Below are positions 1 through 64,000 of a stretch of 64,000 nucleotides of DNA, in pieces. The notes beneath the pieces were generated by a model. The model was given only the letters and a program-made list of their open reading frames with translations, did not search any database and had not been told where the DNA came from. The position numbers and the translations under genes are program-made. How positions within the stretch are numbered: position 1 is the stretch's first letter; each line of letters opens with the position of its first letter. Origin of the DNA: an uncultured Thermococci archaeon (lineage in GTDB: Archaea > CAYQAE01 > CAYVLA01); contig CAZJVP010000104.1 of NCBI GenBank assembly GCA_964549615.1, positions 1 to 64,000 on the forward strand. Reading direction: 5' to 3'.

Positions 1-159
1 CCCCTCCGGCCCCCAAGATCACCCGCATCATCCCGCCCGTTATGCTCCAACGAAAGCTTTAATAGACAATAACCAAGAACACAACAAACAGCCGTCGCCT
101 GTGTTATCCCCGTTTTGGCGCTGTTTCGCTCACGTTTGCGATGATACCTACGCCCAACG

Positions 160-1272
160 GTGATCAACAACTTGAACACGAACATAACAGACGAGTTCTA
201 CAGGAAGCAGGGATGGGTCCACGGCCGAGAGCCCTTCATCCTAAACGTTCCTCTCCCCAACGAGTCGGTCTACGTCCCCCGGTACGAAGAAGAACTTGCC
301 CAAGCCGCCTTCATGATCCAGCATAACCAGGGCATGGTCAGCATCCTGTCCCCCATAGGCTACGGGAAGAGCGCTTTCCTCAGGAAGCTCAAGTACACCC
401 TCGAAAAGAGCAACCACTCAACCGTGATCCTCATCGAGAAGCCTCTCACGCACACCGAGATGCTTAGCTACATCAACCAACACCTTAGCCCTCCAACGCT
501 GCTGGACCGAATACTCCGCGTTTTCTCCAGGAGGAAGCCCGCGGAACTCGACAGAATCGCAACAAACATAACACAACAACTGGCCAACCGTAACGTTAGC
601 ATACTGATAGACGAGTTCCAAGAGATCGACGAGACGGCCGCGAGGTGGGTAAGGACACTCCACGACTCCGGTGCCTCCATCGTATTTGCCGGCACCGAGG
701 ACGCGATAGAGTCGATACGCAAGAAGGTCCCCCCACTCGAAGACAGGATAAAGATGCGCATATACCTTGACGCGTTCACTCCCGAAGAGACCAGGGAGCT
801 CATCTGCCGTAGGATAGCGTGGGCCAGGGGGCAAACCCAAATCACCGATCCCCGGCCCTTTACGGACGAAGCCATCGAGGAAATCCACGCCCAGTCAAGG
901 GGCGTCCCGCGCGACACCCTAACGCTGGCCGCTCAGCTCGTGTTCCACGCAATCCGCCTCAACAGGGATGTCATCGACGATACCCTCGTTACGGAGTTCC
1001 TTGGCAGAAAGCGGGAAGCAGCCCCCATGAGGGACCAGCTCCTAGATCGCTTCTCCCCCCAACAGAACGCCATAATGCGCGCCCTCGCCGACTTCCCCGA
1101 AGGGGCGCTGATCACCGACGTCCTCTCACGCCTAGGAGTGGACAACTACGGAAGCATCAACACCCAGCTCAATAGGCTCCGTAACATGGGCGTTGTTCAA
1201 GTCGAGAAAACTGGCAGGAAAAACCGATACATACTATCCAGGGAGGTCGCCAGGGCATTCAAGAAGGGATAG
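160..1272 (+). CDS. ExeA-like AAA+ ATPase with C-terminal winged helix-turn-helix
   Basis: Walker A SPIGYGKS, Walker B ILIDEFQ, lid motif SRGVPRD; C-terminal ~65 aa is wHTH-like (QQNAIMRAL...INTQLNRLRNMGVV...GRKNRYIL). Confidence 0.75.
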   Translation: MINNLNTNITDEFYRKQGWVHGREPFILNVPLPNESVYVPRYEEELAQAAFMIQHNQGMVSILSPIGYGKSAFLRKLKYTLEKSNHSTVILIEKPLTHTEMLSYINQHLSPPTLLDRILRVFSRRKPAELDRIATNITQQLANRNVSILIDEFQEIDETAARWVRTLHDSGASIVFAGTEDAIESIRKKVPPLEDRIKMRIYLDAFTPEETRELICRRIAWARGQTQITDPRPFTDEAIEEIHAQSRGVPRDTLTLAAQLVFHAIRLNRDVIDDTLVTEFLGRKREAAPMRDQLLDRFSPQQNAIMRALADFPEGALITDVLSRLGVDNYGSINTQLNRLRNMGVVQVEKTGRKNRYILSREVARAFKKG

Positions 1273-1477
1273 ACCCGTTTGAGCGTTTTACCGAGGGTAT
1301 AGAACGGACGTCTCCATAACTTTCCTCGTCCACTCTTAGGGGCTCTCCCTCCACTACACCGGATAAGCCTGGCGAAGGTATCCTTACTCAAACAACCAAA
1401 CACGTTCCACCGAACAGACAGCCCGTCCACCTATGCTCTATCCCGGGTCAAAGGTTCAAACGCCAGCTCACTCGGCG

Positions 1478-2473
1478 CTACAGAATAGTTACAGTCGCGC
1501 CTTTGTTGCGGCATCGGGCTTCATAGTGCACCAGGGCAGCGGCCGTGCCCTCAGCCGCTGCGAGGCGTGTGAGCGTCGAAAAGTAAAGTCTTCTTGACTT
1601 CAATCGGCCTATGACAAAGATCGCTGGCCCGAACGAGCTCATACCTACTGCAGCTGAACCGCCAACGGCTTGGGCGAAGCAACGGATGAGTCGTTTGACG
1701 AACTTGGACTGTCTATTGATTTCTTTTCTCTTGAATCCAAGGGTTGTGAGTAGGTTGATGCCTTTAACGAAGGTTTCGACGTCGCGTTCGGCGACAGCGG
1801 GGAGGATGCAGGACAACACGATGTGGGCGATCTTGCAGGTGTCCCGGCCCTGGATGGGGCAGTTCTTCCGGAAGAATTCGAGCTCCGGCCTGCCGGAAAG
1901 GCCGGCGGAAGATTGGGGTACAAAGACGTCGAATATCCAGTCCCGGGGAAGGGGCGATCTGAAAAGCACCGGGGGCGGAGGTGCGGCTGATCGGTCTGAT
2001 GGCAAGAATCCCTGTTTTTGCTTCCCTGGCCCGAACGTGTGACCCCCGTCGAATATGAAGCCGCCATGCTCAAATGCAGCAACGCCGACGCCGGACGTTC
2101 CACCCCTGCCGACGATCCTCGCGAGTTCCCTGACCGTGGCGTTGCATCCATACAATGCATTATAGGCGGCGGCAGTCGACAGCAACATTTGGGTCGTGAG
2201 TCCAAGACCAACGTGGTGGGGATAGGACTCCAACACCTCGATCTCGAGCCCTTTATGCAGCCCGTAGTGCTTGTTGAGTCTTTGGAGTGCGAGGTGCGCT
2301 AGGTCGGGAAACATATTCGTCTTTAGCGAACGTCCGGGGCATGCCCTAAGGACGAGTCGCGGGCGGGTCAAGGCAACGCCGATGCTGCCGTCGATTCTTC
2401 CGAGGTCGCCCGTAAGGTCAAGGAGCGCGAAGTGGAGCCTGGCGCCAGTCTCAACAACCACTCGGTTTGCCAT
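1478..2473 (-). CDS. beta-ribofuranosylaminobenzene 5'-phosphate (beta-RFAP) synthase, GHMP-kinase fold
   Basis: ARLHFALLDL..GRIDGSIGVAL, HVGLGLTTQ, RGGTSGVGVAAFEHGGFIFDGGH, GMSSFGP; start moved to ATG 2473. Confidence 0.9.
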   Translation of the reverse strand: MANRVVVETGARLHFALLDLTGDLGRIDGSIGVALTRPRLVLRACPGRSLKTNMFPDLAHLALQRLNKHYGLHKGLEIEVLESYPHHVGLGLTTQMLLSTAAAYNALYGCNATVRELARIVGRGGTSGVGVAAFEHGGFIFDGGHTFGPGKQKQGFLPSDRSAAPPPPVLFRSPLPRDWIFDVFVPQSSAGLSGRPELEFFRKNCPIQGRDTCKIAHIVLSCILPAVAERDVETFVKGINLLTTLGFKRKEINRQSKFVKRLIRCFAQAVGGSAAVGMSSFGPAIFVIGRLKSRRLYFSTLTRLAAAEGTAAALVHYEARCRNKGATVTIL

Positions 2474-4022
2474 CGTCGAATTCCCTCTGGAACAGCGGTT
2501 CATCCTGGATGTAGCTCCTACCCATGGCAAGTGCGAGCTCTGCCTTTGCGAGCTCTTTCCCAAGGTACAGGGCATGTCCAGGGTCGGGCAGGAGGCCCTG
2601 TGCCGCGAGTTCGTTAGCAATCTCTTCGGCGGACGTTCCGATGACGTCTACCTCGCCATCGGGCAGTCGGCAGATCACGTGGATATGGGAATCTAGGACG
2701 ACGATGTGAAAGCACTGGCGGGCGTTGCCAGCGTGGTTCTTGGCGGGGGCGGATGCGCGAACCCGCTTGGAAGGCAGAGCGACTGGATAGGATCGGATCA
2801 TCTTCTCCTTGCACATGAGGAGGTCCATTCCCAAGTTCTTGGGCGGGACCCGGTTCCGTACTGAGTAGAACATCATCAAACAGGCCCTGCGCAGCTCGCT
2901 GACGCTGCCCCGGGTCTTGGGACTCGCCTCCGTCGTTAGGAGTAGGCTAACGCCGCTCTCCACGGCAATTGCCGCGAGCGTTGCATTCATCCCTATGGAA
3001 TCAACGTCCGCGAGTTCGACCACGTTGGCGACGCCCATTAAGGAGGGTCGGTCCGGGACACGACTGGGAAGCTCCAAGAAGGACCGGAGCGACTCTGAGA
3101 AGCCGAGGCCTATCGGATCCAGGAGGGGATCTACGATGACATCGTGGTCTCCCAGGGCCTCCGAGTAACGGGCGAGAAGCTCCAAGCGCTCGGAGGAAGA
3201 TCCCGGACGCGGGCCCGCCGCGGCCTCGAGGGGCACGACAACCACGGGAGGCTCCAGGGAGGCCACTAGGTCGAGGGTTTCCCCGCAGACGCTGAGTATC
3301 AGGTCAGCACCCGCGTCCGCTGCGGCAAGTATCTCCTTTTCGCGCATCGTGTCCACGCTGACGGGGGTGCCCGTGGTCTGCCTGACTAACGGCACCATGG
3401 AGCGTATTAGTTCAGGGTGGTCTTCTCCCGGTGTCATGCCGAGGTCCACTATGGCGGCTCCGGACGCAGCGAGCAGCTGCGCCTCTTGGAGGATGGCGGA
3501 TGTGCTTTTCCTAGGAAGATCTACGATCTCGCCAATGATGCTGGGCGGGAAGGGCCGCCCCACGGGGATGCGCGAATCCCCCGAACCAATAAGGATTGAT
3601 GAGGCGGGGAGCTCGCCAGAGATTCTCCTTGCCTTTGCAAAGAGCTCCGTGACCCTTTCTTTCAAGCGCTCCTTCATGAGGAGGTCGGCGGGCACGCATC
3701 TGGAGAGTTCTTGTTCGTCAAGGGCTTCCAAGATCAGGGGAAGGTCACTGTAATGGATTGGGCCTAGGTAGAAAGGCACGGAGAAGATACGTTCTAGTTC
3801 CTCAAGGTCCAGCCTTACTGCGCCCGGAAGGAGGACGAAGTCATAGCGGGAGAGATCGCGGCGCGCCAGTTCGGATTGGATCAGACGGGAAGTCATCAAG
3901 CACGCGACGTCGATCGGAAGTTCGAGCACGTCCACGTTCTGTCCTGCGAGCAGCTCGGCTATCTTGCGCGAGCAGAGTCTCCCGGTCAGGACCAAAACTC
4001 TCCTTTCCGGTCTACTGGACAT
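2451..4022 (-). CDS. dihydropteroate synthase-like protein (pterin-binding barrel plus C-terminal DUF4346-like domain)
   Basis: VLVLTGRL N-terminus, GAAIVDLG, PVSVDT, ELADVDSIGMNATLA, LLTTEASPKTRGSVSEL, HALYLGKELAKAELAL..GRSYIQDEPL. Confidence 0.85.
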   Translation of the reverse strand: MSSRPERRVLVLTGRLCSRKIAELLAGQNVDVLELPIDVACLMTSRLIQSELARRDLSRYDFVLLPGAVRLDLEELERIFSVPFYLGPIHYSDLPLILEALDEQELSRCVPADLLMKERLKERVTELFAKARRISGELPASSILIGSGDSRIPVGRPFPPSIIGEIVDLPRKSTSAILQEAQLLAASGAAIVDLGMTPGEDHPELIRSMVPLVRQTTGTPVSVDTMREKEILAAADAGADLILSVCGETLDLVASLEPPVVVVPLEAAAGPRPGSSSERLELLARYSEALGDHDVIVDPLLDPIGLGFSESLRSFLELPSRVPDRPSLMGVANVVELADVDSIGMNATLAAIAVESGVSLLLTTEASPKTRGSVSELRRACLMMFYSVRNRVPPKNLGMDLLMCKEKMIRSYPVALPSKRVRASAPAKNHAGNARQCFHIVVLDSHIHVICRLPDGEVDVIGTSAEEIANELAAQGLLPDPGHALYLGKELAKAELALAMGRSYIQDEPLFQREFDDGKPSGC

Positions 4023-4686
4023 CCTGTCCCCTCCCTACCCTGTTCGTGATGGATGCCAGCTCACGCACACAGATCTGCAGGGCCTCCTCCGTCTCGGGAT
4101 CGTGCCCGGTCCTTCTGGCAAGTTCAAGTTTCTCCTCAACCGTCCTGCTGATCTGCGCCACCGGTTGATGGAGGCCGCGTTCGGCCGCGACGCGGGCTCT
4201 CGTGACGGATATGATGACCTCGATCGCAGCGGCGAAGCGGCGGCTGTGGGGTCTGGGGAGGCCAGGGATGACGGCTTGGACTGGCCGCAGAGTCAGTCTG
4301 TGGAAAACGGTGCGTCCCAGTTCGTCCTTCCTCGCCGTCGCGCGGTGAGATGCGAGGGAGACGAGAATCGAGGATGCCGCACCGGCGATGACCGGAACTC
4401 TCCAACCGCGCCTTGTGCAAAACGCGTCAGCAGGAGTCATGTTGAACGCGGTCTTGGCGAAAACGCGGGCGTCGTAGACGATGCTGAGCGTAGCCATACG
4501 GCTGTCCCGCAGATTGCGCAGGCTACGGGTTCCGGAGGCCAATTCGATATGCAGGTCGCTTCCCTTTCTCGTTACACCCACGGGCGCCGCATTGGGTTTA
4601 CCTTCGGCGTCGACGGTCGTGAGGATCATCTCGAAGATGACGGCCTCCGGGATGAGTTCGGCCATCCTCTCGATAACGCTTCTCAT
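4012..4686 (-). CDS. DUF447 family protein (FMN split-barrel, methanopterin-associated)
   Basis: EMILTTVDAEGKPNAAPVGV...TRSLRNL and AAAIEVIISVTR; located in the pterin cluster. Confidence 0.75.
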   Translation of the reverse strand: MRSVIERMAELIPEAVIFEMILTTVDAEGKPNAAPVGVTRKGSDLHIELASGTRSLRNLRDSRMATLSIVYDARVFAKTAFNMTPADAFCTRRGWRVPVIAGAASSILVSLASHRATARKDELGRTVFHRLTLRPVQAVIPGLPRPHSRRFAAAIEVIISVTRARVAAERGLHQPVAQISRTVEEKLELARRTGHDPETEEALQICVRELASITNRVGRGQDVQ

Positions 4687-5503
4687 TGCAGGTTGCTCCG
4701 ATGAGTTTTTCTAGCTCTTTTGGGTCGATCCTGAGTGCCTGGGGAATTGGAACCGGGGCGACGGAATACGCCCGGATGTTGGTATGCCGGAGGAGCTCCT
4801 CCGCAAGCTCCTTACCGATGGCAAGCTTGGCTAATTTGCGTTTCCTTAGGCGACGCTTGGAGGCGTTGGGGTCGGATCTCCAGCCCACCCGTGTGCCAAA
4901 GTCCATGCCGATGAGGACAAGGGCTCTAGCGCCGAATGCGGCGGCTAGGAAGAGGCACTTATCCCCATCGGTGAAGCCTCCGAAGTTCCTCACGAGGTCG
5001 GTTGGTTCCATCTGCGTGACGGGGACGACGTTTTGGAGGTCGGGTAGCCAGCGGGATATTGTCTCCATGTTGTCTGCGTGAGCGTGGAGGATCACGATGG
5101 CGCCTGCCTTGGATGCGGTGACGATGTCGGCGACCCTGCCGTCGAGGTCCGTGACGATCACGTCGGGCGTCATCCCGTTCTCAAGGAGCGCGGAGGTCGC
5201 TCCGTCGGCGGCTATGGCTGGGCATCGGGAGGCCCGCAGAACCGTTCCCAGACACCTGAGCTGACGGTCCAGAGATGGACCGCAGCCGAATATCAGGACG
5301 GTTCTTTCCTCAAGGAGCGTTCTGAGCCGCTCGAGCAACGGGCCAAGTTGGTTCTTCCTCGGTTCCATCAGCTGGTCGAGAACCGTGGTCGCCTTGCGGT
5401 CCAATTCTGGGTCCAGCTCAAGGAGCTTGGCGATCCGCGAGTACTTCGCCGACCAGAAGCGGGAATCAACGTCCGGGGAGAAAAGGAGCAACGCGGTCGC
5501 CAT
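4598..5503 (-). CDS. mptE: 6-hydroxymethyl-7,8-dihydropterin pyrophosphokinase, archaeal type
   Basis: GCGPSL, IAADGAT, PDVIVTDLDG, LHAHADN, NFGGFTDGDKCLFLA, LIGMDFG. Confidence 0.88.
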   Translation of the reverse strand: MATALLLFSPDVDSRFWSAKYSRIAKLLELDPELDRKATTVLDQLMEPRKNQLGPLLERLRTLLEERTVLIFGCGPSLDRQLRCLGTVLRASRCPAIAADGATSALLENGMTPDVIVTDLDGRVADIVTASKAGAIVILHAHADNMETISRWLPDLQNVVPVTQMEPTDLVRNFGGFTDGDKCLFLAAAFGARALVLIGMDFGTRVGWRSDPNASKRRLRKRKLAKLAIGKELAEELLRHTNIRAYSVAPVPIPQALRIDPKELEKLIGATCNEKRYREDGRTHPGGRHLRDDPHDRRRRR

Positions 5504-5680
5504 CGCTCAGAACATCGGCACATCTGATAAATAAATCGAGCTGAAGTCCTGGTTAACTCCCCGGCGAGCGCAGAGAACAGACCTCCACCATAGGTGCCTC
5601 TGCCGTTCCCAACAAGCCAGCTAGGATTAATAGTAATATGATTCTACCTAGGTCGGTTGGCTGAACAGAGGGTGAGTTGA

Positions 5681-7078
5681 ACGTCTGATCTGGAAGGACT
5701 TGCAAGGCGCCTCTTTGAGCGTGGAGTATCCGAGGAGGAACTGGTTGAAAGACTGGCTCAGGAGATACTCGACTTCAAAGATGTGGAGCGGGAGGAGGCG
5801 GGTCGGCTTGCTTCGGCCGTACTGAAGGAGGTTCGCGCAAGTTCCCTTGCCTTGGAAGGGAGACAGGAGGTCCTCAGATCCGTACGTTCTGGCGTGACGA
5901 TGGGCGAACAGGGTGTAGGTTGCCGGGGCACAGGGGACTTCCTTGTGCATCGCCTCGTTGCCGACCTCTCGGATACGGGGAAGGCGGCAGTTCTGGCTCC
6001 GGAGCACATGGACGACGCTGGGGCGGTCGAGCTGGGGCCTGGAAGCTACTTGGTAGCCAAGATGGAAGGCATGCATTCCCGCCTTAGCGACTTCCCGTTC
6101 CTTGCTGGCTTCCACGTTGCTCGCGCCGCGCTAAGGGACGTATATGTTAAGGGAGGCATTCCCGTGGGCCTTCTTGTAGATGTTCATCTGGCCGACGATG
6201 CGGACGTGGGCAAGCTCTTCGACTTCACGGCCGGAGTGGCGGCTGTGAGCGAGCTCTCGGGCTGTCCCATCCTTGGGGGAAGCACCTTGAGGATCGGCGG
6301 CGACATGGTCATCGGGACCCGGATGACAGGGGGGGTCAGCGTCGTCGGGGTCGCCGCTAAGCTATACCCCAGGCGGGATGTGAGGCCGGGCGACTCGATC
6401 ATAATGACGGAGGGGGCCGGCGGAGGGACCATCTGCACAACGGCCATATACTCCGGCAGGCCGGAAGTGGTGTGGGAAACGCTTAACCTCCGGTTCCTCA
6501 CCGCCGCGAGAGCCCTGATCGAAGGAGAGAACAGGGGCTCGATCCACTGTCTGGCCGACGTTACCAATGGGGGGATAAGGGCCGATCTGTACGAGATCGG
6601 ACAGGAAGCTGGATGTGGCTCGATCGTCTATGAGGAAAGAATCGTGCCCCTGGTGAACCCCTCTGTCAAGACGCTGCTTGACGAAAACGACGTGGACTAC
6701 CTCGGAGTTTCCCTCGATTCGCTCCTCGTCTTCTGCGAGGAGGGGGCCTCGGACTCGGTGATCGAGGAGCTTGACAAGGTCGGTGTGAAGGCAAGCGTGA
6801 TCGGCCAGACGACTGCAGACCCCGCAGTACGGCTCGTGCGCAAGGCCGAGGTCATCGAAGTCCTCCCAAGGTTCAGGGAGAGCGCGTACACCCCCATCAA
6901 GAAGGTTGTCGATTCTCGGAAGCCGGGCGAACGAGCGGTGATGGAGGAACGCCTGCGTTCGGCTGCGGCTGAGGCTCTGGCCAAGAGAAGAGCCGTCGTG
7001 CAGGCTATCAAAGAGAGGGATCTCACCTGCGGCTGTGGATCTCGACCTGGGCCAGAAGGTCGCGCGGGTTGTCCTTGA
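5681..7078 (+). CDS. AIR-synthase (PurM-like) related protein, archaeal family of unknown function
   Basis: GVTMGEQGVGCRGTGDF, GMHSRLSDFPFLAGFHVARAALRD, GGSTLRIGGDM, DVTNGG. The frame is open from ACG 5681; the first canonical start is GTG 5783. Confidence 0.8.
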   Translation, partial: TSDLEGLARRLFERGVSEEELVERLAQEILDFKDVEREEAGRLASAVLKEVRASSLALEGRQEVLRSVRSGVTMGEQGVGCRGTGDFLVHRLVADLSDTGKAAVLAPEHMDDAGAVELGPGSYLVAKMEGMHSRLSDFPFLAGFHVARAALRDVYVKGGIPVGLLVDVHLADDADVGKLFDFTAGVAAVSELSGCPILGGSTLRIGGDMVIGTRMTGGVSVVGVAAKLYPRRDVRPGDSIIMTEGAGGGTICTTAIYSGRPEVVWETLNLRFLTAARALIEGENRGSIHCLADVTNGGIRADLYEIGQEAGCGSIVYEERIVPLVNPSVKTLLDENDVDYLGVSLDSLLVFCEEGASDSVIEELDKVGVKASVIGQTTADPAVRLVRKAEVIEVLPRFRESAYTPIKKVVDSRKPGERAVMEERLRSAAAEALAKRRAVVQAIKERDLTCGCGSRPGPEGRAGCP

Positions 7079-7706
7079 TCGTCATCAGGGCCAGCCGCGG
7101 TTCCATGCCGGCGTCGGTGGCTATCTGCAGTGCCCGCTCTTGGGTGATGAAATCCTCTGGCTGATGGAAGTCCGTGTTGACCAGCATCTTGAGACCGACC
7201 TCGGTGCAGACCCTCGCAACGTGTGGGTTTGCTCGGTTATGTCCCGCTCTGGCCGTTATCTCGGCATACTTGCCAGAATCGGCTGCAATCATTGCGTCAG
7301 CTTGGGAGAGCTGACCGGGGTGCGCGAGGATATCGACATACCTAGAGCGAACCGCCGCTGCATTCGTGCCAGGCAGCACGGGTTCGGCAGGGGTCTCACC
7401 GTGGACTAGGACGATGTTGGCCCCGAATTCCTTGGCAGTCCTGGCGAGTTCGTTTATCGTCTGGTAGGGCACGTGGGTCAGTTCAACGCCGGCCAGCATC
7501 TTGATCTCCCAGAATGAGTTTATGTCACGCGCGGCCGCCACCAGCCCGCACACCGCGGACTTCAGATTTGTCTTGTCTGCGTGGTCCGTGATCGCGATGG
7601 CCTGGTGTCCGAGCGCTTCCGCACGGCGCGCTATCTCCGAGGTGATCAATTCCCCGTCGCTCAGGATGGAGTGCATGTGGAAATCGCATCTCTTGCCCAG
7701 TTCCAA
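7023..7706 (-). CDS. PHP-domain (histidinol-phosphatase-like) phosphoesterase
   Basis: DFHMHSILSDG, AITDHAD, GVELTHV, LVHGET, ILAHPG, NTDFH; TTG 7706 preceded by GAGGAG. Confidence 0.85.
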   Translation of the reverse strand: MELGKRCDFHMHSILSDGELITSEIARRAEALGHQAIAITDHADKTNLKSAVCGLVAAARDINSFWEIKMLAGVELTHVPYQTINELARTAKEFGANIVLVHGETPAEPVLPGTNAAAVRSRYVDILAHPGQLSQADAMIAADSGKYAEITARAGHNRANPHVARVCTEVGLKMLVNTDFHQPEDFITQERALQIATDAGMEPRLALMTIKDNPRDLLAQVEIHSRR

Positions 7707-7741
7707 GGTGCTCTCCTCGTGGCCGCCTCCTCGACGCAGGC

Positions 7742-8314
7742 TTAAACTGGTTTTGCCGAATCGGTGAAGAGCGATGCAGCGAAGAACTCTGAGATCACGA
7801 TCAGCGGGCGCTCCTCCGTGATGATGTTGTAGGTCCTGAACAGGTACGGCCCCTCCAGCCCAAGGAGTCTTCCCAGCCACGTGCTCGTAGGCATGAGCCC
7901 CACGTCGATGATCTCCCTGCGCGCCTCGATCTTGTGTTTCTGCATAATGGTCCCGATGGGCGTATCGGCTCTCATGAGATCGTTCTTGAATTGCGGTTTG
8001 AGGCGACTTAGGGGGGCGTAGGATTTTGCGTACAGGAGGGGCTGTGCGTCCGATTCCCTATAGATTATTATCTCCCTCTCGTTGACAGGCTCGCCCCGCG
8101 ATACCTGCAGAAGCTTGGCCGCGTTCGATGGGCAGGGGACCACGAGTTGGCTGAGCGTCTTGAGTTCGGCTTTGCAGCAGAATACCAGTTCAAGCAGCCT
8201 GGTCATCGAACCGTCATGGCCAAGCAGCACCCTGTGAACTGGAAGAAGGTGATGCCGGCGACTCATCCGGCGTATCTTTGCTGCAATGCGGTCTTCAGGT
8301 TTTCGACGTGGCAT
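7742..8314 (-). CDS. chorismate pyruvate-lyase (UbiC/DUF98-like)
   Basis: VLLGHDGSMTRLLE, VNEREI, LLYAKSY, DLMRADTPIGTIM..HKIEARREI, RTYNII, ISEFF. Confidence 0.8.
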   Translation of the reverse strand: MPRRKPEDRIAAKIRRMSRRHHLLPVHRVLLGHDGSMTRLLELVFCCKAELKTLSQLVVPCPSNAAKLLQVSRGEPVNEREIIIYRESDAQPLLYAKSYAPLSRLKPQFKNDLMRADTPIGTIMQKHKIEARREIIDVGLMPTSTWLGRLLGLEGPYLFRTYNIITEERPLIVISEFFAASLFTDSAKPV

Positions 8315-9608
8315 GACAACTTCTCCGGAGCAGCCCAAGGACATGCCTGCTCACTCCGCTTCCGTACTGTATTGCGCACTTCTCGGCGAAGACGTCTCCC
8401 TCGGCTAGGCCGAGTTCTAGGCCGGCGTCCCTGAGCAGGACCTTCCTTTGTCCGTTGCGGATCTTCATTTCGAGCGGCAACGACAGCGCGAGCCGGACGA
8501 CGTCCTCGTCAAGGTACGGCAAAAAGAGCTCGACGCCGGCTGAGCGGACCGCTAGGGTGCAGGTCTCCAGGCCCCGAGCGTGAAGCTGGAGAAGATCCCT
8601 GAGCATCGACTGTTCGGGCGCCGGGTCCGAGAGGTAGCGTTTGTAGCCGCCGAAGAGCTCGTCCGCCCCCTGTCCGCAGATGGCGGTGTGGATTCCCAGT
8701 TCATGCGCCTTGGTGGATGCGTGCAATAGCGGAAGCGCTATGGAGACGTTCAGAGCATTCTCGGCCCTCATTACCTCGGAAATGAAAGCGACTTCCTTGG
8801 GGATTCTCCCAGGAGCTATCTCAACCGTCTCCAACGGGCTCGACAGGTTGCTGGAAGCTCTTTGCGCCCGGGCGAGGTCCTTGCAACCTTTCAAGCCTGC
8901 GGTTATGCAAACGGTGTCGCCCTCTTGCTCGCTGATCTTTGCGAGCAGGAGGCTGTCGATGCCGCCCGAAAAGAGCACCGCTCGGGGCGTTGGGAGGGCC
9001 CGAATTGCCCGTTTCAGGCAGGCGATGAGGTCAACTACCGGTGTGGAGGCTGGATCGGGGCGGCAGCCTTTCGGTGCGACGGGCAGATCGACCTGCCGCG
9101 CTGTGTTGAGCTCCATCACCCGAGACGGAGGGAAACGCCCGGGAGGACCAATCCCCAAGGCGGAGACAGCGCCGGGTTCGGTGCAGACTGCCGTGATGTC
9201 TGCGTTTCGCGTCACGAAAAATGGCCTAGTGCCCAGCGCGTCACGCCCAGCGATCATCCCATTCCCACAGCTATTGATGGCAGCTCCGAACAAGGGCGCA
9301 TCAGGCCCTGGGGCGAGGAGACGCTCCGTCAGAAAGACCCTAGACAACTCCAGAAGATCCGACCTACAGGTGGGGGCATCCATGAGAAGGCGTCCAAACA
9401 TGGGGCCTCCGCCAATCCTTACCGCCCCGAAGGAAGCCAGTTCGTTGGGCAACTCGATGGAGGAATCGTCCCCAGAGAAGCAGAGGTCGCCGATGAAACC
9501 GGTGACATCGGAAGTCCGGGGCCTGATGGTTCGCGCGGTGATCATCCTTCCAAGGTAGTCGGCGATCCGAATCGGTCTGGAGGACGCCGCAGCGCAGATC
9601 CAGGGCAT
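8295..9608 (-). CDS. asparagine synthetase-related protein with degenerate glutaminase domain
   Basis: RDALGTRP, AVLFSGGIDSLL, GQGADELFGGY, LPYLD, RKVLLR, K.AIQYGSG; start uncertain (9608 or 9629). Confidence 0.75.
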   Translation of the reverse strand: MPWICAAASSRPIRIADYLGRMITARTIRPRTSDVTGFIGDLCFSGDDSSIELPNELASFGAVRIGGGPMFGRLLMDAPTCRSDLLELSRVFLTERLLAPGPDAPLFGAAINSCGNGMIAGRDALGTRPFFVTRNADITAVCTEPGAVSALGIGPPGRFPPSRVMELNTARQVDLPVAPKGCRPDPASTPVVDLIACLKRAIRALPTPRAVLFSGGIDSLLLAKISEQEGDTVCITAGLKGCKDLARAQRASSNLSSPLETVEIAPGRIPKEVAFISEVMRAENALNVSIALPLLHASTKAHELGIHTAICGQGADELFGGYKRYLSDPAPEQSMLRDLLQLHARGLETCTLAVRSAGVELFLPYLDEDVVRLALSLPLEMKIRNGQRKVLLRDAGLELGLAEGDVFAEKCAIQYGSGVSRHVLGLLRRSCHATSKT

Positions 9609-9631
9609 CGGCCTGCGTCCGAGCCCCATCA

Positions 9632-10825
9632 ATGAAAATGTTCGCGCAATCAGGTGGCATGCCGGTTCTGGAGGCCCGTGCTGCAGATCGGACTGCAAGA
9701 CGGGTGTATGAAACATATATCTCAAGACCCGGCGATCCCCCTTCTGAGGTCGGGGAGGCAGAGTTGTCTGAGGGTCGATCGGAGGCTAGGGGTCGGCGGC
9801 TGACGGCGCAGGAACTCAGGCGTCGCATAGCCGAACTGCGGAAGCCGATTCTGGAACCCAAGCCGGTTCCCCGCCCCTCGTTTTGGACCAGACATGATCG
9901 CATGTTTCACGGGAAAGGAGTGGTCCATTACGCGGTCTTGGACACCGGGGGCTGCCGCTGGGCGGCCGATTCAGGGGGGTGCGCCATGTGTGGGTTCATC
10001 GCGGACACCTGCATGCGCGAGGTGAGCCCAGCCGAGATAGTGCAGCAGGTCGAGCAGATCGTCCTGCACATTGAAAGATCGAAGGGCCCTTTCGGCCTCA
10101 GGATATTCACATCAGGTAGCTTTCTGGATGATCGCGAGATCCCGGCCGATGTTCGGCAGGAGGTGTTGCGCAAGCTCGGCGCGGTGGAGGGCCTCGCCGA
10201 GTTAACAGTGGAGTCCAGGCCGGAGCATGTGGACAGCGGGACCGTCTCGGAGCTTCGAGAACATTTGGCGGGCGTGGAAATCGAGGTTGCCATAGGCCTC
10301 GAGAGTTCGAGCGATCGCGTGAGAGATGAGTGCATCGGCAAGGGGTTCACATTCCGTGAGTTCCAACGCGCGTGCGAGTGCATCAAGTCTGAGGGCGCAA
10401 GGAGCAAGGCATACGTGCTGCTGAAGCCTCCTTTTCTGAGCGAGTTCGATTCTTGGTACGATGCCGTCCAGACGATCAAGGACGTCGCAGGGACGGTCGA
10501 CTCTGTGTCGGTTAATGCGTGCAACGTTCAGAAGGGCACCCTTGTGGAGGAGCTGTTTAAGGCGAACGAGTACAGGCCCCCATGGATCTGGACGGTGATG
10601 GAGGTTCTTAGAGAGGCTAAGCGGACGATGCCGGGCGGGAGCAACGTGATCTGCGATACGGTGGCCTTCGGAACCACTCGGGGGCCTCACAACTGCAGGA
10701 GGTGCGACAGGAAGGCAACAGCGATGGTCCGCCTCTTCTCCCTCGCGCAAGATGCTCGCGCTCTGGAAGGCCTTGAATGTCCATGTCGGGCCGAATGGGC
10801 CAAAATATATAACTACCACTTCTAG
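9632..10825 (+). CDS. archaeosine biosynthesis radical SAM enzyme RaSEA
   Basis: GCRW...GGCAMCGF, IFTSGSFLD, VESRPE, AIGLES, YVLLKPPFLSE, YRPPWIWT, RGPHNCRRCD...CPC; the true start is probably downstream of 9632. Confidence 0.85.
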   Translation: MKMFAQSGGMPVLEARAADRTARRVYETYISRPGDPPSEVGEAELSEGRSEARGRRLTAQELRRRIAELRKPILEPKPVPRPSFWTRHDRMFHGKGVVHYAVLDTGGCRWAADSGGCAMCGFIADTCMREVSPAEIVQQVEQIVLHIERSKGPFGLRIFTSGSFLDDREIPADVRQEVLRKLGAVEGLAELTVESRPEHVDSGTVSELREHLAGVEIEVAIGLESSSDRVRDECIGKGFTFREFQRACECIKSEGARSKAYVLLKPPFLSEFDSWYDAVQTIKDVAGTVDSVSVNACNVQKGTLVEELFKANEYRPPWIWTVMEVLREAKRTMPGGSNVICDTVAFGTTRGPHNCRRCDRKATAMVRLFSLAQDARALEGLECPCRAEWAKIYNYHF

Positions 10826-10847
10826 TCATATAGGTCATTATAAGAGG

Positions 10848-11951
10848 GTGCTCTTGGAGAGGAGGAGGGTTCAGCTCATAGGGGGCTCGACTTACGTAGT
10901 CTCGCTTCCGAAGAAGTGGGTGAGGAGGGTCGGGATCGGTAAGAGCGCCGAGGTTGCGATGCTGGACCAGCGCGACGGGACCTTGGTTCTCGTCCCTAGG
11001 CCCGAGTCGCTGGCCGGAAACAGGGATGCCAACGTGAGCGTGAGCCCGCGGACCCCAGCCCGGTGGCTGGCTAGGGCAATGATATCGAGTTACCTGAACG
11101 GCTTTGATAGGATAAACGTCATCTGCCGCGGCGGGAAGCTCACCCCTGCACAGGTCAGCGAGCTGAAAAAGGTCGAGCGCAAGCTGGTGGGGTTGGAGAC
11201 GGCGGAGGAATCGGAGAGCAAGCTGGTTCTGGAGAGCATGCTCAACGTTGAGGATCTCGAACCCTGGAAAGGGATCGCCAGGATCCACATGATTGCTTCC
11301 CTCATGCAGAGAGAGGCGATCGAGGCCTTGATCTCTCGCGACCCTTCGATCGCAGACAACGCGATCAGACGGGACGACGATGTTGATCGACTCTACTTCC
11401 TGGGATTGAGGCAGCTGCGGCAGGCGGCCTCGAACCCGGCGATTGCCTTGAGGCTCGGGCTGACGCCGACGGAATGCTTGGACCTGCAGTCCGTCATAAA
11501 GAGGATAGAACACATTGCCGATCATGCCGAAAGCATCGCCCTCCACGTTAGGCAGCTTGTGGGGAACCTCACGAACGGGGAACTCATTGAGGAGCTTGCG
11601 AAGATTAGCCGAATGGCCCAGGAGATCCACGAAGGTGCGGTGCGAGCCCTGACCGAGGGGGACTTGGGCCTCGCCAACGGCGTTGTGAATCAGAGGGCGA
11701 AGATGAAGGAGCTATGTTCTTGCGTCAAGAAGAAGCTCCACGAGGTGGACGTGTCAATCAACGTTAGGGTCAATAGCATCGTCGAAAGTCTGGAAAGAAT
11801 AGCGGACTACGGCACCGACATCGCCGAGGTGGCCATAAACCGATCCGTTGCCGACTGTGCCACTCAGGGCAGGATTGGGCCGCCTAGGGGAAGCAATTCG
11901 GACAGGCCGGGCATCGGGCGGGGGCTCAGCCCGCCGGGATCTAGCTTATGA
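10848..11951 (+). CDS. phoU: phosphate uptake regulator (AbrB-like N-terminus plus PhoU domains)
   Basis: RRVQLIGGSTYVVSLPKKWV, RDDDVDRLY, IEHIADHA, LERIADYGTDIAE. Confidence 0.88.
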   Translation: MLLERRRVQLIGGSTYVVSLPKKWVRRVGIGKSAEVAMLDQRDGTLVLVPRPESLAGNRDANVSVSPRTPARWLARAMISSYLNGFDRINVICRGGKLTPAQVSELKKVERKLVGLETAEESESKLVLESMLNVEDLEPWKGIARIHMIASLMQREAIEALISRDPSIADNAIRRDDDVDRLYFLGLRQLRQAASNPAIALRLGLTPTECLDLQSVIKRIEHIADHAESIALHVRQLVGNLTNGELIEELAKISRMAQEIHEGAVRALTEGDLGLANGVVNQRAKMKELCSCVKKKLHEVDVSINVRVNSIVESLERIADYGTDIAEVAINRSVADCATQGRIGPPRGSNSDRPGIGRGLSPPGSSL

Positions 11952-12600
11952 TGGTGCCTATCTTCTCCCCGCGAAGGACCTTTCGCAGCCTCGCGGGATC
12001 TCTACCGTTCAGCACCACAGCAGGGATGTGAGATCTCTTGAGCACTTCGAGACACATGCGATCAAGGATCCCGTAGCTGCCCGGTTTGCCCAGCGTCGAG
12101 ATGCCTAGAGCATCATCGTAGCTCATGTGATGTATCATCCGAGCCTTGGCGTCGACATCGGGATCTGCCGTGTAGACGCCGTCGACGTCGGTCATCTTGA
12201 CGAATAGACTCGCTCCGATCGCCTCCGCCAGCAATGCCGTGTTGGCGTCGGTGCTTCTGCCAGGCCTTATCCCGCCGACAACGAGTATCCGGCTTCTGAC
12301 GTCCTTCTTCACCGAAAGGAGTGAGCCCTCATCCAAGATCGCCCGCCCCCCGAGCACGGAGGCAAGGAGCTTGACGTTCGGCTTCATTAGGTCTATGACG
12401 AGATTCTCGGCTTCCACGGGCCCCACAAGGGGAAGGATGGATTCGAGGTACCTGCGCGCAAGGCGCCCGCCTCCTATCCCCACGACCAGCTTCTGGAGAT
12501 CGGCTTCCCTCACGACTTGAGCGAACTTGCAGAGGTATTCGCCGTTCGGACCACTCTCACCTACGGCTATGGAGCCACCGATCTTGACCGCGAGTCTCAA
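11941..12600 (-). CDS. pyrH: uridylate kinase, archaeal type
   Basis: VKIGGS, GGGRLARRY, GGIRPGRSTDANTALLAE, TDVDGVYTADP. Confidence 0.85.
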   Translation of the reverse strand: MRLAVKIGGSIAVGESGPNGEYLCKFAQVVREADLQKLVVGIGGGRLARRYLESILPLVGPVEAENLVIDLMKPNVKLLASVLGGRAILDEGSLLSVKKDVRSRILVVGGIRPGRSTDANTALLAEAIGASLFVKMTDVDGVYTADPDVDAKARMIHHMSYDDALGISTLGKPGSYGILDRMCLEVLKRSHIPAVVLNGRDPARLRKVLRGEKIGTIIS

Positions 12601-12789
12601 TTATATCTCCGCCGAAGGACGTCATCGCGCCCGGAGATATGTCTATCGCACGGCCGGAGCCCCAGGGCATGCACATTTTTGCAGGACGGGAAAAATAGGC
12701 GCCTTTGTCTGCAGATCCGACGGTTGCAATCACAAATACTGCGGCAAGAACCGAAATATTATTATGTTCCGGGAGCATTTTGCGATCAG

Positions 12790-13098
12790 ATGACGTCGGA
12801 AGTGCTCTCCGGCCTCCCGGTTTTGGGCGGTTGGGGCGTGGTGGGCTTCGCCTTCGGATTCGTCGTGAAGAAGATCCTGAAGTTCATATTGATATTCGTG
12901 GGCGTCTACGTTGCAAGCCTGCTGTACTTGCAACAGGCAGGCTGGATAACTTTCAACGGCAGTCCCGAACGCTTGGTCAACAGCATAACCAGCTTCCTCG
13001 CTAGGGAGGGCGGCAAGCTGTGGGCTGGCGCGGGGGCATCGCTTGCTCTGGTGGGCGCCTTTGGAGTAGGTGCATCGCTGGGATTCGCGAAGGGCTAG
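12790..13098 (+). CDS. FUN14-domain membrane protein
   Basis: GVVGFAFGFVVKKILK...SLLYLQQAGWITFN...GAFGVGASLGF; TATA-like CGAAATATTATTAT at about 12752-12765. Confidence 0.75.
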   Translation: MTSEVLSGLPVLGGWGVVGFAFGFVVKKILKFILIFVGVYVASLLYLQQAGWITFNGSPERLVNSITSFLAREGGKLWAGAGASLALVGAFGVGASLGFAKG

Positions 13099-13211
13099 CG
13101 ATACACCGAGACATGGTTTGATCACTAAGGTTTTCTCCGCGTCCCGATTACCGATGGGGGTAAGCTTTTTGAACAAATGGCGGCCCCGCTACCGTCGGAG
13201 CGTCAGCCTCG

Positions 13212-13448
13212 ATGGAAGACTCATCTCAAGGTCCCTTTGAAGATGCCGACCTTAGGTATGCATGTCCGACATGCAGAAGGATCTTCACCAAACCGACGTC
13301 CAATTGGCTTTGCCCCTCATGCAAGGGGACGCTCCGGGTTCTCGGTGCCCTGCGGCTCCGCGACAAGAGACGCGGCTTGCCCCGGGACGAGGATCTGAGC
13401 GAGGAGGAGCTGGAATCCGACGAAGAGGAGGATTCAGCGTATCAGTAG
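13212..13448 (+). CDS. small zinc-ribbon protein with acidic tail
   Basis: YACPTC-x12-CPSCKG followed by a D/E-rich C-terminus. Confidence 0.6.
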   Translation: MEDSSQGPFEDADLRYACPTCRRIFTKPTSNWLCPSCKGTLRVLGALRLRDKRRGLPRDEDLSEEELESDEEEDSAYQ

Positions 13449-13673
13449 CACTCGGCGTTGGAACGGAAAATAGGCAGGATGCAGGCCGCCCGCGCAAGTT
13501 TTTGCGAAAGTCCGCCGAGGTTGCTTGCTCGGGACGGCGAACGGGGCCCATCTCATTCGACCGGCGGCCAAGAAAGCTGAAGTTCCGCTGGAGAGGATGA
13601 GACTTGAGTAGTTCCAAAGGGCCGCGGGCTTAGAGGGCTTGAGGAGAGAGGCGTTCGCGAGAAGCGCTCCGGA

Positions 13674-16600
13674 CTACTGTTCCGTTGCGGATGCCCAATC
13701 TCTCGCGTTCTGGAACAACTTGAGCCAGGGTGAGGCTTTGAGGGATCTCTTGAGTTGTTCGGGCATCCAGCCCCACTGCCACTTCAGGAAAGTTCTTTCG
13801 GGATGGGGCATCATGGCTAGGTGGCGTCCGTCCTTCGAGCAGAGGGCAGTGATCCCGTCCGGCGAGCCATTCGGGTTGAACGGATACTCTTGCGTTATCC
13901 TGTTCTGGTCGTCAACGTACCTTATTGGAGCCAGGTTATTCTCCTTGACCTTGCCTAGGATCTCTGGGTCGGGGAAGTAGGCCCGGCCCTCACCGTGCGC
14001 GACCCATATGCCAAGCGTTGAGCCCTCCATGCCGCGAAGCATGATCGAAGGGCTTGGAAGAATCTTGACGGAGACGAAGCGGGACTCAAACCGCCCGGAC
14101 TCGTTTCGGATGAATCTCGGCTGCCTGTCGTCCGGTATGCCGGGCCATGGCACCCAACCGAGGAGCGCCATGAGCTGGCAACCGTTGCATACGCCCAAGC
14201 TGAACGTGTCGGGCCGCTCGTAGAATGCTTGGAACTGGCTGAGGAGCCCTCGGTTGAACCGGATCACGCCCGCCCACCCCTTCGCCGAGTCGAGGACGTC
14301 GGCGTAGCTGAAACCACCCACGAAGGCAACGCCGCGGAAATCGCCCAGATCGACTCGGCCGTCGAGCAGATCGGTCATCGTAACGTCCCAAGGCTCGAAG
14401 CCCGCAAGGTAGAATGCCGAGGCCATCTCGCGGTCGCCGTTACTTCCTTCCTCCCGGATTATTGCGACCTTGGGCTTGTCAGGGCATCCGAGCAGCTCGT
14501 CGGGAGTCATCTGCGGGTTGAAGGTCAATTTGAAATTCGGGCCCGTTCGCGTTCGCAGGCCCATCCGTTCTTGTTCGACACAACGCGGGTTGGCCTGCAG
14601 ACGTTCGATCTGGTAGCTGGTGGCCTCCCACACATCTCGAAGGTCCGCGATGTCCTCATCCAAGACCGTTTGCCCGCCAAACCGGACTTGGAATCGCCTC
14701 TGGCAGGTGCGCCCTATGATCTCGTGAGGAATCCTAGCGTCTTGCAGGATCTTCGTCACCTTCGGTTGGGCTGCCGGAAGGATCTCGAGCGCCATGCCGA
14801 GTTCCTCGGAGAAAAGGATGGCGATCACATCGGAGGGCTTCCCCGCCCTTGGAAATTCGATCTCCATTCCGCAGTTCCCGGCGAATGCCATCTCCAGAAG
14901 GGTCGTGATGAGCCCGCCGTCGCTGCGATCGTGGCCGGCCGTGATCAGCCCTTCGCGGACGAGGCGCTGGACGGCCTCGAACGCACGTTTCAGAAGGTCG
15001 GGGTCGTCCACATCGGGGGGCGATTCTCCGACCTGGCCGTATACATGGGCGAGGGCTGATCCACCGAGTCTGTTGCGTCCGAGACCCAGATCGATGTAGA
15101 CGATTCTGCTCTTGCCTGGGTATTTTATGTCGGGTGTTACAGTCTTGGTGATGTCGGGGCAGGTGACGTATGCGGAAATCGTGAGCGAACCTGGGGCCTT
15201 GACCGTCTCGAACCCGCCGTCGGGCAGTGGTACCCTGGCTGCCATGGAGAGGCTGTCCTTGCCCCCATCGATCGCTATTCCCAGCTTGATCAAGATGTCG
15301 TGCACGGCCACGGCCGCGTCGTACATCGCGGCGCCCTCGCCCGGAAGCTTGGCGGCCCACATCCAGTTCCCGGAGCATTTCACGTCCTGAAGCTGTGAGA
15401 CTTGGGCCCATACTAGATTGGTCAAGGCCTCGCCAACGGACATGCGGGCCATCGCAGCCGGGTCCAGCAAACCCTTGATCGGCTGCTCGCCGATGGAAAT
15501 GGCCGCGCCCGTGGTCACGAAATGGCTCTGCGCTATGACAGCCACATCCGAGACGGTCAGCTGCAGGGGGCCGGTGCACTGTTGCTGGGCGACCAAACCT
15601 GTGACGCTCCTGTCGACCTTGTTGGTGAGGAATCGCTTCGACCCCACTGAGAGCAGCCTTAGAACCCTCTCCAGCGCGTCCCTCACGGTGAGATCGGGCG
15701 GGAGCGCAAGTGGTTCCAACCTTCTTGGCAGGCGTTCGAGGTGGAAAACCTTCCTCGGCATATGTCCCAGGACCTTCTCGAGCTCCAGGTCAACCGGCGT
15801 TGATCCGTCTCGCTCGTCGTAGAGGACGATGCGGCCGTCACCAGTTATGTGTCCTATGATAGCCATCGGAACCTTCTCACGGTCGCACAGTTCCTGAAAC
15901 AGCCCGACGTCCTCCGGCCTCAGTAGGACGGCGTCCTGCTCCTGGTATTCAGCACCCCAGATCTCGAGGACCGAGAGAGTCTCGTCCCCGAGCAGTATCT
16001 TTCGGATCTCGATTCTCGCTCCCGCAGGGCTCACTATCTCCTTGACAACGTTGCAGTTGCCTCCCGCGCCCTGGTCATGGATACTGACGATGGGGTTGCG
16101 GCTTCCCATCTCGACGCAGGCCCGGATGACGCGGTTGACCTTCTGCTCCATCTCGGCGTCCCCGCGCTGCACCGCGTTGAAGTCAAGCTCGGCGGGGTTC
16201 TCTCCTTGAATCATGCTCGACGCGGCCCCGCCGCCTATCCCGATCCTGTAGGCGGGACCTCCGATCTTGACGACCAGCATGCCTTTTTCGGGCGTACCTT
16301 TCTCTACGTGCCTGGCGTCAATCTGTCCGACCCCGCCGGTGAACATGATGGGCTTCACCCATTCCCGGCGTTCGCCACCCGGAAGCACCAGCCCGAATGA
16401 GCGGGTGTAGCCCTGTATGACGGGCTCGCCGAACTTGTTCCCGTAGTCCGACGCTCCGTTGCTCGCCTCGATCTCGATCTGAAGGGGGGACGCCAGGTTG
16501 CCCGGGTATCGGAAGTTCAGGTCCTCCCATGGAAGCGGATAGCCAGGTATTCGAAGGTTACCGACGCAGTAACCCGTCGTCCCGGCGACGACCAAGGACC

Positions 16601-17627
16601 CTGTGCCGGTCGCATGCGTGTCTCTTATGCGCCCCCCGGTTCCCGTCTCTGCACCGGGAAAAGGAGCCACGCCCGTCGGGAAGTTGTGGGTCTCGGCCGT
16701 AAAGAGGATGCAGTAGTCCGGGTTGGACTCGACGAAACGGCAGGGCCTACCCGGATTCTCAGGCAGGATGGTCCGGATCCGATAGCCCCTTATCGCGCTG
16801 GAGTTGTCCTTGAATGCGATGATGCTGTTTGCCGGATTCGAGCGGAGGGGACCTTTCACCAGATCCATCAAGGAGTGCGGTGCCTCGACGCCGTCGATGA
16901 AGAGACGTCCCTTGAAGAACCAGTGCCTGGAGTGCTCGCTGTTCGACTGTGCGATGTCGAAGCACTCGACATTTGTCGGGTTGCGGCCCATCTCCTGGAA
17001 GAGTCTGGAATAGTAATCTATGTCCCACTCATCGAACGCCAGGCCCATCTGCCTGTTGATGCGTTCAAGCGCCACCCTGCCCTCCTGCAGCAACGGTATG
17101 TGGAAAACCGGTTCAGGTTTCATGCCCGTGTCGAAGGTCTCAAGCGGCGTGGGATAGGGGCACTCCGTCATCCTGTCGTGGATCATATCGAGGATCGCTT
17201 TCCTTTCGTCCGCGGTCAAGGGCCGGGTTGTGTCTGGGAGGTACCTTCTGGAACGCTCGATGCGCTTCACCTTAGACAGGCCACAGGCGTGGCATATGGC
17301 GACGGCGTTGGTGGACCAAGCTGTTGTGAAGTTCATCCTCGGCCCGACCTCGAGGACCTCTCCCCTGCCCTCTAGGAAGCTGGCGTGCCCAGTCCTATCC
17401 GGTTCAAACGTTTCGGCGAGAAGCCACATAAGCTTGGCGGATTCCTTTGGCGAAAGCGGTTCATCCAGAAGCACGTTGAAGCAATACTCGGTCTCGATAT
17501 CCCTGATGACGCCTCCGCCAACCTCGTGCAACTTCCTTACTAGGTCGGCTTTCTGCGCGGCGGTCAGCGCCGGGGTGCGGTAGATGTGGAGGATTCCCAC
17601 GGCAATCCGCTGGAGGGGCTGCCTCAT
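13674..17627 (-). CDS. purL: phosphoribosylformylglycinamidine synthase, large single-chain type
   Basis: 1317 aa; NSEHSRH, ETHNFPT, GGRIRD, SIHDQGAGG, DGGKDSLSM, HDRSDGG, and fused glutaminase GVCNGCQ...MPHPER. Confidence 0.97.
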   Translation of the reverse strand: MRQPLQRIAVGILHIYRTPALTAAQKADLVRKLHEVGGGVIRDIETEYCFNVLLDEPLSPKESAKLMWLLAETFEPDRTGHASFLEGRGEVLEVGPRMNFTTAWSTNAVAICHACGLSKVKRIERSRRYLPDTTRPLTADERKAILDMIHDRMTECPYPTPLETFDTGMKPEPVFHIPLLQEGRVALERINRQMGLAFDEWDIDYYSRLFQEMGRNPTNVECFDIAQSNSEHSRHWFFKGRLFIDGVEAPHSLMDLVKGPLRSNPANSIIAFKDNSSAIRGYRIRTILPENPGRPCRFVESNPDYCILFTAETHNFPTGVAPFPGAETGTGGRIRDTHATGTGSLVVAGTTGYCVGNLRIPGYPLPWEDLNFRYPGNLASPLQIEIEASNGASDYGNKFGEPVIQGYTRSFGLVLPGGERREWVKPIMFTGGVGQIDARHVEKGTPEKGMLVVKIGGPAYRIGIGGGAASSMIQGENPAELDFNAVQRGDAEMEQKVNRVIRACVEMGSRNPIVSIHDQGAGGNCNVVKEIVSPAGARIEIRKILLGDETLSVLEIWGAEYQEQDAVLLRPEDVGLFQELCDREKVPMAIIGHITGDGRIVLYDERDGSTPVDLELEKVLGHMPRKVFHLERLPRRLEPLALPPDLTVRDALERVLRLLSVGSKRFLTNKVDRSVTGLVAQQQCTGPLQLTVSDVAVIAQSHFVTTGAAISIGEQPIKGLLDPAAMARMSVGEALTNLVWAQVSQLQDVKCSGNWMWAAKLPGEGAAMYDAAVAVHDILIKLGIAIDGGKDSLSMAARVPLPDGGFETVKAPGSLTISAYVTCPDITKTVTPDIKYPGKSRIVYIDLGLGRNRLGGSALAHVYGQVGESPPDVDDPDLLKRAFEAVQRLVREGLITAGHDRSDGGLITTLLEMAFAGNCGMEIEFPRAGKPSDVIAILFSEELGMALEILPAAQPKVTKILQDARIPHEIIGRTCQRRFQVRFGGQTVLDEDIADLRDVWEATSYQIERLQANPRCVEQERMGLRTRTGPNFKLTFNPQMTPDELLGCPDKPKVAIIREEGSNGDREMASAFYLAGFEPWDVTMTDLLDGRVDLGDFRGVAFVGGFSYADVLDSAKGWAGVIRFNRGLLSQFQAFYERPDTFSLGVCNGCQLMALLGWVPWPGIPDDRQPRFIRNESGRFESRFVSVKILPSPSIMLRGMEGSTLGIWVAHGEGRAYFPDPEILGKVKENNLAPIRYVDDQNRITQEYPFNPNGSPDGITALCSKDGRHLAMMPHPERTFLKWQWGWMPEQLKRSLKASPWLKLFQNARDWASATEQ

Positions 17628-17772
17628 AAGGCTTACCTCGTTTCCCGTTGCTTTCCCCCCCTCCGCGTGCAGGCGCCTTCCAAAGGGACTTGTGCCGAAG
17701 AAGTGCCTCCGACCTTCGGAGGAAATTCAGTTTTATCGGACGTTGTCATCGGCGAAGCCGGTGTGATGTGTC

Positions 17773-18594
17773 TTGCCGCCCAGGGTGGCGATTGTGAAAG
17801 GCGAAAGGTCCCACGAAACCGTGTTCAAGGCCTTGGAGCTCGCTGGCGGAGTCCGCCACTTGGTTGGCAAACCGGTTTTGATCAAGGTGAATTTCATCTG
17901 CCGCGAGACCTGGGAGTCGGGGGCCACCACCGATCCCCTCTTGGTGGAGGCGTTGATTCGCGCCGTCGCCAAGGTCAACCAGGACATCACAGTCGTGGAA
18001 AGCGACGCCAATATGACCAATGCTGACGAGGCGGCGGCAGCAACCGGAATGCTTGACGTGTGCCGCAGGAACGGCGTGGCGTTCAGGAACCTGATCAGGG
18101 AAAAAGACCGGGTGGTTCTCAGGCCCAGCCACGCTGAGGCGCTGAAGGCCATCCGCGTACCGAGGATCGTGGCAGAGAGCCATATCGTCAATGCCGCCAA
18201 GCTTAAGACGCACAAGACCACCATCGTTACCCTCGGGATGAAGAACATGTTTGGGCTTCTCCCCAACAAGTGGAAGTTCAGGTACCACCGGAAGGGGATC
18301 AACAAGGTGATCGTGGACATAAACAGCGTGCTTTCGCCGTCCCTGGTCGTGATCGACGGCTTCGTCGGCATGGAAGGCCCCGGCCCGGTTGGGGGCATGC
18401 CCGTGAAAATGGACCTCGTCATCGCGGGGCGGGACGTTGTCGCCACGGACATCGTCGGCACGACCGTCATGGGCTTCGATCCAAAGACCATCCCGCACAT
18501 ACGCAAGGCGGTAGAGCGGGGCCTTGGCACTTGGGACTACGAGGTCGTCGGGGACGCGATAGGGGATGTCCGGAGGAACTTCATCCCGCCTTAG
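17773..18594 (+). CDS. DUF362 domain protein
   Basis: VLIKVNF, GATTDPLLVEAL, NAAKLKTH, TLGMKNMFG, IDGFVGMEGPGP, DVVATD. Confidence 0.85.
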   Translation: MPPRVAIVKGERSHETVFKALELAGGVRHLVGKPVLIKVNFICRETWESGATTDPLLVEALIRAVAKVNQDITVVESDANMTNADEAAAATGMLDVCRRNGVAFRNLIREKDRVVLRPSHAEALKAIRVPRIVAESHIVNAAKLKTHKTTIVTLGMKNMFGLLPNKWKFRYHRKGINKVIVDINSVLSPSLVVIDGFVGMEGPGPVGGMPVKMDLVIAGRDVVATDIVGTTVMGFDPKTIPHIRKAVERGLGTWDYEVVGDAIGDVRRNFIPP

Positions 18595-20086
18595 ACCGTG
18601 GGGTCGCCACCACGCCGTACAGCCAGGGCTGCCGAATCTCCGTCTCCAGCGCCTCCTGCGCCTTCAAATCGCCCTTTGAAGGGATCAGCGACTGTATGAA
18701 CCTCCTCATGTCGAGCTCCATGGCGCGTGCAATCTCCGGGTACTGCTCGAGGACGTTGTCTTTCTCCGCAACATCTTTGGGCAACCATTGAGAGGGCCTC
18801 GGGGGGATGAAACCCTCGGTTAGGCGATAGAGCTCAGGAGACCTGTCTTCCTGGGCCGCCTTCGGATACCCGATGCCCCAGGTATAGGGTGCCTTTCCTC
18901 CGAGCCAGATGTAGAAGCTCCACTCCCTGTTCCTGATGCTCCAAGAGCGACCGTAGTGCCCACTTATGCCAAAGTCTGGTGAAGAATCCTCTCCTGATGC
19001 GATCCGGAGGAGGCTCCGACCTTGCACGGTGGCGGGAACCTCGACGCCGAGTGCGTCGAGTATGGTCGGCATGATATCGGGCATTCCTACGAACCTCTTC
19101 ACGTGTCCGGGCGAGATCCCCAAGCCGTCCGGAGGCCGCAGTATCAGCGGAAAGTGGGAGAGCTCCTCGTAAGGCCAGGGCCGGACCTTCTTCACGATGC
19201 CGTGCTCCCCCAAGGGCTCTCCGTGATCGGAGAGCAGAATCAGCAGCGTCCTGTCGAGGAGCCCCAAACTGCTGACTTTCTCCAGGAACCTGCCGACCCA
19301 TTCGTCGACGAGGCTTACCTCCCCCGCGTATTGGGCGCGGTAGTGCCTCAGCTCGGGCAGGGTCCAGTCGTCGGATGGGCCCCCAGCCCAGATTATGGGG
19401 CGTCCCTGGTACTCGTCGACCCTATACATCTCGCTATACGGCGCCGGAGGGTCCCATGGTTCATGGGGGTCGAAGCTGTCCAGCCAGAGGAAGAGGCGGT
19501 CGTTCCTTCCCTTCTCTACCTGCTCCTCAAGCCACTCGCCAGCCGTCTTCACGACCTGGGCGACGAAATGATCCTCCTCGCCTCGCCAGCTCGCCCTGTT
19601 TCTGAGGTACTGTGCAAGCTTCTCCCTAGCTTCCTCATCCGTCTGCCCAAGGTAAGCCGCCCTCCAGTCCCTTGGGCTGAACTGCTCGACGTCGGTGGGG
19701 ATGCTCGGGTCGACGATGTAGGGGTCCGTCTCCTGGCCCCGGATCCAGATCACCGTATCGAACCCCCTTGAGAATCCCATCTGGGGTTTGTGCATGTGGT
19801 AGGTGTCTGAGATCAGGGCCGACCTGTAACCCTTGTCCCATAAGGTCTCGGCGAGGAGCACGTCCTCTTTCTCCAGGGGCTGCCATCTTCTGAACGGCAG
19901 CGTGTATCGGCCTGTGAAGAGCGAGGTCCGCACCGGGATGGTGGGCAATCCCTCCGCGTAGGCCAGATCGAAGACTAGCGATTCCTTGGCTAGGGAGTCG
20001 ATGTTCGGGGTCCTTATCCAGGTGTTTCCATAGCAGCCCAAGTGGTCTGCCCTCAGGCTGTCAAGCATCACGACTATTGCGTTCAT
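18581..20086 (-). CDS. sulfatase-like hydrolase (alkaline phosphatase superfamily)
   Basis: VMLDSLRADHLGCYG, PTIPVRTSLFTG, FDPHEPW, SDHGE, PYEELSHFPL. Confidence 0.88.
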   Translation of the reverse strand: MNAIVVMLDSLRADHLGCYGNTWIRTPNIDSLAKESLVFDLAYAEGLPTIPVRTSLFTGRYTLPFRRWQPLEKEDVLLAETLWDKGYRSALISDTYHMHKPQMGFSRGFDTVIWIRGQETDPYIVDPSIPTDVEQFSPRDWRAAYLGQTDEEAREKLAQYLRNRASWRGEEDHFVAQVVKTAGEWLEEQVEKGRNDRLFLWLDSFDPHEPWDPPAPYSEMYRVDEYQGRPIIWAGGPSDDWTLPELRHYRAQYAGEVSLVDEWVGRFLEKVSSLGLLDRTLLILLSDHGEPLGEHGIVKKVRPWPYEELSHFPLILRPPDGLGISPGHVKRFVGMPDIMPTILDALGVEVPATVQGRSLLRIASGEDSSPDFGISGHYGRSWSIRNREWSFYIWLGGKAPYTWGIGYPKAAQEDRSPELYRLTEGFIPPRPSQWLPKDVAEKDNVLEQYPEIARAMELDMRRFIQSLIPSKGDLKAQEALETEIRQPWLYGVVATPRSKAG

Positions 20087-20567
20087 GTTCCAGGGCTTCG
20101 GTAGGCTTCTCTTAAGTGAGATCCCTGGTTCCCTGGAGGTATTCGGCCCCGATTCATGCGAAACCCAAAAGCCCGGCGCCTCTCCGCAACCGCAATGATC
20201 CATCGCGGCCAGCCCCTGAGGGTCAACACCGCGCCCGGTCCGATCTCATCCTGAGGGTAGGCCCACCGCACGCCGGGCGTCGAGGCGGTGGGAAGTCGAG
20301 GGTGGTCCGATACATGTTTAGCCACATCGGTTGATCGAATGGGCTCGCCACTCTTGATTCGGGGATGGTTCTGCCCCGTGTCCGTTACACTCGCGAGCCT
20401 TGAGGAATGTCGTGGGCCCTCGTGCCGAGCCAAACGGCCTAGGCGCTTAGGCCCTCTTTGAGGACAAGAGCGGTCGTCTTTCGGATCTTGGCCGCCTGAG
20501 GCTGAGGGAGAGGAGTGCCGCCTATCCGGCCGCCCCCATCGGTAAAGCCCCGGGAGAAGCGCGAGTT

Positions 20568-21656
20568 CTAGATGCGGTTGATCGTGTAGGAAGTGGTGCC
20601 GAGGCGGGATGCAGCGGCGAGGCCGAGGAAAAGCCTCCATTCCACGCCGGGCTTGATCGTCGATAGCCTATCCTGTTGGGATTCGGCCCGAGCCAAAGGC
20701 CCGCCTGGATAGACAGGGCTTGCATTGATCATGTCCGCAGATGCTTGGTCCACAGCGACCGGATCCAAGCTCGTCAGCAGACCGAAGTCTGCGACTACGG
20801 GGAGCTCGCTTCCTCCGGCGCAGTCGCATTGTTCGGTGACATCGAAGCCGAGGTTCATGAAGATGCACTTGCGTGGCTTGAAGGTGGAGATGACGGCCGA
20901 TGCCCCATCAACGACCCCCCGGCAAACATCCCTAGACAGTGCGCTCCAGTTCACCTTCACAGCGCCGGATTTGCAGAGCGCGATGCACTCTCCGCACGAG
21001 GTACACTTATCGAGTTCGAACTTGGCTTTTCCGGCCTCCAGTGAAAGGGCGGAGGCAGGGCAGTGTCGCACGCAGGTCCCGCATCCAGTGCATTTGTTCG
21101 GGTCGAAAGCCGGCTTGGCATCCGAGGCGTGCATCCTCATCTTGGTTTCCTTGTCGGTGCAGCCCATCGCGATGTTCTTCAGGCTCCCCGCGGGGACGAC
21201 GTCAGGATGCAGTGTGATGTGGCTTAGAGCGACGAGGGCGTCGGCCTCGCAGATCAGCGATGCCACTCCTACCCTGGTTAGTTTGAGTGGTTCCCTGACT
21301 TCCACGGCGATGCCTCTGCTCTTTATCCCGTCTGCGATCAAGACCGGGCAGCCCATGGTCTCCGACGTGAACCCGTGCCTTGCGGCCGTTCGAAGGTAGT
21401 CGAACAACGTTCCTCTCTTGCGTCTATACAGGGAGGTCGAGTCGGTCACGAATGGTTCCGTTCCCTGGGACTTCAACCAATCCACGATTACACGGACTAT
21501 CGCGGGCCTGATGTACCTGGCATTGCCCTCCTCGCCCATGTGCAGCTTTATCGCGACAGCGTCAGATTCCTCGAGATCTGCCTGGCACGCCTCGAGATGG
21601 CGCGGGATCTTCGTTAAGAGCCTTGGCGGGTCAGAATGGAATACGGTCGATGTCAT
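20568..21656 (-). CDS. DUF362 protein with inserted 2x[4Fe-4S] ferredoxin domain
   Basis: AIKLHMGE, LKNIAMGC, CTGCGTCVRHCP and CTSCGECIALC, CDC, DPVAVDQAS; GGAGG upstream of ATG 21656. Confidence 0.88.
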   Translation of the reverse strand: MTSTVFHSDPPRLLTKIPRHLEACQADLEESDAVAIKLHMGEEGNARYIRPAIVRVIVDWLKSQGTEPFVTDSTSLYRRKRGTLFDYLRTAARHGFTSETMGCPVLIADGIKSRGIAVEVREPLKLTRVGVASLICEADALVALSHITLHPDVVPAGSLKNIAMGCTDKETKMRMHASDAKPAFDPNKCTGCGTCVRHCPASALSLEAGKAKFELDKCTSCGECIALCKSGAVKVNWSALSRDVCRGVVDGASAVISTFKPRKCIFMNLGFDVTEQCDCAGGSELPVVADFGLLTSLDPVAVDQASADMINASPVYPGGPLARAESQQDRLSTIKPGVEWRLFLGLAAASRLGTTSYTINRI

Positions 21657-21780
21657 CTGCCAACCTCCGGAAAAAAAAGGTCGCACCTGGATGAAAATGA
21701 AACTGTTGGCGCCCGTCGGGAGAAGACCGATCGAGCGCCCGCGGTCAGGAAGAGAACCGATCGCAAACGCGTAAGGCGGA

Positions 21781-21799
21781 AGAAGCAGAAAAAGGGGGG
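21781..21799 (-). terminator. putative oligo-pyrimidine terminator
   Basis: CCCCCCTTTTTCTGCTTCT directly follows the stop of CDS 21800..22099. Confidence 0.35.
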
Positions 21800-22099
21800 C
21801 TAGACCCTGTAGACCGTCACTTGTTTGCCGAATTCCTTCGTCTCGTAGATCATCTCGGCCTTGTCGCCGGCCCAGGTCCCCTCGCCCTCGACTTCGAATC
21901 TGTGGATATCCCTGGGACCTATCACGATGTCGTCCTCGATCTCGAGCTCATCCACGGTGACGGTTCCGTCCCAGTGGAAAGCCCTAAACCTGATCACGCT
22001 GCCCCTCGGGAGTGTAACGGACCTGTTGAGGGTGTTCTTCACCTGAACTATGTAGAGGTCCTCCATGTTTTCTATCGCATGAACTTCTAAGGCTGCCAT
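21800..22099 (-). CDS. hypothetical small acidic, beta-rich protein
   Basis: Protein-like 99-aa ORF, co-oriented with the symporter genes, with GGTGG upstream. Confidence 0.65.
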   Translation of the reverse strand: MAALEVHAIENMEDLYIVQVKNTLNRSVTLPRGSVIRFRAFHWDGTVTVDELEIEDDIVIGPRDIHRFEVEGEGTWAGDKAEMIYETKEFGKQVTVYRV

Positions 22100-22154
22100 G
22101 GCTTTCCACCCAATCTTCTAAGCTGTCCGCACTCTAATTAAGTTTGCGGGACCG

Positions 22155-22364
22155 CTAGCCCATGATCTCGCCGCTGGGCCACATGCCGTGTCTCTTGACG
22201 TCCCAGATGTACAGGACGTACCAGATCAAGCTGGTCGGAATCATCAGTTGCCCGACTGCCTTGTACGGGGTGACCAACCACAGGGTGATGCCCGTGCTTA
22301 GGAACGTGCCCGCGAAGGATATGAGGAGGGCGAAAACCATGTCCCTTGCGATCCATTTCTGCAC
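22155..22364 (-). CDS. small two-TM membrane protein
   Basis: Two hydrophobic segments; GAGGTGA RBS upstream; 9 nt downstream of the symporter. Confidence 0.7.
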   Translation of the reverse strand: MQKWIARDMVFALLISFAGTFLSTGITLWLVTPYKAVGQLMIPTSLIWYVLYIWDVKRHGMWPSGEIMG

Positions 22365-22373
22365 GCTTTCACC

Positions 22374-23912
22374 TCACAGACCGCTGGTTGCGGCTCTCTC
22401 CAGTTCCTCCACCTGAAGCTTGATGTGCCCCCAGAAACCGGGCGGCCTTGTCCTCCTGTAGTAGTCCATCAGGACGTCCGGCGACGACGGTGGGAGTATC
22501 CACACCAAGAGCATCGCCGGGAACCATGCCAGTACTGAGATGATCCATTGCAGCGTGTAGACCGGATAGGCTCCCTCAAAGACGTTCATGATGACGATGT
22601 TGATCGGGTAGTGTATGAGGCTCGTAAGGAGAGCGATCCATCCGCCCCACCTCCACCAGTAGAAGGTTGCAAGCCCACCTATGGCATGTCCGGCATTCAG
22701 AGTGGCCCACCAGAACATCACGGGCACGATCTGATAGGTATAGTAAGCGTACATCATGCCCAGCGCGCTCGACGAAAGCAGCGAGATCCTAGTGATCCAG
22801 ATGTAGTGTCTGTCGGACTTCCCCGGGGCCACAAGCCGCCTGTAGAAGTCGTTCGCGAACGTTCCGCCTTGCCAGATCCTTCCGACCTGGCCGGTGATCA
22901 GAACTGGAGTCAGCCACACTCCCACGAACAATCCCATCAAGCCTGAGGGTAGCAAGATCCTGACCAGCTTGCCGAAGGCCAGCTCTTCAAACGCTATTTC
23001 GGGGAAGTGCACCATCGTCGCCAGGGCCATCGGGATGAATATAAGCGCTCCCGGCCAGCCGAGGATCGAGCTCCCGAAGTAGTTGCCCACCAAGGCATCG
23101 TCCTCGCTCTTCGCGCCTAGGACGCCCCAACCGCCGGTGCCGCCCCAACCGAGAAGGGCGAAGGCCCATCCGCCCAACCACAGGCCCAGTGGCCAGTCCT
23201 CGGTGAAGCCGAGAATCCTCAGGTTGTACGGGCTGCCCCAAGCCTGGAAGGACGAGACGATCCCGGCGTAGCCGCCCGCAGTGGTCCACGAGAAGTAGGT
23301 GAGAAGGCCGTACATGACCATTATCAGCGGGTACAGCAGCAGGCTGGTCCAAGTCATGCCCCATATCCCAGACAGGACCGGCAAAAGCCATGCACCGATG
23401 TACAGCTGGATGGCGGCCCAAACCATGTCGTTCACCCCCGCGAGCTGATACATCGCCTGCCCGACGAGCTTTGCACCCATCCCTAGGCTAATCGGCCCGC
23501 TGACGAACATGCCATGCAGCGAGTTATAACCTCTGAGAAATGCGCCGGGCTTGCCGCCGAACCTTAGATCGAGCCATTGGTTGCCAGTAATGGCGCCAGT
23601 TCTGTAGTACACGCGGACGTTGAAGTAGGTCCTGGCCAGGCCGTACGGCTCTCCGATGCTGAAAACGCTGATGAGCCCGTACTGGGAGATCATCGTTATG
23701 TTGGTTATCGGTGCCGTGGGGCTCACTTGCGCCACGCTCGCGATCCCGACGTACCACCAGGGGAAGCGCTTGCCCCCGATGATGTATTCCATCCACGTGC
23801 CCCTCGAATACCGGGATCCATAGAACGCCACGAATAGTATGATGACGAGCCACAAGGCAGCGAGGATGATGTCGAGTGCGCTCATCTGCCAGACAATGAC
23901 GCCCTGGAACAA
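22374..23912 (-). CDS. sodium:solute symporter (SSS) family protein
   Basis: EYIIGGKRFPWWYVGIASVA, TGNQWLDLRFGG, GAKSEDDA, LPSGLMGL, NDFYRR, YYRRTRPPGFW; about 12-13 hydrophobic segments. Confidence 0.85.
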   Translation of the reverse strand: MFQGVIVWQMSALDIILAALWLVIILFVAFYGSRYSRGTWMEYIIGGKRFPWWYVGIASVAQVSPTAPITNITMISQYGLISVFSIGEPYGLARTYFNVRVYYRTGAITGNQWLDLRFGGKPGAFLRGYNSLHGMFVSGPISLGMGAKLVGQAMYQLAGVNDMVWAAIQLYIGAWLLPVLSGIWGMTWTSLLLYPLIMVMYGLLTYFSWTTAGGYAGIVSSFQAWGSPYNLRILGFTEDWPLGLWLGGWAFALLGWGGTGGWGVLGAKSEDDALVGNYFGSSILGWPGALIFIPMALATMVHFPEIAFEELAFGKLVRILLPSGLMGLFVGVWLTPVLITGQVGRIWQGGTFANDFYRRLVAPGKSDRHYIWITRISLLSSSALGMMYAYYTYQIVPVMFWWATLNAGHAIGGLATFYWWRWGGWIALLTSLIHYPINIVIMNVFEGAYPVYTLQWIISVLAWFPAMLLVWILPPSSPDVLMDYYRRTRPPGFWGHIKLQVEELERAATSGL

Positions 23913-23967
23913 AAGCCCACCTCAGCTAACGACTGGAGCTGGAATTGGCCCGGCCTCCGGCGTTTTG

Positions 23968-23982
23968 TATATAAATGTTTTG
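23968..23982 (-). promoter_or_regulatory. BRE/TATA promoter of symporter operon
   Basis: CAAAACATTTATATA on the minus strand, about 55 nt upstream of start 23912. Confidence 0.6.
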
Positions 23983-24024
23983 CAGGTGCCCTTTTTGGGT
24001 CGAAACGAGCAAAGCGGACGTTTT

Positions 24025-25167
24025 TCACCGAATCGAGCAGAAATAGGCCGCAATTCGCCTGAGTACGTCCAGAGAGGCCTGCAAATCTGAAGGACTAAGT
24101 CGGTCAGGTGTATCTTCGATGGTGTGCTGAATGGGCGTTGGGCCCCCGCAGGTCAGAAAGATCGATCTGACGCCTGCACGGTGGAAAGACCAGTGATCGC
24201 CCCATGGGGTCAGCGGAAGTTGGGAGAACACGCCCTTCAGCGGTGGAATCTTCGCAAGGCTTGGGTCGCTGCATCTTGCTTGGGGTTCGGCTCCTCGGTA
24301 CCCCACGCCGTCCACGTTGACGGCGAGGGAAAGTCCTTCTCGGCGTTTTGCACAGAAGGCAATCGAACCAAAGAGCCCAAGCTCCTCGGCGCTGGAGAAG
24401 CATAGGACGACCTTCCTTTTCGGATTCCGGGCTGAGACCCAGAGCCCAAGCTCCAAGACGGTTGCCACGCCTGACGCGTTATCCCAAGCGCCCTCGGTCC
24501 AACTGTCGTAGTGGGCGCAGAAGACGGTCGCGGGTTCCGAACCTTGAGAAAGCCATACAACGTTCGCCGACCGGTCCGGATAGACCCGGTTGAGGACGCT
24601 TAGCCGAGCCGTATGTTTCGCTGCCTCGAGTTCCAGCAGCTGCCTCCCAGTCTGATATCCGACCGAAACGGCCGGAATGGTCCCGCTGCGTCTCTTCCGG
24701 ACGATGCCGAGAGGCGGCGGATGCCCGGGTTCACCGATGAGGATGAAGGCCTTCGCGCCTGCCTCCACCGCGTTCCTGTACTTCTCTATCCTGTGCAAGA
24801 ACCGTGGCGATGTTTCAGGCTCCGAGGAGCAGAGAACCAATCTGGCCCGCGCTTCACCGCATTCCTCCCTCGTCCCCGCGCCGCAGTAAACGAGCCGACC
24901 CTCAATGCTGCCCGAGGCGGAGTATCCCAGCTGCTGAATGGGCAGGTTGACACCCGGTGGAACCGTGAGTTCGCCTGAAATCGGGGCCCAGTTGAGCAAC
25001 TCGAAGGGCTCCACAGCGGCCTGCCCCGATCCCAGCTCGTTCAGGCGGTCTAGGATGAGTTCCCTGCAGGCTTCTTCGGGCTTGGACCCTGGTAAGCGCG
25101 GCCCAAGTCCGCATATCGTCTCAATCGTGCTCAGGATCCTGCGTCCGGCGTCGGTCAAATCCCTCAT
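24025..25167 (-). CDS. M28 family peptidase with PA domain
   Basis: GPRLPGS, KYRNAVEAGAKAFI, CAHYDS, GAWDNASG, AEELGLFGS, VNVDG, GDHWSF, HTIEDT; ATG 25167 overlaps the upstream stop. Confidence 0.88.
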   Translation of the reverse strand: MRDLTDAGRRILSTIETICGLGPRLPGSKPEEACRELILDRLNELGSGQAAVEPFELLNWAPISGELTVPPGVNLPIQQLGYSASGSIEGRLVYCGAGTREECGEARARLVLCSSEPETSPRFLHRIEKYRNAVEAGAKAFILIGEPGHPPPLGIVRKRRSGTIPAVSVGYQTGRQLLELEAAKHTARLSVLNRVYPDRSANVVWLSQGSEPATVFCAHYDSWTEGAWDNASGVATVLELGLWVSARNPKRKVVLCFSSAEELGLFGSIAFCAKRREGLSLAVNVDGVGYRGAEPQARCSDPSLAKIPPLKGVFSQLPLTPWGDHWSFHRAGVRSIFLTCGGPTPIQHTIEDTPDRLSPSDLQASLDVLRRIAAYFCSIR

Positions 25168-25355
25168 CAGTAGAAGAGCTGGATGATCAAAACTAGCGAG
25201 ACGAACATCCCGAGCGCGATTAGGAACGTCAGGTTTCGGCGCCTCTCGCGTCGGGCTGCCGAGATGAAGGCATGCTCGCAGTCCGCGCTGCAGAATTGCT
25301 CCTTCCTTGAAATGGCTCGGCCACAACCAAGACAGTGGCGGTGGTCGTCTACCAA
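25167..25355 (-). CDS. DUF2116 family zinc-ribbon membrane protein
   Basis: HRHCLGCGRAI...FCSADC plus a C-terminal TM helix; TTG 25355. Confidence 0.8.
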   Translation of the reverse strand: MVDDHRHCLGCGRAISRKEQFCSADCEHAFISAARRERRRNLTFLIALGMFVSLVLIIQLFY

Positions 25356-25478
25356 GACCGCACCCTTCCTCGATTTCGGGGTGATCGATATTAATGGTTC
25401 TTGACAAGGGCCAAGCGGCGTGGCGTGCGACGGTGGGGCCGCGAAGCGGTTATAAGTCACCGGATCCGTCTAGACCTC

Positions 25479-25865
25479 ATGGGCGACGTTCCGCAAGAAA
25501 GGATACCCATTGAAGGCGGGTGGGGCTCGGCGCTTCTCGGGATCTTGATCACTTCCCTCTCGCTTGTCATGATGTGCTTGGTCGCCTTCTTCCCGCAGGC
25601 GGATGTGGAGAGCTTCCTGCTCAGCCTCATAACGGTCTCGTGCCTTCTCGCAACCGGAGCAGCGATCCTGACGCTCGTGTCAGACTACCCCTTGATTCTG
25701 TCAAGCGTCAGCATTTTCCTGCTTCTGCTCTATTGGCGCCTGAGGTACGCCGGGGCCACCTGGCTTCTGGCGCTGTCGATTTCGACCTTCTTGCTAGCCC
25801 TGGCGCTCCACAAGAAGAGCCCAAGGAGCCATAGGTGGGCAGGGCGCAGGAAACACGGAAAATGA
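25479..25865 (+). CDS. hypothetical four-TM membrane protein
   Basis: Four hydrophobic segments; TTATAAG at about 25450 suggests a leaderless start at ATG 25479. Confidence 0.6.
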   Translation: MGDVPQERIPIEGGWGSALLGILITSLSLVMMCLVAFFPQADVESFLLSLITVSCLLATGAAILTLVSDYPLILSSVSIFLLLLYWRLRYAGATWLLALSISTFLLALALHKKSPRSHRWAGRRKHGK

Positions 25866-25940
25866 ACACAAGGCGTTCCAAGCAACAAGGCCGAACGAGC
25901 CCGAGCCAAGGGCCGCCTCCCGCGACATACAGCTCCTTGG

Positions 25941-26201
25941 TCACGAGGAATCGCTCGGCCCTGGCCGGCGCAAGTCCTGCCAATCAGTTGCGATGAGCAT
26001 CACGTTATTGCCTCTGATGAGAACCTCCTCGCCCTCAATTTCCATCTTGAGGTTCATGAACTGATCGAAGCCAGTCAGCCGGCCAGCCAGCTCAGTCTTG
26101 TCCACCAGCCGTATGAGTATCTCCTTGTTCGCCATCTCAGAGAGCACGTCCAGGGGCTCCTCCTGCTTTGTGCCATGCGCCGAGCGCTCTTCCTCATTCA
26201 T
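25941..26201 (-). CDS. Sm-like (Lsm/SmAP) RNA-binding protein
   Basis: PLDVL, Sm1 GRLTGFDQFMNL, Sm2 LIRGNNV; ATG 26201 overlaps the topA stop. Confidence 0.85.
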   Translation of the reverse strand: MNEEERSAHGTKQEEPLDVLSEMANKEILIRLVDKTELAGRLTGFDQFMNLKMEIEGEEVLIRGNNVMLIATDWQDLRRPGPSDSS

Positions 26202-28272
26202 TGCGGGTCCATCTCGCGGTGTTTCTGAGCGGGCATTCGACATTGAAGCAGAATCTCCAGGGCCTCCTGCCGGCCGCTTGAACGCTTATCAGAGGCTGAC
26301 CGCATCCCTTGCATTTGGTCCGCGTGACGTTCAGTCTGCCGTTCTGGGGAAGTGGCGCAGAGAAGCTGCAGCCCTTCGAATAACCTGAACACCCAATAAA
26401 TCTCTTTCCGGTCCTCCTAGACGTCACGAACCTGAGGGTTCCGCCGCACCTGGGACAGGGGCCCACTTCATTTGCCCTCGCCCTCGCTTGGACGGATGCC
26501 TCCGCCAGCTCCCTCCCGATCGCCTCCTCCTTCTCCTTGAAGTTCTTGAGGATTTCCGTCAAGGAGGATTTTGCTTCCTCGACGAGGTTCTCCATCTGGG
26601 TCCTTCCCTGCTCTATCGCCTCCATCTCCTTCTCCAGTTTGGCCGTAAGCGACTCGGAGAGCAGTCCCGGGCAGTAACGCGAGAGAGCGTCGACTACGGA
26701 CATACCGAGCTCCGTCACCTCAATGCTTCTGCCTCGGACGTAGCCGCGGTCGTAGAGGGTTTGTACTATCAGGGCTCTCGTTGCCTTGGTGCCCAGGGAT
26801 CTTCTCTCCATCTCCTTGATGATCGATGCTTGGGAGTATCTGGGTGGCGGCTCGGTCTCCTTATCCTCTTTCTTGACTTCTAGGACTTCCACAAGCTCAC
26901 CCTCCCCGAGGTGAGGGAGAACCGTGTCCTCGAACTTGGCATACGGCCCGTAGAAATCGATCCAGTTGGCCTCCAGCGTGCGCCGCCCGGAGGCTCGGAA
27001 CGGGAATCCCGCGCAAGTGAGCAGGACCTCCGTGGATTCGCGCTTCGCCGGCTCTGCAAAGCTTGAAAGGAATCTCCTGCAGATGAGGTCGTAGAGCTTG
27101 TCCTGGTCGACCCTGAGGCGGCCGGGCCGGGCCCCGGTGGGGTAGATAGCCGGATGCGCGGGGTCGGACTTGGTTCCCTGGCTTGGCCTGAGTTTTCCCC
27201 CGGCGAGAAGCCTGTTGCATAGGCCGGAGTACCTATCCTGGTTGGAGATCTGCGATATGATCCTACGGTAGCCGATGGTTGGAGGCAGTTTCTGGGAGCT
27301 CGTCCTCGGATAGGATATGAGTGCGTCCTCGTACAGCGCCTGCGCGATGTCCATCGTCCTTGCTGGGGAAAACCCGAAGTGCCGATATGCTTCCGTCTGC
27401 AGGGATGTCAGGTCGAAGGGGGGCGGCGGGCGGAGGGTCGAGACCTTCGTCTTGGCGCTCGTGACCCTGGCGGGCTGGCCGAGACATCTATGGTAGATCT
27501 CCTCGGCGTGCGCTTCGTCCCAGATCCTCTCGGGGTCGCTGCGGGCCGCAAACTCCAAGCCTTCATGGCGACAGAGCAGGAGGATTGTCCAGAATTTCTC
27601 GGGGACGAAGCTCGAGATCTCGCGCTCACGGTCGGCGAGCAGCTTCAGGGTAGGTCCCTGGACCCTGCCCGAGGAAAGTATGCCAAAGCCCCTTGCGTAT
27701 GGCTTCATGGCAAGCGTTAACGCCCGGGTGATGTTGATGCCCCAATACCAGTCCAAGATATGCCTAGCCAGTCCAGCCTGGATCTGACCGTAGTCGAGAT
27801 CTCCCGCCTCGTTGTACGACTTGACGAGGTCCGGGGTGGTCAGGGTGGAGAACTTCATCCTCTTGGCCGTTTCGGTGCCGCATGCGAACTTCAGGATGTT
27901 GTAGGCGATCACCGAACCTTCTCTGTCGTAGTCCGTCGCGGAGATGAAAGACCTGCAGTGTTTGGCGAGGGAGATGAAGTTCTCGAGGTAGGGTCGGGTG
28001 AACTGGCTGGACTTGTCGATCTCCCAGGAGGGCCTCCATTCGACATCGAAGACGGGATACGACCACCCGGAACCCTTCTGATGTATGCCGTAGAGATGCC
28101 CCGCCGCAGGCGACACTATGTGCAACTTTCCGTTGAGGTCCAGCTCATAGTAGGTGACACCCCTGGCTCTGACCGTCCTCGGTGCCTTGCCGGACATCGT
28201 GGCCAGGGCTCTCGCAATGCTCCTTGCTGTGCTGGGCTTCTCGGCGATGACCAGCGTGGGCCCATCCTGCAC
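26194..28272 (-). CDS. topA: DNA topoisomerase I (type IA)
   Basis: LVIAEKPSTA, ATDYDREG, SSGRVQGPTL, catalytic ISYPRT, AHPAIYPT, LGTKATR, C-terminal zinc ribbons. Confidence 0.95.
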   Translation of the reverse strand: MQDGPTLVIAEKPSTARSIARALATMSGKAPRTVRARGVTYYELDLNGKLHIVSPAAGHLYGIHQKGSGWSYPVFDVEWRPSWEIDKSSQFTRPYLENFISLAKHCRSFISATDYDREGSVIAYNILKFACGTETAKRMKFSTLTTPDLVKSYNEAGDLDYGQIQAGLARHILDWYWGINITRALTLAMKPYARGFGILSSGRVQGPTLKLLADREREISSFVPEKFWTILLLCRHEGLEFAARSDPERIWDEAHAEEIYHRCLGQPARVTSAKTKVSTLRPPPPFDLTSLQTEAYRHFGFSPARTMDIAQALYEDALISYPRTSSQKLPPTIGYRRIISQISNQDRYSGLCNRLLAGGKLRPSQGTKSDPAHPAIYPTGARPGRLRVDQDKLYDLICRRFLSSFAEPAKRESTEVLLTCAGFPFRASGRRTLEANWIDFYGPYAKFEDTVLPHLGEGELVEVLEVKKEDKETEPPPRYSQASIIKEMERRSLGTKATRALIVQTLYDRGYVRGRSIEVTELGMSVVDALSRYCPGLLSESLTAKLEKEMEAIEQGRTQMENLVEEAKSSLTEILKNFKEKEEAIGRELAEASVQARARANEVGPCPRCGGTLRFVTSRRTGKRFIGCSGYSKGCSFSAPLPQNGRLNVTRTKCKGCGQPLISVQAAGRRPWRFCFNVECPLRNTARWTRNE

Positions 28273-28929
28273 CTAACCACCCTGGATCTCGCCTGCATCC
28301 GTTGACCGAGGGGCGGGCCGGTCAAACCCTTTGCTGATCAAGGAGTACAGGGGGCCGGAGAAGAAGCGCGTGAAGGAGAGGTTGAAGCCTCTGAAGTTGA
28401 GGACGGCATCGACGGCGATGAACCTGGAGTTGCCCCACATATCCTGCACCCTCACTGACCAGAAAGGCCAGTGGATGAGCTCAAGCTCCTTGATCTCGTA
28501 GCTTGGGAGCTCCTTGACCTTCTTCTTCGAGATCTCCCTGGCCCGCTTTCTCTGAACCGCCTCCCTCAGTTTGGTCTCAGCATGGCGCCTTGCGGAATAT
28601 TCGTCGACCGTGGGTTGTATGACGAGGTCATCGGTTTCGATGCGGCTGCGAGGAGGAATCCCGGCGAGGACCGAGAACTCCCTGAAGCGGGCATCGATCA
28701 TCATGCCGGGGGCAAAGGGGGCCTTCCCCCATGTGATCTGGTAAGGGATCAGGTAGAACGGGTAGAAAACTAGGATAAGGTCTGTCACGAACTCCTTTCT
28801 GGGGCAGAGCCGGAACTTCCAAAACTTGAAGAAGCCCTCCTTCAGTTCCCCAGCTTCCCGAAGGGCGACTCCCTTGGGGATTCTCCGATTGACTCCGTGA
28901 ATGACGATCAAAAGAATCCCAGAGATCAT
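28273..28929 (-). CDS. hypothetical protein with two internal (F/H)(Y/W)PF(Y/W) units
   Basis: Abuts the topA start and has a 4-nt overlap with the methyltransferase; motifs FYPFY...IDA and HWPFW...VDA. Confidence 0.6.
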   Translation of the reverse strand: MISGILLIVIHGVNRRIPKGVALREAGELKEGFFKFWKFRLCPRKEFVTDLILVFYPFYLIPYQITWGKAPFAPGMMIDARFREFSVLAGIPPRSRIETDDLVIQPTVDEYSARRHAETKLREAVQRKRAREISKKKVKELPSYEIKELELIHWPFWSVRVQDMWGNSRFIAVDAVLNFRGFNLSFTRFFSGPLYSLISKGFDRPAPRSTDAGEIQGG

Positions 28930-29513
28930 TCTCGGGGCGACGCGACCAGCTTCACGAGCGAGCCCTTGATGACTTCGTTGGAAAGCACCCGGGCGCCGCA
29001 AAACTCAAATATCTTTTGCAGTTCATCGGGACGATATGATCGCACCCGAAGCCCCGTGCGGGCCAGCACGTAAACGGATACAATCCTTGAGGCGACGGTC
29101 TTAGCATTAGCGGTGGCTATGATCCGGCCTGCGGGCGCGCAACACCTTACGATCTCGCTTACCATCCTTTCTGGGTTCGATAGATGCCCCACGACGTCCT
29201 GGCAGGTTATGACCTGAAAAGATGCGTTCTTGAAGGGGAGGCGGGTCGCATCCCCGAGAACGAGGCGGAGTTGGGGGTTTCTTCCTTGGGCAAGGCGCAA
29301 CATCGAGGCGGAGAAATCCAGGCCGGTCGGCATGCGGCAATGGATGCGGTCGAGTAGGTGGCCGGATCCACAGCCGACATCTAGGACGGAGTCCACGCTT
29401 TCGGGCACCGAGGAGAGTATGCTCAATGTTTCTTCGCGATCGAGAGCACAGGCCAGCTTCTTGTGCTCCAAGTGCACTGCGAACTTGTCGTAGTACGATC
29501 TCGTCTTGTCCAA
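28926..29513 (-). CDS. class I SAM-dependent methyltransferase
   Basis: VLDVGCGSG, GLDFSASML, GDATRLPFKNASF. Confidence 0.88.
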   Translation of the reverse strand: MDKTRSYYDKFAVHLEHKKLACALDREETLSILSSVPESVDSVLDVGCGSGHLLDRIHCRMPTGLDFSASMLRLAQGRNPQLRLVLGDATRLPFKNASFQVITCQDVVGHLSNPERMVSEIVRCCAPAGRIIATANAKTVASRIVSVYVLARTGLRVRSYRPDELQKIFEFCGARVLSNEVIKGSLVKLVASPRE

Positions 29514-29533
29514 CGGGCTTCCCTAGCTTTGAA

Positions 29534-30394
29534 TCAACCTCGCTGCTTGGTCAGCCAATCAAGGAAGAATATCATGGATCGGGCGTTCTCGGCAGGCTTG
29601 GACTGGAAGAGCCACTTGTTCATGTACAGGTCGTGGTCGCCCATGCCTATGACTCGGCCGTTGCCGAACTCCCCGTTAACCACGATGATTGCCTCCTCGC
29701 CGACCGGCTCGCCGTGGTCCTTGTTGGGTTTCAGGTCTTGATAATTGAAGTGTTCCCCAAAGGCATACCCCTTAAGCGTGATGGCGGCGGTCACTTTGCT
29801 GGGGTCGGTGATCCTGATCGTAGCACAGTTCCTAACCACGAACGGGTAGGTTATCCTGTCCGCGATCGGATTGCCCTTGACGAGCCCCAAGGCTGCCACG
29901 GTGAACTGGCTGACCGAAACGCCGTAGTCCGTGGTCGTGGACTCGGGCTCGTAGGCCTTCGTGTTCATGAACTCGAATCCCCAATTACTCGTGATGTTGT
30001 TCATGTACGCCAACCGCTCCTGCGCCCACCCCGTCCCGGTTATGAGGAATCCGCCGCCGTTCTGGACATAGGTGTGGATAGCGTCGATCTCATCCTTGTC
30101 CAACTCGGTCTGCGGCGCGAAGAGCATGCACGCGTCGTAGAGCTGCAGGTCAACCAGCGTTATCCTTGGCGTCGCTATCTGAACGGCCTCGTAGCCGTTG
30201 TTGCGCAGATAGTCCCTCAATCTCATGTAGCCGACGTCCGAAGAGTCTTCGAAGCTTGCGCCCGAGTGCGCCCCGATGAGGGCTACCTTGCCCTTCATTC
30301 CGAAAAGTGCCCACCTCAAGGGCGTGAAGAATATCCCCAAGATTAGCAGCACGACTATCAAGACGATTCCTATGATCAGCTTCTTTCCGGGCAT
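29534..30394 (-). CDS. membrane-anchored GATase1-like/GIFT (DUF4350/GldG-like) domain protein
   Basis: N-terminal TM; GYMRLRDYLRNNGY, LFAPQTEL...EIDAIHTYVQNGGGFLI, GNGRVIGMGD, N...FLDWL. Confidence 0.65.
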   Translation of the reverse strand: MPGKKLIIGIVLIVVLLILGIFFTPLRWALFGMKGKVALIGAHSGASFEDSSDVGYMRLRDYLRNNGYEAVQIATPRITLVDLQLYDACMLFAPQTELDKDEIDAIHTYVQNGGGFLITGTGWAQERLAYMNNITSNWGFEFMNTKAYEPESTTTDYGVSVSQFTVAALGLVKGNPIADRITYPFVVRNCATIRITDPSKVTAAITLKGYAFGEHFNYQDLKPNKDHGEPVGEEAIIVVNGEFGNGRVIGMGDHDLYMNKWLFQSKPAENARSMIFFLDWLTKQRG

Positions 30395-30650
30395 TGCAGC
30401 ATCTCTCCGCCGGACCCGAGCACCCACTTAGACCTTTTAATGTTTTCCGGAGCGCATCCTCCTCCACCCTCCTCAGGGCCGTTCGGCCAACCCCGGTGCC
30501 CATCCTGGATTGGCACGGTGCATCATCGGCCGTCCGGACAGGAGGAGCTTGGCGTTCCGGAGGGGCGGCCTTTCCAAAAGGGTCTTGGGCGCCAAGCGGC
30601 CGAATATTCATTTATATGTCAGGAAGGCCATGAGAGGCCGGAGGAGTGCG

Positions 30651-31376
30651 ATGGCCGATGTCGTGGTGAGGACGGAGAACCTTTGGAAGACGTACATGCT
30701 AGGGGAGGTCGAAGTTCACGCACTCAACGACGTCAACCTCGAGGTACGCAGAGGCGAGATGGTCTGCCTCGTGGGGCCGTCGGGCAGCGGCAAGACAACC
30801 TTGCTGAATATGATCGGGGGGATCGGCCGGGCCTCGAAGGGGAGGGTCATCGTCGACGGGGAGGATGTGACCGCTAATTTCGAGAACAGCTATCTGATAA
30901 GGAGGAAGAAGATCGGGTTCATCTTCCAATTCTTCAATCTGATACCAGCTCTCACTGCCTTGGAGAATGTGGAGCTTCCCATGGAGCTCGTGGGGAAGCC
31001 TGAGAAGGAGAGGCGTGCGAGGGCAATGGATCTCCTGAAGCGAGTCGGCCTAGAGCACAGGATGTACCACAGGCCGTCGGAGCTCAGCGGCGGGGAGCAG
31101 CAGCGGGTGGCAATTGCCCGTGCGCTGTCCAACAACCCCTCGATCGTTCTTGCCGACGAACCAACGGGCAATCTGGACACAAGGACCGGCAAACAGATAG
31201 TTGCCCTGATGAAGCAGCTCAACGAGGCCGAGAACCAGACCTTCGTGATAACGACCCATGACACTCGCCTCGCCCGGCTCTCCGACAGGATCGTCTACCT
31301 TGGGGACGGAAAGATCGAGCGAATCGAGGAGGTCCCTCCAGAGGTCAGACAGCAGGCGATGGCCGAGTACGGCTGA
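30651..31376 (+). CDS. ABC transporter ATP-binding protein, LolD/MacB type
   Basis: GPSGSGKTT, IGFIFQFFNL, LSGGEQQRVAIARAL, LADEPTGNLD, TTHD. Confidence 0.92.
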   Translation: MADVVVRTENLWKTYMLGEVEVHALNDVNLEVRRGEMVCLVGPSGSGKTTLLNMIGGIGRASKGRVIVDGEDVTANFENSYLIRRKKIGFIFQFFNLIPALTALENVELPMELVGKPEKERRARAMDLLKRVGLEHRMYHRPSELSGGEQQRVAIARALSNNPSIVLADEPTGNLDTRTGKQIVALMKQLNEAENQTFVITTHDTRLARLSDRIVYLGDGKIERIEEVPPEVRQQAMAEYG

Positions 31377-32865
31377 ACTCCTCGACCGCCTCCGCAGCAG
31401 CCATGAGGTTCGGGATGGGCGCCCACCCATAGGCTTGCATGATCATGCCGTCCATCTTGGACTCGAAGCATATCCTAGTCGACTGCGCGGACTCCTCCGG
31501 ATGCGGGATCTTGCTCGCGGGCTCCCAGAACTGCAAGCCGGCATAAAGCGCGGTGTCCGGACCCACGAGGGAACGTGCTCGAAGCAACTCCTTCCTAATC
31601 TGCTCGGGGGGCAGCCCATTGGCGATGAGGGTTCTGAGCGGACGGGCCGTGTAGCCGGCCAGTTTGAACCAGGAGGCGAGTATCGCCTTGTAGGATGCGA
31701 ACGTCAGGGGGGTCTTGGGATGCACGATCTGGAAGATCTCCTCCGCAACGCAGGCCGAGTACCACCCCCACAGGCGATGGTAGGCCATCGGCATCATCCA
31801 ATCGCATATGCGGCTGAGCTTGCGGTAGCTCTGGCATACCGTCCATGCCGATCTTGGCGACCAGATTGCTAGGCCGATCTGGAACTTGGGGTCGTTGCTT
31901 TTCGCCAGCTCACGCACAGCTTCGAGGAGTTCGCGGAGCCCATCGGCTTTGAATTCGAGCCACTCGAAGAAAATGGGATTGTCCCTCAGCCACCGGAAGA
32001 TGCCCAGTGAGTCCTGCTCCGCAAGCTCGGGCAGTTTCTCCCTGATGTGTTCATCTTCGAAGAGCGCGTTCATCACATCAGCGTAGCCAGCTCCCTGCTC
32101 GGGTTGGAGCCCAACCGTGTTTAGAAGCCCTTCCGTCTCGGCGTGGCGTATCTGGTCGATCTTTGACTGGGAGAGCGTCCTCGCCACCTTTGGGATCTGG
32201 GCCAGCGTTCTGACGAGCACGCGGGCATCGATCCCCGAGGAATCCATCCTTTGTCGGCAGTGTTCGCAGAAGCAGACGATGCCCGGCTCAAGTGCAGCCA
32301 TGTGGGTGTGAGGGTACTTCCACCAGAAATGGTCAAGGAGAATGCCCCGGAGGTCGTATCTGTTCTGGAGCTCGTTCACGATCTCCAGCAGCATGATTGC
32401 GGCGTTCGGGTTGTTTGGGCAGATCCAGTTTCGGTCAGGGTTCCCGGTTATGTCGATCGTCGCCAGTTCATGTGCTTCGCTGACGAATTGGCCGTTGTGG
32501 AGGCTCGTCAGCCAAGCGTAGGTGTTGATCCCGTTGCTTGGGAACACGTCCGTTGATTCGCGGAGCGCGTCAAATCCCATCAGGTCGTGGTCGGAGGACC
32601 GCTTTGGCACGACCACCGAGTTGACGTAGAATGAGGGGTCTATCTGGTGGTAGAACCTCCCCTCCTCGGACACGTACCTCTTCCTCTTCGGATTGTGGGT
32701 GAGCCTCGCATCGATGGGCTGCGGCGGGTGTTCCTCGGCGGTTGAGTTTACCGCGACGAACGCGGAGGATATGCCAAGGCCAGCAAGGTTCTCAGCTACC
32801 CCCGCGACACCCTCATCGCACAGGTCCCAAGGGTGCACCAAAATCCCCAGAAACGGCTTTTGCAC
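31345..32865 (-). CDS. hypothetical TIM-barrel protein, glycoside-hydrolase-like (GHL10/GH42-like)
   Basis: VHPWDL.DEG, WICPNNP, YDLRGILLD, CFCEHC, PMAY; GTG 32865 with GGAGGT RBS. Confidence 0.55.
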   Translation of the reverse strand: MQKPFLGILVHPWDLCDEGVAGVAENLAGLGISSAFVAVNSTAEEHPPQPIDARLTHNPKRKRYVSEEGRFYHQIDPSFYVNSVVVPKRSSDHDLMGFDALRESTDVFPSNGINTYAWLTSLHNGQFVSEAHELATIDITGNPDRNWICPNNPNAAIMLLEIVNELQNRYDLRGILLDHFWWKYPHTHMAALEPGIVCFCEHCRQRMDSSGIDARVLVRTLAQIPKVARTLSQSKIDQIRHAETEGLLNTVGLQPEQGAGYADVMNALFEDEHIREKLPELAEQDSLGIFRWLRDNPIFFEWLEFKADGLRELLEAVRELAKSNDPKFQIGLAIWSPRSAWTVCQSYRKLSRICDWMMPMAYHRLWGWYSACVAEEIFQIVHPKTPLTFASYKAILASWFKLAGYTARPLRTLIANGLPPEQIRKELLRARSLVGPDTALYAGLQFWEPASKIPHPEESAQSTRICFESKMDGMIMQAYGWAPIPNLMAAAEAVEEFSRTRPSPAV

Positions 32866-32963
32866 AGCCGTAAACCTCCGAAGGCAGCCGTTTTTCGATT
32901 TCAGAAACTTATTAATGTCTCGTTTGCTAAATGGACGCCAAATAGCGCTGTTTTTTCCCATCA

Positions 32964-32978
32964 CAAAACATTTATATA
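32964..32978 (+). promoter_or_regulatory. BRE/TATA promoter of the 33.0-39.9 kb operon
   Basis: CAAAACATTTATATA in an AT-rich divergent intergenic region. Confidence 0.6.
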
Positions 32979-33050
32979 GATCTCGGCGGGAAGCGGGCGC
33001 GTCCGAGTGCCGCCCCGGTTTATGGGCGCGTTCCCGAGGAGGGTACTCCA

Positions 33051-33857
33051 GTGGATATGGGTTTCGCACCGTCACGGTGTTTCTTCGCGTTTCTCAGCAT
33101 TGTCTTGGTTTTGCACGGCGTGTCGGCGGTGAGCTATTACTATCCAACGCAGTCTTTCGAGTGCACGATCTACGAGGGGGGCTCGACGATGTACGTGTCG
33201 CAGGCCGTGACCCTATACTGCTTCGAAGGCTTCGTTGAGAAGATCAACGTGACCCTGCCGTACGGGAGGGACGAGATGCCGACCGCGAACGACACGCTCA
33301 GCACCCTGGTGCGCACGACCGCAGGGAAGGACATTGACAGGAGGGTCATCCAGACCGAGAATCGGACCATCATCGAGGTGACGTTGCCCGAGAAGATATA
33401 CGCGGGTGACGACTTCGTCGTGATCCTGAAGTACTACGTGTACGACTCTCCGGGCGAGGCAGGCATATCAAGAAGCGGATGGAAGACGCTCGGCGACAAG
33501 ATCCTGGGGAGAGTCGGAGAGAACAAGCTTGCCGTCTTCAACAGCCCGTACTTTGAAGCCCAGGTCAACGAGCTAATCGTGAAGATGTGGGTACCCTTGG
33601 GCTTCATCGGCAAGGACTGGAAGCCTCCACTGGACTCATCGAAGGTCTATGATCCTGGGAGCGGTCGGGTCGGCACGATCTGGCACATCACGACCAACGT
33701 TCCCACCAGGGGCGAGTTCCAGATCCTCTACGGCAAGCCTGGATGGGGCGTCACAGCCTTCTTGGTGATAGGGGCCCTCGTTATCGTGTTCGTGTATCTC
33801 ACGGTGGACATGATGAACAGACTTAAGGAGAAAGCGGAAAGAGGAGAGCTTTGGTAG
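33051..33857 (+). CDS. exported beta-sandwich protein with signal peptide and C-terminal TM anchor
   Basis: Hydrophobic N-terminus ending VSA, beta-rich body, C-terminal TM GVTAFLVIGALVIVFVYLTV followed by a charged tail. Confidence 0.75.
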   Translation: MDMGFAPSRCFFAFLSIVLVLHGVSAVSYYYPTQSFECTIYEGGSTMYVSQAVTLYCFEGFVEKINVTLPYGRDEMPTANDTLSTLVRTTAGKDIDRRVIQTENRTIIEVTLPEKIYAGDDFVVILKYYVYDSPGEAGISRSGWKTLGDKILGRVGENKLAVFNSPYFEAQVNELIVKMWVPLGFIGKDWKPPLDSSKVYDPGSGRVGTIWHITTNVPTRGEFQILYGKPGWGVTAFLVIGALVIVFVYLTVDMMNRLKEKAERGELW

Positions 33858-33865
33858 GAGGTTGA

Positions 33866-34072
33866 GTGATGCTAGGAGTGTTGTCCCGACTTATTCCGGC
33901 GATGAGAAAGCCGATCTTTCCCGGGACCAGGTTTCTCTGGATGGATCTGCTCCTGATGCTGGCCGTCGTCGGGCTTGGCGTGGTCGGCGTGCTGATCTTC
34001 TGGTACGACGAGCGGAGGATGAAGCAGAGGTACTACGAACAGAAGGTCAGGGAGAGTTTGGAGGAGGAGTAA
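33866..34072 (+). CDS. small single-TM protein 1
   Basis: GGAGGT RBS; TM LLLMLAVVGLGVVGVLIFW, then a charged tail; alternative start ATG 33941. Confidence 0.65.
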   Translation: MMLGVLSRLIPAMRKPIFPGTRFLWMDLLLMLAVVGLGVVGVLIFWYDERRMKQRYYEQKVRESLEEE

Positions 34073-34084
34073 GGAGGAAGAATT

Positions 34085-34213
34085 GTGCTTTTGCCTCTGA
34101 CACAGGGCCCGGCTGAGATAAAGGTGGCTGCGAAGCTTCTCTTCATACTCTTGCTCGCGTATGGGTTCTTCCACCTTTACTTGATACTCTGGGGATATCT
34201 GTGGGGAGAGTAG
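34085..34213 (+). CDS. small single-TM protein 2 (42 aa, not in ORF track)
   Basis: AAGGAGG RBS, GTG start; MLLPLTQGPAEIKVAAKLLFILLLAYGFFHLYLILWGYLWGE*. Confidence 0.6.
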   Translation: MLLPLTQGPAEIKVAAKLLFILLLAYGFFHLYLILWGYLWGE

Positions 34214-34226
34214 GAGGTCGACAAGA

Positions 34227-34328
34227 TTGGTCCTAACTCAGATGGTTTCGGGCTTCAACACCATACTGCTCATCATCTGGGTTCTTGTGATCCTGGTAAT
34301 CGGCTACCTTGCCTATGTCAGGGGTTAG
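34227..34328 (+). CDS. small single-TM protein 3 (33 aa, not in ORF track)
   Basis: GGAGGT RBS overlapping the previous stop, TTG start; MVLTQMVSGFNTILLIIWVLVILVIGYLAYVRG*. Confidence 0.6.
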   Translation: MVLTQMVSGFNTILLIIWVLVILVIGYLAYVRG

Positions 34329-34356
34329 ATAAGCTCCTTCTGCGGGGTCGAGGTCC

Positions 34357-36735
34357 GTGGTTTTCGAGAACCCGATGTTCCGGATAGCTTGGAAAAACTT
34401 CAGGCGAAGGCGGATCCGATCCGTCATCACTATTCTGAGCATAATGCTCGCGATTGCATGCTTCGTCGTTATCGTCTCCGTCCAAGACACGATTAGCGCG
34501 CAGATCACGAGCTTCCATTCCGGCAGACAACCCTTTCCGTTCTTCGCGGACTTCATCGTCGTCGAGGCGAATCGGTGGGTCAGGAGCGGCATCCGGCCTG
34601 GTCGCGTTCCAGTCACCCTGGTTGAGGAGCTGAGGGCAAATGACCTCGTCGACGTGGTCGCGGTGAGGATCGGCACTCCGGACGATAACGGAGAGCAGCT
34701 TGTGCTGCGCCGGTTCTTCGGCGAGATGTTCACAGTGGTGCACCCGAACGTTCCCGGGCTGGGGCAGACGACGTATCCCGGTTTCCTCAACGTCATCGGA
34801 ATCGACCCCGAGGCTGAAGCGAGGCTCCGCACCCCGAGGGTCAATCAGACCACGGGGATTCCTTATTGGGAACGGTGGGAGGACCTGAATTCCTCAATCA
34901 TTCGCGGAAAGGGCACGACGCTTGAGGCAACTGGGACGGTAGACGAGAAAGTAAACCACGGGCTGAACGGGGAGCTTAGCTTCGTCGTCAGGGAACCGGG
35001 CAGGCCGAACAGGTTTAACCTGAGCATCTACGGGGAGGCTTCTGCGCCCCTCATCACTGCCGAGATCGGCACTGAGGGCTTTACACAGATCCCGCGATTC
35101 GTGTACAAGGATTACGGGTCCAACAGGACCAGGGGCTATCTGCTCGAGGTCAAGGTGAAAGAGTACTCGGAGGAGTCAAAAAAGGTGACTCTCCAGTATC
35201 ACCTCTGGTTCTCTTACGCGGAAGTGGATGAGTCGGGAAGACAGAGGGAGTTCGAGATATCCTACGGAGAGTACCTTGACCAGGAGAACTGGAAAGTGGC
35301 CTCCTACCAAGGCCGTCCCGTGTACCCGGCGATCATAGGGATTGAGAAGGCATACGAGCTGAAGGTGGCCAAGGCAGGCCCGGAGGATGGCGACCTGATC
35401 CTGCTCCCGGGTGGCACGGAAGGCGCAAGCGGCGGAGCGGTCAAGGGCGACTGCTATCTTAGGGTGATCGGGGTCTACGCATCCTCACGCAGGAAGGACA
35501 ACGGCAATGTTTACGTGCACTACCGTGCCGCAATGGAGATGCTGAGCTACCCGGAGGGGTTCGTGCAGGAAGTAGCGGTCACGGTCAAGTTCGACGATGA
35601 TGACAACATCCAGAGAGTGCGGAACACTGCACAGCTTGCGGAGGACGTCGCAAGCCGCAGGGACATGAACACCCAGATACCCAAGCTCGTGATCGGTGAG
35701 AAGGGCGGCGTCAGCATCATCGCGGAGCAGGTGAAGACGACCCAGCTTGCCCACCTGCAGTCGGTTACCATAACGCTCGCCGTGGCGGTGATCGTCGTCA
35801 TGAACGCAACCGTGCTGTCGATATACGAGAGAGTCAGGGAGGTGGGAATAATGGGGGCGATGGGGTCTGAGGTTTGGCATATCATGGATATGTACGTGTT
35901 CGAACTCTTGATCATAGGCCTATTGGGCGGCATCGGGGGTTACTTGATAGGGACCGTCCTGTCCTTGCTCACGCATGTGTTGCCGAACGTGCCCAACATC
36001 CCGCTGAAGGTGAACCCGCTTTGGATAATGGCATCCGTGTCGATAGGGACCCTCGTGAGCGTTGCGGCAGGGATATTCCCGGCCAGGCTTGCAGGGACGC
36101 TAGACCCGATAAAGGCCATCGCGGGCGAGTGGGCGATCAGCCCCACGGAGGGAGTGATCTTCGGGAGCATCTCCAGGTGGTTGAGGAAATCGTACTATGC
36201 GGCGATGGCCGCGAGAAATCTTGGGAAGAGGAAGCTGAGGAGCATATTGACCTCCTTGGGGATCACGGTCGGGATCGGCATGCTGGTCAACCTTCTTGTG
36301 ATATCGGCGTTCCAGAGGCAGCTTACGCCCGGCTACAGCATCAGGGCCTACCAAGTCCAGGCCCTAGCGTTCGCAATCGTGGTCGGTGCGCTTGGGATAA
36401 CGAATGCGATGCTAACCTCCGTTCTGGAGAGAACGAAGGAAATCGGCATCATGGTTGCGGTCGGCGCCACGCCCGGGGAAGTCATGAAGGTGTTTCTATC
36501 TGAGGCGGGCATCATCGGGGCTATTGGGGGGGTTCTGGGATGTGCGCTGGGGACAGTAACCTCGCTTGCATTTCTGGTTGGAAGGACGGGCTTGGATCTG
36601 CCTTTCGGGGCCTTGGCCTTGGGCTGGATCGGGGGAATCTTGCTGGCCGTGGCCGTTGCCGTAGCGGCTGGCATCTACCCGTCCCGTCGCGCGGCGAGGA
36701 TGGAACCGGTTGAGGCGTTCAAGTATGAGTGGTGA
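34357..36735 (+). CDS. ABC transporter permease, MacB/FtsX (type VII) with two FtsX domains
   Basis: AWKNFRRRRIRSVITILSI, large extracytoplasmic domain, ERVREVGIMGAMG, second unit ARNLGKRKLRSILT...ERTKEIGIMVAVGA...PSRRAARMEPVEA. Confidence 0.9.
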   Translation: MVFENPMFRIAWKNFRRRRIRSVITILSIMLAIACFVVIVSVQDTISAQITSFHSGRQPFPFFADFIVVEANRWVRSGIRPGRVPVTLVEELRANDLVDVVAVRIGTPDDNGEQLVLRRFFGEMFTVVHPNVPGLGQTTYPGFLNVIGIDPEAEARLRTPRVNQTTGIPYWERWEDLNSSIIRGKGTTLEATGTVDEKVNHGLNGELSFVVREPGRPNRFNLSIYGEASAPLITAEIGTEGFTQIPRFVYKDYGSNRTRGYLLEVKVKEYSEESKKVTLQYHLWFSYAEVDESGRQREFEISYGEYLDQENWKVASYQGRPVYPAIIGIEKAYELKVAKAGPEDGDLILLPGGTEGASGGAVKGDCYLRVIGVYASSRRKDNGNVYVHYRAAMEMLSYPEGFVQEVAVTVKFDDDDNIQRVRNTAQLAEDVASRRDMNTQIPKLVIGEKGGVSIIAEQVKTTQLAHLQSVTITLAVAVIVVMNATVLSIYERVREVGIMGAMGSEVWHIMDMYVFELLIIGLLGGIGGYLIGTVLSLLTHVLPNVPNIPLKVNPLWIMASVSIGTLVSVAAGIFPARLAGTLDPIKAIAGEWAISPTEGVIFGSISRWLRKSYYAAMAARNLGKRKLRSILTSLGITVGIGMLVNLLVISAFQRQLTPGYSIRAYQVQALAFAIVVGALGITNAMLTSVLERTKEIGIMVAVGATPGEVMKVFLSEAGIIGAIGGVLGCALGTVTSLAFLVGRTGLDLPFGALALGWIGGILLAVAVAVAAGIYPSRRAARMEPVEAFKYEW

Positions 36736-36739
36736 TAAG

Positions 36740-37753
36740 ATGGCTAAGGATGAGGGCCGAAATGAGAAGGCCTCGGAGGGAAGCAAGACCGGCACGCGCA
36801 AGGTGATCTCCCCTCTTGAGGTCAAGGAGGGCATGGAGCAGTTCGTGGTCGAGACGATCGATGTCAAGAAGATATACGAGATGGGTGGCGGGAAGATAGA
36901 GGTCAGGGCACTGAACGGCGTAAGCGTCCGGATAGCCAAGGGAGACTTCGTTGCCCTCATGGGTCCGTCGGGCAGTGGAAAGACCACGCTCCTCAACGTC
37001 ATAACGGGCCTTGACAGGCCGACCTCGGGGAAGGTGTTCATGTCGGGAAGGGAGATCACGAAGATGGACCAGGCGCACCTCTCAAAGCTCAGGCAGCAGA
37101 ACGTCGGGTTCATCTTCCAGATCTATAACCTCATCCCTGTTCTCACCGCGATTGAAAACGTCGAGCTGCCCTTGGTCTTCGCAGGCGTGGAGGAGGAGAA
37201 AAGGCGCGAACGGGCTTTGGAGCTGTTGACTCGAGTTGGCCTGGCGGACAGGATAGATCATCGGCCGACGGAGCTGAGCGGCGGAGAGCAACAGAGGGTT
37301 GCGATAGCTAGGGCTCTGGTGAACAAGCCGGATCTGGTCCTTGCAGACGAGCCCACGGGCAACCTCGACACCAAGACCGGCCTTGAGATCATAGATCTCA
37401 TGAAGGAACTGCAGAAAGAGGAAGGCACGACGGTCATAGTCGCGACACACGACCCCAAGGTTGCCGACGTCGTGGACATAATCACCTACCTTCGTGACGG
37501 GCAGATCATTGGCGAGTCCGTGCAGCGGGAGGATCTGGGCGAGGCTCAGACGATCGCCCTGAAGGCGAGCACGAGGATGACGCAGCAGATGCTGGATCAG
37601 ATCCATGCCGATCTGCACAATGCATTATACGCGAGGAAGGTCAAGGTGGGGGACAAGATCTCGCTGCTGGACGCTGAGTTCGAGATAGTGGACACGGAGC
37701 CTTCCGGCTTGGTGAGGGTTATGCGCGATACGAAGATGACGGTCGCCGAATAG
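36740..37753 (+). CDS. ABC transporter ATP-binding protein (LolD type) with C-terminal Cdc48-domain-2-like extension
   Basis: GPSGSGKTT, LSGGEQQRVAIARAL, LADEPTGNLD, ATHD; extra ~80 aa ending FEIVDTEPSGLVRVMRDTKMTV. Confidence 0.9.
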   Translation: MAKDEGRNEKASEGSKTGTRKVISPLEVKEGMEQFVVETIDVKKIYEMGGGKIEVRALNGVSVRIAKGDFVALMGPSGSGKTTLLNVITGLDRPTSGKVFMSGREITKMDQAHLSKLRQQNVGFIFQIYNLIPVLTAIENVELPLVFAGVEEEKRRERALELLTRVGLADRIDHRPTELSGGEQQRVAIARALVNKPDLVLADEPTGNLDTKTGLEIIDLMKELQKEEGTTVIVATHDPKVADVVDIITYLRDGQIIGESVQREDLGEAQTIALKASTRMTQQMLDQIHADLHNALYARKVKVGDKISLLDAEFEIVDTEPSGLVRVMRDTKMTVAE

Positions 37754-37810
37754 CCGTTTTGAGAGAATTTGTGAAGATTAATGAGTTGGAAATTGTTGGG
37801 CTTCATGTAG

Positions 37811-38638
37811 GTGGGTTGGATGGGTTTCGGAGGAGGCGGGTTCGGCGGATTTGGCGGATTTGGCGGCCCCATGGGGGGCGAGGCCGGCGCCGGCGAGCAG
37901 GGCGGCCCCCTAGGCCTTCTGGAAACCACGATACCCGGGCTTCTGCTATTCTTGGGAATCGCCCTCATCGGGACGGGGCTATTCATGTACAGCATGGTCA
38001 AGGTCTGGTCTCCGCGTATATGGCTCCCGATACTTTTCGGCATCGGCATCGCCCTGGGCGGGCAGCTCTTCAAGTTCAGATCGAAGAAGATGATGGGGAG
38101 CTTCGGTGTGGCGCAGGTCTGCGAGATCTGCAAGGTGGAGCTCGCAATCCAGGAGTGCTTCTCGTGCGGGAAATGGTTCGGGCCGGGCTGCGAGGGGAAG
38201 TTCCTGGATGCCTATGGGAACGTTCAGCCTGAGGATACCAGGTGCATCGAGTGCACGACCTGCTCGATCTGCGGGCAGCCGACGAAGGGCTTCCAATGTC
38301 TGAAATGCGGGAAGAGGGTTTGCTCCGAATGCCTTGACGAGACGCAGAGATACTGCCTGCAATGTGCGGGCAGACTGAAGATCGCCAAAGGTACGTCTGA
38401 GGAGGATGCTGGCAAGGAGGTCTCCGACGCCAAGGTCGTCGTGCTGCGGTCACCTTTCAATCTTCCGTCCGCGTTGGTGCGAAAGATAACGGACAAGGTC
38501 AAGAGCGATATCGTTGGAAAGGAGCTCCTGCTAGGGAGGGCATATCCGTCTCTGGGCACGGAGTTCAGGGTGGTGGGGTCGTCTCCAGGGGGGCGGGTGA
38601 TCGTTCGCGAGGACACCAGGGTGAAGATAGAGAACTAG
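37811..38638 (+). CDS. membrane protein: Gly/Phe-rich N-terminus, 2 TM, multi-CxxC zinc fingers, Cdc48-domain-2-like C-terminus
   Basis: CEIC, CFSC, CIEC, CSIC, CLKC, CSEC, CLQC; ends FRVVGSSPGGRVIVREDTRVKI. Confidence 0.75.
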   Translation: MGWMGFGGGGFGGFGGFGGPMGGEAGAGEQGGPLGLLETTIPGLLLFLGIALIGTGLFMYSMVKVWSPRIWLPILFGIGIALGGQLFKFRSKKMMGSFGVAQVCEICKVELAIQECFSCGKWFGPGCEGKFLDAYGNVQPEDTRCIECTTCSICGQPTKGFQCLKCGKRVCSECLDETQRYCLQCAGRLKIAKGTSEEDAGKEVSDAKVVVLRSPFNLPSALVRKITDKVKSDIVGKELLLGRAYPSLGTEFRVVGSSPGGRVIVREDTRVKIEN

Positions 38639-38662
38639 CAGCCCCGTTGGGGTGGGGGGTCG

Positions 38663-39931
38663 TTGAGCGGAATCAAGAGATGGTTTGAGTCCCTAAGGTA
38701 TCTGCCAGGATACCAGAAGATGCTCTTCGTATACCTAGCGATAATAATCCTAGTGATACTTTCTACACGCTACCATCTCGAGAAGGTGATCTTCCCAGTC
38801 GCCTACACGGTAGTCTACTCGGGCATCATCCTCCCTCTATTCCTTCAGAGCCTCATCGGGAAGCTCTCGCAGCGGACCGGCTGGTGGGCGGCAACGGTTA
38901 CGGTGATCATCGGGTTCTACATCCTAATGCGTCTGCTCGTAGCGCTTGACCTGCTTGGCACCGGTCTGATCTACAAGACGAACATCTACGGCATCGTCTG
39001 GACCGCAGCCATCGCCTGCCTGGGGGTGCTAAGCGCTGCCATGCAGCATGGCCTATCGGGCTTGAGGGAGAACATGAGGAGGGAGCTGAGGGAGATAACC
39101 ACCATAAAGCAGATGACCAAGGGCGAGCCGCTGGTCCTAGACAAGAGGACCATTGCCGTGCTAGTCATAGCCGTCGCGGTGACGGCGGGAATCTTGGGCG
39201 CCCGGATCTACCTGCTGAAGAGGCCGGATTTCGTAACTATGTACGCCGTGCCGCGTAACGTCTCTGACGCGCCGGCCAAGCTCTTGGGAATGATGCTGTG
39301 GAATCGTCTGAACCGTCCGGTAAGCGTCTTCACCGTTGCGTTCGCGGGCTACTACCGCTACCCTGCGCAGACGAACTATACGGGGAACGACTTGTTTGAG
39401 CTGGCCAAGAGCGTCAGCATCGTGGCGGATTGCCTCAGCAAGGCGAGCAGCGCGCCCCCCGACATGATCTTGATCAGGAAGGGCGGGTCGCCCAGCGGGA
39501 ACATCCGCCAGATCACCATAGATCTCACCAGGGCCTTCAACTACATGGGCCTGTACGAAAATGAGACCTCTCATCTGAGGATCCCCAGCAAGTTCATCAT
39601 CAGGTGGGACAGGAGGCAGAAGAGGCTCAAGGGGGTCTGGGTTGGGACTCCGGGCGTCCCGTTCATGATATGGCAGAACGGGACGAGAATGGATGGAAGG
39701 GGACTCGTCGAGAGCCTGGACCCATATCGTGAGATCATCCGGCTCGAGGGGATCGAGATGAGGGACGTGCCGGCCGGCGGAAGATACGGCTTCAACTTGA
39801 CTGGGATCTTTCATTCTTGGTTGGGCCCGGAGTTTTCTGACTGCGACGAGTTCCTCTTGGGGGGAGAGGTCCTGTACGAGAGCGGCAAGACGCGGGAACT
39901 CAGGGAGGTCACCATCAGGAGGACCCCTTGA
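38663..39931 (+). CDS. hypothetical membrane protein (about 5 TM plus soluble C-terminal domain)
   Basis: Long co-oriented ORF; hydrophobic N-terminal half, beta-rich C-terminal half. Confidence 0.7.
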   Translation: MSGIKRWFESLRYLPGYQKMLFVYLAIIILVILSTRYHLEKVIFPVAYTVVYSGIILPLFLQSLIGKLSQRTGWWAATVTVIIGFYILMRLLVALDLLGTGLIYKTNIYGIVWTAAIACLGVLSAAMQHGLSGLRENMRRELREITTIKQMTKGEPLVLDKRTIAVLVIAVAVTAGILGARIYLLKRPDFVTMYAVPRNVSDAPAKLLGMMLWNRLNRPVSVFTVAFAGYYRYPAQTNYTGNDLFELAKSVSIVADCLSKASSAPPDMILIRKGGSPSGNIRQITIDLTRAFNYMGLYENETSHLRIPSKFIIRWDRRQKRLKGVWVGTPGVPFMIWQNGTRMDGRGLVESLDPYREIIRLEGIEMRDVPAGGRYGFNLTGIFHSWLGPEFSDCDEFLLGGEVLYESGKTRELREVTIRRTP

Positions 39932-39998
39932 TAGCCCGTCCGAGTAGCACCATTTTTAACAGCTTCGCGCCAGCGTTCGCGGAAAGGAGATCTGACAC

Positions 39999-42683
39999 GT
40001 GCCCTTGGGCCGAAACAGCCTCGTTGAGACGGGGATATCGCTTGCGGAGAGAAACGAGCTCGTTGCCCTCGCTGAGATGTATATGGGGCACGAGATTTTC
40101 GTCTGGAACGCAAACATAAACGGGATCCTAGTTCAGCTGAGAACGAACGACGCGCATCTTGACGACTTCTGGCGGGAGAACTGGTTCCCAGCTCCGGGCG
40201 TCGAGCACGAACACACGACCCGACCCCACGGCATCATCTACGCCGTCACAAACGTCCCGGGAACCGAGCCCAAAGCCTGCTACCACAGCGGGACGAAGAC
40301 TGCCATCGTGATAAACAAGACGAACTACGACGCGATCAGATCGATCGCCCTCGGAATCGCGATGGATGTATCTGAGGAGCAGAAGGATATGCACTTCATG
40401 AGAGGCGCTCTGGTGGACGTGAACGGCGAGGGGGTCGTGATAACCGGCGACGTGAACTCCGGCAAGACCACGCAGACTTTCCTGCTCTTGGAACTCGATC
40501 GTGCAAGGATCCATTCCAACGACTGGATATACGTCGAGAGGCTCGGAGGGGAAAAGGGCCGGATATCGACCTTGGTGTCGGAAAGGAAGTTCCTCGTGAA
40601 GAACAGCGTAGCTCAGATAAGCCCCCGGATAAAGGAGCTCATCGGGAAGTGCAAGTCCCGCGACGGCTACTTCCTTCTAGATCCTTGGTGGATCGGGGGC
40701 CAGGAGAAGTTCGTGGACACCACCAGGATTAAGATAATCTTCATACTGCAGAGGAGGCCGACCGAGGGGTGGGTGTGCGCCCGGATACCACAAAAGGAGG
40801 CCATCGCTCTTCTGAGGAATGGGCAGGACCCGTTCTTCAACCCGCACTGGCTGGTGAGGACCGAGGACCGAATGGCGTTGCAGACCTCGTTCTTCCAAGA
40901 CATCCTCCAGTTCGTAGCATGCTACCGGGTGAACACTGCAGCAGAGACGCTGGAAGTTCAGAAGCGGATCCGGGAGATCATCAGGTCCAAAGAGTATATG
41001 GTACAGGTCCGGGAAGGGGAGGACGTCCTCCAGGTGAACGAGATCATCAGGCCCGAGGATCTGCAATCCGTCGCGAGGACGATGGCCAAGCTATACGAAA
41101 GCAAGAACGTGGTGCATCCCGATGCGGAGTCACTGAGGGCGATGGCGATCGAGTACGGGACCAAGACCAAGTTCGGCAACTACAACTTCGTCTCCACCGT
41201 CAAGAATCGAAGCGCCGCCCTAACGGTGATCGTAGGCAGCCCTAGGGTCATGGTCGGCAAGCTTAACGACAGGCAGAAGCAGATCCTGAGGAATCTCCCC
41301 AAGACCCTGCAGAACGTTCATGATTATGTTCAGAAGGCTCCGCTTGTCTGCGTCCAGAGGACGATGGGGCAGAACGACATCTTCACTCCGACGTGCAGGC
41401 TTTTCGTCTCCACCCAGAGAAAGGAGATGGTGCGGCTCGCCTACATGGTCGGTGAAACGCTCTTCCCGGACAGCGGTACGGGCAAGCCCCTGCTGCAGCT
41501 GCTGCACATACCGGAGTGGCAAGAGAAAGATCGCCAGATACTGGTCTTCCCCGAAATGGGGATAACGTACGTATTGGGCTCCGACTACTATGGGGAGGAC
41601 AAGAAGGGCTTCCTGAGAATGGCCATGTGGGAGGCCAAGCAGAGGGGCATGCTTGGGCTCCATGCGGGGAGCAAGATCGTGAGGGCGAGGGACAAGGCGA
41701 CGGGCAAGATCAAGAGGTACAGCATGATCATATTCGGCCTGACCGCAACCGGCAAGACGACCCATACTTGCCACGACCACGGACTGACCGGCGAGGGCGA
41801 GGGCGTCGAGATAGTCCAGGACGACGTCATCTTCCTGAGGCCGGACGGGTCGGCCCTTGGGACCGAGAGAGGCTTCTACCTGAAGACCGAAGGCGTCGAT
41901 TCCCGCATCCTTCCGCTCATATACAAAGCTGCAACCCGTCCAAGGGCAATCTTCGAGAACGTTCTCGTCGACTACCTCGGGAACGTCTCCTTCGGAGACC
42001 AGACGCTCACGGGGAACGGCCGGGGAATCATGCAGAGGACCGATTTCGGGAAGCAATGCAGCCAAAGCGTGAACATACCGCCGCTCTCGGAGCTCGACGG
42101 GATGATAATCCTCTTCATCACCAGAAGGAACACCGTCGTTCCACCAGTGGCCAAGCTCAATGCCGAACAGGCGGCTGCTGCGTTCATGCTTGGGGAGTCG
42201 ATCGAGACCACGGGTAGCGACCCGGCCAGAGCGGGGGAGTCCGTGAGGGAAGTCGGCATGAATCCGTTCATCGTGGGGGATCCGGCCGTCGAGGGCGAGT
42301 TCATCTACGAGTTCGCCCGCAAGAACGCCGACAAGCTACAGTTCTACCTCTTCAACACGGGTGCGGTCGGGGAGATCGCCGAGAGGACCCCCGAAGGGGA
42401 GAGGGTGATCCTCCAGAAAGGCGAGAAGATAGGCATACCCGAATCCGCCGCGATCATAAGGGCCATCTGCAGAGGCGAGATCGAGTGGAAGAAGTCGGAG
42501 TACTTCGACGTTCTAGTTCCCAAAGAGGTTCCCGGGATCGACATATCCAAGTACGACCTTAACAGGTTCTACACCAAGGAGCTCGCCGAGGCGTACGTGA
42601 GGGAGTTGATTCAGGAAAGGGTTCAGTGGTTATCCAACTTCAAGGGCCTGAACCCGGCCATAGTGCAGTCCATCATGAAGTAA
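39999..42683 (+). CDS. phosphoenolpyruvate carboxykinase (ATP-type family) fused to an N-terminal HPr-kinase/PEPCK-like P-loop domain
   Basis: C-part: DYYGEDKKGFLR, LGLHAGSK, FGLTATGKTT, QDDV, GTERGFYLKT, FENV, NGRG, LFNTG. N-part: GALVDVNGEGVVITGDVNSGKTT. Confidence 0.85.
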   Translation: MPLGRNSLVETGISLAERNELVALAEMYMGHEIFVWNANINGILVQLRTNDAHLDDFWRENWFPAPGVEHEHTTRPHGIIYAVTNVPGTEPKACYHSGTKTAIVINKTNYDAIRSIALGIAMDVSEEQKDMHFMRGALVDVNGEGVVITGDVNSGKTTQTFLLLELDRARIHSNDWIYVERLGGEKGRISTLVSERKFLVKNSVAQISPRIKELIGKCKSRDGYFLLDPWWIGGQEKFVDTTRIKIIFILQRRPTEGWVCARIPQKEAIALLRNGQDPFFNPHWLVRTEDRMALQTSFFQDILQFVACYRVNTAAETLEVQKRIREIIRSKEYMVQVREGEDVLQVNEIIRPEDLQSVARTMAKLYESKNVVHPDAESLRAMAIEYGTKTKFGNYNFVSTVKNRSAALTVIVGSPRVMVGKLNDRQKQILRNLPKTLQNVHDYVQKAPLVCVQRTMGQNDIFTPTCRLFVSTQRKEMVRLAYMVGETLFPDSGTGKPLLQLLHIPEWQEKDRQILVFPEMGITYVLGSDYYGEDKKGFLRMAMWEAKQRGMLGLHAGSKIVRARDKATGKIKRYSMIIFGLTATGKTTHTCHDHGLTGEGEGVEIVQDDVIFLRPDGSALGTERGFYLKTEGVDSRILPLIYKAATRPRAIFENVLVDYLGNVSFGDQTLTGNGRGIMQRTDFGKQCSQSVNIPPLSELDGMIILFITRRNTVVPPVAKLNAEQAAAAFMLGESIETTGSDPARAGESVREVGMNPFIVGDPAVEGEFIYEFARKNADKLQFYLFNTGAVGEIAERTPEGERVILQKGEKIGIPESAAIIRAICRGEIEWKKSEYFDVLVPKEVPGIDISKYDLNRFYTKELAEAYVRELIQERVQWLSNFKGLNPAIVQSIMK

Positions 42684-43713
42684 CGTGCGCCCACATGTCC
42701 AGCGTGGCCTGCCTGCCGCGCGCCGCGGAACGAGCCATCCGTTCCAGGGTTGCCCGCACGCTCCTTTCCCGGAATCCCCTTTCCGTGCACAAGAAGTGGA
42801 CAACGCCCTCGGGGTCAAACTCGCCGCTGATGAGAGCGTAGTCCTTGTCGACAAGCGGCTCTTTGAAGTTTCGCCTTATCTCATCCACGTTGTTCGGCAG
42901 GCGAAGGGCTATGTCAGCGGGCATCTCCTCCAGGCAGCCGAACCGCTTCACGAGGCTGAGGGCGTTCCTCGGGCCGATGCCCTTCAAACCCCGGTTGTAG
43001 TCCGTCCCCATGAGGATGGCCGCATCGATGAGCTGGGCGTGGGTTATGCCGAGGTGTTGCAGGGTCTTCTTGAGATCGATGATCTGGGGTCTGCTTGGCA
43101 TCCCGATTCCGCGGTATACCCCCGCGATCGAGACGTACCTTGCCATCCTGGGTGCGCCGAAAAGCAGGGAGTCAAAGTCGCGGCTGTTGACCGCCCATGC
43201 TCTGCCCTTCTTGGCGATGTAGGAGGCTTGCGCCTCGGCTTCCCCAGGCGCCTGCACGGTCGGAATACCGAGCAAGTGGAGAAGGCGCTTTGCGTCGTTG
43301 ATTATGTCCGAGTCGATCATGCCGGTCGTGACGGCCTTGGAGAAAGCGGTTCTTATGTCACCTCGGTCCAAAGCATCCCGCCATTCTTGGAGGCTTTTCT
43401 CGAACCTCTGTCGTCTCTTCTGTCTCTCCTCGTCCGTGAGCCAAGAGAACTTGATCGGCGGAGGTTTCCCGTCGAAGACGAAGATGAGCTCGATGCCGTG
43501 CTTGTAGATCAACTTGGTCGATCTGTAGAAGAGGCCGGCCAGGGACGAGGTGATGTGCCCCTCCTTGTCCATCAGTGGCACTCCCGTGGGATATCGGACT
43601 AGTGCCAAGAACTGGTGGATTATGCTGCTCGCGTCAACGGCGAGGGTCTTGCCTCTCAGGTCCTCCAGATCGACTTCTTCCAGGGGAACTAGCGACCCGA
43701 GCTCGACGCCCAT
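42673..43713 (-). CDS. fen: flap endonuclease 1
   Basis: MGVELG, LAVDA, FVFDGKPP, APGEAEAQAS, SRDFDSLLFGAP, GTDYN.G.KGIGP, C-terminal PIP box QATLDMW. Confidence 0.95.
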   Translation of the reverse strand: MGVELGSLVPLEEVDLEDLRGKTLAVDASSIIHQFLALVRYPTGVPLMDKEGHITSSLAGLFYRSTKLIYKHGIELIFVFDGKPPPIKFSWLTDEERQKRRQRFEKSLQEWRDALDRGDIRTAFSKAVTTGMIDSDIINDAKRLLHLLGIPTVQAPGEAEAQASYIAKKGRAWAVNSRDFDSLLFGAPRMARYVSIAGVYRGIGMPSRPQIIDLKKTLQHLGITHAQLIDAAILMGTDYNRGLKGIGPRNALSLVKRFGCLEEMPADIALRLPNNVDEIRRNFKEPLVDKDYALISGEFDPEGVVHFLCTERGFRERSVRATLERMARSAARGRQATLDMWAHVTS

Positions 43714-43749
43714 AATGGATCACGATTCTCGCGAAGACGGGATTATATG

Positions 43750-44838
43750 TTACGGCCGGTACCGACCGATGTGCCTTGCACCGCGCACCATGGCGAGGAG
43801 GTTCTGGGGGCGGGTTCCTCTATAGATCGTATTGCTGGAGCTTAGTATGAAACCTCCTCCCGACGCCCCCTCGCTCATGCACCTTGATACCTCCTTCCGG
43901 ACATCGCCGACGGAGCCGAAGTGAAGGATTGCGCCGCAGTCCACGTTTCCCATGAGGGCAATGCGCGAGCCGAATCTGCGCTTAACTTGGGCAAGTCGCA
44001 TGCCGGCCTCGCTCTGGATGGGGTTGAGGGCATCGGGCCCTGCCTCAACTATCAGGTCCAATATCGGCCACAAGTTGCCGTCCGTGTGCTTGATGAAGGG
44101 CGCGCCTCTCCTATGAACCGCGCGAATCAGCTGCCGAAGATACGGATAAATGAAGGTTCGGAACTGGTCGGGGCTCATGAACGGCCCCGTGGAGAAGGCG
44201 TAGTCATCGCCGGTCAGGATGCCTGCGGCTCCCTCGTCCAACAGGATCTTCGCCATCTCTATGTTGAAGCGCGTGGAGATCCGGGCGAGCTTCTCGGCGA
44301 GGCGGGGTTGCCTGCGGTAGTCGGCCACCAGACGGGCTATGCTGCCTCGCATCATCCACGGCAGCTCAAATGCGTCGTGAACTAGAGCGAAAACAGGGGT
44401 CTCCTCCCCGAGCGCCTCGACAGCTTCCCGGACAGGTGAGGCTCGGCCTTGCCTTGCAGGATCGGGGATGTGGAAATCTTCGAGGTCGTCCAAGGTGCGT
44501 ATGATGCCATCCACCGGGGATTCCATCTCCGAGGTCAGTTTCCGGATCTCACCCCATTCCCCCTTGTATGTAGCGGCATCGATCCATTCCGGCTCCCAGT
44601 CCGGGTCGCGCGGCCCGAGGATGTGTTGGCCGTGGCCAAGGAGCCTATGCCTGGCGACCACCATGTCAAAGCCGATCTGGGCCAGGGCCTTTGCCCTTTC
44701 TCCCTCTGTGGAGAGTCGCCTCCCAATGCATTTCTCCAGGACCCCGGCGTCAACGTCCACGTCCGACACCGGAACGCGGTCGGGCTCCTCCATCTCCAGA
44801 GCGGCGAAGAACCTATTCCAACTGGAAGTCAATGACAC
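43750..44838 (-). CDS. uroporphyrinogen decarboxylase (URO-D)/MtaA-like family protein
   Basis: EPDRVPV, GDDYAF..GPFMSP, KHTDGN, LMGNVD, GGGFILSSSN. Confidence 0.8.
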   Translation of the reverse strand: MSLTSSWNRFFAALEMEEPDRVPVSDVDVDAGVLEKCIGRRLSTEGERAKALAQIGFDMVVARHRLLGHGQHILGPRDPDWEPEWIDAATYKGEWGEIRKLTSEMESPVDGIIRTLDDLEDFHIPDPARQGRASPVREAVEALGEETPVFALVHDAFELPWMMRGSIARLVADYRRQPRLAEKLARISTRFNIEMAKILLDEGAAGILTGDDYAFSTGPFMSPDQFRTFIYPYLRQLIRAVHRRGAPFIKHTDGNLWPILDLIVEAGPDALNPIQSEAGMRLAQVKRRFGSRIALMGNVDCGAILHFGSVGDVRKEVSRCMSEGASGGGFILSSSNTIYRGTRPQNLLAMVRGARHIGRYRP

Positions 44839-44858
44839 GTCCCCAAGCCCAGTCGACC

Positions 44859-45860
44859 CTAAGCCAGGTTCTCGCGGATGTGTGGAATGGCCTGCTTTCC
44901 GAACTCGTCGATGAACCGTTCCTCGTTCGGGCTGCAGCTGTGCACCATTACCCAGTCGTAGCCCGCCTTGATGTAGGTCTGGACTCTCTTGATCACTTCA
45001 TCCATGCTCGTCGTGATGAACCATAGCTCCTTGATGCGCTCGTCGGTCACCGACTCATCCGCTATCTTCTCAAGCTCTCTGGGATCGGAGGAGAGCCCGA
45101 TATGCCCGTGGATTCCCGTAGTTTTCCAGAAGCGGCACATCCCGAATGCCCTCTCGTAGTCCTCGTCAAGCGACACTTTGAGCTCGACCATCTTCACGAG
45201 CGCTCTGGGATCCCTTCCGGCCTCCCTTGCTCCCTTCTCCAGATTCGGCAGCACCATGTCCTTGAACTCCGGGATGGATGCAACCGTGAGGATACCGTCG
45301 CCAAGCCTCCCCGCCACCCGACACATCTTCTTGCCGCTGGCGGCGATGATGAGGGGGATGGGCTGGGTCGGAACGTCGTATAGCCTAGCGTTGCGAAGCT
45401 TGAAGTAGCGACCGGCGTATTCGACGAACTTCCCAGTCCAAAGCCTTCTTATGATCTCCACGGCTTCCTCGAGCATCTCCCTGCGGACCTCAAAGGCAGG
45501 CCAGTCGAATCCGACCGGTTCCTCGTTGAGCTTTTCGCCTGTCCCGACGCTGAGGAAGACCCTGCCCGGGTACATGGTCCCCATGCTTGCGAAAGCCTGG
45601 GCGACGATCGCGGGGTTGTACCTCATCGTCGGCGTCGTACAGGCGGTTCCAACGACCGTCCTGTGGGTTCTGGCAAGCAGCGAGGACAGCCACGTCCACG
45701 GAAAAGTGCAGTGGGCACCACGGTGGCTCCAAGGGTGGAAATGATCGCTGGCGGCGGTCATCTCGAAGCCGGCTTTCTCGGCTCTGGTCGCGAGTTCGAG
45801 AAGGTACGAGGGATCCCTGAAGCCCTCCATCGGTGCCCAGTAGCCAATCCTTGCGGCCAT
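44859..45860 (-). CDS. LLM-class F420-dependent oxidoreductase (G6PDH/Adf-like)
   Basis: AEKAGF, SDHFHPW, RYNPAIVAQAFAS, GRVFLSVGTGEKLNE, LEEAVEIIRRLW. Confidence 0.85.
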   Translation of the reverse strand: MAARIGYWAPMEGFRDPSYLLELATRAEKAGFEMTAASDHFHPWSHRGAHCTFPWTWLSSLLARTHRTVVGTACTTPTMRYNPAIVAQAFASMGTMYPGRVFLSVGTGEKLNEEPVGFDWPAFEVRREMLEEAVEIIRRLWTGKFVEYAGRYFKLRNARLYDVPTQPIPLIIAASGKKMCRVAGRLGDGILTVASIPEFKDMVLPNLEKGAREAGRDPRALVKMVELKVSLDEDYERAFGMCRFWKTTGIHGHIGLSSDPRELEKIADESVTDERIKELWFITTSMDEVIKRVQTYIKAGYDWVMVHSCSPNEERFIDEFGKQAIPHIRENLA

Positions 45861-45882
45861 GGCAACGAACCGCCGAGGGAAT

Positions 45883-45891
45883 CTTATAAAT
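45883..45891 (-). promoter_or_regulatory. TATA box for a probably leaderless LLM oxidoreductase transcript
   Basis: ATTTATAAG 23-31 nt upstream of ATG 45860, overlapping the upstream gene's stop. Confidence 0.45.
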
Positions 45892-47650
45892 CGATCCGGC
45901 TGTGGCGCGTGGCAAAGAGGGCTAGATCCCGCCTAGGAAGGCGAACGGATTCGCTACCGCACTCGGAGACGACCGACGCGCGGCCGGCAACGAGTTCGAG
46001 CTTGCAGATGCCGCCAATGGCCACGCTCGCATCCTGGTCCGAGAAGTTCTCCAGGACAAAATGGGTCAGGGTCTTGCGATCCGGAGTGGAGTACAGGTAG
46101 ATCCCAACCCTCGCTGGGGCGCTGAAGGACAATCCGAGCGGCGATAGCGCGAGTTTTCTAAGGACGTCGAGGAGAGCCTGCGGGAGATGAACTAGGGAGA
46201 CGGGCTCGGCAACCGTGACCCTCGTGGGGCCGTGGCAGGGAAGGTACCGGAAGGTGTCTAGGCACACGGCAACGTATGTGGCGCCGTCTACCATGTTCGC
46301 CGTGAGGATCGGATACGGCCGACCCGCCAAAGCTTGGGCCAGGGTGCTTGCTCCAGAAGGTCTCAGATGGGACCTGAGGAGGACGCGTTCCTCGGCTAGA
46401 TGCAGCTTCCCCTCGACCTCAAACCTGAAGGTGAAGATCTCCTTCCTTCCCACGGGATCGCGGCGGAGACCGAAGAGTTCCTCTGGCAGCGATGTGCCCA
46501 CAAGTCCCTCGAGGAACCCGCTGGTGGCGATCACCGCTTGGCCGGGCTTGACCTGCTGAAGGAGCTCCTGTACGCGAGGGTCCTTGAGGGAATGGGCCGG
46601 GAGGAAGATGGTCTTCGTTGAAGGCCTGTTGGCCGTGACGATCACGGGAAGGCCAAGCATGCCGACATAGTCGAAGATGAAGGCCTCCCGCCCGGGATCG
46701 CTCCCAGGGGGTTTATACCCCTCCATCCCCACTGGATGCTTTCCCCTAACCGACCGGTGAAGCTTATCCAAGGTCTCCCAGTCCCGGAGGAGGGCGCCGG
46801 TTTCAGGGTCGCGCCTATCGTACTTCGCCGGGCTGTACGAGAACAGTATGAGCTCGGACGCCCCGGCCAGAACGCTCTGAAAGGCCTGTTCGCGATAGAC
46901 CTCGGGGTAGCAGTTGTAGTAGTCAAACCATGCTCCGCCGACCTTCGCCCCAGCAACCGAGGCAATATAGCTGTAGTTCGCAAAAGCCTCGTACTGGTGC
47001 ACGTACTCTATCCTCGGGTCCCTGATTTCGGTCCCCACCCAGACTGCGTCGAAGGCTGCGCTCTGGCGAGCCACATCGTAGCCGAATACGTGGAACCTGT
47101 CGTACCACTGCGGGTACTTTATGATCACTCTCACGGCCGGGTTCTCCTCCTTCGCCGGCCCGATGATGCAGGAACGTGCAACATCCACCATCAGGTCCCT
47201 GTAGTAGGTCGGCCAGTCGCGCCGTCCCCTCCCTTCCCTGCACCGGGCGCATCTGCACGAGGTGCAGAGGAAATCGTCGACTATGACATGGTCGAAAACC
47301 CGGGCGCCCATCCTCATCATCTGCTCCAGCGTAGCCCTCGATCTGGGGGAACTGAAACAGATCCACCACTGCCCGTGCGTGGATGGGTCGGTTAGGCCCT
47401 CGCCGTGAGTCGTGCATATGCCTCCCCACGCCGTGATGCCCTCGCCCTGCAGCGCGTCCCTCACTTGTTTTAGCACGTTCTCGTGAACCCAGATGCCGCT
47501 TCGGTAGAATTCAACGTAGGCCTTACTGATGCCGATGCTTAGCAGTCTGCGGATCGCGGCCCGCCTCTTGCGGGGATCCGAGAAGTGATGCACCACATCG
47601 CCCGCCGTCAGGTAGCCGGAGAGCCTGAGGGATTCCCTGGTCCCATGCAT
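45884..47650 (-). CDS. hypothetical glycoside-hydrolase-like protein (TIM barrel plus GATase-like domain)
   Basis: IVDDFLCTSCRCARC, IIKYPQWYDRF, VWVGTE, YVGMLGLP; family not confidently named. Confidence 0.55.
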   Translation of the reverse strand: MHGTRESLRLSGYLTAGDVVHHFSDPRKRRAAIRRLLSIGISKAYVEFYRSGIWVHENVLKQVRDALQGEGITAWGGICTTHGEGLTDPSTHGQWWICFSSPRSRATLEQMMRMGARVFDHVIVDDFLCTSCRCARCREGRGRRDWPTYYRDLMVDVARSCIIGPAKEENPAVRVIIKYPQWYDRFHVFGYDVARQSAAFDAVWVGTEIRDPRIEYVHQYEAFANYSYIASVAGAKVGGAWFDYYNCYPEVYREQAFQSVLAGASELILFSYSPAKYDRRDPETGALLRDWETLDKLHRSVRGKHPVGMEGYKPPGSDPGREAFIFDYVGMLGLPVIVTANRPSTKTIFLPAHSLKDPRVQELLQQVKPGQAVIATSGFLEGLVGTSLPEELFGLRRDPVGRKEIFTFRFEVEGKLHLAEERVLLRSHLRPSGASTLAQALAGRPYPILTANMVDGATYVAVCLDTFRYLPCHGPTRVTVAEPVSLVHLPQALLDVLRKLALSPLGLSFSAPARVGIYLYSTPDRKTLTHFVLENFSDQDASVAIGGICKLELVAGRASVVSECGSESVRLPRRDLALFATRHSRIDL

Positions 47651-47737
47651 TCATCTGCCTCCCTTGTCTGGCGTCCCCGTCCCCGGCCTTGATAATAGTT
47701 AATAGGCCCGGACCTTCGACCAGGCTGGTCGGAGCGG

Positions 47738-48769
47738 ATGAAGGGGGCAGTCCTGGAGGGCGTGCGACAGATCAGGCTGAGGGAGGTTCCAGACCCCTCG
47801 CCGAAGGGAAGCGAAGTGGCGGTTCGAGTTCGCGCCTGTGGCATATGCCAGACGGACAACCTGGCCTACATGGGCGCCCGCGACGGCCTCAAGTTCCCGA
47901 TCATCCTGGGGCATGAGATGTCCGGCGTCGTGGAGGAGATCGGCCCGAACGTCGACACGGTGCGCCGCGGCGATGCCGTCGTCGTGAGCCCGGTCGTTTC
48001 CTGCGGTCGATGCAGGTTCTGCCGTCTGGGGCTGGCCAATCACTGCGAGAACGGAGTCGTGATCGGCGGGGAGGGGCAGCCCGTGGTTGTGAACGGGGGT
48101 TTCGCGGAGTTCGTGCAGGTGCCGGAGCAAGTGCTGTATCGCAAGCCCAACACGGTTCCGTTCGAGGCCGCAGCGCTGGCAGAGCCCCTCGCTGGATCGT
48201 ACAAGGGGTTGATCGAGTACTCGGGCCTGCGGCTGGGGGAGGACGTCGTCATTGTCGGCTCCGGGAGCATGGGCCTGCTCCTCGCAATGGTCGGAATGGC
48301 GGCCGGAGCCGGCAGGCTCGTTGTGATTGACAGGATTGCGGAGAGGCTTAGGATGGCCTCGAGGGTCGGGGTGCGACATACCGTGAACTCAAGCGTCGAG
48401 GACCCCGTCAAGAGGGTCCAAGAGATAATGCCCGAGGGCCCCGATGTGGTCGTGGAGGCAGCCGGGACCTTGGAGGCGGCTTCCCTAGCGCTCAGGCTGG
48501 CCGGCAGGGCCTGCAGGGTAAACATGTTCGGCGTCATCGTCCCCGGCGAGATCGGCGTGTCTCCGAAGCAGATCCATTTCAGTGAGACGCGGGTTGATGC
48601 GTCATTCTCAGTTACTCCCCGCGCAATGACGAAATCCCTTCAGCTCATGGAGAAGGGCCTCGTGGACCCAGCGCGCATCATCACGCACAGGTACCGACTT
48701 GAGGAGATACAGGCCGCCTTCGATGCGATGCAGAGGCCGGACCGGGTCAAAGTCATGATTGTCCACTAG
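47738..48769 (+). CDS. zinc-dependent alcohol/sugar dehydrogenase (MDR family)
   Basis: CGICQTD, GHEMSGVV, CGRCRFC..G..NHC, GSGSMG. Confidence 0.9.
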   Translation: MKGAVLEGVRQIRLREVPDPSPKGSEVAVRVRACGICQTDNLAYMGARDGLKFPIILGHEMSGVVEEIGPNVDTVRRGDAVVVSPVVSCGRCRFCRLGLANHCENGVVIGGEGQPVVVNGGFAEFVQVPEQVLYRKPNTVPFEAAALAEPLAGSYKGLIEYSGLRLGEDVVIVGSGSMGLLLAMVGMAAGAGRLVVIDRIAERLRMASRVGVRHTVNSSVEDPVKRVQEIMPEGPDVVVEAAGTLEAASLALRLAGRACRVNMFGVIVPGEIGVSPKQIHFSETRVDASFSVTPRAMTKSLQLMEKGLVDPARIITHRYRLEEIQAAFDAMQRPDRVKVMIVH

Positions 48770-48810
48770 TAGATTAGAACGTTCCAAGGCCCTGCGACTA
48801 CCCCTGCACT

Positions 48811-48939
48811 CTACGGAACGAACTTGGCGAAGTAGAGGATCAGAACTAGGCTTAGGATCGCAATGCCGAATGATATCAGCGCTAGGACGACCCCAACGTT
48901 GCCAAAGACCTGGAACATTAGGGCAAAACCTCTGGCCAT
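48811..48939 (-). CDS. small membrane protein (42 aa, not in ORF track)
   Basis: MARGFALMFQVFGNVGVVLALISFGIAILSLVLILYFAKFVP*; TTTTTAAG about 20-25 nt upstream. Confidence 0.5.
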   Translation of the reverse strand: MARGFALMFQVFGNVGVVLALISFGIAILSLVLILYFAKFVP

Positions 48940-49051
48940 GCGCCGCTCCAGAAACCTTAAAAATGTATTTGCACAGGCCTAGAATGCTTGTCCAACGCCT
49001 TGCCGGATGAAAAGGACTCTCCCTCCAGCGGGCGGAGGCGGTTGAACTCCC

Positions 49052-49867
49052 ATGTTGTTCCTTATGTTCAGCAAGAGGCTCGCGGAGCTGGGGATAGAGG
49101 AGGTGGGGGAGGCGGTGTCCAGGCTCGGCCTTGACGGCGTGGACCTAACCGTGAGGCCGTCGGGGCACATCCTCCCGGAGGAAGCCAACCTAAGGCTTCC
49201 GGTCGCCGTGAGCACGCTGAGGTCGTACGGCCTGGAGGTACCGATGATCACGACCTCGATCACCGAGGCCGAGGACCCCTATGCGGCGGATATATTCGCG
49301 GCGGCCGGCGATTGCGGGGTGAGGTACATCAAGCTGGGCTACTGGAGGTACGAGGGCTTCGGCAACGCATACCGACAGCTCAGCGAGGTCCGAGAGAAGC
49401 TTATGGGGATCCAGAAGCTCGCAGCGGAGAACGGCGTCACGGCGGCGGTCCACATCCATTCGGGCGACTACATGACCGCAACTCCCGGCATCGTCAGCAG
49501 GCTGCTGGAGGGCTTCGACCCCGACCAGGTGGCTGCCTACATCGACCCAGGACACATGGTGATCGAGGGGGGCAGGTCGGGCTGGAAACTCGGAATGGAT
49601 CTGCTGAGCTACGCCATCAGGGTGGTCGCGGTGAAGGACTTCGGCTGGCAGTGTGACCCAACGGAGCCAAAGAAATGGAGGGCGGTGCTATTGCCCTTGA
49701 GCGAGGGCATGGTCCCGTGGCGCGAGGTGTTTCGATACCTAAGGGAGATCTCATTTGATGGTCCGGTCAGCCTTCACAGCGAATATGAGGGCATGTCGGT
49801 TGAGCAGATCCTCGCGCAGACGGCGAGGGACTTCTCATATCTGAAAGGAGTCATCGCCAGCCTATAG
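49052..49867 (+). CDS. sugar phosphate isomerase/epimerase (xylose-isomerase-like TIM barrel)
   Basis: GLDGVDLTVRP.GH, HIHSG, DPGH, VAVKDF, EGMVPW, FDGPVSLHSEY. Confidence 0.85.
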   Translation: MLFLMFSKRLAELGIEEVGEAVSRLGLDGVDLTVRPSGHILPEEANLRLPVAVSTLRSYGLEVPMITTSITEAEDPYAADIFAAAGDCGVRYIKLGYWRYEGFGNAYRQLSEVREKLMGIQKLAAENGVTAAVHIHSGDYMTATPGIVSRLLEGFDPDQVAAYIDPGHMVIEGGRSGWKLGMDLLSYAIRVVAVKDFGWQCDPTEPKKWRAVLLPLSEGMVPWREVFRYLREISFDGPVSLHSEYEGMSVEQILAQTARDFSYLKGVIASL

Positions 49868-49882
49868 AAAAGCATCGAACGG

Positions 49883-50437
49883 ATGACGATGGCTCCCGAA
49901 GTCCAGATCGAGAGAGGCGCGGTTGTCAAGATAACGCTGGTGCAGGCCACGATCTTCCTCGGGGCCTCCCTGGTTTACGCGGCGGCCTTGGGGAGCGCTG
50001 GGTCCATAGGTCTCACCCTTGCGGGCTGGACACGGGCGATTGCGTTAGGAACCGCGCTCTTCCTGGTCGTCATCCCTTTCCTCTTTCTGCCAAGGTACTT
50101 CGGGGTCAGGAATCGGCTCGAGGAAGCCCTCGCCCTCGGCCTCCGAGCAAAGGAGCTTCTTCTGCTCAATTTCGCGGTGAGTTGGAGCGAGGAACTTTTC
50201 TTCAGGGGCATGTTGGTCGGCTTGATCGGGGTGATCCCGTCATCCATCTTGTTTGGTGCGGTGCACTACATCGGCTACGAGTCGGCGCTCGAGGTCGCGT
50301 ACGCGGTCTCCGTGGGGCTCGTCTTGGGATACGCCTTCAAGGCCTGGCTGCCCAACATCCTTTTTCCGGTCACATTCCACTTCCTGGCAAATTCCGCATC
50401 CCTCTTTTTCACGCGGAGATGGGCTCGAAGAGGGTGA
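49883..50437 (+). CDS. CPBP/CAAX (Abi) family intramembrane glutamic endopeptidase
   Basis: EELFFRG, FGAVH, HFLAN. Confidence 0.88.
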   Translation: MTMAPEVQIERGAVVKITLVQATIFLGASLVYAAALGSAGSIGLTLAGWTRAIALGTALFLVVIPFLFLPRYFGVRNRLEEALALGLRAKELLLLNFAVSWSEELFFRGMLVGLIGVIPSSILFGAVHYIGYESALEVAYAVSVGLVLGYAFKAWLPNILFPVTFHFLANSASLFFTRRWARRG

Positions 50438-50441
50438 AGGA

Positions 50442-50927
50442 ATGGTTTCGAAATACTGGAATGAGGGCCAAACAAGGGTTGATAGGGAATCCGAAATATA
50501 TTTCAAGAAACTCAAGCCAGTGAGGCCAGGTGATCCGGTGAGAGATGTCCTCCGAAGCCGCGAACTAAAAGTCGGCGTCATCCTTGTTGCGCTTTCCTTG
50601 CTTGCCGCCCCAGTCTTGGGCAAATCCGACAATGGTGGTCTGATGAACATCCTCACCTGGGTCTGGACGATACTGCTTGCGCTTGCCACTTTTGGCTTCC
50701 TTGCCGTGGCGGGCTTCTTCGCGTTCCTGTGCATCTACGCCCGTAACTTGAAGTATTCGGTTCTTTCGGTCATCGGAACCCTGCTCTTCATCTTCCTATT
50801 CTACATGGTGCTGTTCCAGAACAAGATGCGCAGTTTCCAGGGCTTCAACTGGTACCCGTTGGTGACGCCGTTCGTCATCGAGGTGGCCATAGTCGCAGCG
50901 ATCTTCATATACCTCTGGAAGCTATAG
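50442..50927 (+). CDS. hypothetical membrane protein
   Basis: About 4 TM segments; start uncertain (50442 or 50538). Confidence 0.6.
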   Translation: MVSKYWNEGQTRVDRESEIYFKKLKPVRPGDPVRDVLRSRELKVGVILVALSLLAAPVLGKSDNGGLMNILTWVWTILLALATFGFLAVAGFFAFLCIYARNLKYSVLSVIGTLLFIFLFYMVLFQNKMRSFQGFNWYPLVTPFVIEVAIVAAIFIYLWKL

Positions 50928-51585
50928 GGCTGCGGTCCCGGGAGTTCCAGGTGCTCTTGCTGGACCTGATTCTTTCTATGGTTCGCCAGGTTCTCCTAAC
51001 AAAGGGCGGAAAAGATCGGTTTGCGCCGTACCAGTTCTCGAGGAATCGGACCGTCCGTTCGTCGGAGCAGTATCCCGTTCCCAGCTGGCCGACCGACGCG
51101 CATAGCTCCTGGATTGCGCGGTCCCTGGTGACTTTCGCTATGATGCTGGCCGCCGAAACCACGGGGTAGTTCCTGTCTGCGTAGTGTTCGCAGATCAGCC
51201 TCGGGGCCGGGCGCTCGAGATACCGGTGGATCCTTTTCCGGAAGGTGCGCGGGACGACATCGGAACAGTCAACTATCGCCAGCCTCGGCCGGGTCTCGTT
51301 GATTATTTCGGCGAAAACCTTCGCCTCCAGCTCGTTGAGGCTCTTCCCCGACTCCCTCCAAGCATCGAGGTCAGAAGCACTCACCGTTCGGGTCACTATG
51401 TTCAAGCTGGCTTGGTGTATGATTGGGAAGAGAGTCTCCCGCTTCTTTCTCGACAGCTCCTTGCTGTCTCGCACGCCCTCTTCCCTGAGAAACTTTTCGG
51501 ACCTTCTGGAAGGAAGAACGACCCCGGCAACTACCATGTCCCCGATGACCGGCCCTCTCCCGCTTTCATCGATTCCCAGCAGCAT
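50905..51585 (-). CDS. rnhB: ribonuclease HII
   Basis: GIDESGRGPVIG, GVRDSK, VSAASIIAKVTRD, GTGYCSD. Confidence 0.93.
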   Translation of the reverse strand: MLLGIDESGRGPVIGDMVVAGVVLPSRRSEKFLREEGVRDSKELSRKKRETLFPIIHQASLNIVTRTVSASDLDAWRESGKSLNELEAKVFAEIINETRPRLAIVDCSDVVPRTFRKRIHRYLERPAPRLICEHYADRNYPVVSAASIIAKVTRDRAIQELCASVGQLGTGYCSDERTVRFLENWYGANRSFPPFVRRTWRTIERIRSSKSTWNSRDRSPIASRGI

Positions 51586-51817
51586 GATGCGCGTCTCACG
51601 GGTTTGAGCCGTGGGCCCGCCCTCTAAATTATCTTTCGCCTGGAGCCAGCAGCGATCTCGGGTGGGGTCGACGCGGTTGGCGCTCCAAGCAACCTGCGTC
51701 GGCAGCCAGGTCACTTCCGACGGTCGGCCGGCTCGCGCGCTGGGCCGTTTCCCTTTCCAGGTTGGCCGGAGACGCGGACGATCCTTGATCAACTCGAAGC
51801 AATATGAATAAGACCAG

Positions 51818-52378
51818 ATGCCCGAAGTCAAATCTATGGAGAAGAATCTCCTCGTCACTGGCCCGCCGGGTTGTGGCAAGACGACGGTGCTCTCCAAGCT
51901 TTCCAAGTTGCTCAGTGACCGGGGATACGTGGTCGGAGGCATCATTTGTCCTGAGATAAGGTGTGCGGCGATTCGACAGGGATTCGAGATAGTGGATCTG
52001 CTTGGCAGAAGAGGGACCCTCGCTCACGTTTCGCTGGCCGGCTCCGGGGTGCCCATGATCTCAAGGTATGGGGTGAACCTCACCGATCTGGACGAGATCT
52101 CGCGGGAAGCTTTCTCAAGGAAAGCGGACGTCTTCGTCGTGGACGAGATAGGTCCCATGGAGCTGAAGAGCGAGGTCTTTGCCGCCGAGGTATGGGGAAA
52201 GCTCGAGTCCGAAACGCCCTTGGCCGCCGCAGTGCACTTCAGAACCAGTAGCGGTTTCATCGCAAAGGTGAAGGCGCGCAGCGACACGCGGTTGATCGTG
52301 GTCACTCCGCAGAACAGGGAGGAGCTGCCCGCGCTGCTCTGTCGGCGGTTGGTCGAGTACCTTGGGCCAAGGAAATGA
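51818..52378 (+). CDS. nucleoside-triphosphatase (NTPase_1/THEP1 family)
   Basis: VTGPPGCGKTT, RQGFEI, VVDEIGPMEL, VTPQNRE. Confidence 0.88.
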   Translation: MPEVKSMEKNLLVTGPPGCGKTTVLSKLSKLLSDRGYVVGGIICPEIRCAAIRQGFEIVDLLGRRGTLAHVSLAGSGVPMISRYGVNLTDLDEISREAFSRKADVFVVDEIGPMELKSEVFAAEVWGKLESETPLAAAVHFRTSSGFIAKVKARSDTRLIVVTPQNREELPALLCRRLVEYLGPRK

Positions 52379-52497
52379 GCAAGCCTGTCAGGGATAATGG
52401 ATAATGGGAAAGACTTATATCGCTTTCGAACGATTCGATTCCGAACTATCGGGGCTGGCGGTGGCGAGAGATCGCCCGCGCGCGGCCAGGCGCAGGA

Positions 52498-54321
52498 ATG
52501 GTTAAATTGTGGGGCGGGCCGCCCTCGGCAACGGATGGGCCAGGCAGGGAGTACCTAGAGGTCAAGGGAGGAAAGCGCGTCTTCCGGCGCCTGATGGGAT
52601 ACTGGGTGAAGTACTGGAAGTACTCTGCGGTCGTCATCCTGTGTCTGGTCATCGTTTCGCTTCTCCAATCTCTTCCCCCGCTTTACATCAGGCAGATAGT
52701 GAACGTTGCGATCGTCCGTGGGGATGCGAAGATGCTTTTTCGTCTGTGCATCCTCGTGGTCCTCGCGACCGCGGCTGCGGGGTTCTTCGGGTTCTTCCAG
52801 AGGTATCTTGGCGAGATAGTGGCACAGCGAGTAATCTACCAGCTAAGGAAGGAGATGTACGAAAGCCTACAGGCACAGTCATTCTCGTTCTTCGATCGGA
52901 CGCAGACCGGGCAGCTCATGTCTAGAACCACGATGGACGTGGATCTTATCCGAAGGTTCCTCAGCTTCGGCTTCAGGATGATCGCCGGTGCGCTCATCAA
53001 CCTGGCCGTCGTGCTCTTCATTTGCATATTCGTGTTGGGCGCGCCGGGGCTGACGCTCGTGGCGTTCTGCACGGGCCCCCTGATCGTCTGGGCGATGATG
53101 AGGTTCTCCAAGATCCTTAGGGAGCCGCTGTACACCAGCAGGGATGTCTTTGGGTCTTTGAACTCCGTCCTCCAGGAGAACCTCAGCGGGGCCCAAGTCG
53201 TTGCGGCCTTCGGTCAGCAGGAGAATGAGATCCGCAAGTTCAAGGAAAGAAACGAACGATACTTCGCCCTGTCGATCCTGCTCGCGCGAATCAGGTCCAT
53301 CTATGGTCCCATGACCGCGCTTCTGAGCGATTTCAGCATGATCGCCATCCTCCTGTACGGTGGCTACAGGGTTGCGGCCGGGGACCTCACCATCGGAACG
53401 CTCATTGCCTTCACCATCTACGTGGCTCGCCTGACCGGTCCTCTCAGAATGCTTGGGAACATGACCAGGATCTACCAGGATGCGATCGCCGGAGCGAAAA
53501 GGGTTTTCGAGATCATTGACCAGAGGCCGGAACTTGTCGAGAAGCCGGACGCCCTTGAGTTGGACAGGATCGAGGGAAGGGTCTCCTTCGAGAACGTTTC
53601 CTTCGGCTACGGTGATGGTAGGCGCAGCCTGGACAACGTCTCCTTCTCCGTGGAGCCGGGCGAGACCGTCGTTCTGCTCGGCGCGACGGGATCGGGCAAG
53701 AGCACGATTGCGAATCTGATCCCGAGGTTTTACGACCCTTCGTCCGGATGCGTAAAGATAGACGGCCACGACGTCCGGGATCTGAAGATAAAGTCGCTCA
53801 GGAAGCACATCGGCATTGTCCCCCAAGAGACCTTCCTGTTCTCCACCAGCATAAAGGAGAACATCGCCTATGGCAAGCCGGAGGCGAGCATGGACGAGAT
53901 CGTTCGGTGTGCGAAGATGGCAGAGGCTGACGAGTTCATCCGGGCGTTCCCGAAGGGCTACGACACCATGGTCGGGGAGAGAGGGGTGACGTTGTCCGGC
54001 GGAGAGAAGCAAAGGATCGCCATCGCCCGGGCTCTCCTGATGGATCCAAAGATCCTGATCCTCGACGATTCGACCTCCAGCGTGGACACCGAGACCGAGC
54101 ACGAGATACAGAAGGCCCTAGATGCCCTCCTGAAGGACAGGACCACCTTCATCATAACCCAGAGGCTGTCGATGATCAGGAAGGGCAACCGGATCATGGT
54201 GATGGATCAGGGCAGGATAGCGGAGCAGGGCACGCACGAGGAGTTGCTCGCAAGGAAGGGCATCTACGCAAGGATATACCGGGCCCAGGCGACAGGCTCC
54301 GTGGGCAGGGGCGTGGGCTGA
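52498..54321 (+). CDS. ABC exporter, fused TMD-NBD, subunit 1 of a heterodimer
   Basis: FFDRTQTGQLMSR, GATGSGKST, LSGGEKQR, degenerate Walker B/H-loop ILDDSTS and ITQR. Confidence 0.92.
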   Translation: MVKLWGGPPSATDGPGREYLEVKGGKRVFRRLMGYWVKYWKYSAVVILCLVIVSLLQSLPPLYIRQIVNVAIVRGDAKMLFRLCILVVLATAAAGFFGFFQRYLGEIVAQRVIYQLRKEMYESLQAQSFSFFDRTQTGQLMSRTTMDVDLIRRFLSFGFRMIAGALINLAVVLFICIFVLGAPGLTLVAFCTGPLIVWAMMRFSKILREPLYTSRDVFGSLNSVLQENLSGAQVVAAFGQQENEIRKFKERNERYFALSILLARIRSIYGPMTALLSDFSMIAILLYGGYRVAAGDLTIGTLIAFTIYVARLTGPLRMLGNMTRIYQDAIAGAKRVFEIIDQRPELVEKPDALELDRIEGRVSFENVSFGYGDGRRSLDNVSFSVEPGETVVLLGATGSGKSTIANLIPRFYDPSSGCVKIDGHDVRDLKIKSLRKHIGIVPQETFLFSTSIKENIAYGKPEASMDEIVRCAKMAEADEFIRAFPKGYDTMVGERGVTLSGGEKQRIAIARALLMDPKILILDDSTSSVDTETEHEIQKALDALLKDRTTFIITQRLSMIRKGNRIMVMDQGRIAEQGTHEELLARKGIYARIYRAQATGSVGRGVG

Positions 54322-56162
54322 TGGGCTTCGGGATGCACTTCCACTTCCATGGGATGGACGAGGACGAGGAATACGAACGGACCATGCCCGACAGGGTTCT
54401 GCTCTCCAAGTTGATCTCCTACGCGCTCAAATACAAGCGCCGCCTGGCCGTTTGCGTGATCCTGGTCGTCGGTGGGGCCGTCCTTGGAGTGGTGCAGCCA
54501 GTGCTTGTGAAGAGGGCGATTGACGGATACCTGGTCCCATCGGCCGGTGGGCAAATCGGGCTTTCCGAAGCGATCGGTGGATTGGCCTGGGTCGCGGCAG
54601 CTTACCTCGCGTTGACCATACTGTCCTACTTTGGCGACATGGGCCGCACCTACCTATTGAACTGGATAGGCTCGAGTCTTATGAAGGAGATACGCAACCA
54701 GATGTTCGCCCAACTTCAACGGATGTCGAAGTCCTTCTACGACAAGTCCGAGGTCGGGCGGCTCATGTCCAAGGTGACGGCGGACGTTGAGACGATGTAC
54801 GAGGTGCTGGCGACCGGCTTGCTAAACGTGCTGAGCGACTTCGTCAGGCTCGGCATGATACTGGGCGTAATGTTGATGATCAACGTGAGGCTGACATTGG
54901 TGTCGTTGCTTACGATTCCCATGCTCCTGGGCGTCGCCTTTCTGTTCCGGGGGATGGCAAGGCGGGCTTATCGGCAGACGAGGAGGAAGATCGCGGGGGT
55001 CATGTCAAGGCTCCAGGAAAGCATCAGCGGAGTACGGGTGGCGCAGAGCTTCAGCAGGGAGGACAGAAACGCTCAGGAGTTCGATCATGCAAACGTGGAG
55101 AACCTGCAGGCGAACGTCTATGCCGCGCAGGTCATGTCCATCTTCTTCCCGGCCGTGGAGATCATCGGCTCCGTGGGCCTGATGATCGTCTACTACTTCG
55201 GAGGGTTGTCCTACATCACAGGTGCCATAACGCTTGGCGTGCTGATCCTGTTCCAGCAATACGTCATGCAGTTCTTCGGCCCGATCCAGGATCTCACACA
55301 GTTTTCCAACAGCCTCCAGTCTGCCTTCGCGGCCGCTGAGAGGATCTTCAGCCTACTTGAGACGCCTCCTGAGATCGAGGACCGGCCCGATGCGGTGGAG
55401 ATTGGGCGAGTGGAGGGAAGGGTGGACTTTGAGAACGTGACCTTCGAGTACGTCCCTGGCCATCCCGTCGTCCGCAACCTCACCCTGCACGTCAAGCCTG
55501 GCGAAAGGCTAGCGATCGTGGGACCAACGGGAGCCGGCAAGACGACGGTCGTCAGCCTCCTGATGCGTTTCTACGATGTCACGAAAGGGTCCATCAAGGT
55601 CGATGGACGGGACATACGGGACATCAAGCTGGCCTCGCTTAGGAAGAACATGGCGATAGTGCTCCAAGACACCATCCTTTTCTCAGGGACCATCCGGGAT
55701 AACATAAGATACGGCAAACCCGACGCATCCGACGAAGAGGTGCGCGCGGCAGCCAGGACCGTGGGGGCCGATGATTTCATATCGAGATTTCCAAAAGGAT
55801 ACGATACTGAGATAACCGAGCGTGGAGGCAACCTCTCGGTCGGGCAAAGACAGCTGATCTCGTTTGCCAGGGCGCTTCTGGCGGATCCGCCGATCCTATT
55901 GCTGGACGAGGCAACCTCGAGCGTGGATCCGTATACGGAGCTCTTGATACAGGAGGCGCTGGAGGAGCTTCTCAAGAACAGGACCTCCATCGTCATAGCT
56001 CACAGGCTTTCAACGATCAGGAACGCGGATAGGATCATAGTGATGGATCACGGAGAAATCGTGGAGGAGGGCGCGCACGACGAGCTACTGGCGAAGGGCG
56101 GCCTTTACCGCGAACTGTGCGAGATGCAGTTCATGGCTGGGGAGGCCGCGCAGTCTAGATGA
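54321..56162 (+). CDS. ABC exporter, fused TMD-NBD, subunit 2 of a heterodimer
   Basis: GPTGAGKTT, degenerate signature LSVGQRQ, LLDEATS, IAHR; 1-nt stop/start overlap. Confidence 0.92.
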   Translation: MGFGMHFHFHGMDEDEEYERTMPDRVLLSKLISYALKYKRRLAVCVILVVGGAVLGVVQPVLVKRAIDGYLVPSAGGQIGLSEAIGGLAWVAAAYLALTILSYFGDMGRTYLLNWIGSSLMKEIRNQMFAQLQRMSKSFYDKSEVGRLMSKVTADVETMYEVLATGLLNVLSDFVRLGMILGVMLMINVRLTLVSLLTIPMLLGVAFLFRGMARRAYRQTRRKIAGVMSRLQESISGVRVAQSFSREDRNAQEFDHANVENLQANVYAAQVMSIFFPAVEIIGSVGLMIVYYFGGLSYITGAITLGVLILFQQYVMQFFGPIQDLTQFSNSLQSAFAAAERIFSLLETPPEIEDRPDAVEIGRVEGRVDFENVTFEYVPGHPVVRNLTLHVKPGERLAIVGPTGAGKTTVVSLLMRFYDVTKGSIKVDGRDIRDIKLASLRKNMAIVLQDTILFSGTIRDNIRYGKPDASDEEVRAAARTVGADDFISRFPKGYDTEITERGGNLSVGQRQLISFARALLADPPILLLDEATSSVDPYTELLIQEALEELLKNRTSIVIAHRLSTIRNADRIIVMDHGEIVEEGAHDELLAKGGLYRELCEMQFMAGEAAQSR

Positions 56163-57402
56163 CCAGGCGCTGGTCATTGACGAGGGGATAGCCACCAAGT
56201 TGGAATGCGAGGAACTTCTCCGGCACCGGGTCGCCGTGTAGAGTATACACCGCCCTTGGGCTGATGAGCTCTACGAACTGCTTGGAATCGGCGAAGCTGG
56301 AATGCGCCGAGAGATCAACCTCCTCAACGTTGAGGGGGGTCTCCCCGTAGGCTCGCTCTGTTTTGATCCTGTCCGCCATCGTTCCTCGCGGGAAGAAAGA
56401 TGTGGAGAAGATGACCGTGTCGCCCGGGGATGCGTTCTCCAGGTAGAACCTGATGGGCCCTCCCTGGCAGAAGCCTGAAGTGGTTATGACGATGCCGTGG
56501 GGGTCATTGAGGACCTGGTCCCTGACCGATTGATGGACCTCCCTGAAGGCCAGCGGGAAGTCGGAGTCCAGAAATCGTTCATACCGGGCATAGATCCGGT
56601 TCATCTCCCTTATCATGCCGTCGACATGGACGTTTGCAAAGGGGATCTGGGATCGGTTTGCAAGATAGATCTTCTGAAGCTCCTGCGCCCTGCCGAGGGC
56701 GAAGCAAGGAAGGAACACCCGTCGTCCTTGGTCAAGGCTCTCGGAGGTGGCGTGGATGAGGTATCTCTCCCTTTCTGCCCTGGGGGGCCTGACGGTGTCG
56801 CCATAGGTGGACTCTAGGAACAGGGCATCAAGGTCTTTGAGTTCCTCGTGGTCTAGAGCCTCCTGCTTTGCGCCCTTGAAACATCTGGTGCCTCCGACGT
56901 TGAAGTCCGACGTGTAGAGAACCCTGCGGCCGCCTTTCTCCATGTAGACCATGGCCGAGCCCAGGATGTGGTGGCTCTTGATGAACTTGACCGTGCCCCC
57001 GGGCACCGCGATCTCCTCCCCGTAATCAACGGGGATCGTCATCTCCATTACCCTGTCGACGATGGACTCGTCAAGATCCGACCAAGGGCCCTTCGCGAGA
57101 TTGAGCGAGTCGATGAAGAGAACCTTGAGTAGCTCCTTGGTGGGCTTGACGCAGTACACCTCGCCTTGAAATCCAGAGTCCACGATGAAAGGAAGGTACC
57201 CTGAGTGATCGAGGTGTGCGTGTGTGATGAAGATCCTGTGTATCTTCCGGGGGTTCGAAACCCGAGGGAAGAAATCGGCCGGCGCGGGGTCAAGCTCCTC
57301 GGACATCAGTATGCCGCAATCAAGGAGCATATCGTTGTCAACACCTATGCAGGATCGCCCGACCTCCATCCCGCTCCCATGGATCTGTACCCTGATCGTC
57401 AT
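56155..57402 (-). CDS. metallo-beta-lactamase/beta-CASP nuclease
   Basis: EVGRSC, LDCG, THAHLDHSG, HILGS, YTSD, ESTYG, FALGRAQE, LSAH, LHGD. Confidence 0.88.
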   Translation of the reverse strand: MTIRVQIHGSGMEVGRSCIGVDNDMLLDCGILMSEELDPAPADFFPRVSNPRKIHRIFITHAHLDHSGYLPFIVDSGFQGEVYCVKPTKELLKVLFIDSLNLAKGPWSDLDESIVDRVMEMTIPVDYGEEIAVPGGTVKFIKSHHILGSAMVYMEKGGRRVLYTSDFNVGGTRCFKGAKQEALDHEELKDLDALFLESTYGDTVRPPRAERERYLIHATSESLDQGRRVFLPCFALGRAQELQKIYLANRSQIPFANVHVDGMIREMNRIYARYERFLDSDFPLAFREVHQSVRDQVLNDPHGIVITTSGFCQGGPIRFYLENASPGDTVIFSTSFFPRGTMADRIKTERAYGETPLNVEEVDLSAHSSFADSKQFVELISPRAVYTLHGDPVPEKFLAFQLGGYPLVNDQRLVI

Positions 57403-57938
57403 AGGTCAGCGCCTTCTTTCGCTATCAAGGGCTGAAGTCTGCGGTAGACCTTCTCCAACGTGCGGACGTCCGAGACGCAGTGATCTATGATGCGTTGCTT
57501 GGTCTGTCGGCTATGGTTGGCTAGGTAGGTGTTGTAGAGATGCGGTATCTCCCTTCCCGTCAGCGCAGCATTTACCTCGATCCCCAAGACGCTTGCGATA
57601 TGGTCCAAGCTGAGCTTGTCGAACCTGAGCATCTGTCTGCAGTGCTCGAAGATGTCCACATGGCAACCTGGAGCCAGGCCGAGGTCCTTCGCACCCAAGA
57701 TGAGCCTGCGAGAGAGTATGAACGGAAGGTCGAAGGACCTGCCGTTGAAGGTCACCAAGACATCGCACCTATTGATCTCGGCGCAGAGCCTGTCCAAGAC
57801 ACGGCCCTCGCTCCCGGGCGAAGGGACGAAGAAGACCGAATCCTTCCCTCGCCTGCGTATGACCGAGCAGACCAACATCCCAGTGTCGGCAGAAAGCGAG
57901 GTCGTCTCGATGTCCAGGAAGGACTCGCGCACGCCCAC
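57399..57938 (-). CDS. RNase H-like (YprB/RNase_H_2, DEDDh) exonuclease
   Basis: FLDIETT, VTFNGRSFDLPF, HVDI, IIDHCVSDV. Confidence 0.85.
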   Translation of the reverse strand: MGVRESFLDIETTSLSADTGMLVCSVIRRRGKDSVFFVPSPGSEGRVLDRLCAEINRCDVLVTFNGRSFDLPFILSRRLILGAKDLGLAPGCHVDIFEHCRQMLRFDKLSLDHIASVLGIEVNAALTGREIPHLYNTYLANHSRQTKQRIIDHCVSDVRTLEKVYRRLQPLIAKEGADL

Positions 57939-58031
57939 CAGAGGCCAGCAACTCTAATAACTATTACGAGGGATGGATCGGGCGCCGTTTGGCAGAGACC
58001 CCGCCGATGAACGATGCGTAGGATTTATTAG

Positions 58032-59474
58032 ATGACCGCCGGTCGAAGACCCAAAGCCGGGGGCGGTAGCGCGTTGGCTGCAAAGGAGAAGTGCGCAGTA
58101 TTCTCGGCGTACTCTGCCGACTGCGAGACGATGGTGGCGAAGTCCATATACTGCGGCCTGCTTTCGATGCAGCACAGAGGCCAGGAGGCGTCGGGGATTT
58201 GCACCTACGACACGGAGAAGCTTCGCCTACACCGCGGGCTCGGCCTGGTCAGGGAGGTCTTCGACGACGCCGATCTGCAGGACCTCTTCGGACACGTTGG
58301 AATTGGACATAATCGTTACTCCACAACCGGCGAGGCCTCCCCGGAGAACTGTCATCCCTTCCTCATCAAGGGGACCAAGAACGGCATAGCGATCGCGCAC
58401 AACGGCAATCTTGTGAACTCCGAATCGCTCAGATCGTATCTAGCAGGGCGTGGCCACGTTTTCACCTCCTCAACGGACACGGAGCTCATCGCCCATGTGC
58501 TAGCGATAGAGCTGCTGCGCCATGACCTAGAGGAAGCCCTGATCAATACCATGAGGAGGATCAGCGGGGCATACTCGCTCGTCATACTGACCGGAAAGGG
58601 GGAACTCGCTGCCGTACGGGATCCGCTAGGCTTCCGCCCGCTCTGTCTCGGCTCGTGCGGGGAGACCTACTACGTCGCATCCGAGTCCGTGGGGGTGGAG
58701 GCGGCCGGAGGCGCGTTTGAACGTTCGGTTCAACCGGGCGAGATAGTGCTTTTTGGTGATGGCGGACCCAGAAGCGTGAGGCCGTTCCGTGAGAGGAAAC
58801 CGGCTCACTGCATGTTTGAGTACGTTTATTTCTGCCGGCCCGACTCGATCGTCGAGGGAAAGTACGTGCTGCATGTGAGGGAGAGAATCGGCAGGATTCT
58901 CGCTAGAGAACATCCCGTGCAGGCCGACGTGGTCGTCCCGGTCCCAGACTCGGCGAGGACGGCGGCGGCTGGTTTCTCCGAGGAATCCGGCATCCGCGCG
59001 GTCGAGGGGATTTTCAAGAACCGTTACATAGGGCGCACATTCATCATGCCGGATCAACCGATGCGCGAGGAGGCGGTCAGGCTGAAGATGGCCGCGGTCC
59101 GACCCCTCATCGAGGGAAAGAGGGTGGTTCTGATGGACGACAGCATTGTGAGGGGAACGACGACGCGTCAGATCGTCGAGATCCTCAGGAGAGCTGGGGC
59201 CCGGCAGGTTCACGTCAGGATCGGCTGTCCGCCGCTGAAGTGGCCCTGTTTCATGGGCATAGATATGGCGAGCAGAGACGAACTTGTGGCTTCCAAGCGT
59301 AGCGTGGAGTCCATACGGAGGAAGCTGAAGGCGGACTCGCTTGGATACCTAAGCATCGAGGGCCTCGTGCAAGCCATTGGGCTTGGGAAGGACAGCCTCT
59401 GCTTGGCCTGTCTTACGGGCCAGTATCCCGTCAAGATCGAGGATGAACGATACAAGCAGGCGCTGACTTCATAG
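58032..59474 (+). CDS. purF: amidophosphoribosyltransferase
   Basis: KEKCAVF, QHRGQE, GHNRYST, AHNGNL, CMFEYVYF, PVPDS, DDSIVRGTT, CLAC; start may be TTG 58074. Confidence 0.95.
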   Translation: MTAGRRPKAGGGSALAAKEKCAVFSAYSADCETMVAKSIYCGLLSMQHRGQEASGICTYDTEKLRLHRGLGLVREVFDDADLQDLFGHVGIGHNRYSTTGEASPENCHPFLIKGTKNGIAIAHNGNLVNSESLRSYLAGRGHVFTSSTDTELIAHVLAIELLRHDLEEALINTMRRISGAYSLVILTGKGELAAVRDPLGFRPLCLGSCGETYYVASESVGVEAAGGAFERSVQPGEIVLFGDGGPRSVRPFRERKPAHCMFEYVYFCRPDSIVEGKYVLHVRERIGRILAREHPVQADVVVPVPDSARTAAAGFSEESGIRAVEGIFKNRYIGRTFIMPDQPMREEAVRLKMAAVRPLIEGKRVVLMDDSIVRGTTTRQIVEILRRAGARQVHVRIGCPPLKWPCFMGIDMASRDELVASKRSVESIRRKLKADSLGYLSIEGLVQAIGLGKDSLCLACLTGQYPVKIEDERYKQALTS

Positions 59475-59482
59475 GTGGTCGG

Positions 59483-60835
59483 ATGCAGAAGGTGTTGGTC
59501 GTGGGAAACGGGGCTAGGGAGCATGCGATCGCTGAGGCCCTGGCCCGAAGTCCTCAGAAACCAGAGCTGTACTGCTACGTCACGGCCCGGAACCCGGGGA
59601 TCCTACGCATCGCACGGGGATACCAGATCGGGGACATTAGAAAAGGAAGTGAGGTGGCTTCCTATGCGAGCCGCATGGGCATAGACATCGCGGTAATCGG
59701 GCCCGAGGGTCCGCTGGAGGCCGGCGTGGTGGACGATCTGGAGAGCGCAGGGATAGTGTGTGCAAGCCCATCGAGGAAGGCGGCAGAGATAGAAACTAGC
59801 AAGCTCTTCGCAAGGTGGCTGATGGACAAGTACAGGATTCCGGGGAGGAAGGAGTGGAGGGCATTTGAGGATCCCCGGGAGGCAGAGAAGTTCATCGACG
59901 AGATGGCCAGGCCCGTTGTCGTTAAGCCAATAGGTCTGACCGGCGGGAAAGGGGTGAAGATAGTCGATCCGAGGGTGTCCGGACAGCTCAAGGATCTAGA
60001 GGAGGCCAAGGCGTACGCGAGGAAGGTAATCGAGGAAAGGATAGGAGGCGCGGCGAAGGTCTTGGTCGAGGACCTTCTCATCGGCGAGGAGTTCACGCTG
60101 CAGGCCTTCGTCGACGGCAAGCACCTGGTGCCAACCCCGATCGTGCAAGACAACAAGTTCGCCTACGAGGGTGACACGGGTCCTTTCACCGGGAGCATGG
60201 GGTCGTTCTCGGACAGCAATCACCTGTTGCCTTTCATGACGGCAATGGACTTTTACGCCGCGCTGCAGGTGATGGAGAGGACCGTGGAAGCGCTCAGGAA
60301 AGAGGGCCTGCGGTACAAGGGTGCTCTGTACGGCGGATTCATCCTGACGGCGGAGACCCCCAAGGTTCTGGAGTTCAACGCCAGATGGGGCGACCCTGAG
60401 GTCATCAATGTGCTGCCCCTTTTCGAAGGGGACTTCTTGGATGCCTGCTGGGCAATGGCGGAGGGCAAGCTGCGCAAGTTGGTTCCGAGCTTTAAGAACA
60501 AGGCGACGGTCTGCAAGTACGTCGCGCCCCAGGGCTACCCGATCGATCCGGTGAAGGGCGGCAAGGTGGAAATTGGCGACCTGGGAAGTTCCAAGGCCCT
60601 CATCCACTTCGCCTCCGTCGACGAACGCGATGGAGAGATCTTCATGAGCAGCTCTAGGGCCTTGACCTGTACCGGCATAGCCGACACCATGGTCGAGGCG
60701 GAGAGGATCGCCGAGGACGCCATATCGAGGATCAGAGGCCCCGTGTTCCACAGGCCGGACATAGGCACCAAGCGCCTCCTGGAGAAGAGGGTCTCCCACA
60801 TGAATCGGATCAGGCGTGGACGGGCCAATGGTTGA
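59483..60835 (+). CDS. purD: phosphoribosylamine--glycine ligase
   Basis: VLVVGNGAREHAI, IGPEGPL, GLTGGKGV, EGDTGPFTGSMG, EFNARWGDPE. Confidence 0.95.
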   Translation: MQKVLVVGNGAREHAIAEALARSPQKPELYCYVTARNPGILRIARGYQIGDIRKGSEVASYASRMGIDIAVIGPEGPLEAGVVDDLESAGIVCASPSRKAAEIETSKLFARWLMDKYRIPGRKEWRAFEDPREAEKFIDEMARPVVVKPIGLTGGKGVKIVDPRVSGQLKDLEEAKAYARKVIEERIGGAAKVLVEDLLIGEEFTLQAFVDGKHLVPTPIVQDNKFAYEGDTGPFTGSMGSFSDSNHLLPFMTAMDFYAALQVMERTVEALRKEGLRYKGALYGGFILTAETPKVLEFNARWGDPEVINVLPLFEGDFLDACWAMAEGKLRKLVPSFKNKATVCKYVAPQGYPIDPVKGGKVEIGDLGSSKALIHFASVDERDGEIFMSSSRALTCTGIADTMVEAERIAEDAISRIRGPVFHRPDIGTKRLLEKRVSHMNRIRRGRANG

Positions 60836-61919
60836 ATCGGACCTTGAAGGGCCATGGGTGAAGGCTGACCATGCCTTCGATTCGGTTGCGAAAGCGGTGC
60901 CTAATGGGGATCGCGTCTTCCAGGTCATATCCTCCTACGATGACGTGCGGTTCTTGGTCGAGAAGGCGCCGGGGTACGAGGCAGGCGATACTCTCAAGCT
61001 CATAGCGCCACTTCTCGTTGCGCATGGAGCCGACGAACGATTCCTAAGGCAAGTCGCCGCCTCGCCCGACAATACTACCGTGATCCCCGGGGCAAGGGAG
61101 GCGATACGCTACATCAGGCGCAGCGACCCCTTCTATCTCATATCCACATCCTATGAGCAGTACGTCAACTTCATCTGCTCCTTCCTCGGAGTGCCGAGAA
61201 GGAATGCATTCTGCACGAGCTTTCCAATCGATCGCCTCTCGGCGGGCATCCGGGAGAAAGATATCCGCATGGTCAAGGATTGGACGCGCAGGATAGCCGC
61301 GATGCCGCTCATCGCAGTGGATGATTCAGGGATGTTGGTGGATTCCTGCCGGGAGGCGAAGGAAGCTCTGGACGAGTTCTTCTGGAAGATTCTCCCCGAG
61401 AGTTCGTTCGCGCAACTGATGCAAGCGGTGAAACCGGTGGGGGGAACCAGGAAGTATGAGGCTCTCCTCAGGGCTCTGTCCCGGGAAGGAAGGTCGCTGG
61501 CCGAATCGAAGGTCATCGGCGACAGCATCACCGACAGCGTCATGCTTTCCAGGGCAAGGGACGCCGGGGGCCTCGCTGTTTCTTTCAACGGCAACAGATA
61601 CTCAATCCGGAATTCGAACGTCGCGGTGGTTTCCGGAAACTGCTGGGCGACGGCGGCCGTGCTTGAGCTATACGGGATCGGCGGGCACGAAGCGGTGAGG
61701 GAGGCGGCGTGCGAATGGGATTTGGGGGTCTTCGGTCGGTTGGAGTCCCGGGGCCTCTTGACGGCCGATCTGGCAAAGGAGCTTCGAATGGCGTTCCCCT
61801 CGGCAGAGTCCTTTCCAAGGCTCTACTGGCTGCAGGACGCTGATGTGGAAGCTGTCATCGCCGAGAGCGAGACCTTTAGAAAGAAGATCCGTGGGACCAG
61901 CATAGGTGCGCTGGGCTAG
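60828..61919 (+). CDS. HAD-superfamily hydrolase, EhaR-like family
   Basis: DLEGP, YDD, YEAGDTLKLIAP, ISTSYEQY, GDSITD, VSFNGN.YS, RKKIRG..IGALG. Confidence 0.75.
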   Translation: MVESDLEGPWVKADHAFDSVAKAVPNGDRVFQVISSYDDVRFLVEKAPGYEAGDTLKLIAPLLVAHGADERFLRQVAASPDNTTVIPGAREAIRYIRRSDPFYLISTSYEQYVNFICSFLGVPRRNAFCTSFPIDRLSAGIREKDIRMVKDWTRRIAAMPLIAVDDSGMLVDSCREAKEALDEFFWKILPESSFAQLMQAVKPVGGTRKYEALLRALSREGRSLAESKVIGDSITDSVMLSRARDAGGLAVSFNGNRYSIRNSNVAVVSGNCWATAAVLELYGIGGHEAVREAACEWDLGVFGRLESRGLLTADLAKELRMAFPSAESFPRLYWLQDADVEAVIAESETFRKKIRGTSIGALG

Positions 61920-62830
61920 CACCCATCGGCGAGCTCTTCGAGCTGCTTTCTGGTCGGGAGGCCGGCCCGGGCTCCCAACTTCTGGACGCAGAACCAGGCA
62001 ACCTTGGCCCCGATCCTGCCGCAGTCGGCCAAGCTCATTCCAGTCATCAACCCGTAGATGAACCCAGCGTTGAAGGCGTCGCCTGCGCCGGTTGTGTCCA
62101 CCCCCCTGCCTCCGTAGGCAGGGACCCTTTCCTTGATGGTTCCGTCGGTGATGTAGCATCCCTTGAGCCCCATCTTGACCGCAACCGCTCTTGCCCCCAT
62201 CCTCAGCAGTTTTCTTGCACCCTCTGCTGGAGCTAGCCCGGTCATTAGCCGAAGCTCCCTTTGGTTGGGAAGGACGACCGCACATTTCTCAATTATGGGC
62301 TTCAGAGCAGCCAGTCCCCTTTCGGCGTAAAGTTGGCCTGGGTCCAGGCTCAGTGGGATTTCGATTTCCTGCGCAATGGCAAGCTGGGTTCGAAGCGAGA
62401 GGTCGGTCGATTTGCAGACGAAGGAGGTCATGTGGAGCAGGTCAAAGCTCGCGAGGTACGCCAGATCCACGTCCTGCAGCGAGATGCAGTCGTTCACTCC
62501 GGGGTCGATGAGGAGGGCCCTTTGGCCTTGCCTGTCCACAAGGGACAGCCCGGCTCCCGTCCTGCCCTCGCAGACAACGATGCCGCTTGTTTCCACGCCC
62601 TCGGCCGCAAGATCCCTAAGCATGGCAGAGCCCTCTGGATCTCTTCCAACTTTGCCCACATAACCGGTGCGCATGCCAAGCCGGGAAAGGCCGACGATGG
62701 TATTTGCGGCCGATCCCCCGGGGTGCCACTCCACGGAGAGCACGAAACCTTCCTCCTCCGCCGACGGTATCTTGTCGACCAACGCGATCTTGTCCATGTT
62801 CAGCGCGCCAAACCCCACTACGCCAGGCAC
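61916..62830 (-). CDS. PfkB family carbohydrate/nucleoside kinase
   Basis: GFGALNMD, PGGSAANTIVGLSRLG, DPG, DTTGAGDAFNAGF. Confidence 0.9.
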   Translation of the reverse strand: MPGVVGFGALNMDKIALVDKIPSAEEEGFVLSVEWHPGGSAANTIVGLSRLGMRTGYVGKVGRDPEGSAMLRDLAAEGVETSGIVVCEGRTGAGLSLVDRQGQRALLIDPGVNDCISLQDVDLAYLASFDLLHMTSFVCKSTDLSLRTQLAIAQEIEIPLSLDPGQLYAERGLAALKPIIEKCAVVLPNQRELRLMTGLAPAEGARKLLRMGARAVAVKMGLKGCYITDGTIKERVPAYGGRGVDTTGAGDAFNAGFIYGLMTGMSLADCGRIGAKVAWFCVQKLGARAGLPTRKQLEELADGC

Positions 62831-62921
62831 GGTCCCCCGTGAGGGAGAGGTCTCTTATAGCTTCTTGTTGGTAATGGGCAAATCCGTCAACATTTTTCTG
62901 TAACACTTTTCCCGGCTCTAG

Positions 62922-62981
62922 CGAAATATTTATATTCTCTTAGCAAAAGATTGAACAGCGCCGAAGTATTATACAATAATA
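62922..62981 (+). promoter_or_regulatory. BRE/TATA plus downstream palindrome
   Basis: CGAAATATTTATAT at 62922-62935; TATTAT-ACA-ATAATA at 62967-62981. Confidence 0.5.
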
Positions 62982-63018
62982 TGCAATACCATCCTCGGAC
63001 GGTTACGAGGCGACCGAT

Positions 63019-63648
63019 ATGCTGGGCATGGGTAAGGAGAGCAGGACTGCGGACGACTTGACGAAGAGAGTCGCTCCACCCAAGAAAAAGGAGGATGTGC
63101 CGATGGCATCGGAGAAACCCATCTCGTCGGAAAGGGAAGGTACAACCTTCATCTCCGAGATCGACAAGGAGTACATAAAGGCGCTCATCAAGCTCAACTA
63201 CGCCGAAGAGGCACGCAGGCTAGTGGACGAGGCTTACGCAAAGATGAAGAGGGAGCCGGACAGCCTTCTTACCGAGTCGGAAAGCCAGGAACTAAGAAGG
63301 CTGATCGAAGCCGGGAATACACAGAGAGCCGCCGAGCTGCTGGAAGAAGCGTACGAGAGGGCTAGGAAGTTCCAGGAGAGCTTTCTCACCCCAGTGGACA
63401 AGGAGTACATCGACCTCCTGCAAGAGATGGGGGAAAGGGAAAAGGCAAAGATGGTCCTCGACAAGGCCAAGGCGGCGTTCGAAGAGAGGAAGAAGGAAGG
63501 AGAACTACATCTCCTGACCAAGATCGACCAGGAGTACGTGGACTACCTCATGGAGATCGGCCAGAGGGAGAAGGCTCGGTCGCTGGTTGACAGCATCTAC
63601 ATGAGCAGGAGAACGGAGAACGAGGTCCTCGCAGACTTCATGGCCTAG
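63019..63648 (+). CDS. hypothetical helical protein with four ~39-aa repeats
   Basis: Repeats begin FISEIDKEYI / LLTESESQEL / FLTPVDKEYI / LLTKIDQEYV. Confidence 0.7.
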   Translation: MLGMGKESRTADDLTKRVAPPKKKEDVPMASEKPISSEREGTTFISEIDKEYIKALIKLNYAEEARRLVDEAYAKMKREPDSLLTESESQELRRLIEAGNTQRAAELLEEAYERARKFQESFLTPVDKEYIDLLQEMGEREKAKMVLDKAKAAFEERKKEGELHLLTKIDQEYVDYLMEIGQREKARSLVDSIYMSRRTENEVLADFMA

Positions 63649-63669
63649 CTCCAGAGCCCACTCTCAGGC

Positions 63670-64000
63670 CTAAGTCACATAGATGGGGTTGCTGTAGATC
63701 CACGGTCTGGGCTCGCCGACAAGCTCAACATAGGCCTCCAGGCGGTAGGGCCCCGGTAGCTTGGGCCTGTACTCGAGCGCGTCGGACTTGGCGCTTGCAA
63801 CTAGCTGGCCGTGCCTTTTCAGCATCAGTTCGGCCGGCGCCGGCAGGTTCGCAAACAGGGTGGGCTTCTCCCCTGCAGCCACGCTGTCGCCCATGAGGCC
63901 ACGGTCGCGGTCAGTCTCCCATCTGAAGGAGAACCCCGTCGGATTTGCGAGCCAATCGAACGCGACGTAGCACCTCCCGTTCGAGAGACACTCCATGATC
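63670..64000 (-). CDS. C-terminal part of a probable PHP-domain-associated protein (truncated by window edge)
   Basis: GRCYVAF...PGPYRLEA...WIYSNPIYV C-terminus; the frame runs off the window. Confidence 0.55.
   Translation of the reverse strand, partial: IMECLSNGRCYVAFDWLANPTGFSFRWETDRDRGLMGDSVAAGEKPTLFANLPAPAELMLKRHGQLVASAKSDALEYRPKLPGPYRLEAYVELVGEPRPWIYSNPIYVT

Follow-up and report, generated by a model that had tools for sequence, protein, structure and literature searches.

The question raised by this locus is why two adjacent genes, whose protein products are otherwise unrelated, should both end in the same small domain, and what the two copies of that domain do. The DNA analysed here (termed the window) is a stretch of 64,000 nucleotides from an uncultured archaeon. 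An earlier interpretation made from the letters of the DNA (the sequence-only reading) had proposed that both proteins terminate in a module resembling the second N-terminal subdomain of archaeal Cdc48/VAT, that the modules either pair with each other or bind a common partner, and that an ABC ATPase fused to such a domain is unusual. Here these proposals are examined by means of shuffled controls, profile and structure comparisons, genome surveys and modelling of the predicted complex.

The first of the two genes (36725..37753, plus strand) encodes an ABC ATPase of the MacB/LolD/FtsE type, which is recognised by Pfam ABC_tran (E = 7e-37) and by the NCBIfam models MacB (7e-76), LolD (2e-75) and FtsE (5e-65), in each case under the equivalog cut-off. 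The second gene (37820..38638, plus strand) encodes a membrane protein with a cysteine-rich, zinc-finger-like region. The mechanically called reading frame of the ATPase begins with TTG at 36710, and its 16 orthologues begin MSG; that of the zinc-finger protein begins with GTG at 37811, and its orthologues begin MGFGGG. Because of these orthologue starts, and because the corresponding Atlas records run from residue 6 and residue 4 of the respective frames, the true starts are likely ATG 36725 and ATG 37820, which gives proteins of 342 and 272 residues. Within the ATPase, the nucleotide-binding domain (NBD) extends to about residue 265 (numbering of P0003); a conserved linker comes next, and then the tail (37544..37753, plus strand), for which an Atlas look-up gave no score of 0.9 or higher.

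The zinc-finger protein, which belongs to no Pfam or NCBIfam family, consists, in order, of a disordered glycine-rich N-terminus, a two-helix membrane hairpin (approximately 37910–38095; helices at residues 34–63 and 68–95 of an AF2 model with a mean pLDDT of 71.3), a cysteine-rich region (38120..38365, plus strand) and the tail (38429..38638, plus strand). The cysteine-rich region contains 15 cysteines, mostly in CxxC pairs, 14 of which (C104, 107, 116, 119, 127, 145, 148, 151, 154, 163, 166, 174, 182 and 185) are invariant in an alignment of 21 family members; this cluster presumably binds several zinc ions. Its resemblance to RING or B-box domains is insignificant: the Prok-RING_2 match (E = 0.3) reaches 11.7 bits against a cut-off of 22.4, and the nearest Atlas cluster, in which 14 % of members carry zf-B_box, scores 0.77 (that is, below 0.9). 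Because positively charged residues follow the second membrane helix, the tail is placed in the cytoplasm, which would put it on the same side of the membrane as the NBD.

The two tails (both ranges taking in the stop codon) align without gaps over 69 residues with 14 identities, just as the sequence-only reading had it; coordinates, sequences and count were all verified. At only 20 % identity, chance or composition is an explanation that has to be weighed, and it is the shuffled controls that speak against it: the pair scores 66 without gaps (BLOSUM62) and 67 by the Smith-Waterman procedure, against a mean of 22.3 (s.d. 4.3) for 5000 shuffles (z = 10.5), none of which equals the pair in score, in ungapped score or in identity count. 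When the whole proteins are compared by BLASTP, a C-terminal stretch is all that matches (31.2 bits, E = 2e-5; 18 of 83 residues identical, with a single 4-residue gap that falls in the linker ahead of the tail); and since all remaining segments of both proteins have E-values of at least 8, the remainder of the ATPase and of the zinc-finger protein are unrelated, in agreement with the earlier claim. A comparison of five ABC tails with five zinc-finger tails by hhalign yields a probability of 92.8 % and an E-value of 4e-7 over 71 ungapped columns, and six columns (A, G, F, P, V and T) are invariant in both families. The tails are homologous copies of one small domain.

Predicted structures place this domain among the beta-clams. 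When the ABC tail is modelled by AF2 (pLDDT 84.7, pTM 0.71), the best Foldseek matches in the PDB are PH1500, p97-N, VAT-N and PEX1-N (E = 7e-5 to 1e-3; query TM-scores of 0.58–0.72), headed by the PH1500 entries 2m3x (E = 7e-5) and 2jv2 (E = 1e-4); the best fold match shares 27 % identity with the query, and the query TM-score is 0.69 for VAT-N (1cz4) and up to 0.72 for p97-N. There are 43 matches at E ≤ 1e-3, and those listed are all Cdc48-type N-domains or PH1500. The last ~80 residues of the zinc-finger protein, modelled independently, likewise match PH1500-N, VAT-N, p97-N and PEX1-N. At the level of sequence, a profile of ten tails matches PH1500-N over 59 positions (E = 4.6e-4), and its positions 55–79 align to the C-terminal motif region of p97-N (E ~0.8).

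The proposed likeness to CDC48_2 is thus upheld by predicted structure and by profile, but not by Pfam: none of the ten tails attains the gathering cut-off of CDC48_2 (PF02933; 22.4 bits), four of them giving sub-threshold matches (14.0, 12.5, 21.6 and 15.6 bits), and for the zinc-finger tail of the window Pfam gives no match whatever, CDC48_2 included. Neither protein has a CDC48_N or AAA-family domain architecture, as judged by Pfam and the AF2 models, and in each protein the module is C-terminal, with nothing after it. The sub-threshold and missing Pfam matches, like the low identity, would also be expected if the resemblance were compositional, or if an ordinary ABC regulatory fold (TOBE/OB or ACT/NIL) mimicked CDC48_2 in a short motif. 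Nevertheless, the PH1500-N match spans more than a short motif; both independent models have the same beta-clam neighbours; Pfam finds no TOBE family in any of the ten tails at E ≤ 10; and a TOBE/OB domain, which the sequence-only reading had named as the result that would undo its fold assignment, is absent among the Foldseek matches listed for both tails. In view also of the shuffles and the hhalign E-value, chance or mimicry was rejected, on computational grounds, as having next to no likelihood. The models and profiles instead support a Cdc48-domain-2-like fold that lies outside curated CDC48_2 membership.

The module is rare, and the loci compared share one genomic setting. Directly 3' of the tailed ABC gene there is a tailed zinc-finger gene in all five loci compared, namely the window and four others (termed here L001–L004). 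These loci derive from MAGs of Hadarchaeota and from one divergent archaeon; the gene pair of L004 has a 4-nt overlap. In a genome scan the tail was present in 4 of 16 loci, the other 12 having matched the end of the NBD only. Among 5.8 billion clusters, the module is found in 38 proteins, 18 of the ABC type and 20 of the zinc-finger type, with no third architecture, which bears out the view that such an ABC fusion is unusual. A search for the module as a stand-alone protein (44–140 aa) found only two fragments at contig ends, and an HMM of the ten tails found no third copy among all reading frames of at least 50 aa in the window and L001–L004 (next best E = 1.4). An exhaustive single-sequence phmmer search, with the zinc-finger tail as query and 1.84 billion representatives as targets, yielded five matches at E ≤ 1e-3 and did not recover the ABC tails: P0022, P0023 and P0025 are orthologues or fragments, and P0024 and P0026, which are repetitive sequences, were discarded as false positives. 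(Alignment A4 leaves out P0006, which barely differs from P0005, and also P0014, which is a fragment of 237 aa.) The system occurs only in little-known uncultured archaea, namely Hadarchaeota and one other lineage. Between L004 and the window, the tails share about 39 % identity inside each family but 16–25 % across families, which makes the tail duplication older than the split of the two lineages; the tails are best explained as ancient paralogues.

The tail pair belongs to a conserved cassette around a MacB/FtsX-type (type VII) ABC transporter, the genes of which all lie on the plus strand. The first (33051..33857) encodes a 268-aa protein that belongs to no Pfam or NCBIfam family and that has a hydrophobic N-terminal leader and a C-terminal membrane anchor and is probably exposed outside the cell; its orthologues occupy the same position in L001–L003 (66–69 % identity), and a 301-aa protein at the equivalent place in L004 shows weak similarity to it (E = 0.005). 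A 68-aa single-pass membrane protein follows (33866..34072; 76–91 % identity in L001–L003), where L004 has a 95-aa membrane protein, and then two conserved single-TM micro-ORFs within 34085..34328 (42 aa, 34085–34213; 33 aa, 34227–34328), which are 77–94 % identical in L001–L003 and which match L004 6846–6986 and 6999–7127 with z-scores of 9.4 and 8.1 (0/2000 shuffles each). The 792-aa permease (34357..36735), which has orthologues in L001–L004, contains two FtsX domains (E = 1.4e-37, in two stretches) and a MacB-like extracytoplasmic core domain (MacB_PCD, E = 4.7e-6, 27.5 bits against a cut-off of 27), with NCBIfam matches to MacB, ADOP and LolC/E that are all under the equivalog cut-offs; the end of its gene overlaps the start of the ATPase gene by 11 nt. 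By domain content, permease and ATPase make up a type VII ABC transporter, which may act in extrusion or mechanotransmission. In Hadarchaeota the conserved cassette closes with a gene (38663..39931) for a 422-aa multi-pass membrane protein with a C-terminal domain of ~240 aa, orthologues of which (47–54 % identity) directly follow the zinc-finger gene in L001–L003; because the corresponding place in L004 is taken by a 162-aa multi-TM protein without significant similarity to it (E = 3.1), this gene is conserved with respect to L004 in position only. A tail-less paralogous ATPase lies ahead of the cassette, at 30510–31376; its closest L004 sequence is 29 % identical, and, lacking a close counterpart there, it was set aside as a candidate second NBD of a hetero-NBD pair.

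Whether the modules pair was addressed by modelling the ABC tail together with the zinc-finger tail, a check that the sequence-only reading had called for. The heterodimer passes its controls, with an ipSAE of 0.63 (runs of 0.60, 0.63 and 0.69) against 0.00 for the best control. This score expresses the confidence of the model itself; the mark applied is attained by 116 of 157 solved complexes and by 2 of 215 mismatched pairs, and close cousins of a true partner pass as well. At least 97 % of contacts recur between runs, and the pLDDT of the partner is 84 or higher. The predicted contacts involve residues 288–294, 297–298, 301 and 320–322 of the ATPase and residues 216–222, 225–226, 229 and 248–250 of the zinc-finger protein, which are equivalent positions (offset 72), so that the predicted interface is pseudo-two-fold. 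Across its loop and helix, this interface has a net charge of -1 to -6 in all 17 ABC tails and of +1 to +4 in all 21 zinc-finger tails, in both clades. The alignments are shallow, however, and mostly represent one clade at 75–90 % identity, so that changes that go together at the contact positions count for roughly a single evolutionary event. The model and the charge complementarity favour pairing in silico, and the two beta-clams probably dock on each other; the binding itself is predicted only.

A pseudo-two-fold interface between equivalent residues could also be homotypic. ABC NBDs function as dimers, and the C-terminal regulatory domains of MalK and MetN provide a model in which ATPase tails pair beneath the NBD dimer; the zinc-finger protein would then dimerise with itself, the module having been re-used without cross-pairing, and the latitude that the calibration grants to close cousins of a true partner is consistent with this. 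What makes such homodimers unlikely, at roughly one chance in a handful, is the charge pattern: the helix is acidic in every ABC tail and basic in every zinc-finger tail, so that homodimers would bring together charges of the same sign close to the two-fold axis (in most zinc-finger proteins of Hadarchaeota, for instance, K225, K229 and their counterparts). Moreover, the adjacency of the genes in all five loci, together with the absence of the module elsewhere, is more easily explained by a shared complex.

A different possibility is that both beta-clams bind one third component, such as a peptide taken up as an added beta-strand, without touching each other. A lobe known for binding adaptors has this fold, SHP-box cofactors attach in just this way to the Nc lobe of p97, and the PDB neighbours of the ABC-tail model include p97-N complexes with SHP, UBX and VIM ligands; the six columns invariant across both families could likewise reflect a common ligand. 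Against this, no candidate partner was found: the window's reading frames that were scanned include no third module protein and no Cdc48 or ubiquitin-like genes. The glycine-rich FGGFGG N-terminus of the zinc-finger protein, a possible motif mimic, was considered as an SHP-like ligand of the beta-clam and dropped, being of low complexity and missing in the L004 clade. As no third chain is needed for the heterodimer model to pass its controls, a common partner is here regarded as rather improbable, somewhat more so than homodimers.

The reading to which we give slightly better than even chances is that the zinc-finger protein is an accessory subunit, predicted to be docked on the ATPase through the paired beta-clams. 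One beta-clam caps the cytoplasmic nucleotide-binding subunit of the MacB/FtsX-type transporter, and the other caps the protein encoded directly downstream, which is held in the membrane by its two-helix hairpin and would expose a zinc-binding CxxC cluster to the cytoplasm. In the pseudo-two-fold heterodimer, contact would be made by the loop and first helix and by the hairpin turn, with the first helix acidic on the ATPase side and basic on the zinc-finger side. Thus docked, the zinc-finger protein may have a regulatory role, in which it would gate the ATPase cycle or report the state of the transporter to a cytoplasmic partner.

Comparison with known systems helps to delimit this proposal. 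The second N-subdomain of Cdc48, VAT and p97 is a protein-docking lobe; it shares with the tails the predicted fold and the C-terminal motif region, but there the beta-clam is preceded by a double-psi barrel and accompanied by AAA+ domains, neither of which occurs here, where the ATPase is of the ABC class. MalK and ModC (TOBE) and MetN (C2/NIL) resemble the ATPase in having an extra domain after the NBD. These C-terminal domains lie under the NBD dimer and serve in docking and regulation, that of MalK binding regulators such as MalT and EIIA-Glc, and by analogy the ABC tail probably works as a docking or regulatory domain of this type; however, those systems are importers with other folds, whereas the present one is of the MacB/FtsX type with a beta-clam, and its proposed partner bears a paralogous copy of the same domain. 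Among the type VII systems (MacAB, LolCDE, FtsEX and BceAB-BceS), which work with accessory partners, are the closest models of the NBD (MacB, LolD and FtsE), and the FtsX and MacB-like domains of the permease are alike as well. To our knowledge, the known type VII partners bind extracellularly or inside the membrane, and a literature search found no type VII system with a zinc-finger subunit or with a cytoplasmic partner on an NBD tail.

The closest solved relative of the tails, and their best match both by profile and by fold, is the N-domain of Pyrococcus horikoshii PH1500 (PDB 2jv2, 2m3x and 4uzr), which is likewise an archaeal beta-clam that has neither a double-psi barrel nor an AAA ATPase beside it. 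In PH1500, however, the beta-clam stands at the N-terminus, ahead of a propeller domain, which, according to PDB titles and passages of PMC9218822, builds a homohexameric 12-bladed propeller. The present tails, by contrast, are C-terminal parts of an ABC ATPase and a membrane zinc-finger protein, have no propeller-blade domain after them and are predicted to pair with a paralogue rather than to belong to a hexameriser. A literature search on PH1500 and the beta-clam, CDC48_2 and archaeal MacB found no ABC ATPase that bears a beta-clam domain.

A far bolder reading would make the cassette an archaeal membrane-extraction machine, in which a type VII ABC motor takes the place of Cdc48 and is joined by beta-clam docking to a RING/B-box-like membrane zinc protein; the Nc lobe of Cdc48 would then descend from a free-standing docking module of several ATP-driven extractors, and the zinc-finger subunit might pick or mark substrates in the manner of a membrane E3 in ERAD. 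We regard this combination as a whole as very improbable; its RING-like part draws on the insignificant Prok-RING_2 and Atlas matches given above.

Because the system is limited to little-known uncultured archaea, the immediate impact of these observations is modest. If the pairing is real, they would nevertheless matter in three respects. They provide, after PH1500, a second natural context for a lone Cdc48 Nc beta-clam, which is relevant to the way in which the composite N-domains of AAA+ ATPases came together. The tails would constitute a compact heterodimerisation pair, each partner being ~70 aa long and one helix being oppositely charged in the two. Finally, the few regulatory modules of ABC ATPases would be joined by a C-terminal domain of a new kind, the ABC tail, and the zinc-finger protein would be a cytoplasmic accessory subunit, the first to be put forward for transporters of the MacB/FtsX type.

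The genes of the ABC ATPase and of the 275-aa zinc-finger protein lie 57-66 nt apart on the forward strand, in mechanical ORFs 36710-37753 and 37811-38638, whose likely starts, according to orthologue alignments and Atlas records, are ATG 36725 and ATG 37820. The sequence-only reading had proposed that these otherwise unrelated proteins end in a shared, CDC48_2-like module, and re-translation of the last 69 codons of each gene (37544-37753 and 38429-38638) returns the tails as written there; they align without gaps with the 14/69 identities originally counted (BLOSUM62 score 66). Local (Smith-Waterman) alignment of the pair scores 67, which exceeds the average of 5000 shuffles by 10.5 standard deviations; whether judged by local score, by ungapped score or by number of identities, 0/5000 shuffles equal the real pair. 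BLASTP comparison of the whole proteins aligns the tail stretch alone (E 2e-5), all remaining segments having E >= 8, and hhalign comparison of five ABC tails with five zinc-finger tails, spanning 71 ungapped columns, gives 92.8% probability and E 4e-7. This confirms the homology of the two tails that had been observed.

With regard to fold, a profile built from the ten tails matches, among PDB sequences, the N-domain of Pyrococcus PH1500 (2jv2, E 4.6e-4 over 59 positions; 4uzr and 2m3x, E about 1.2e-3) and, marginally, the p97 N-domain motif region (E about 0.8). When the ABC tail is modelled with AlphaFold2 (pLDDT 84.7, pTM 0.71), a strand and a helix are followed by four strands, and the model retrieves 43 PDB chains at E <= 1e-3; the matches listed are all PH1500 or Cdc48-type N-domains (p97-N, VAT-N, AtCDC48-N, PEX1-N and MSMEG_0858), with TM 0.58-0.72 on the query. 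For the full-length zinc-finger protein, modelled separately (pLDDT 71.3; tail part 81-85), a PDB fold search matches the final ~80 residues to VAT-N, PH1500-N, p97-N and Sec18-N. TOBE, OB and ACT-type ABC regulatory domains are absent from the fold matches listed for the tails, so the common ABC regulatory folds, which the earlier reading had named as what would overturn it, are not borne out; that the similarity is due to chance, or that the tails have another fold, is very improbable. The tails are thus predicted, from models and profiles, to be beta-clams of the Cdc48-domain-2-like kind, PH1500-N being the nearest to them (PH1500 is treated in PMC9218822); by fold and distant sequence their closest relatives are PH1500-N and the Cdc48 Nc lobe. 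The claimed likeness to CDC48_2 accordingly stands for fold and profile neighbours (PH1500-N, VAT-N, p97-N) but not for the Pfam model itself (cut-off 22.4 bits), which matches 4/10 tails weakly (best 21.6 bits) and none at or above its cut-off: the window's ABC tail is sub-threshold at about 14 bits (E 0.029-0.04), and its zinc-finger tail has zero Pfam matches. The tails lie outside this curated family, whose defining context--a double-psi barrel together with AAA+--is absent from both proteins.

A scan for tailed ABC ATPases in which a single genome represented each species gave 16 loci, 12 of which match solely the last 22-48 residues of the nucleotide-binding domain (NBD). The tail is present in the other four: three loci from Hadarchaeota MAGs (L001-L003; tail identity 76-86%) and one, L004, from an AT-rich 'uncultured archaeon' (50%). 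In 5/5 loci, counting the window, a tailed zinc-finger gene directly follows the tailed ATPase gene, the two overlapping by 4 nt in L004. The whole neighbourhood is kept in L001-L003; L004 has the same order as the window--secreted/anchored protein, small membrane protein, two micro-ORFs, permease, ATPase, zinc-finger protein and multi-TM protein--with weak similarity in the first gene (E 0.005) and none of significance in the last. Identity within one tail family is about 39% when L004 is set against the window, and across the two families it is 16-25%; therefore the tail duplication predates the split of these lineages. Searching a 5.8-billion-cluster protein set with the ten-tail profile (E <= 0.01) yields 38 longer proteins, namely 18 ABC ATPases and 20 zinc-finger proteins, with no third architecture among them, and only two fragments in the size range of a stand-alone tail; distant carriers may have been missed because such searches rely on shared words and on 7999 scored candidates.

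Complex prediction of ABC residues 262-347 with zinc-finger residues 195-275, from alignments of 17 and 21 rows respectively, gave ipSAE values of 0.60, 0.63 and 0.69 (median 0.63), versus 0.00 for all three controls; in the tool's calibration, which applies only roughly here because custom-made alignments were the input, the mark is reached by 116/157 solved complexes and 2/215 mismatched pairs. The runs share at least 97% of contacts, with partner pLDDT at least 84. This model supports, but does not establish, binding of the ABC tail to the zinc-finger tail, one of two roles the earlier reading had suggested. The other, binding of a common partner, appears improbable in the form of a third ligand bound as SHP peptides are on p97 Nc. 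The predicted contact residues (ABC 288-294, 297-298, 301 and 320-322; zinc-finger 216-222, 225-226, 229 and 248-250) occupy identical alignment positions, offset by 72, and the contacts listed form mirror pairs (294:248 with 320:222, 297:229 etc.) about an axis at 294/222, 297/225 and 298/226, so that the predicted complex is a pseudo-two-fold dimer. Such geometry could serve homodimers as well, and by the tool's own warning a true partner's cousins likewise pass; homodimerisation is nevertheless rather unlikely, though less so than a third ligand. The interface segment (loop plus helix) has a net charge of -1 to -6 in 17/17 ABC tails (mean -3.4) and of +1 to +4 in 21/21 zinc-finger tails (mean +2.4), signs that hold across both clades, while the rest of the tail averages +0.8 and +1.9, respectively. 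A hetero-pair is favoured because the helices are oppositely charged, and a zinc-finger homodimer through this face is unattractive because K225 and K229 of both chains would meet in most Hadarchaeota copies. In the L004 clade contact positions change in both partners (D301K and L320H in the ATPase; K225L, K229G, L222F and L248Y in the zinc-finger protein), a single lineage contrast without statistical weight.

Alignment and model divide the zinc-finger protein into four parts: a disordered Gly-rich N-terminus, a two-helix hairpin, a Cys-rich region and the tail. The opening Gly/Phe-rich stretch (37820-37930, forward strand; MGFGGGGFGGFGGFGG...) occurs in the Hadarchaeota clade and not in the L004 clade. 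Two long modelled helices (34-63 and 68-95) form a predicted membrane hairpin, after which comes a positively charged stretch; because this positive flank follows the second helix, the Cys-rich region and tail would be cytoplasmic, on the same side as the NBD tail. The Cys-rich region, a putative zinc site, has 14 cysteines invariant across 21 sequences, and its pattern aligns in 20/20 database zinc-finger proteins.

The ATPase belongs to the MacB/LolD/FtsE group (NCBIfam 7e-76, 2e-75 and 5e-65, each below the equivalog cut-off). Directly upstream, with its stop overlapping the ATPase start, is a 792-aa permease having two FtsX domains and a MacB-like extracytoplasmic domain, preceded by a 268-aa protein (leader plus C-terminal anchor) and a 68-aa membrane protein; a 422-aa multi-pass membrane protein lies downstream of the zinc-finger gene. 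Ahead of the permease gene, an apparent gap of 284 nt holds two single-TM micro-ORFs of 42 and 33 aa (34085-34213 and 34227-34328, forward strand), conserved both in position and in sequence (77-94%) across L001-L003 and recognisable in L004 (6846-6986 and 6999-7127; z 9.4 and 8.1; 0/2000 shuffles each); these are likely unannotated micro-proteins of the cassette. A tail-less ATPase paralogue (30510-31376, forward; 53% identity over 229 aa), without an adjoining permease gene and with counterparts in L002 (2648-3409) and L003 (3236-3961), might serve the asymmetric two-FtsX permease as its second NBD. A 576-aa ORF directly upstream of the cassette in divergent orientation (31345-33075, reverse) is 58-68% identical in L001-L003 and has zero Pfam families at E <= 1e-6. 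An 894-aa PEP carboxykinase-like protein (39999-42683, forward), kept in L001-L003 and missing after the cassette in L004, has a ~360-aa N-terminal extension whose only matches, P-loop/HPr-kinase-like, are weak (E 0.013; NCBIfam hpr-ser 0.0026). Two adjacent full-length genes of 607 and 613 aa (52498-56162, forward; ABC_membrane plus ABC_tran) probably encode a heterodimeric exporter of type IV, which has no relation to the cassette. Elsewhere the window carries housekeeping genes (purine synthesis, topoisomerase, FEN1, RNase HII), and base composition is even; the cassette therefore belongs to the chromosome and is native to it.

Most likely, the zinc-finger protein serves the transporter as an accessory subunit. 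The membrane hairpin would keep it beside the transporter, and beta-clam heterodimerisation would latch it onto the ATPase. What the analysis shows is tail homology, a predicted fold, gene adjacency and a restricted distribution; binding and its stoichiometry, zinc and the direction of control are inferred. Control might run in either direction: by analogy with MalK, the zinc-finger subunit could modulate NBD closure, or a partner bound by the zinc cluster could read out NBD movements. Regulators dock on the C-terminal domain of MalK, and in function the system comes closest to such regulatory C-terminal domains in ABC importers and to accessory partners in type VII ABC systems. A literature search, mostly outside subscription papers, turned up no publication on an ABC ATPase carrying a beta-clam domain and none on a zinc-finger partner. 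The function of the system is predicted, and the system is confined to a narrow, uncultured archaeal group; within that group a known fold occupies a new place, the beta-clam tails apparently serving as a paralogous docking pair.
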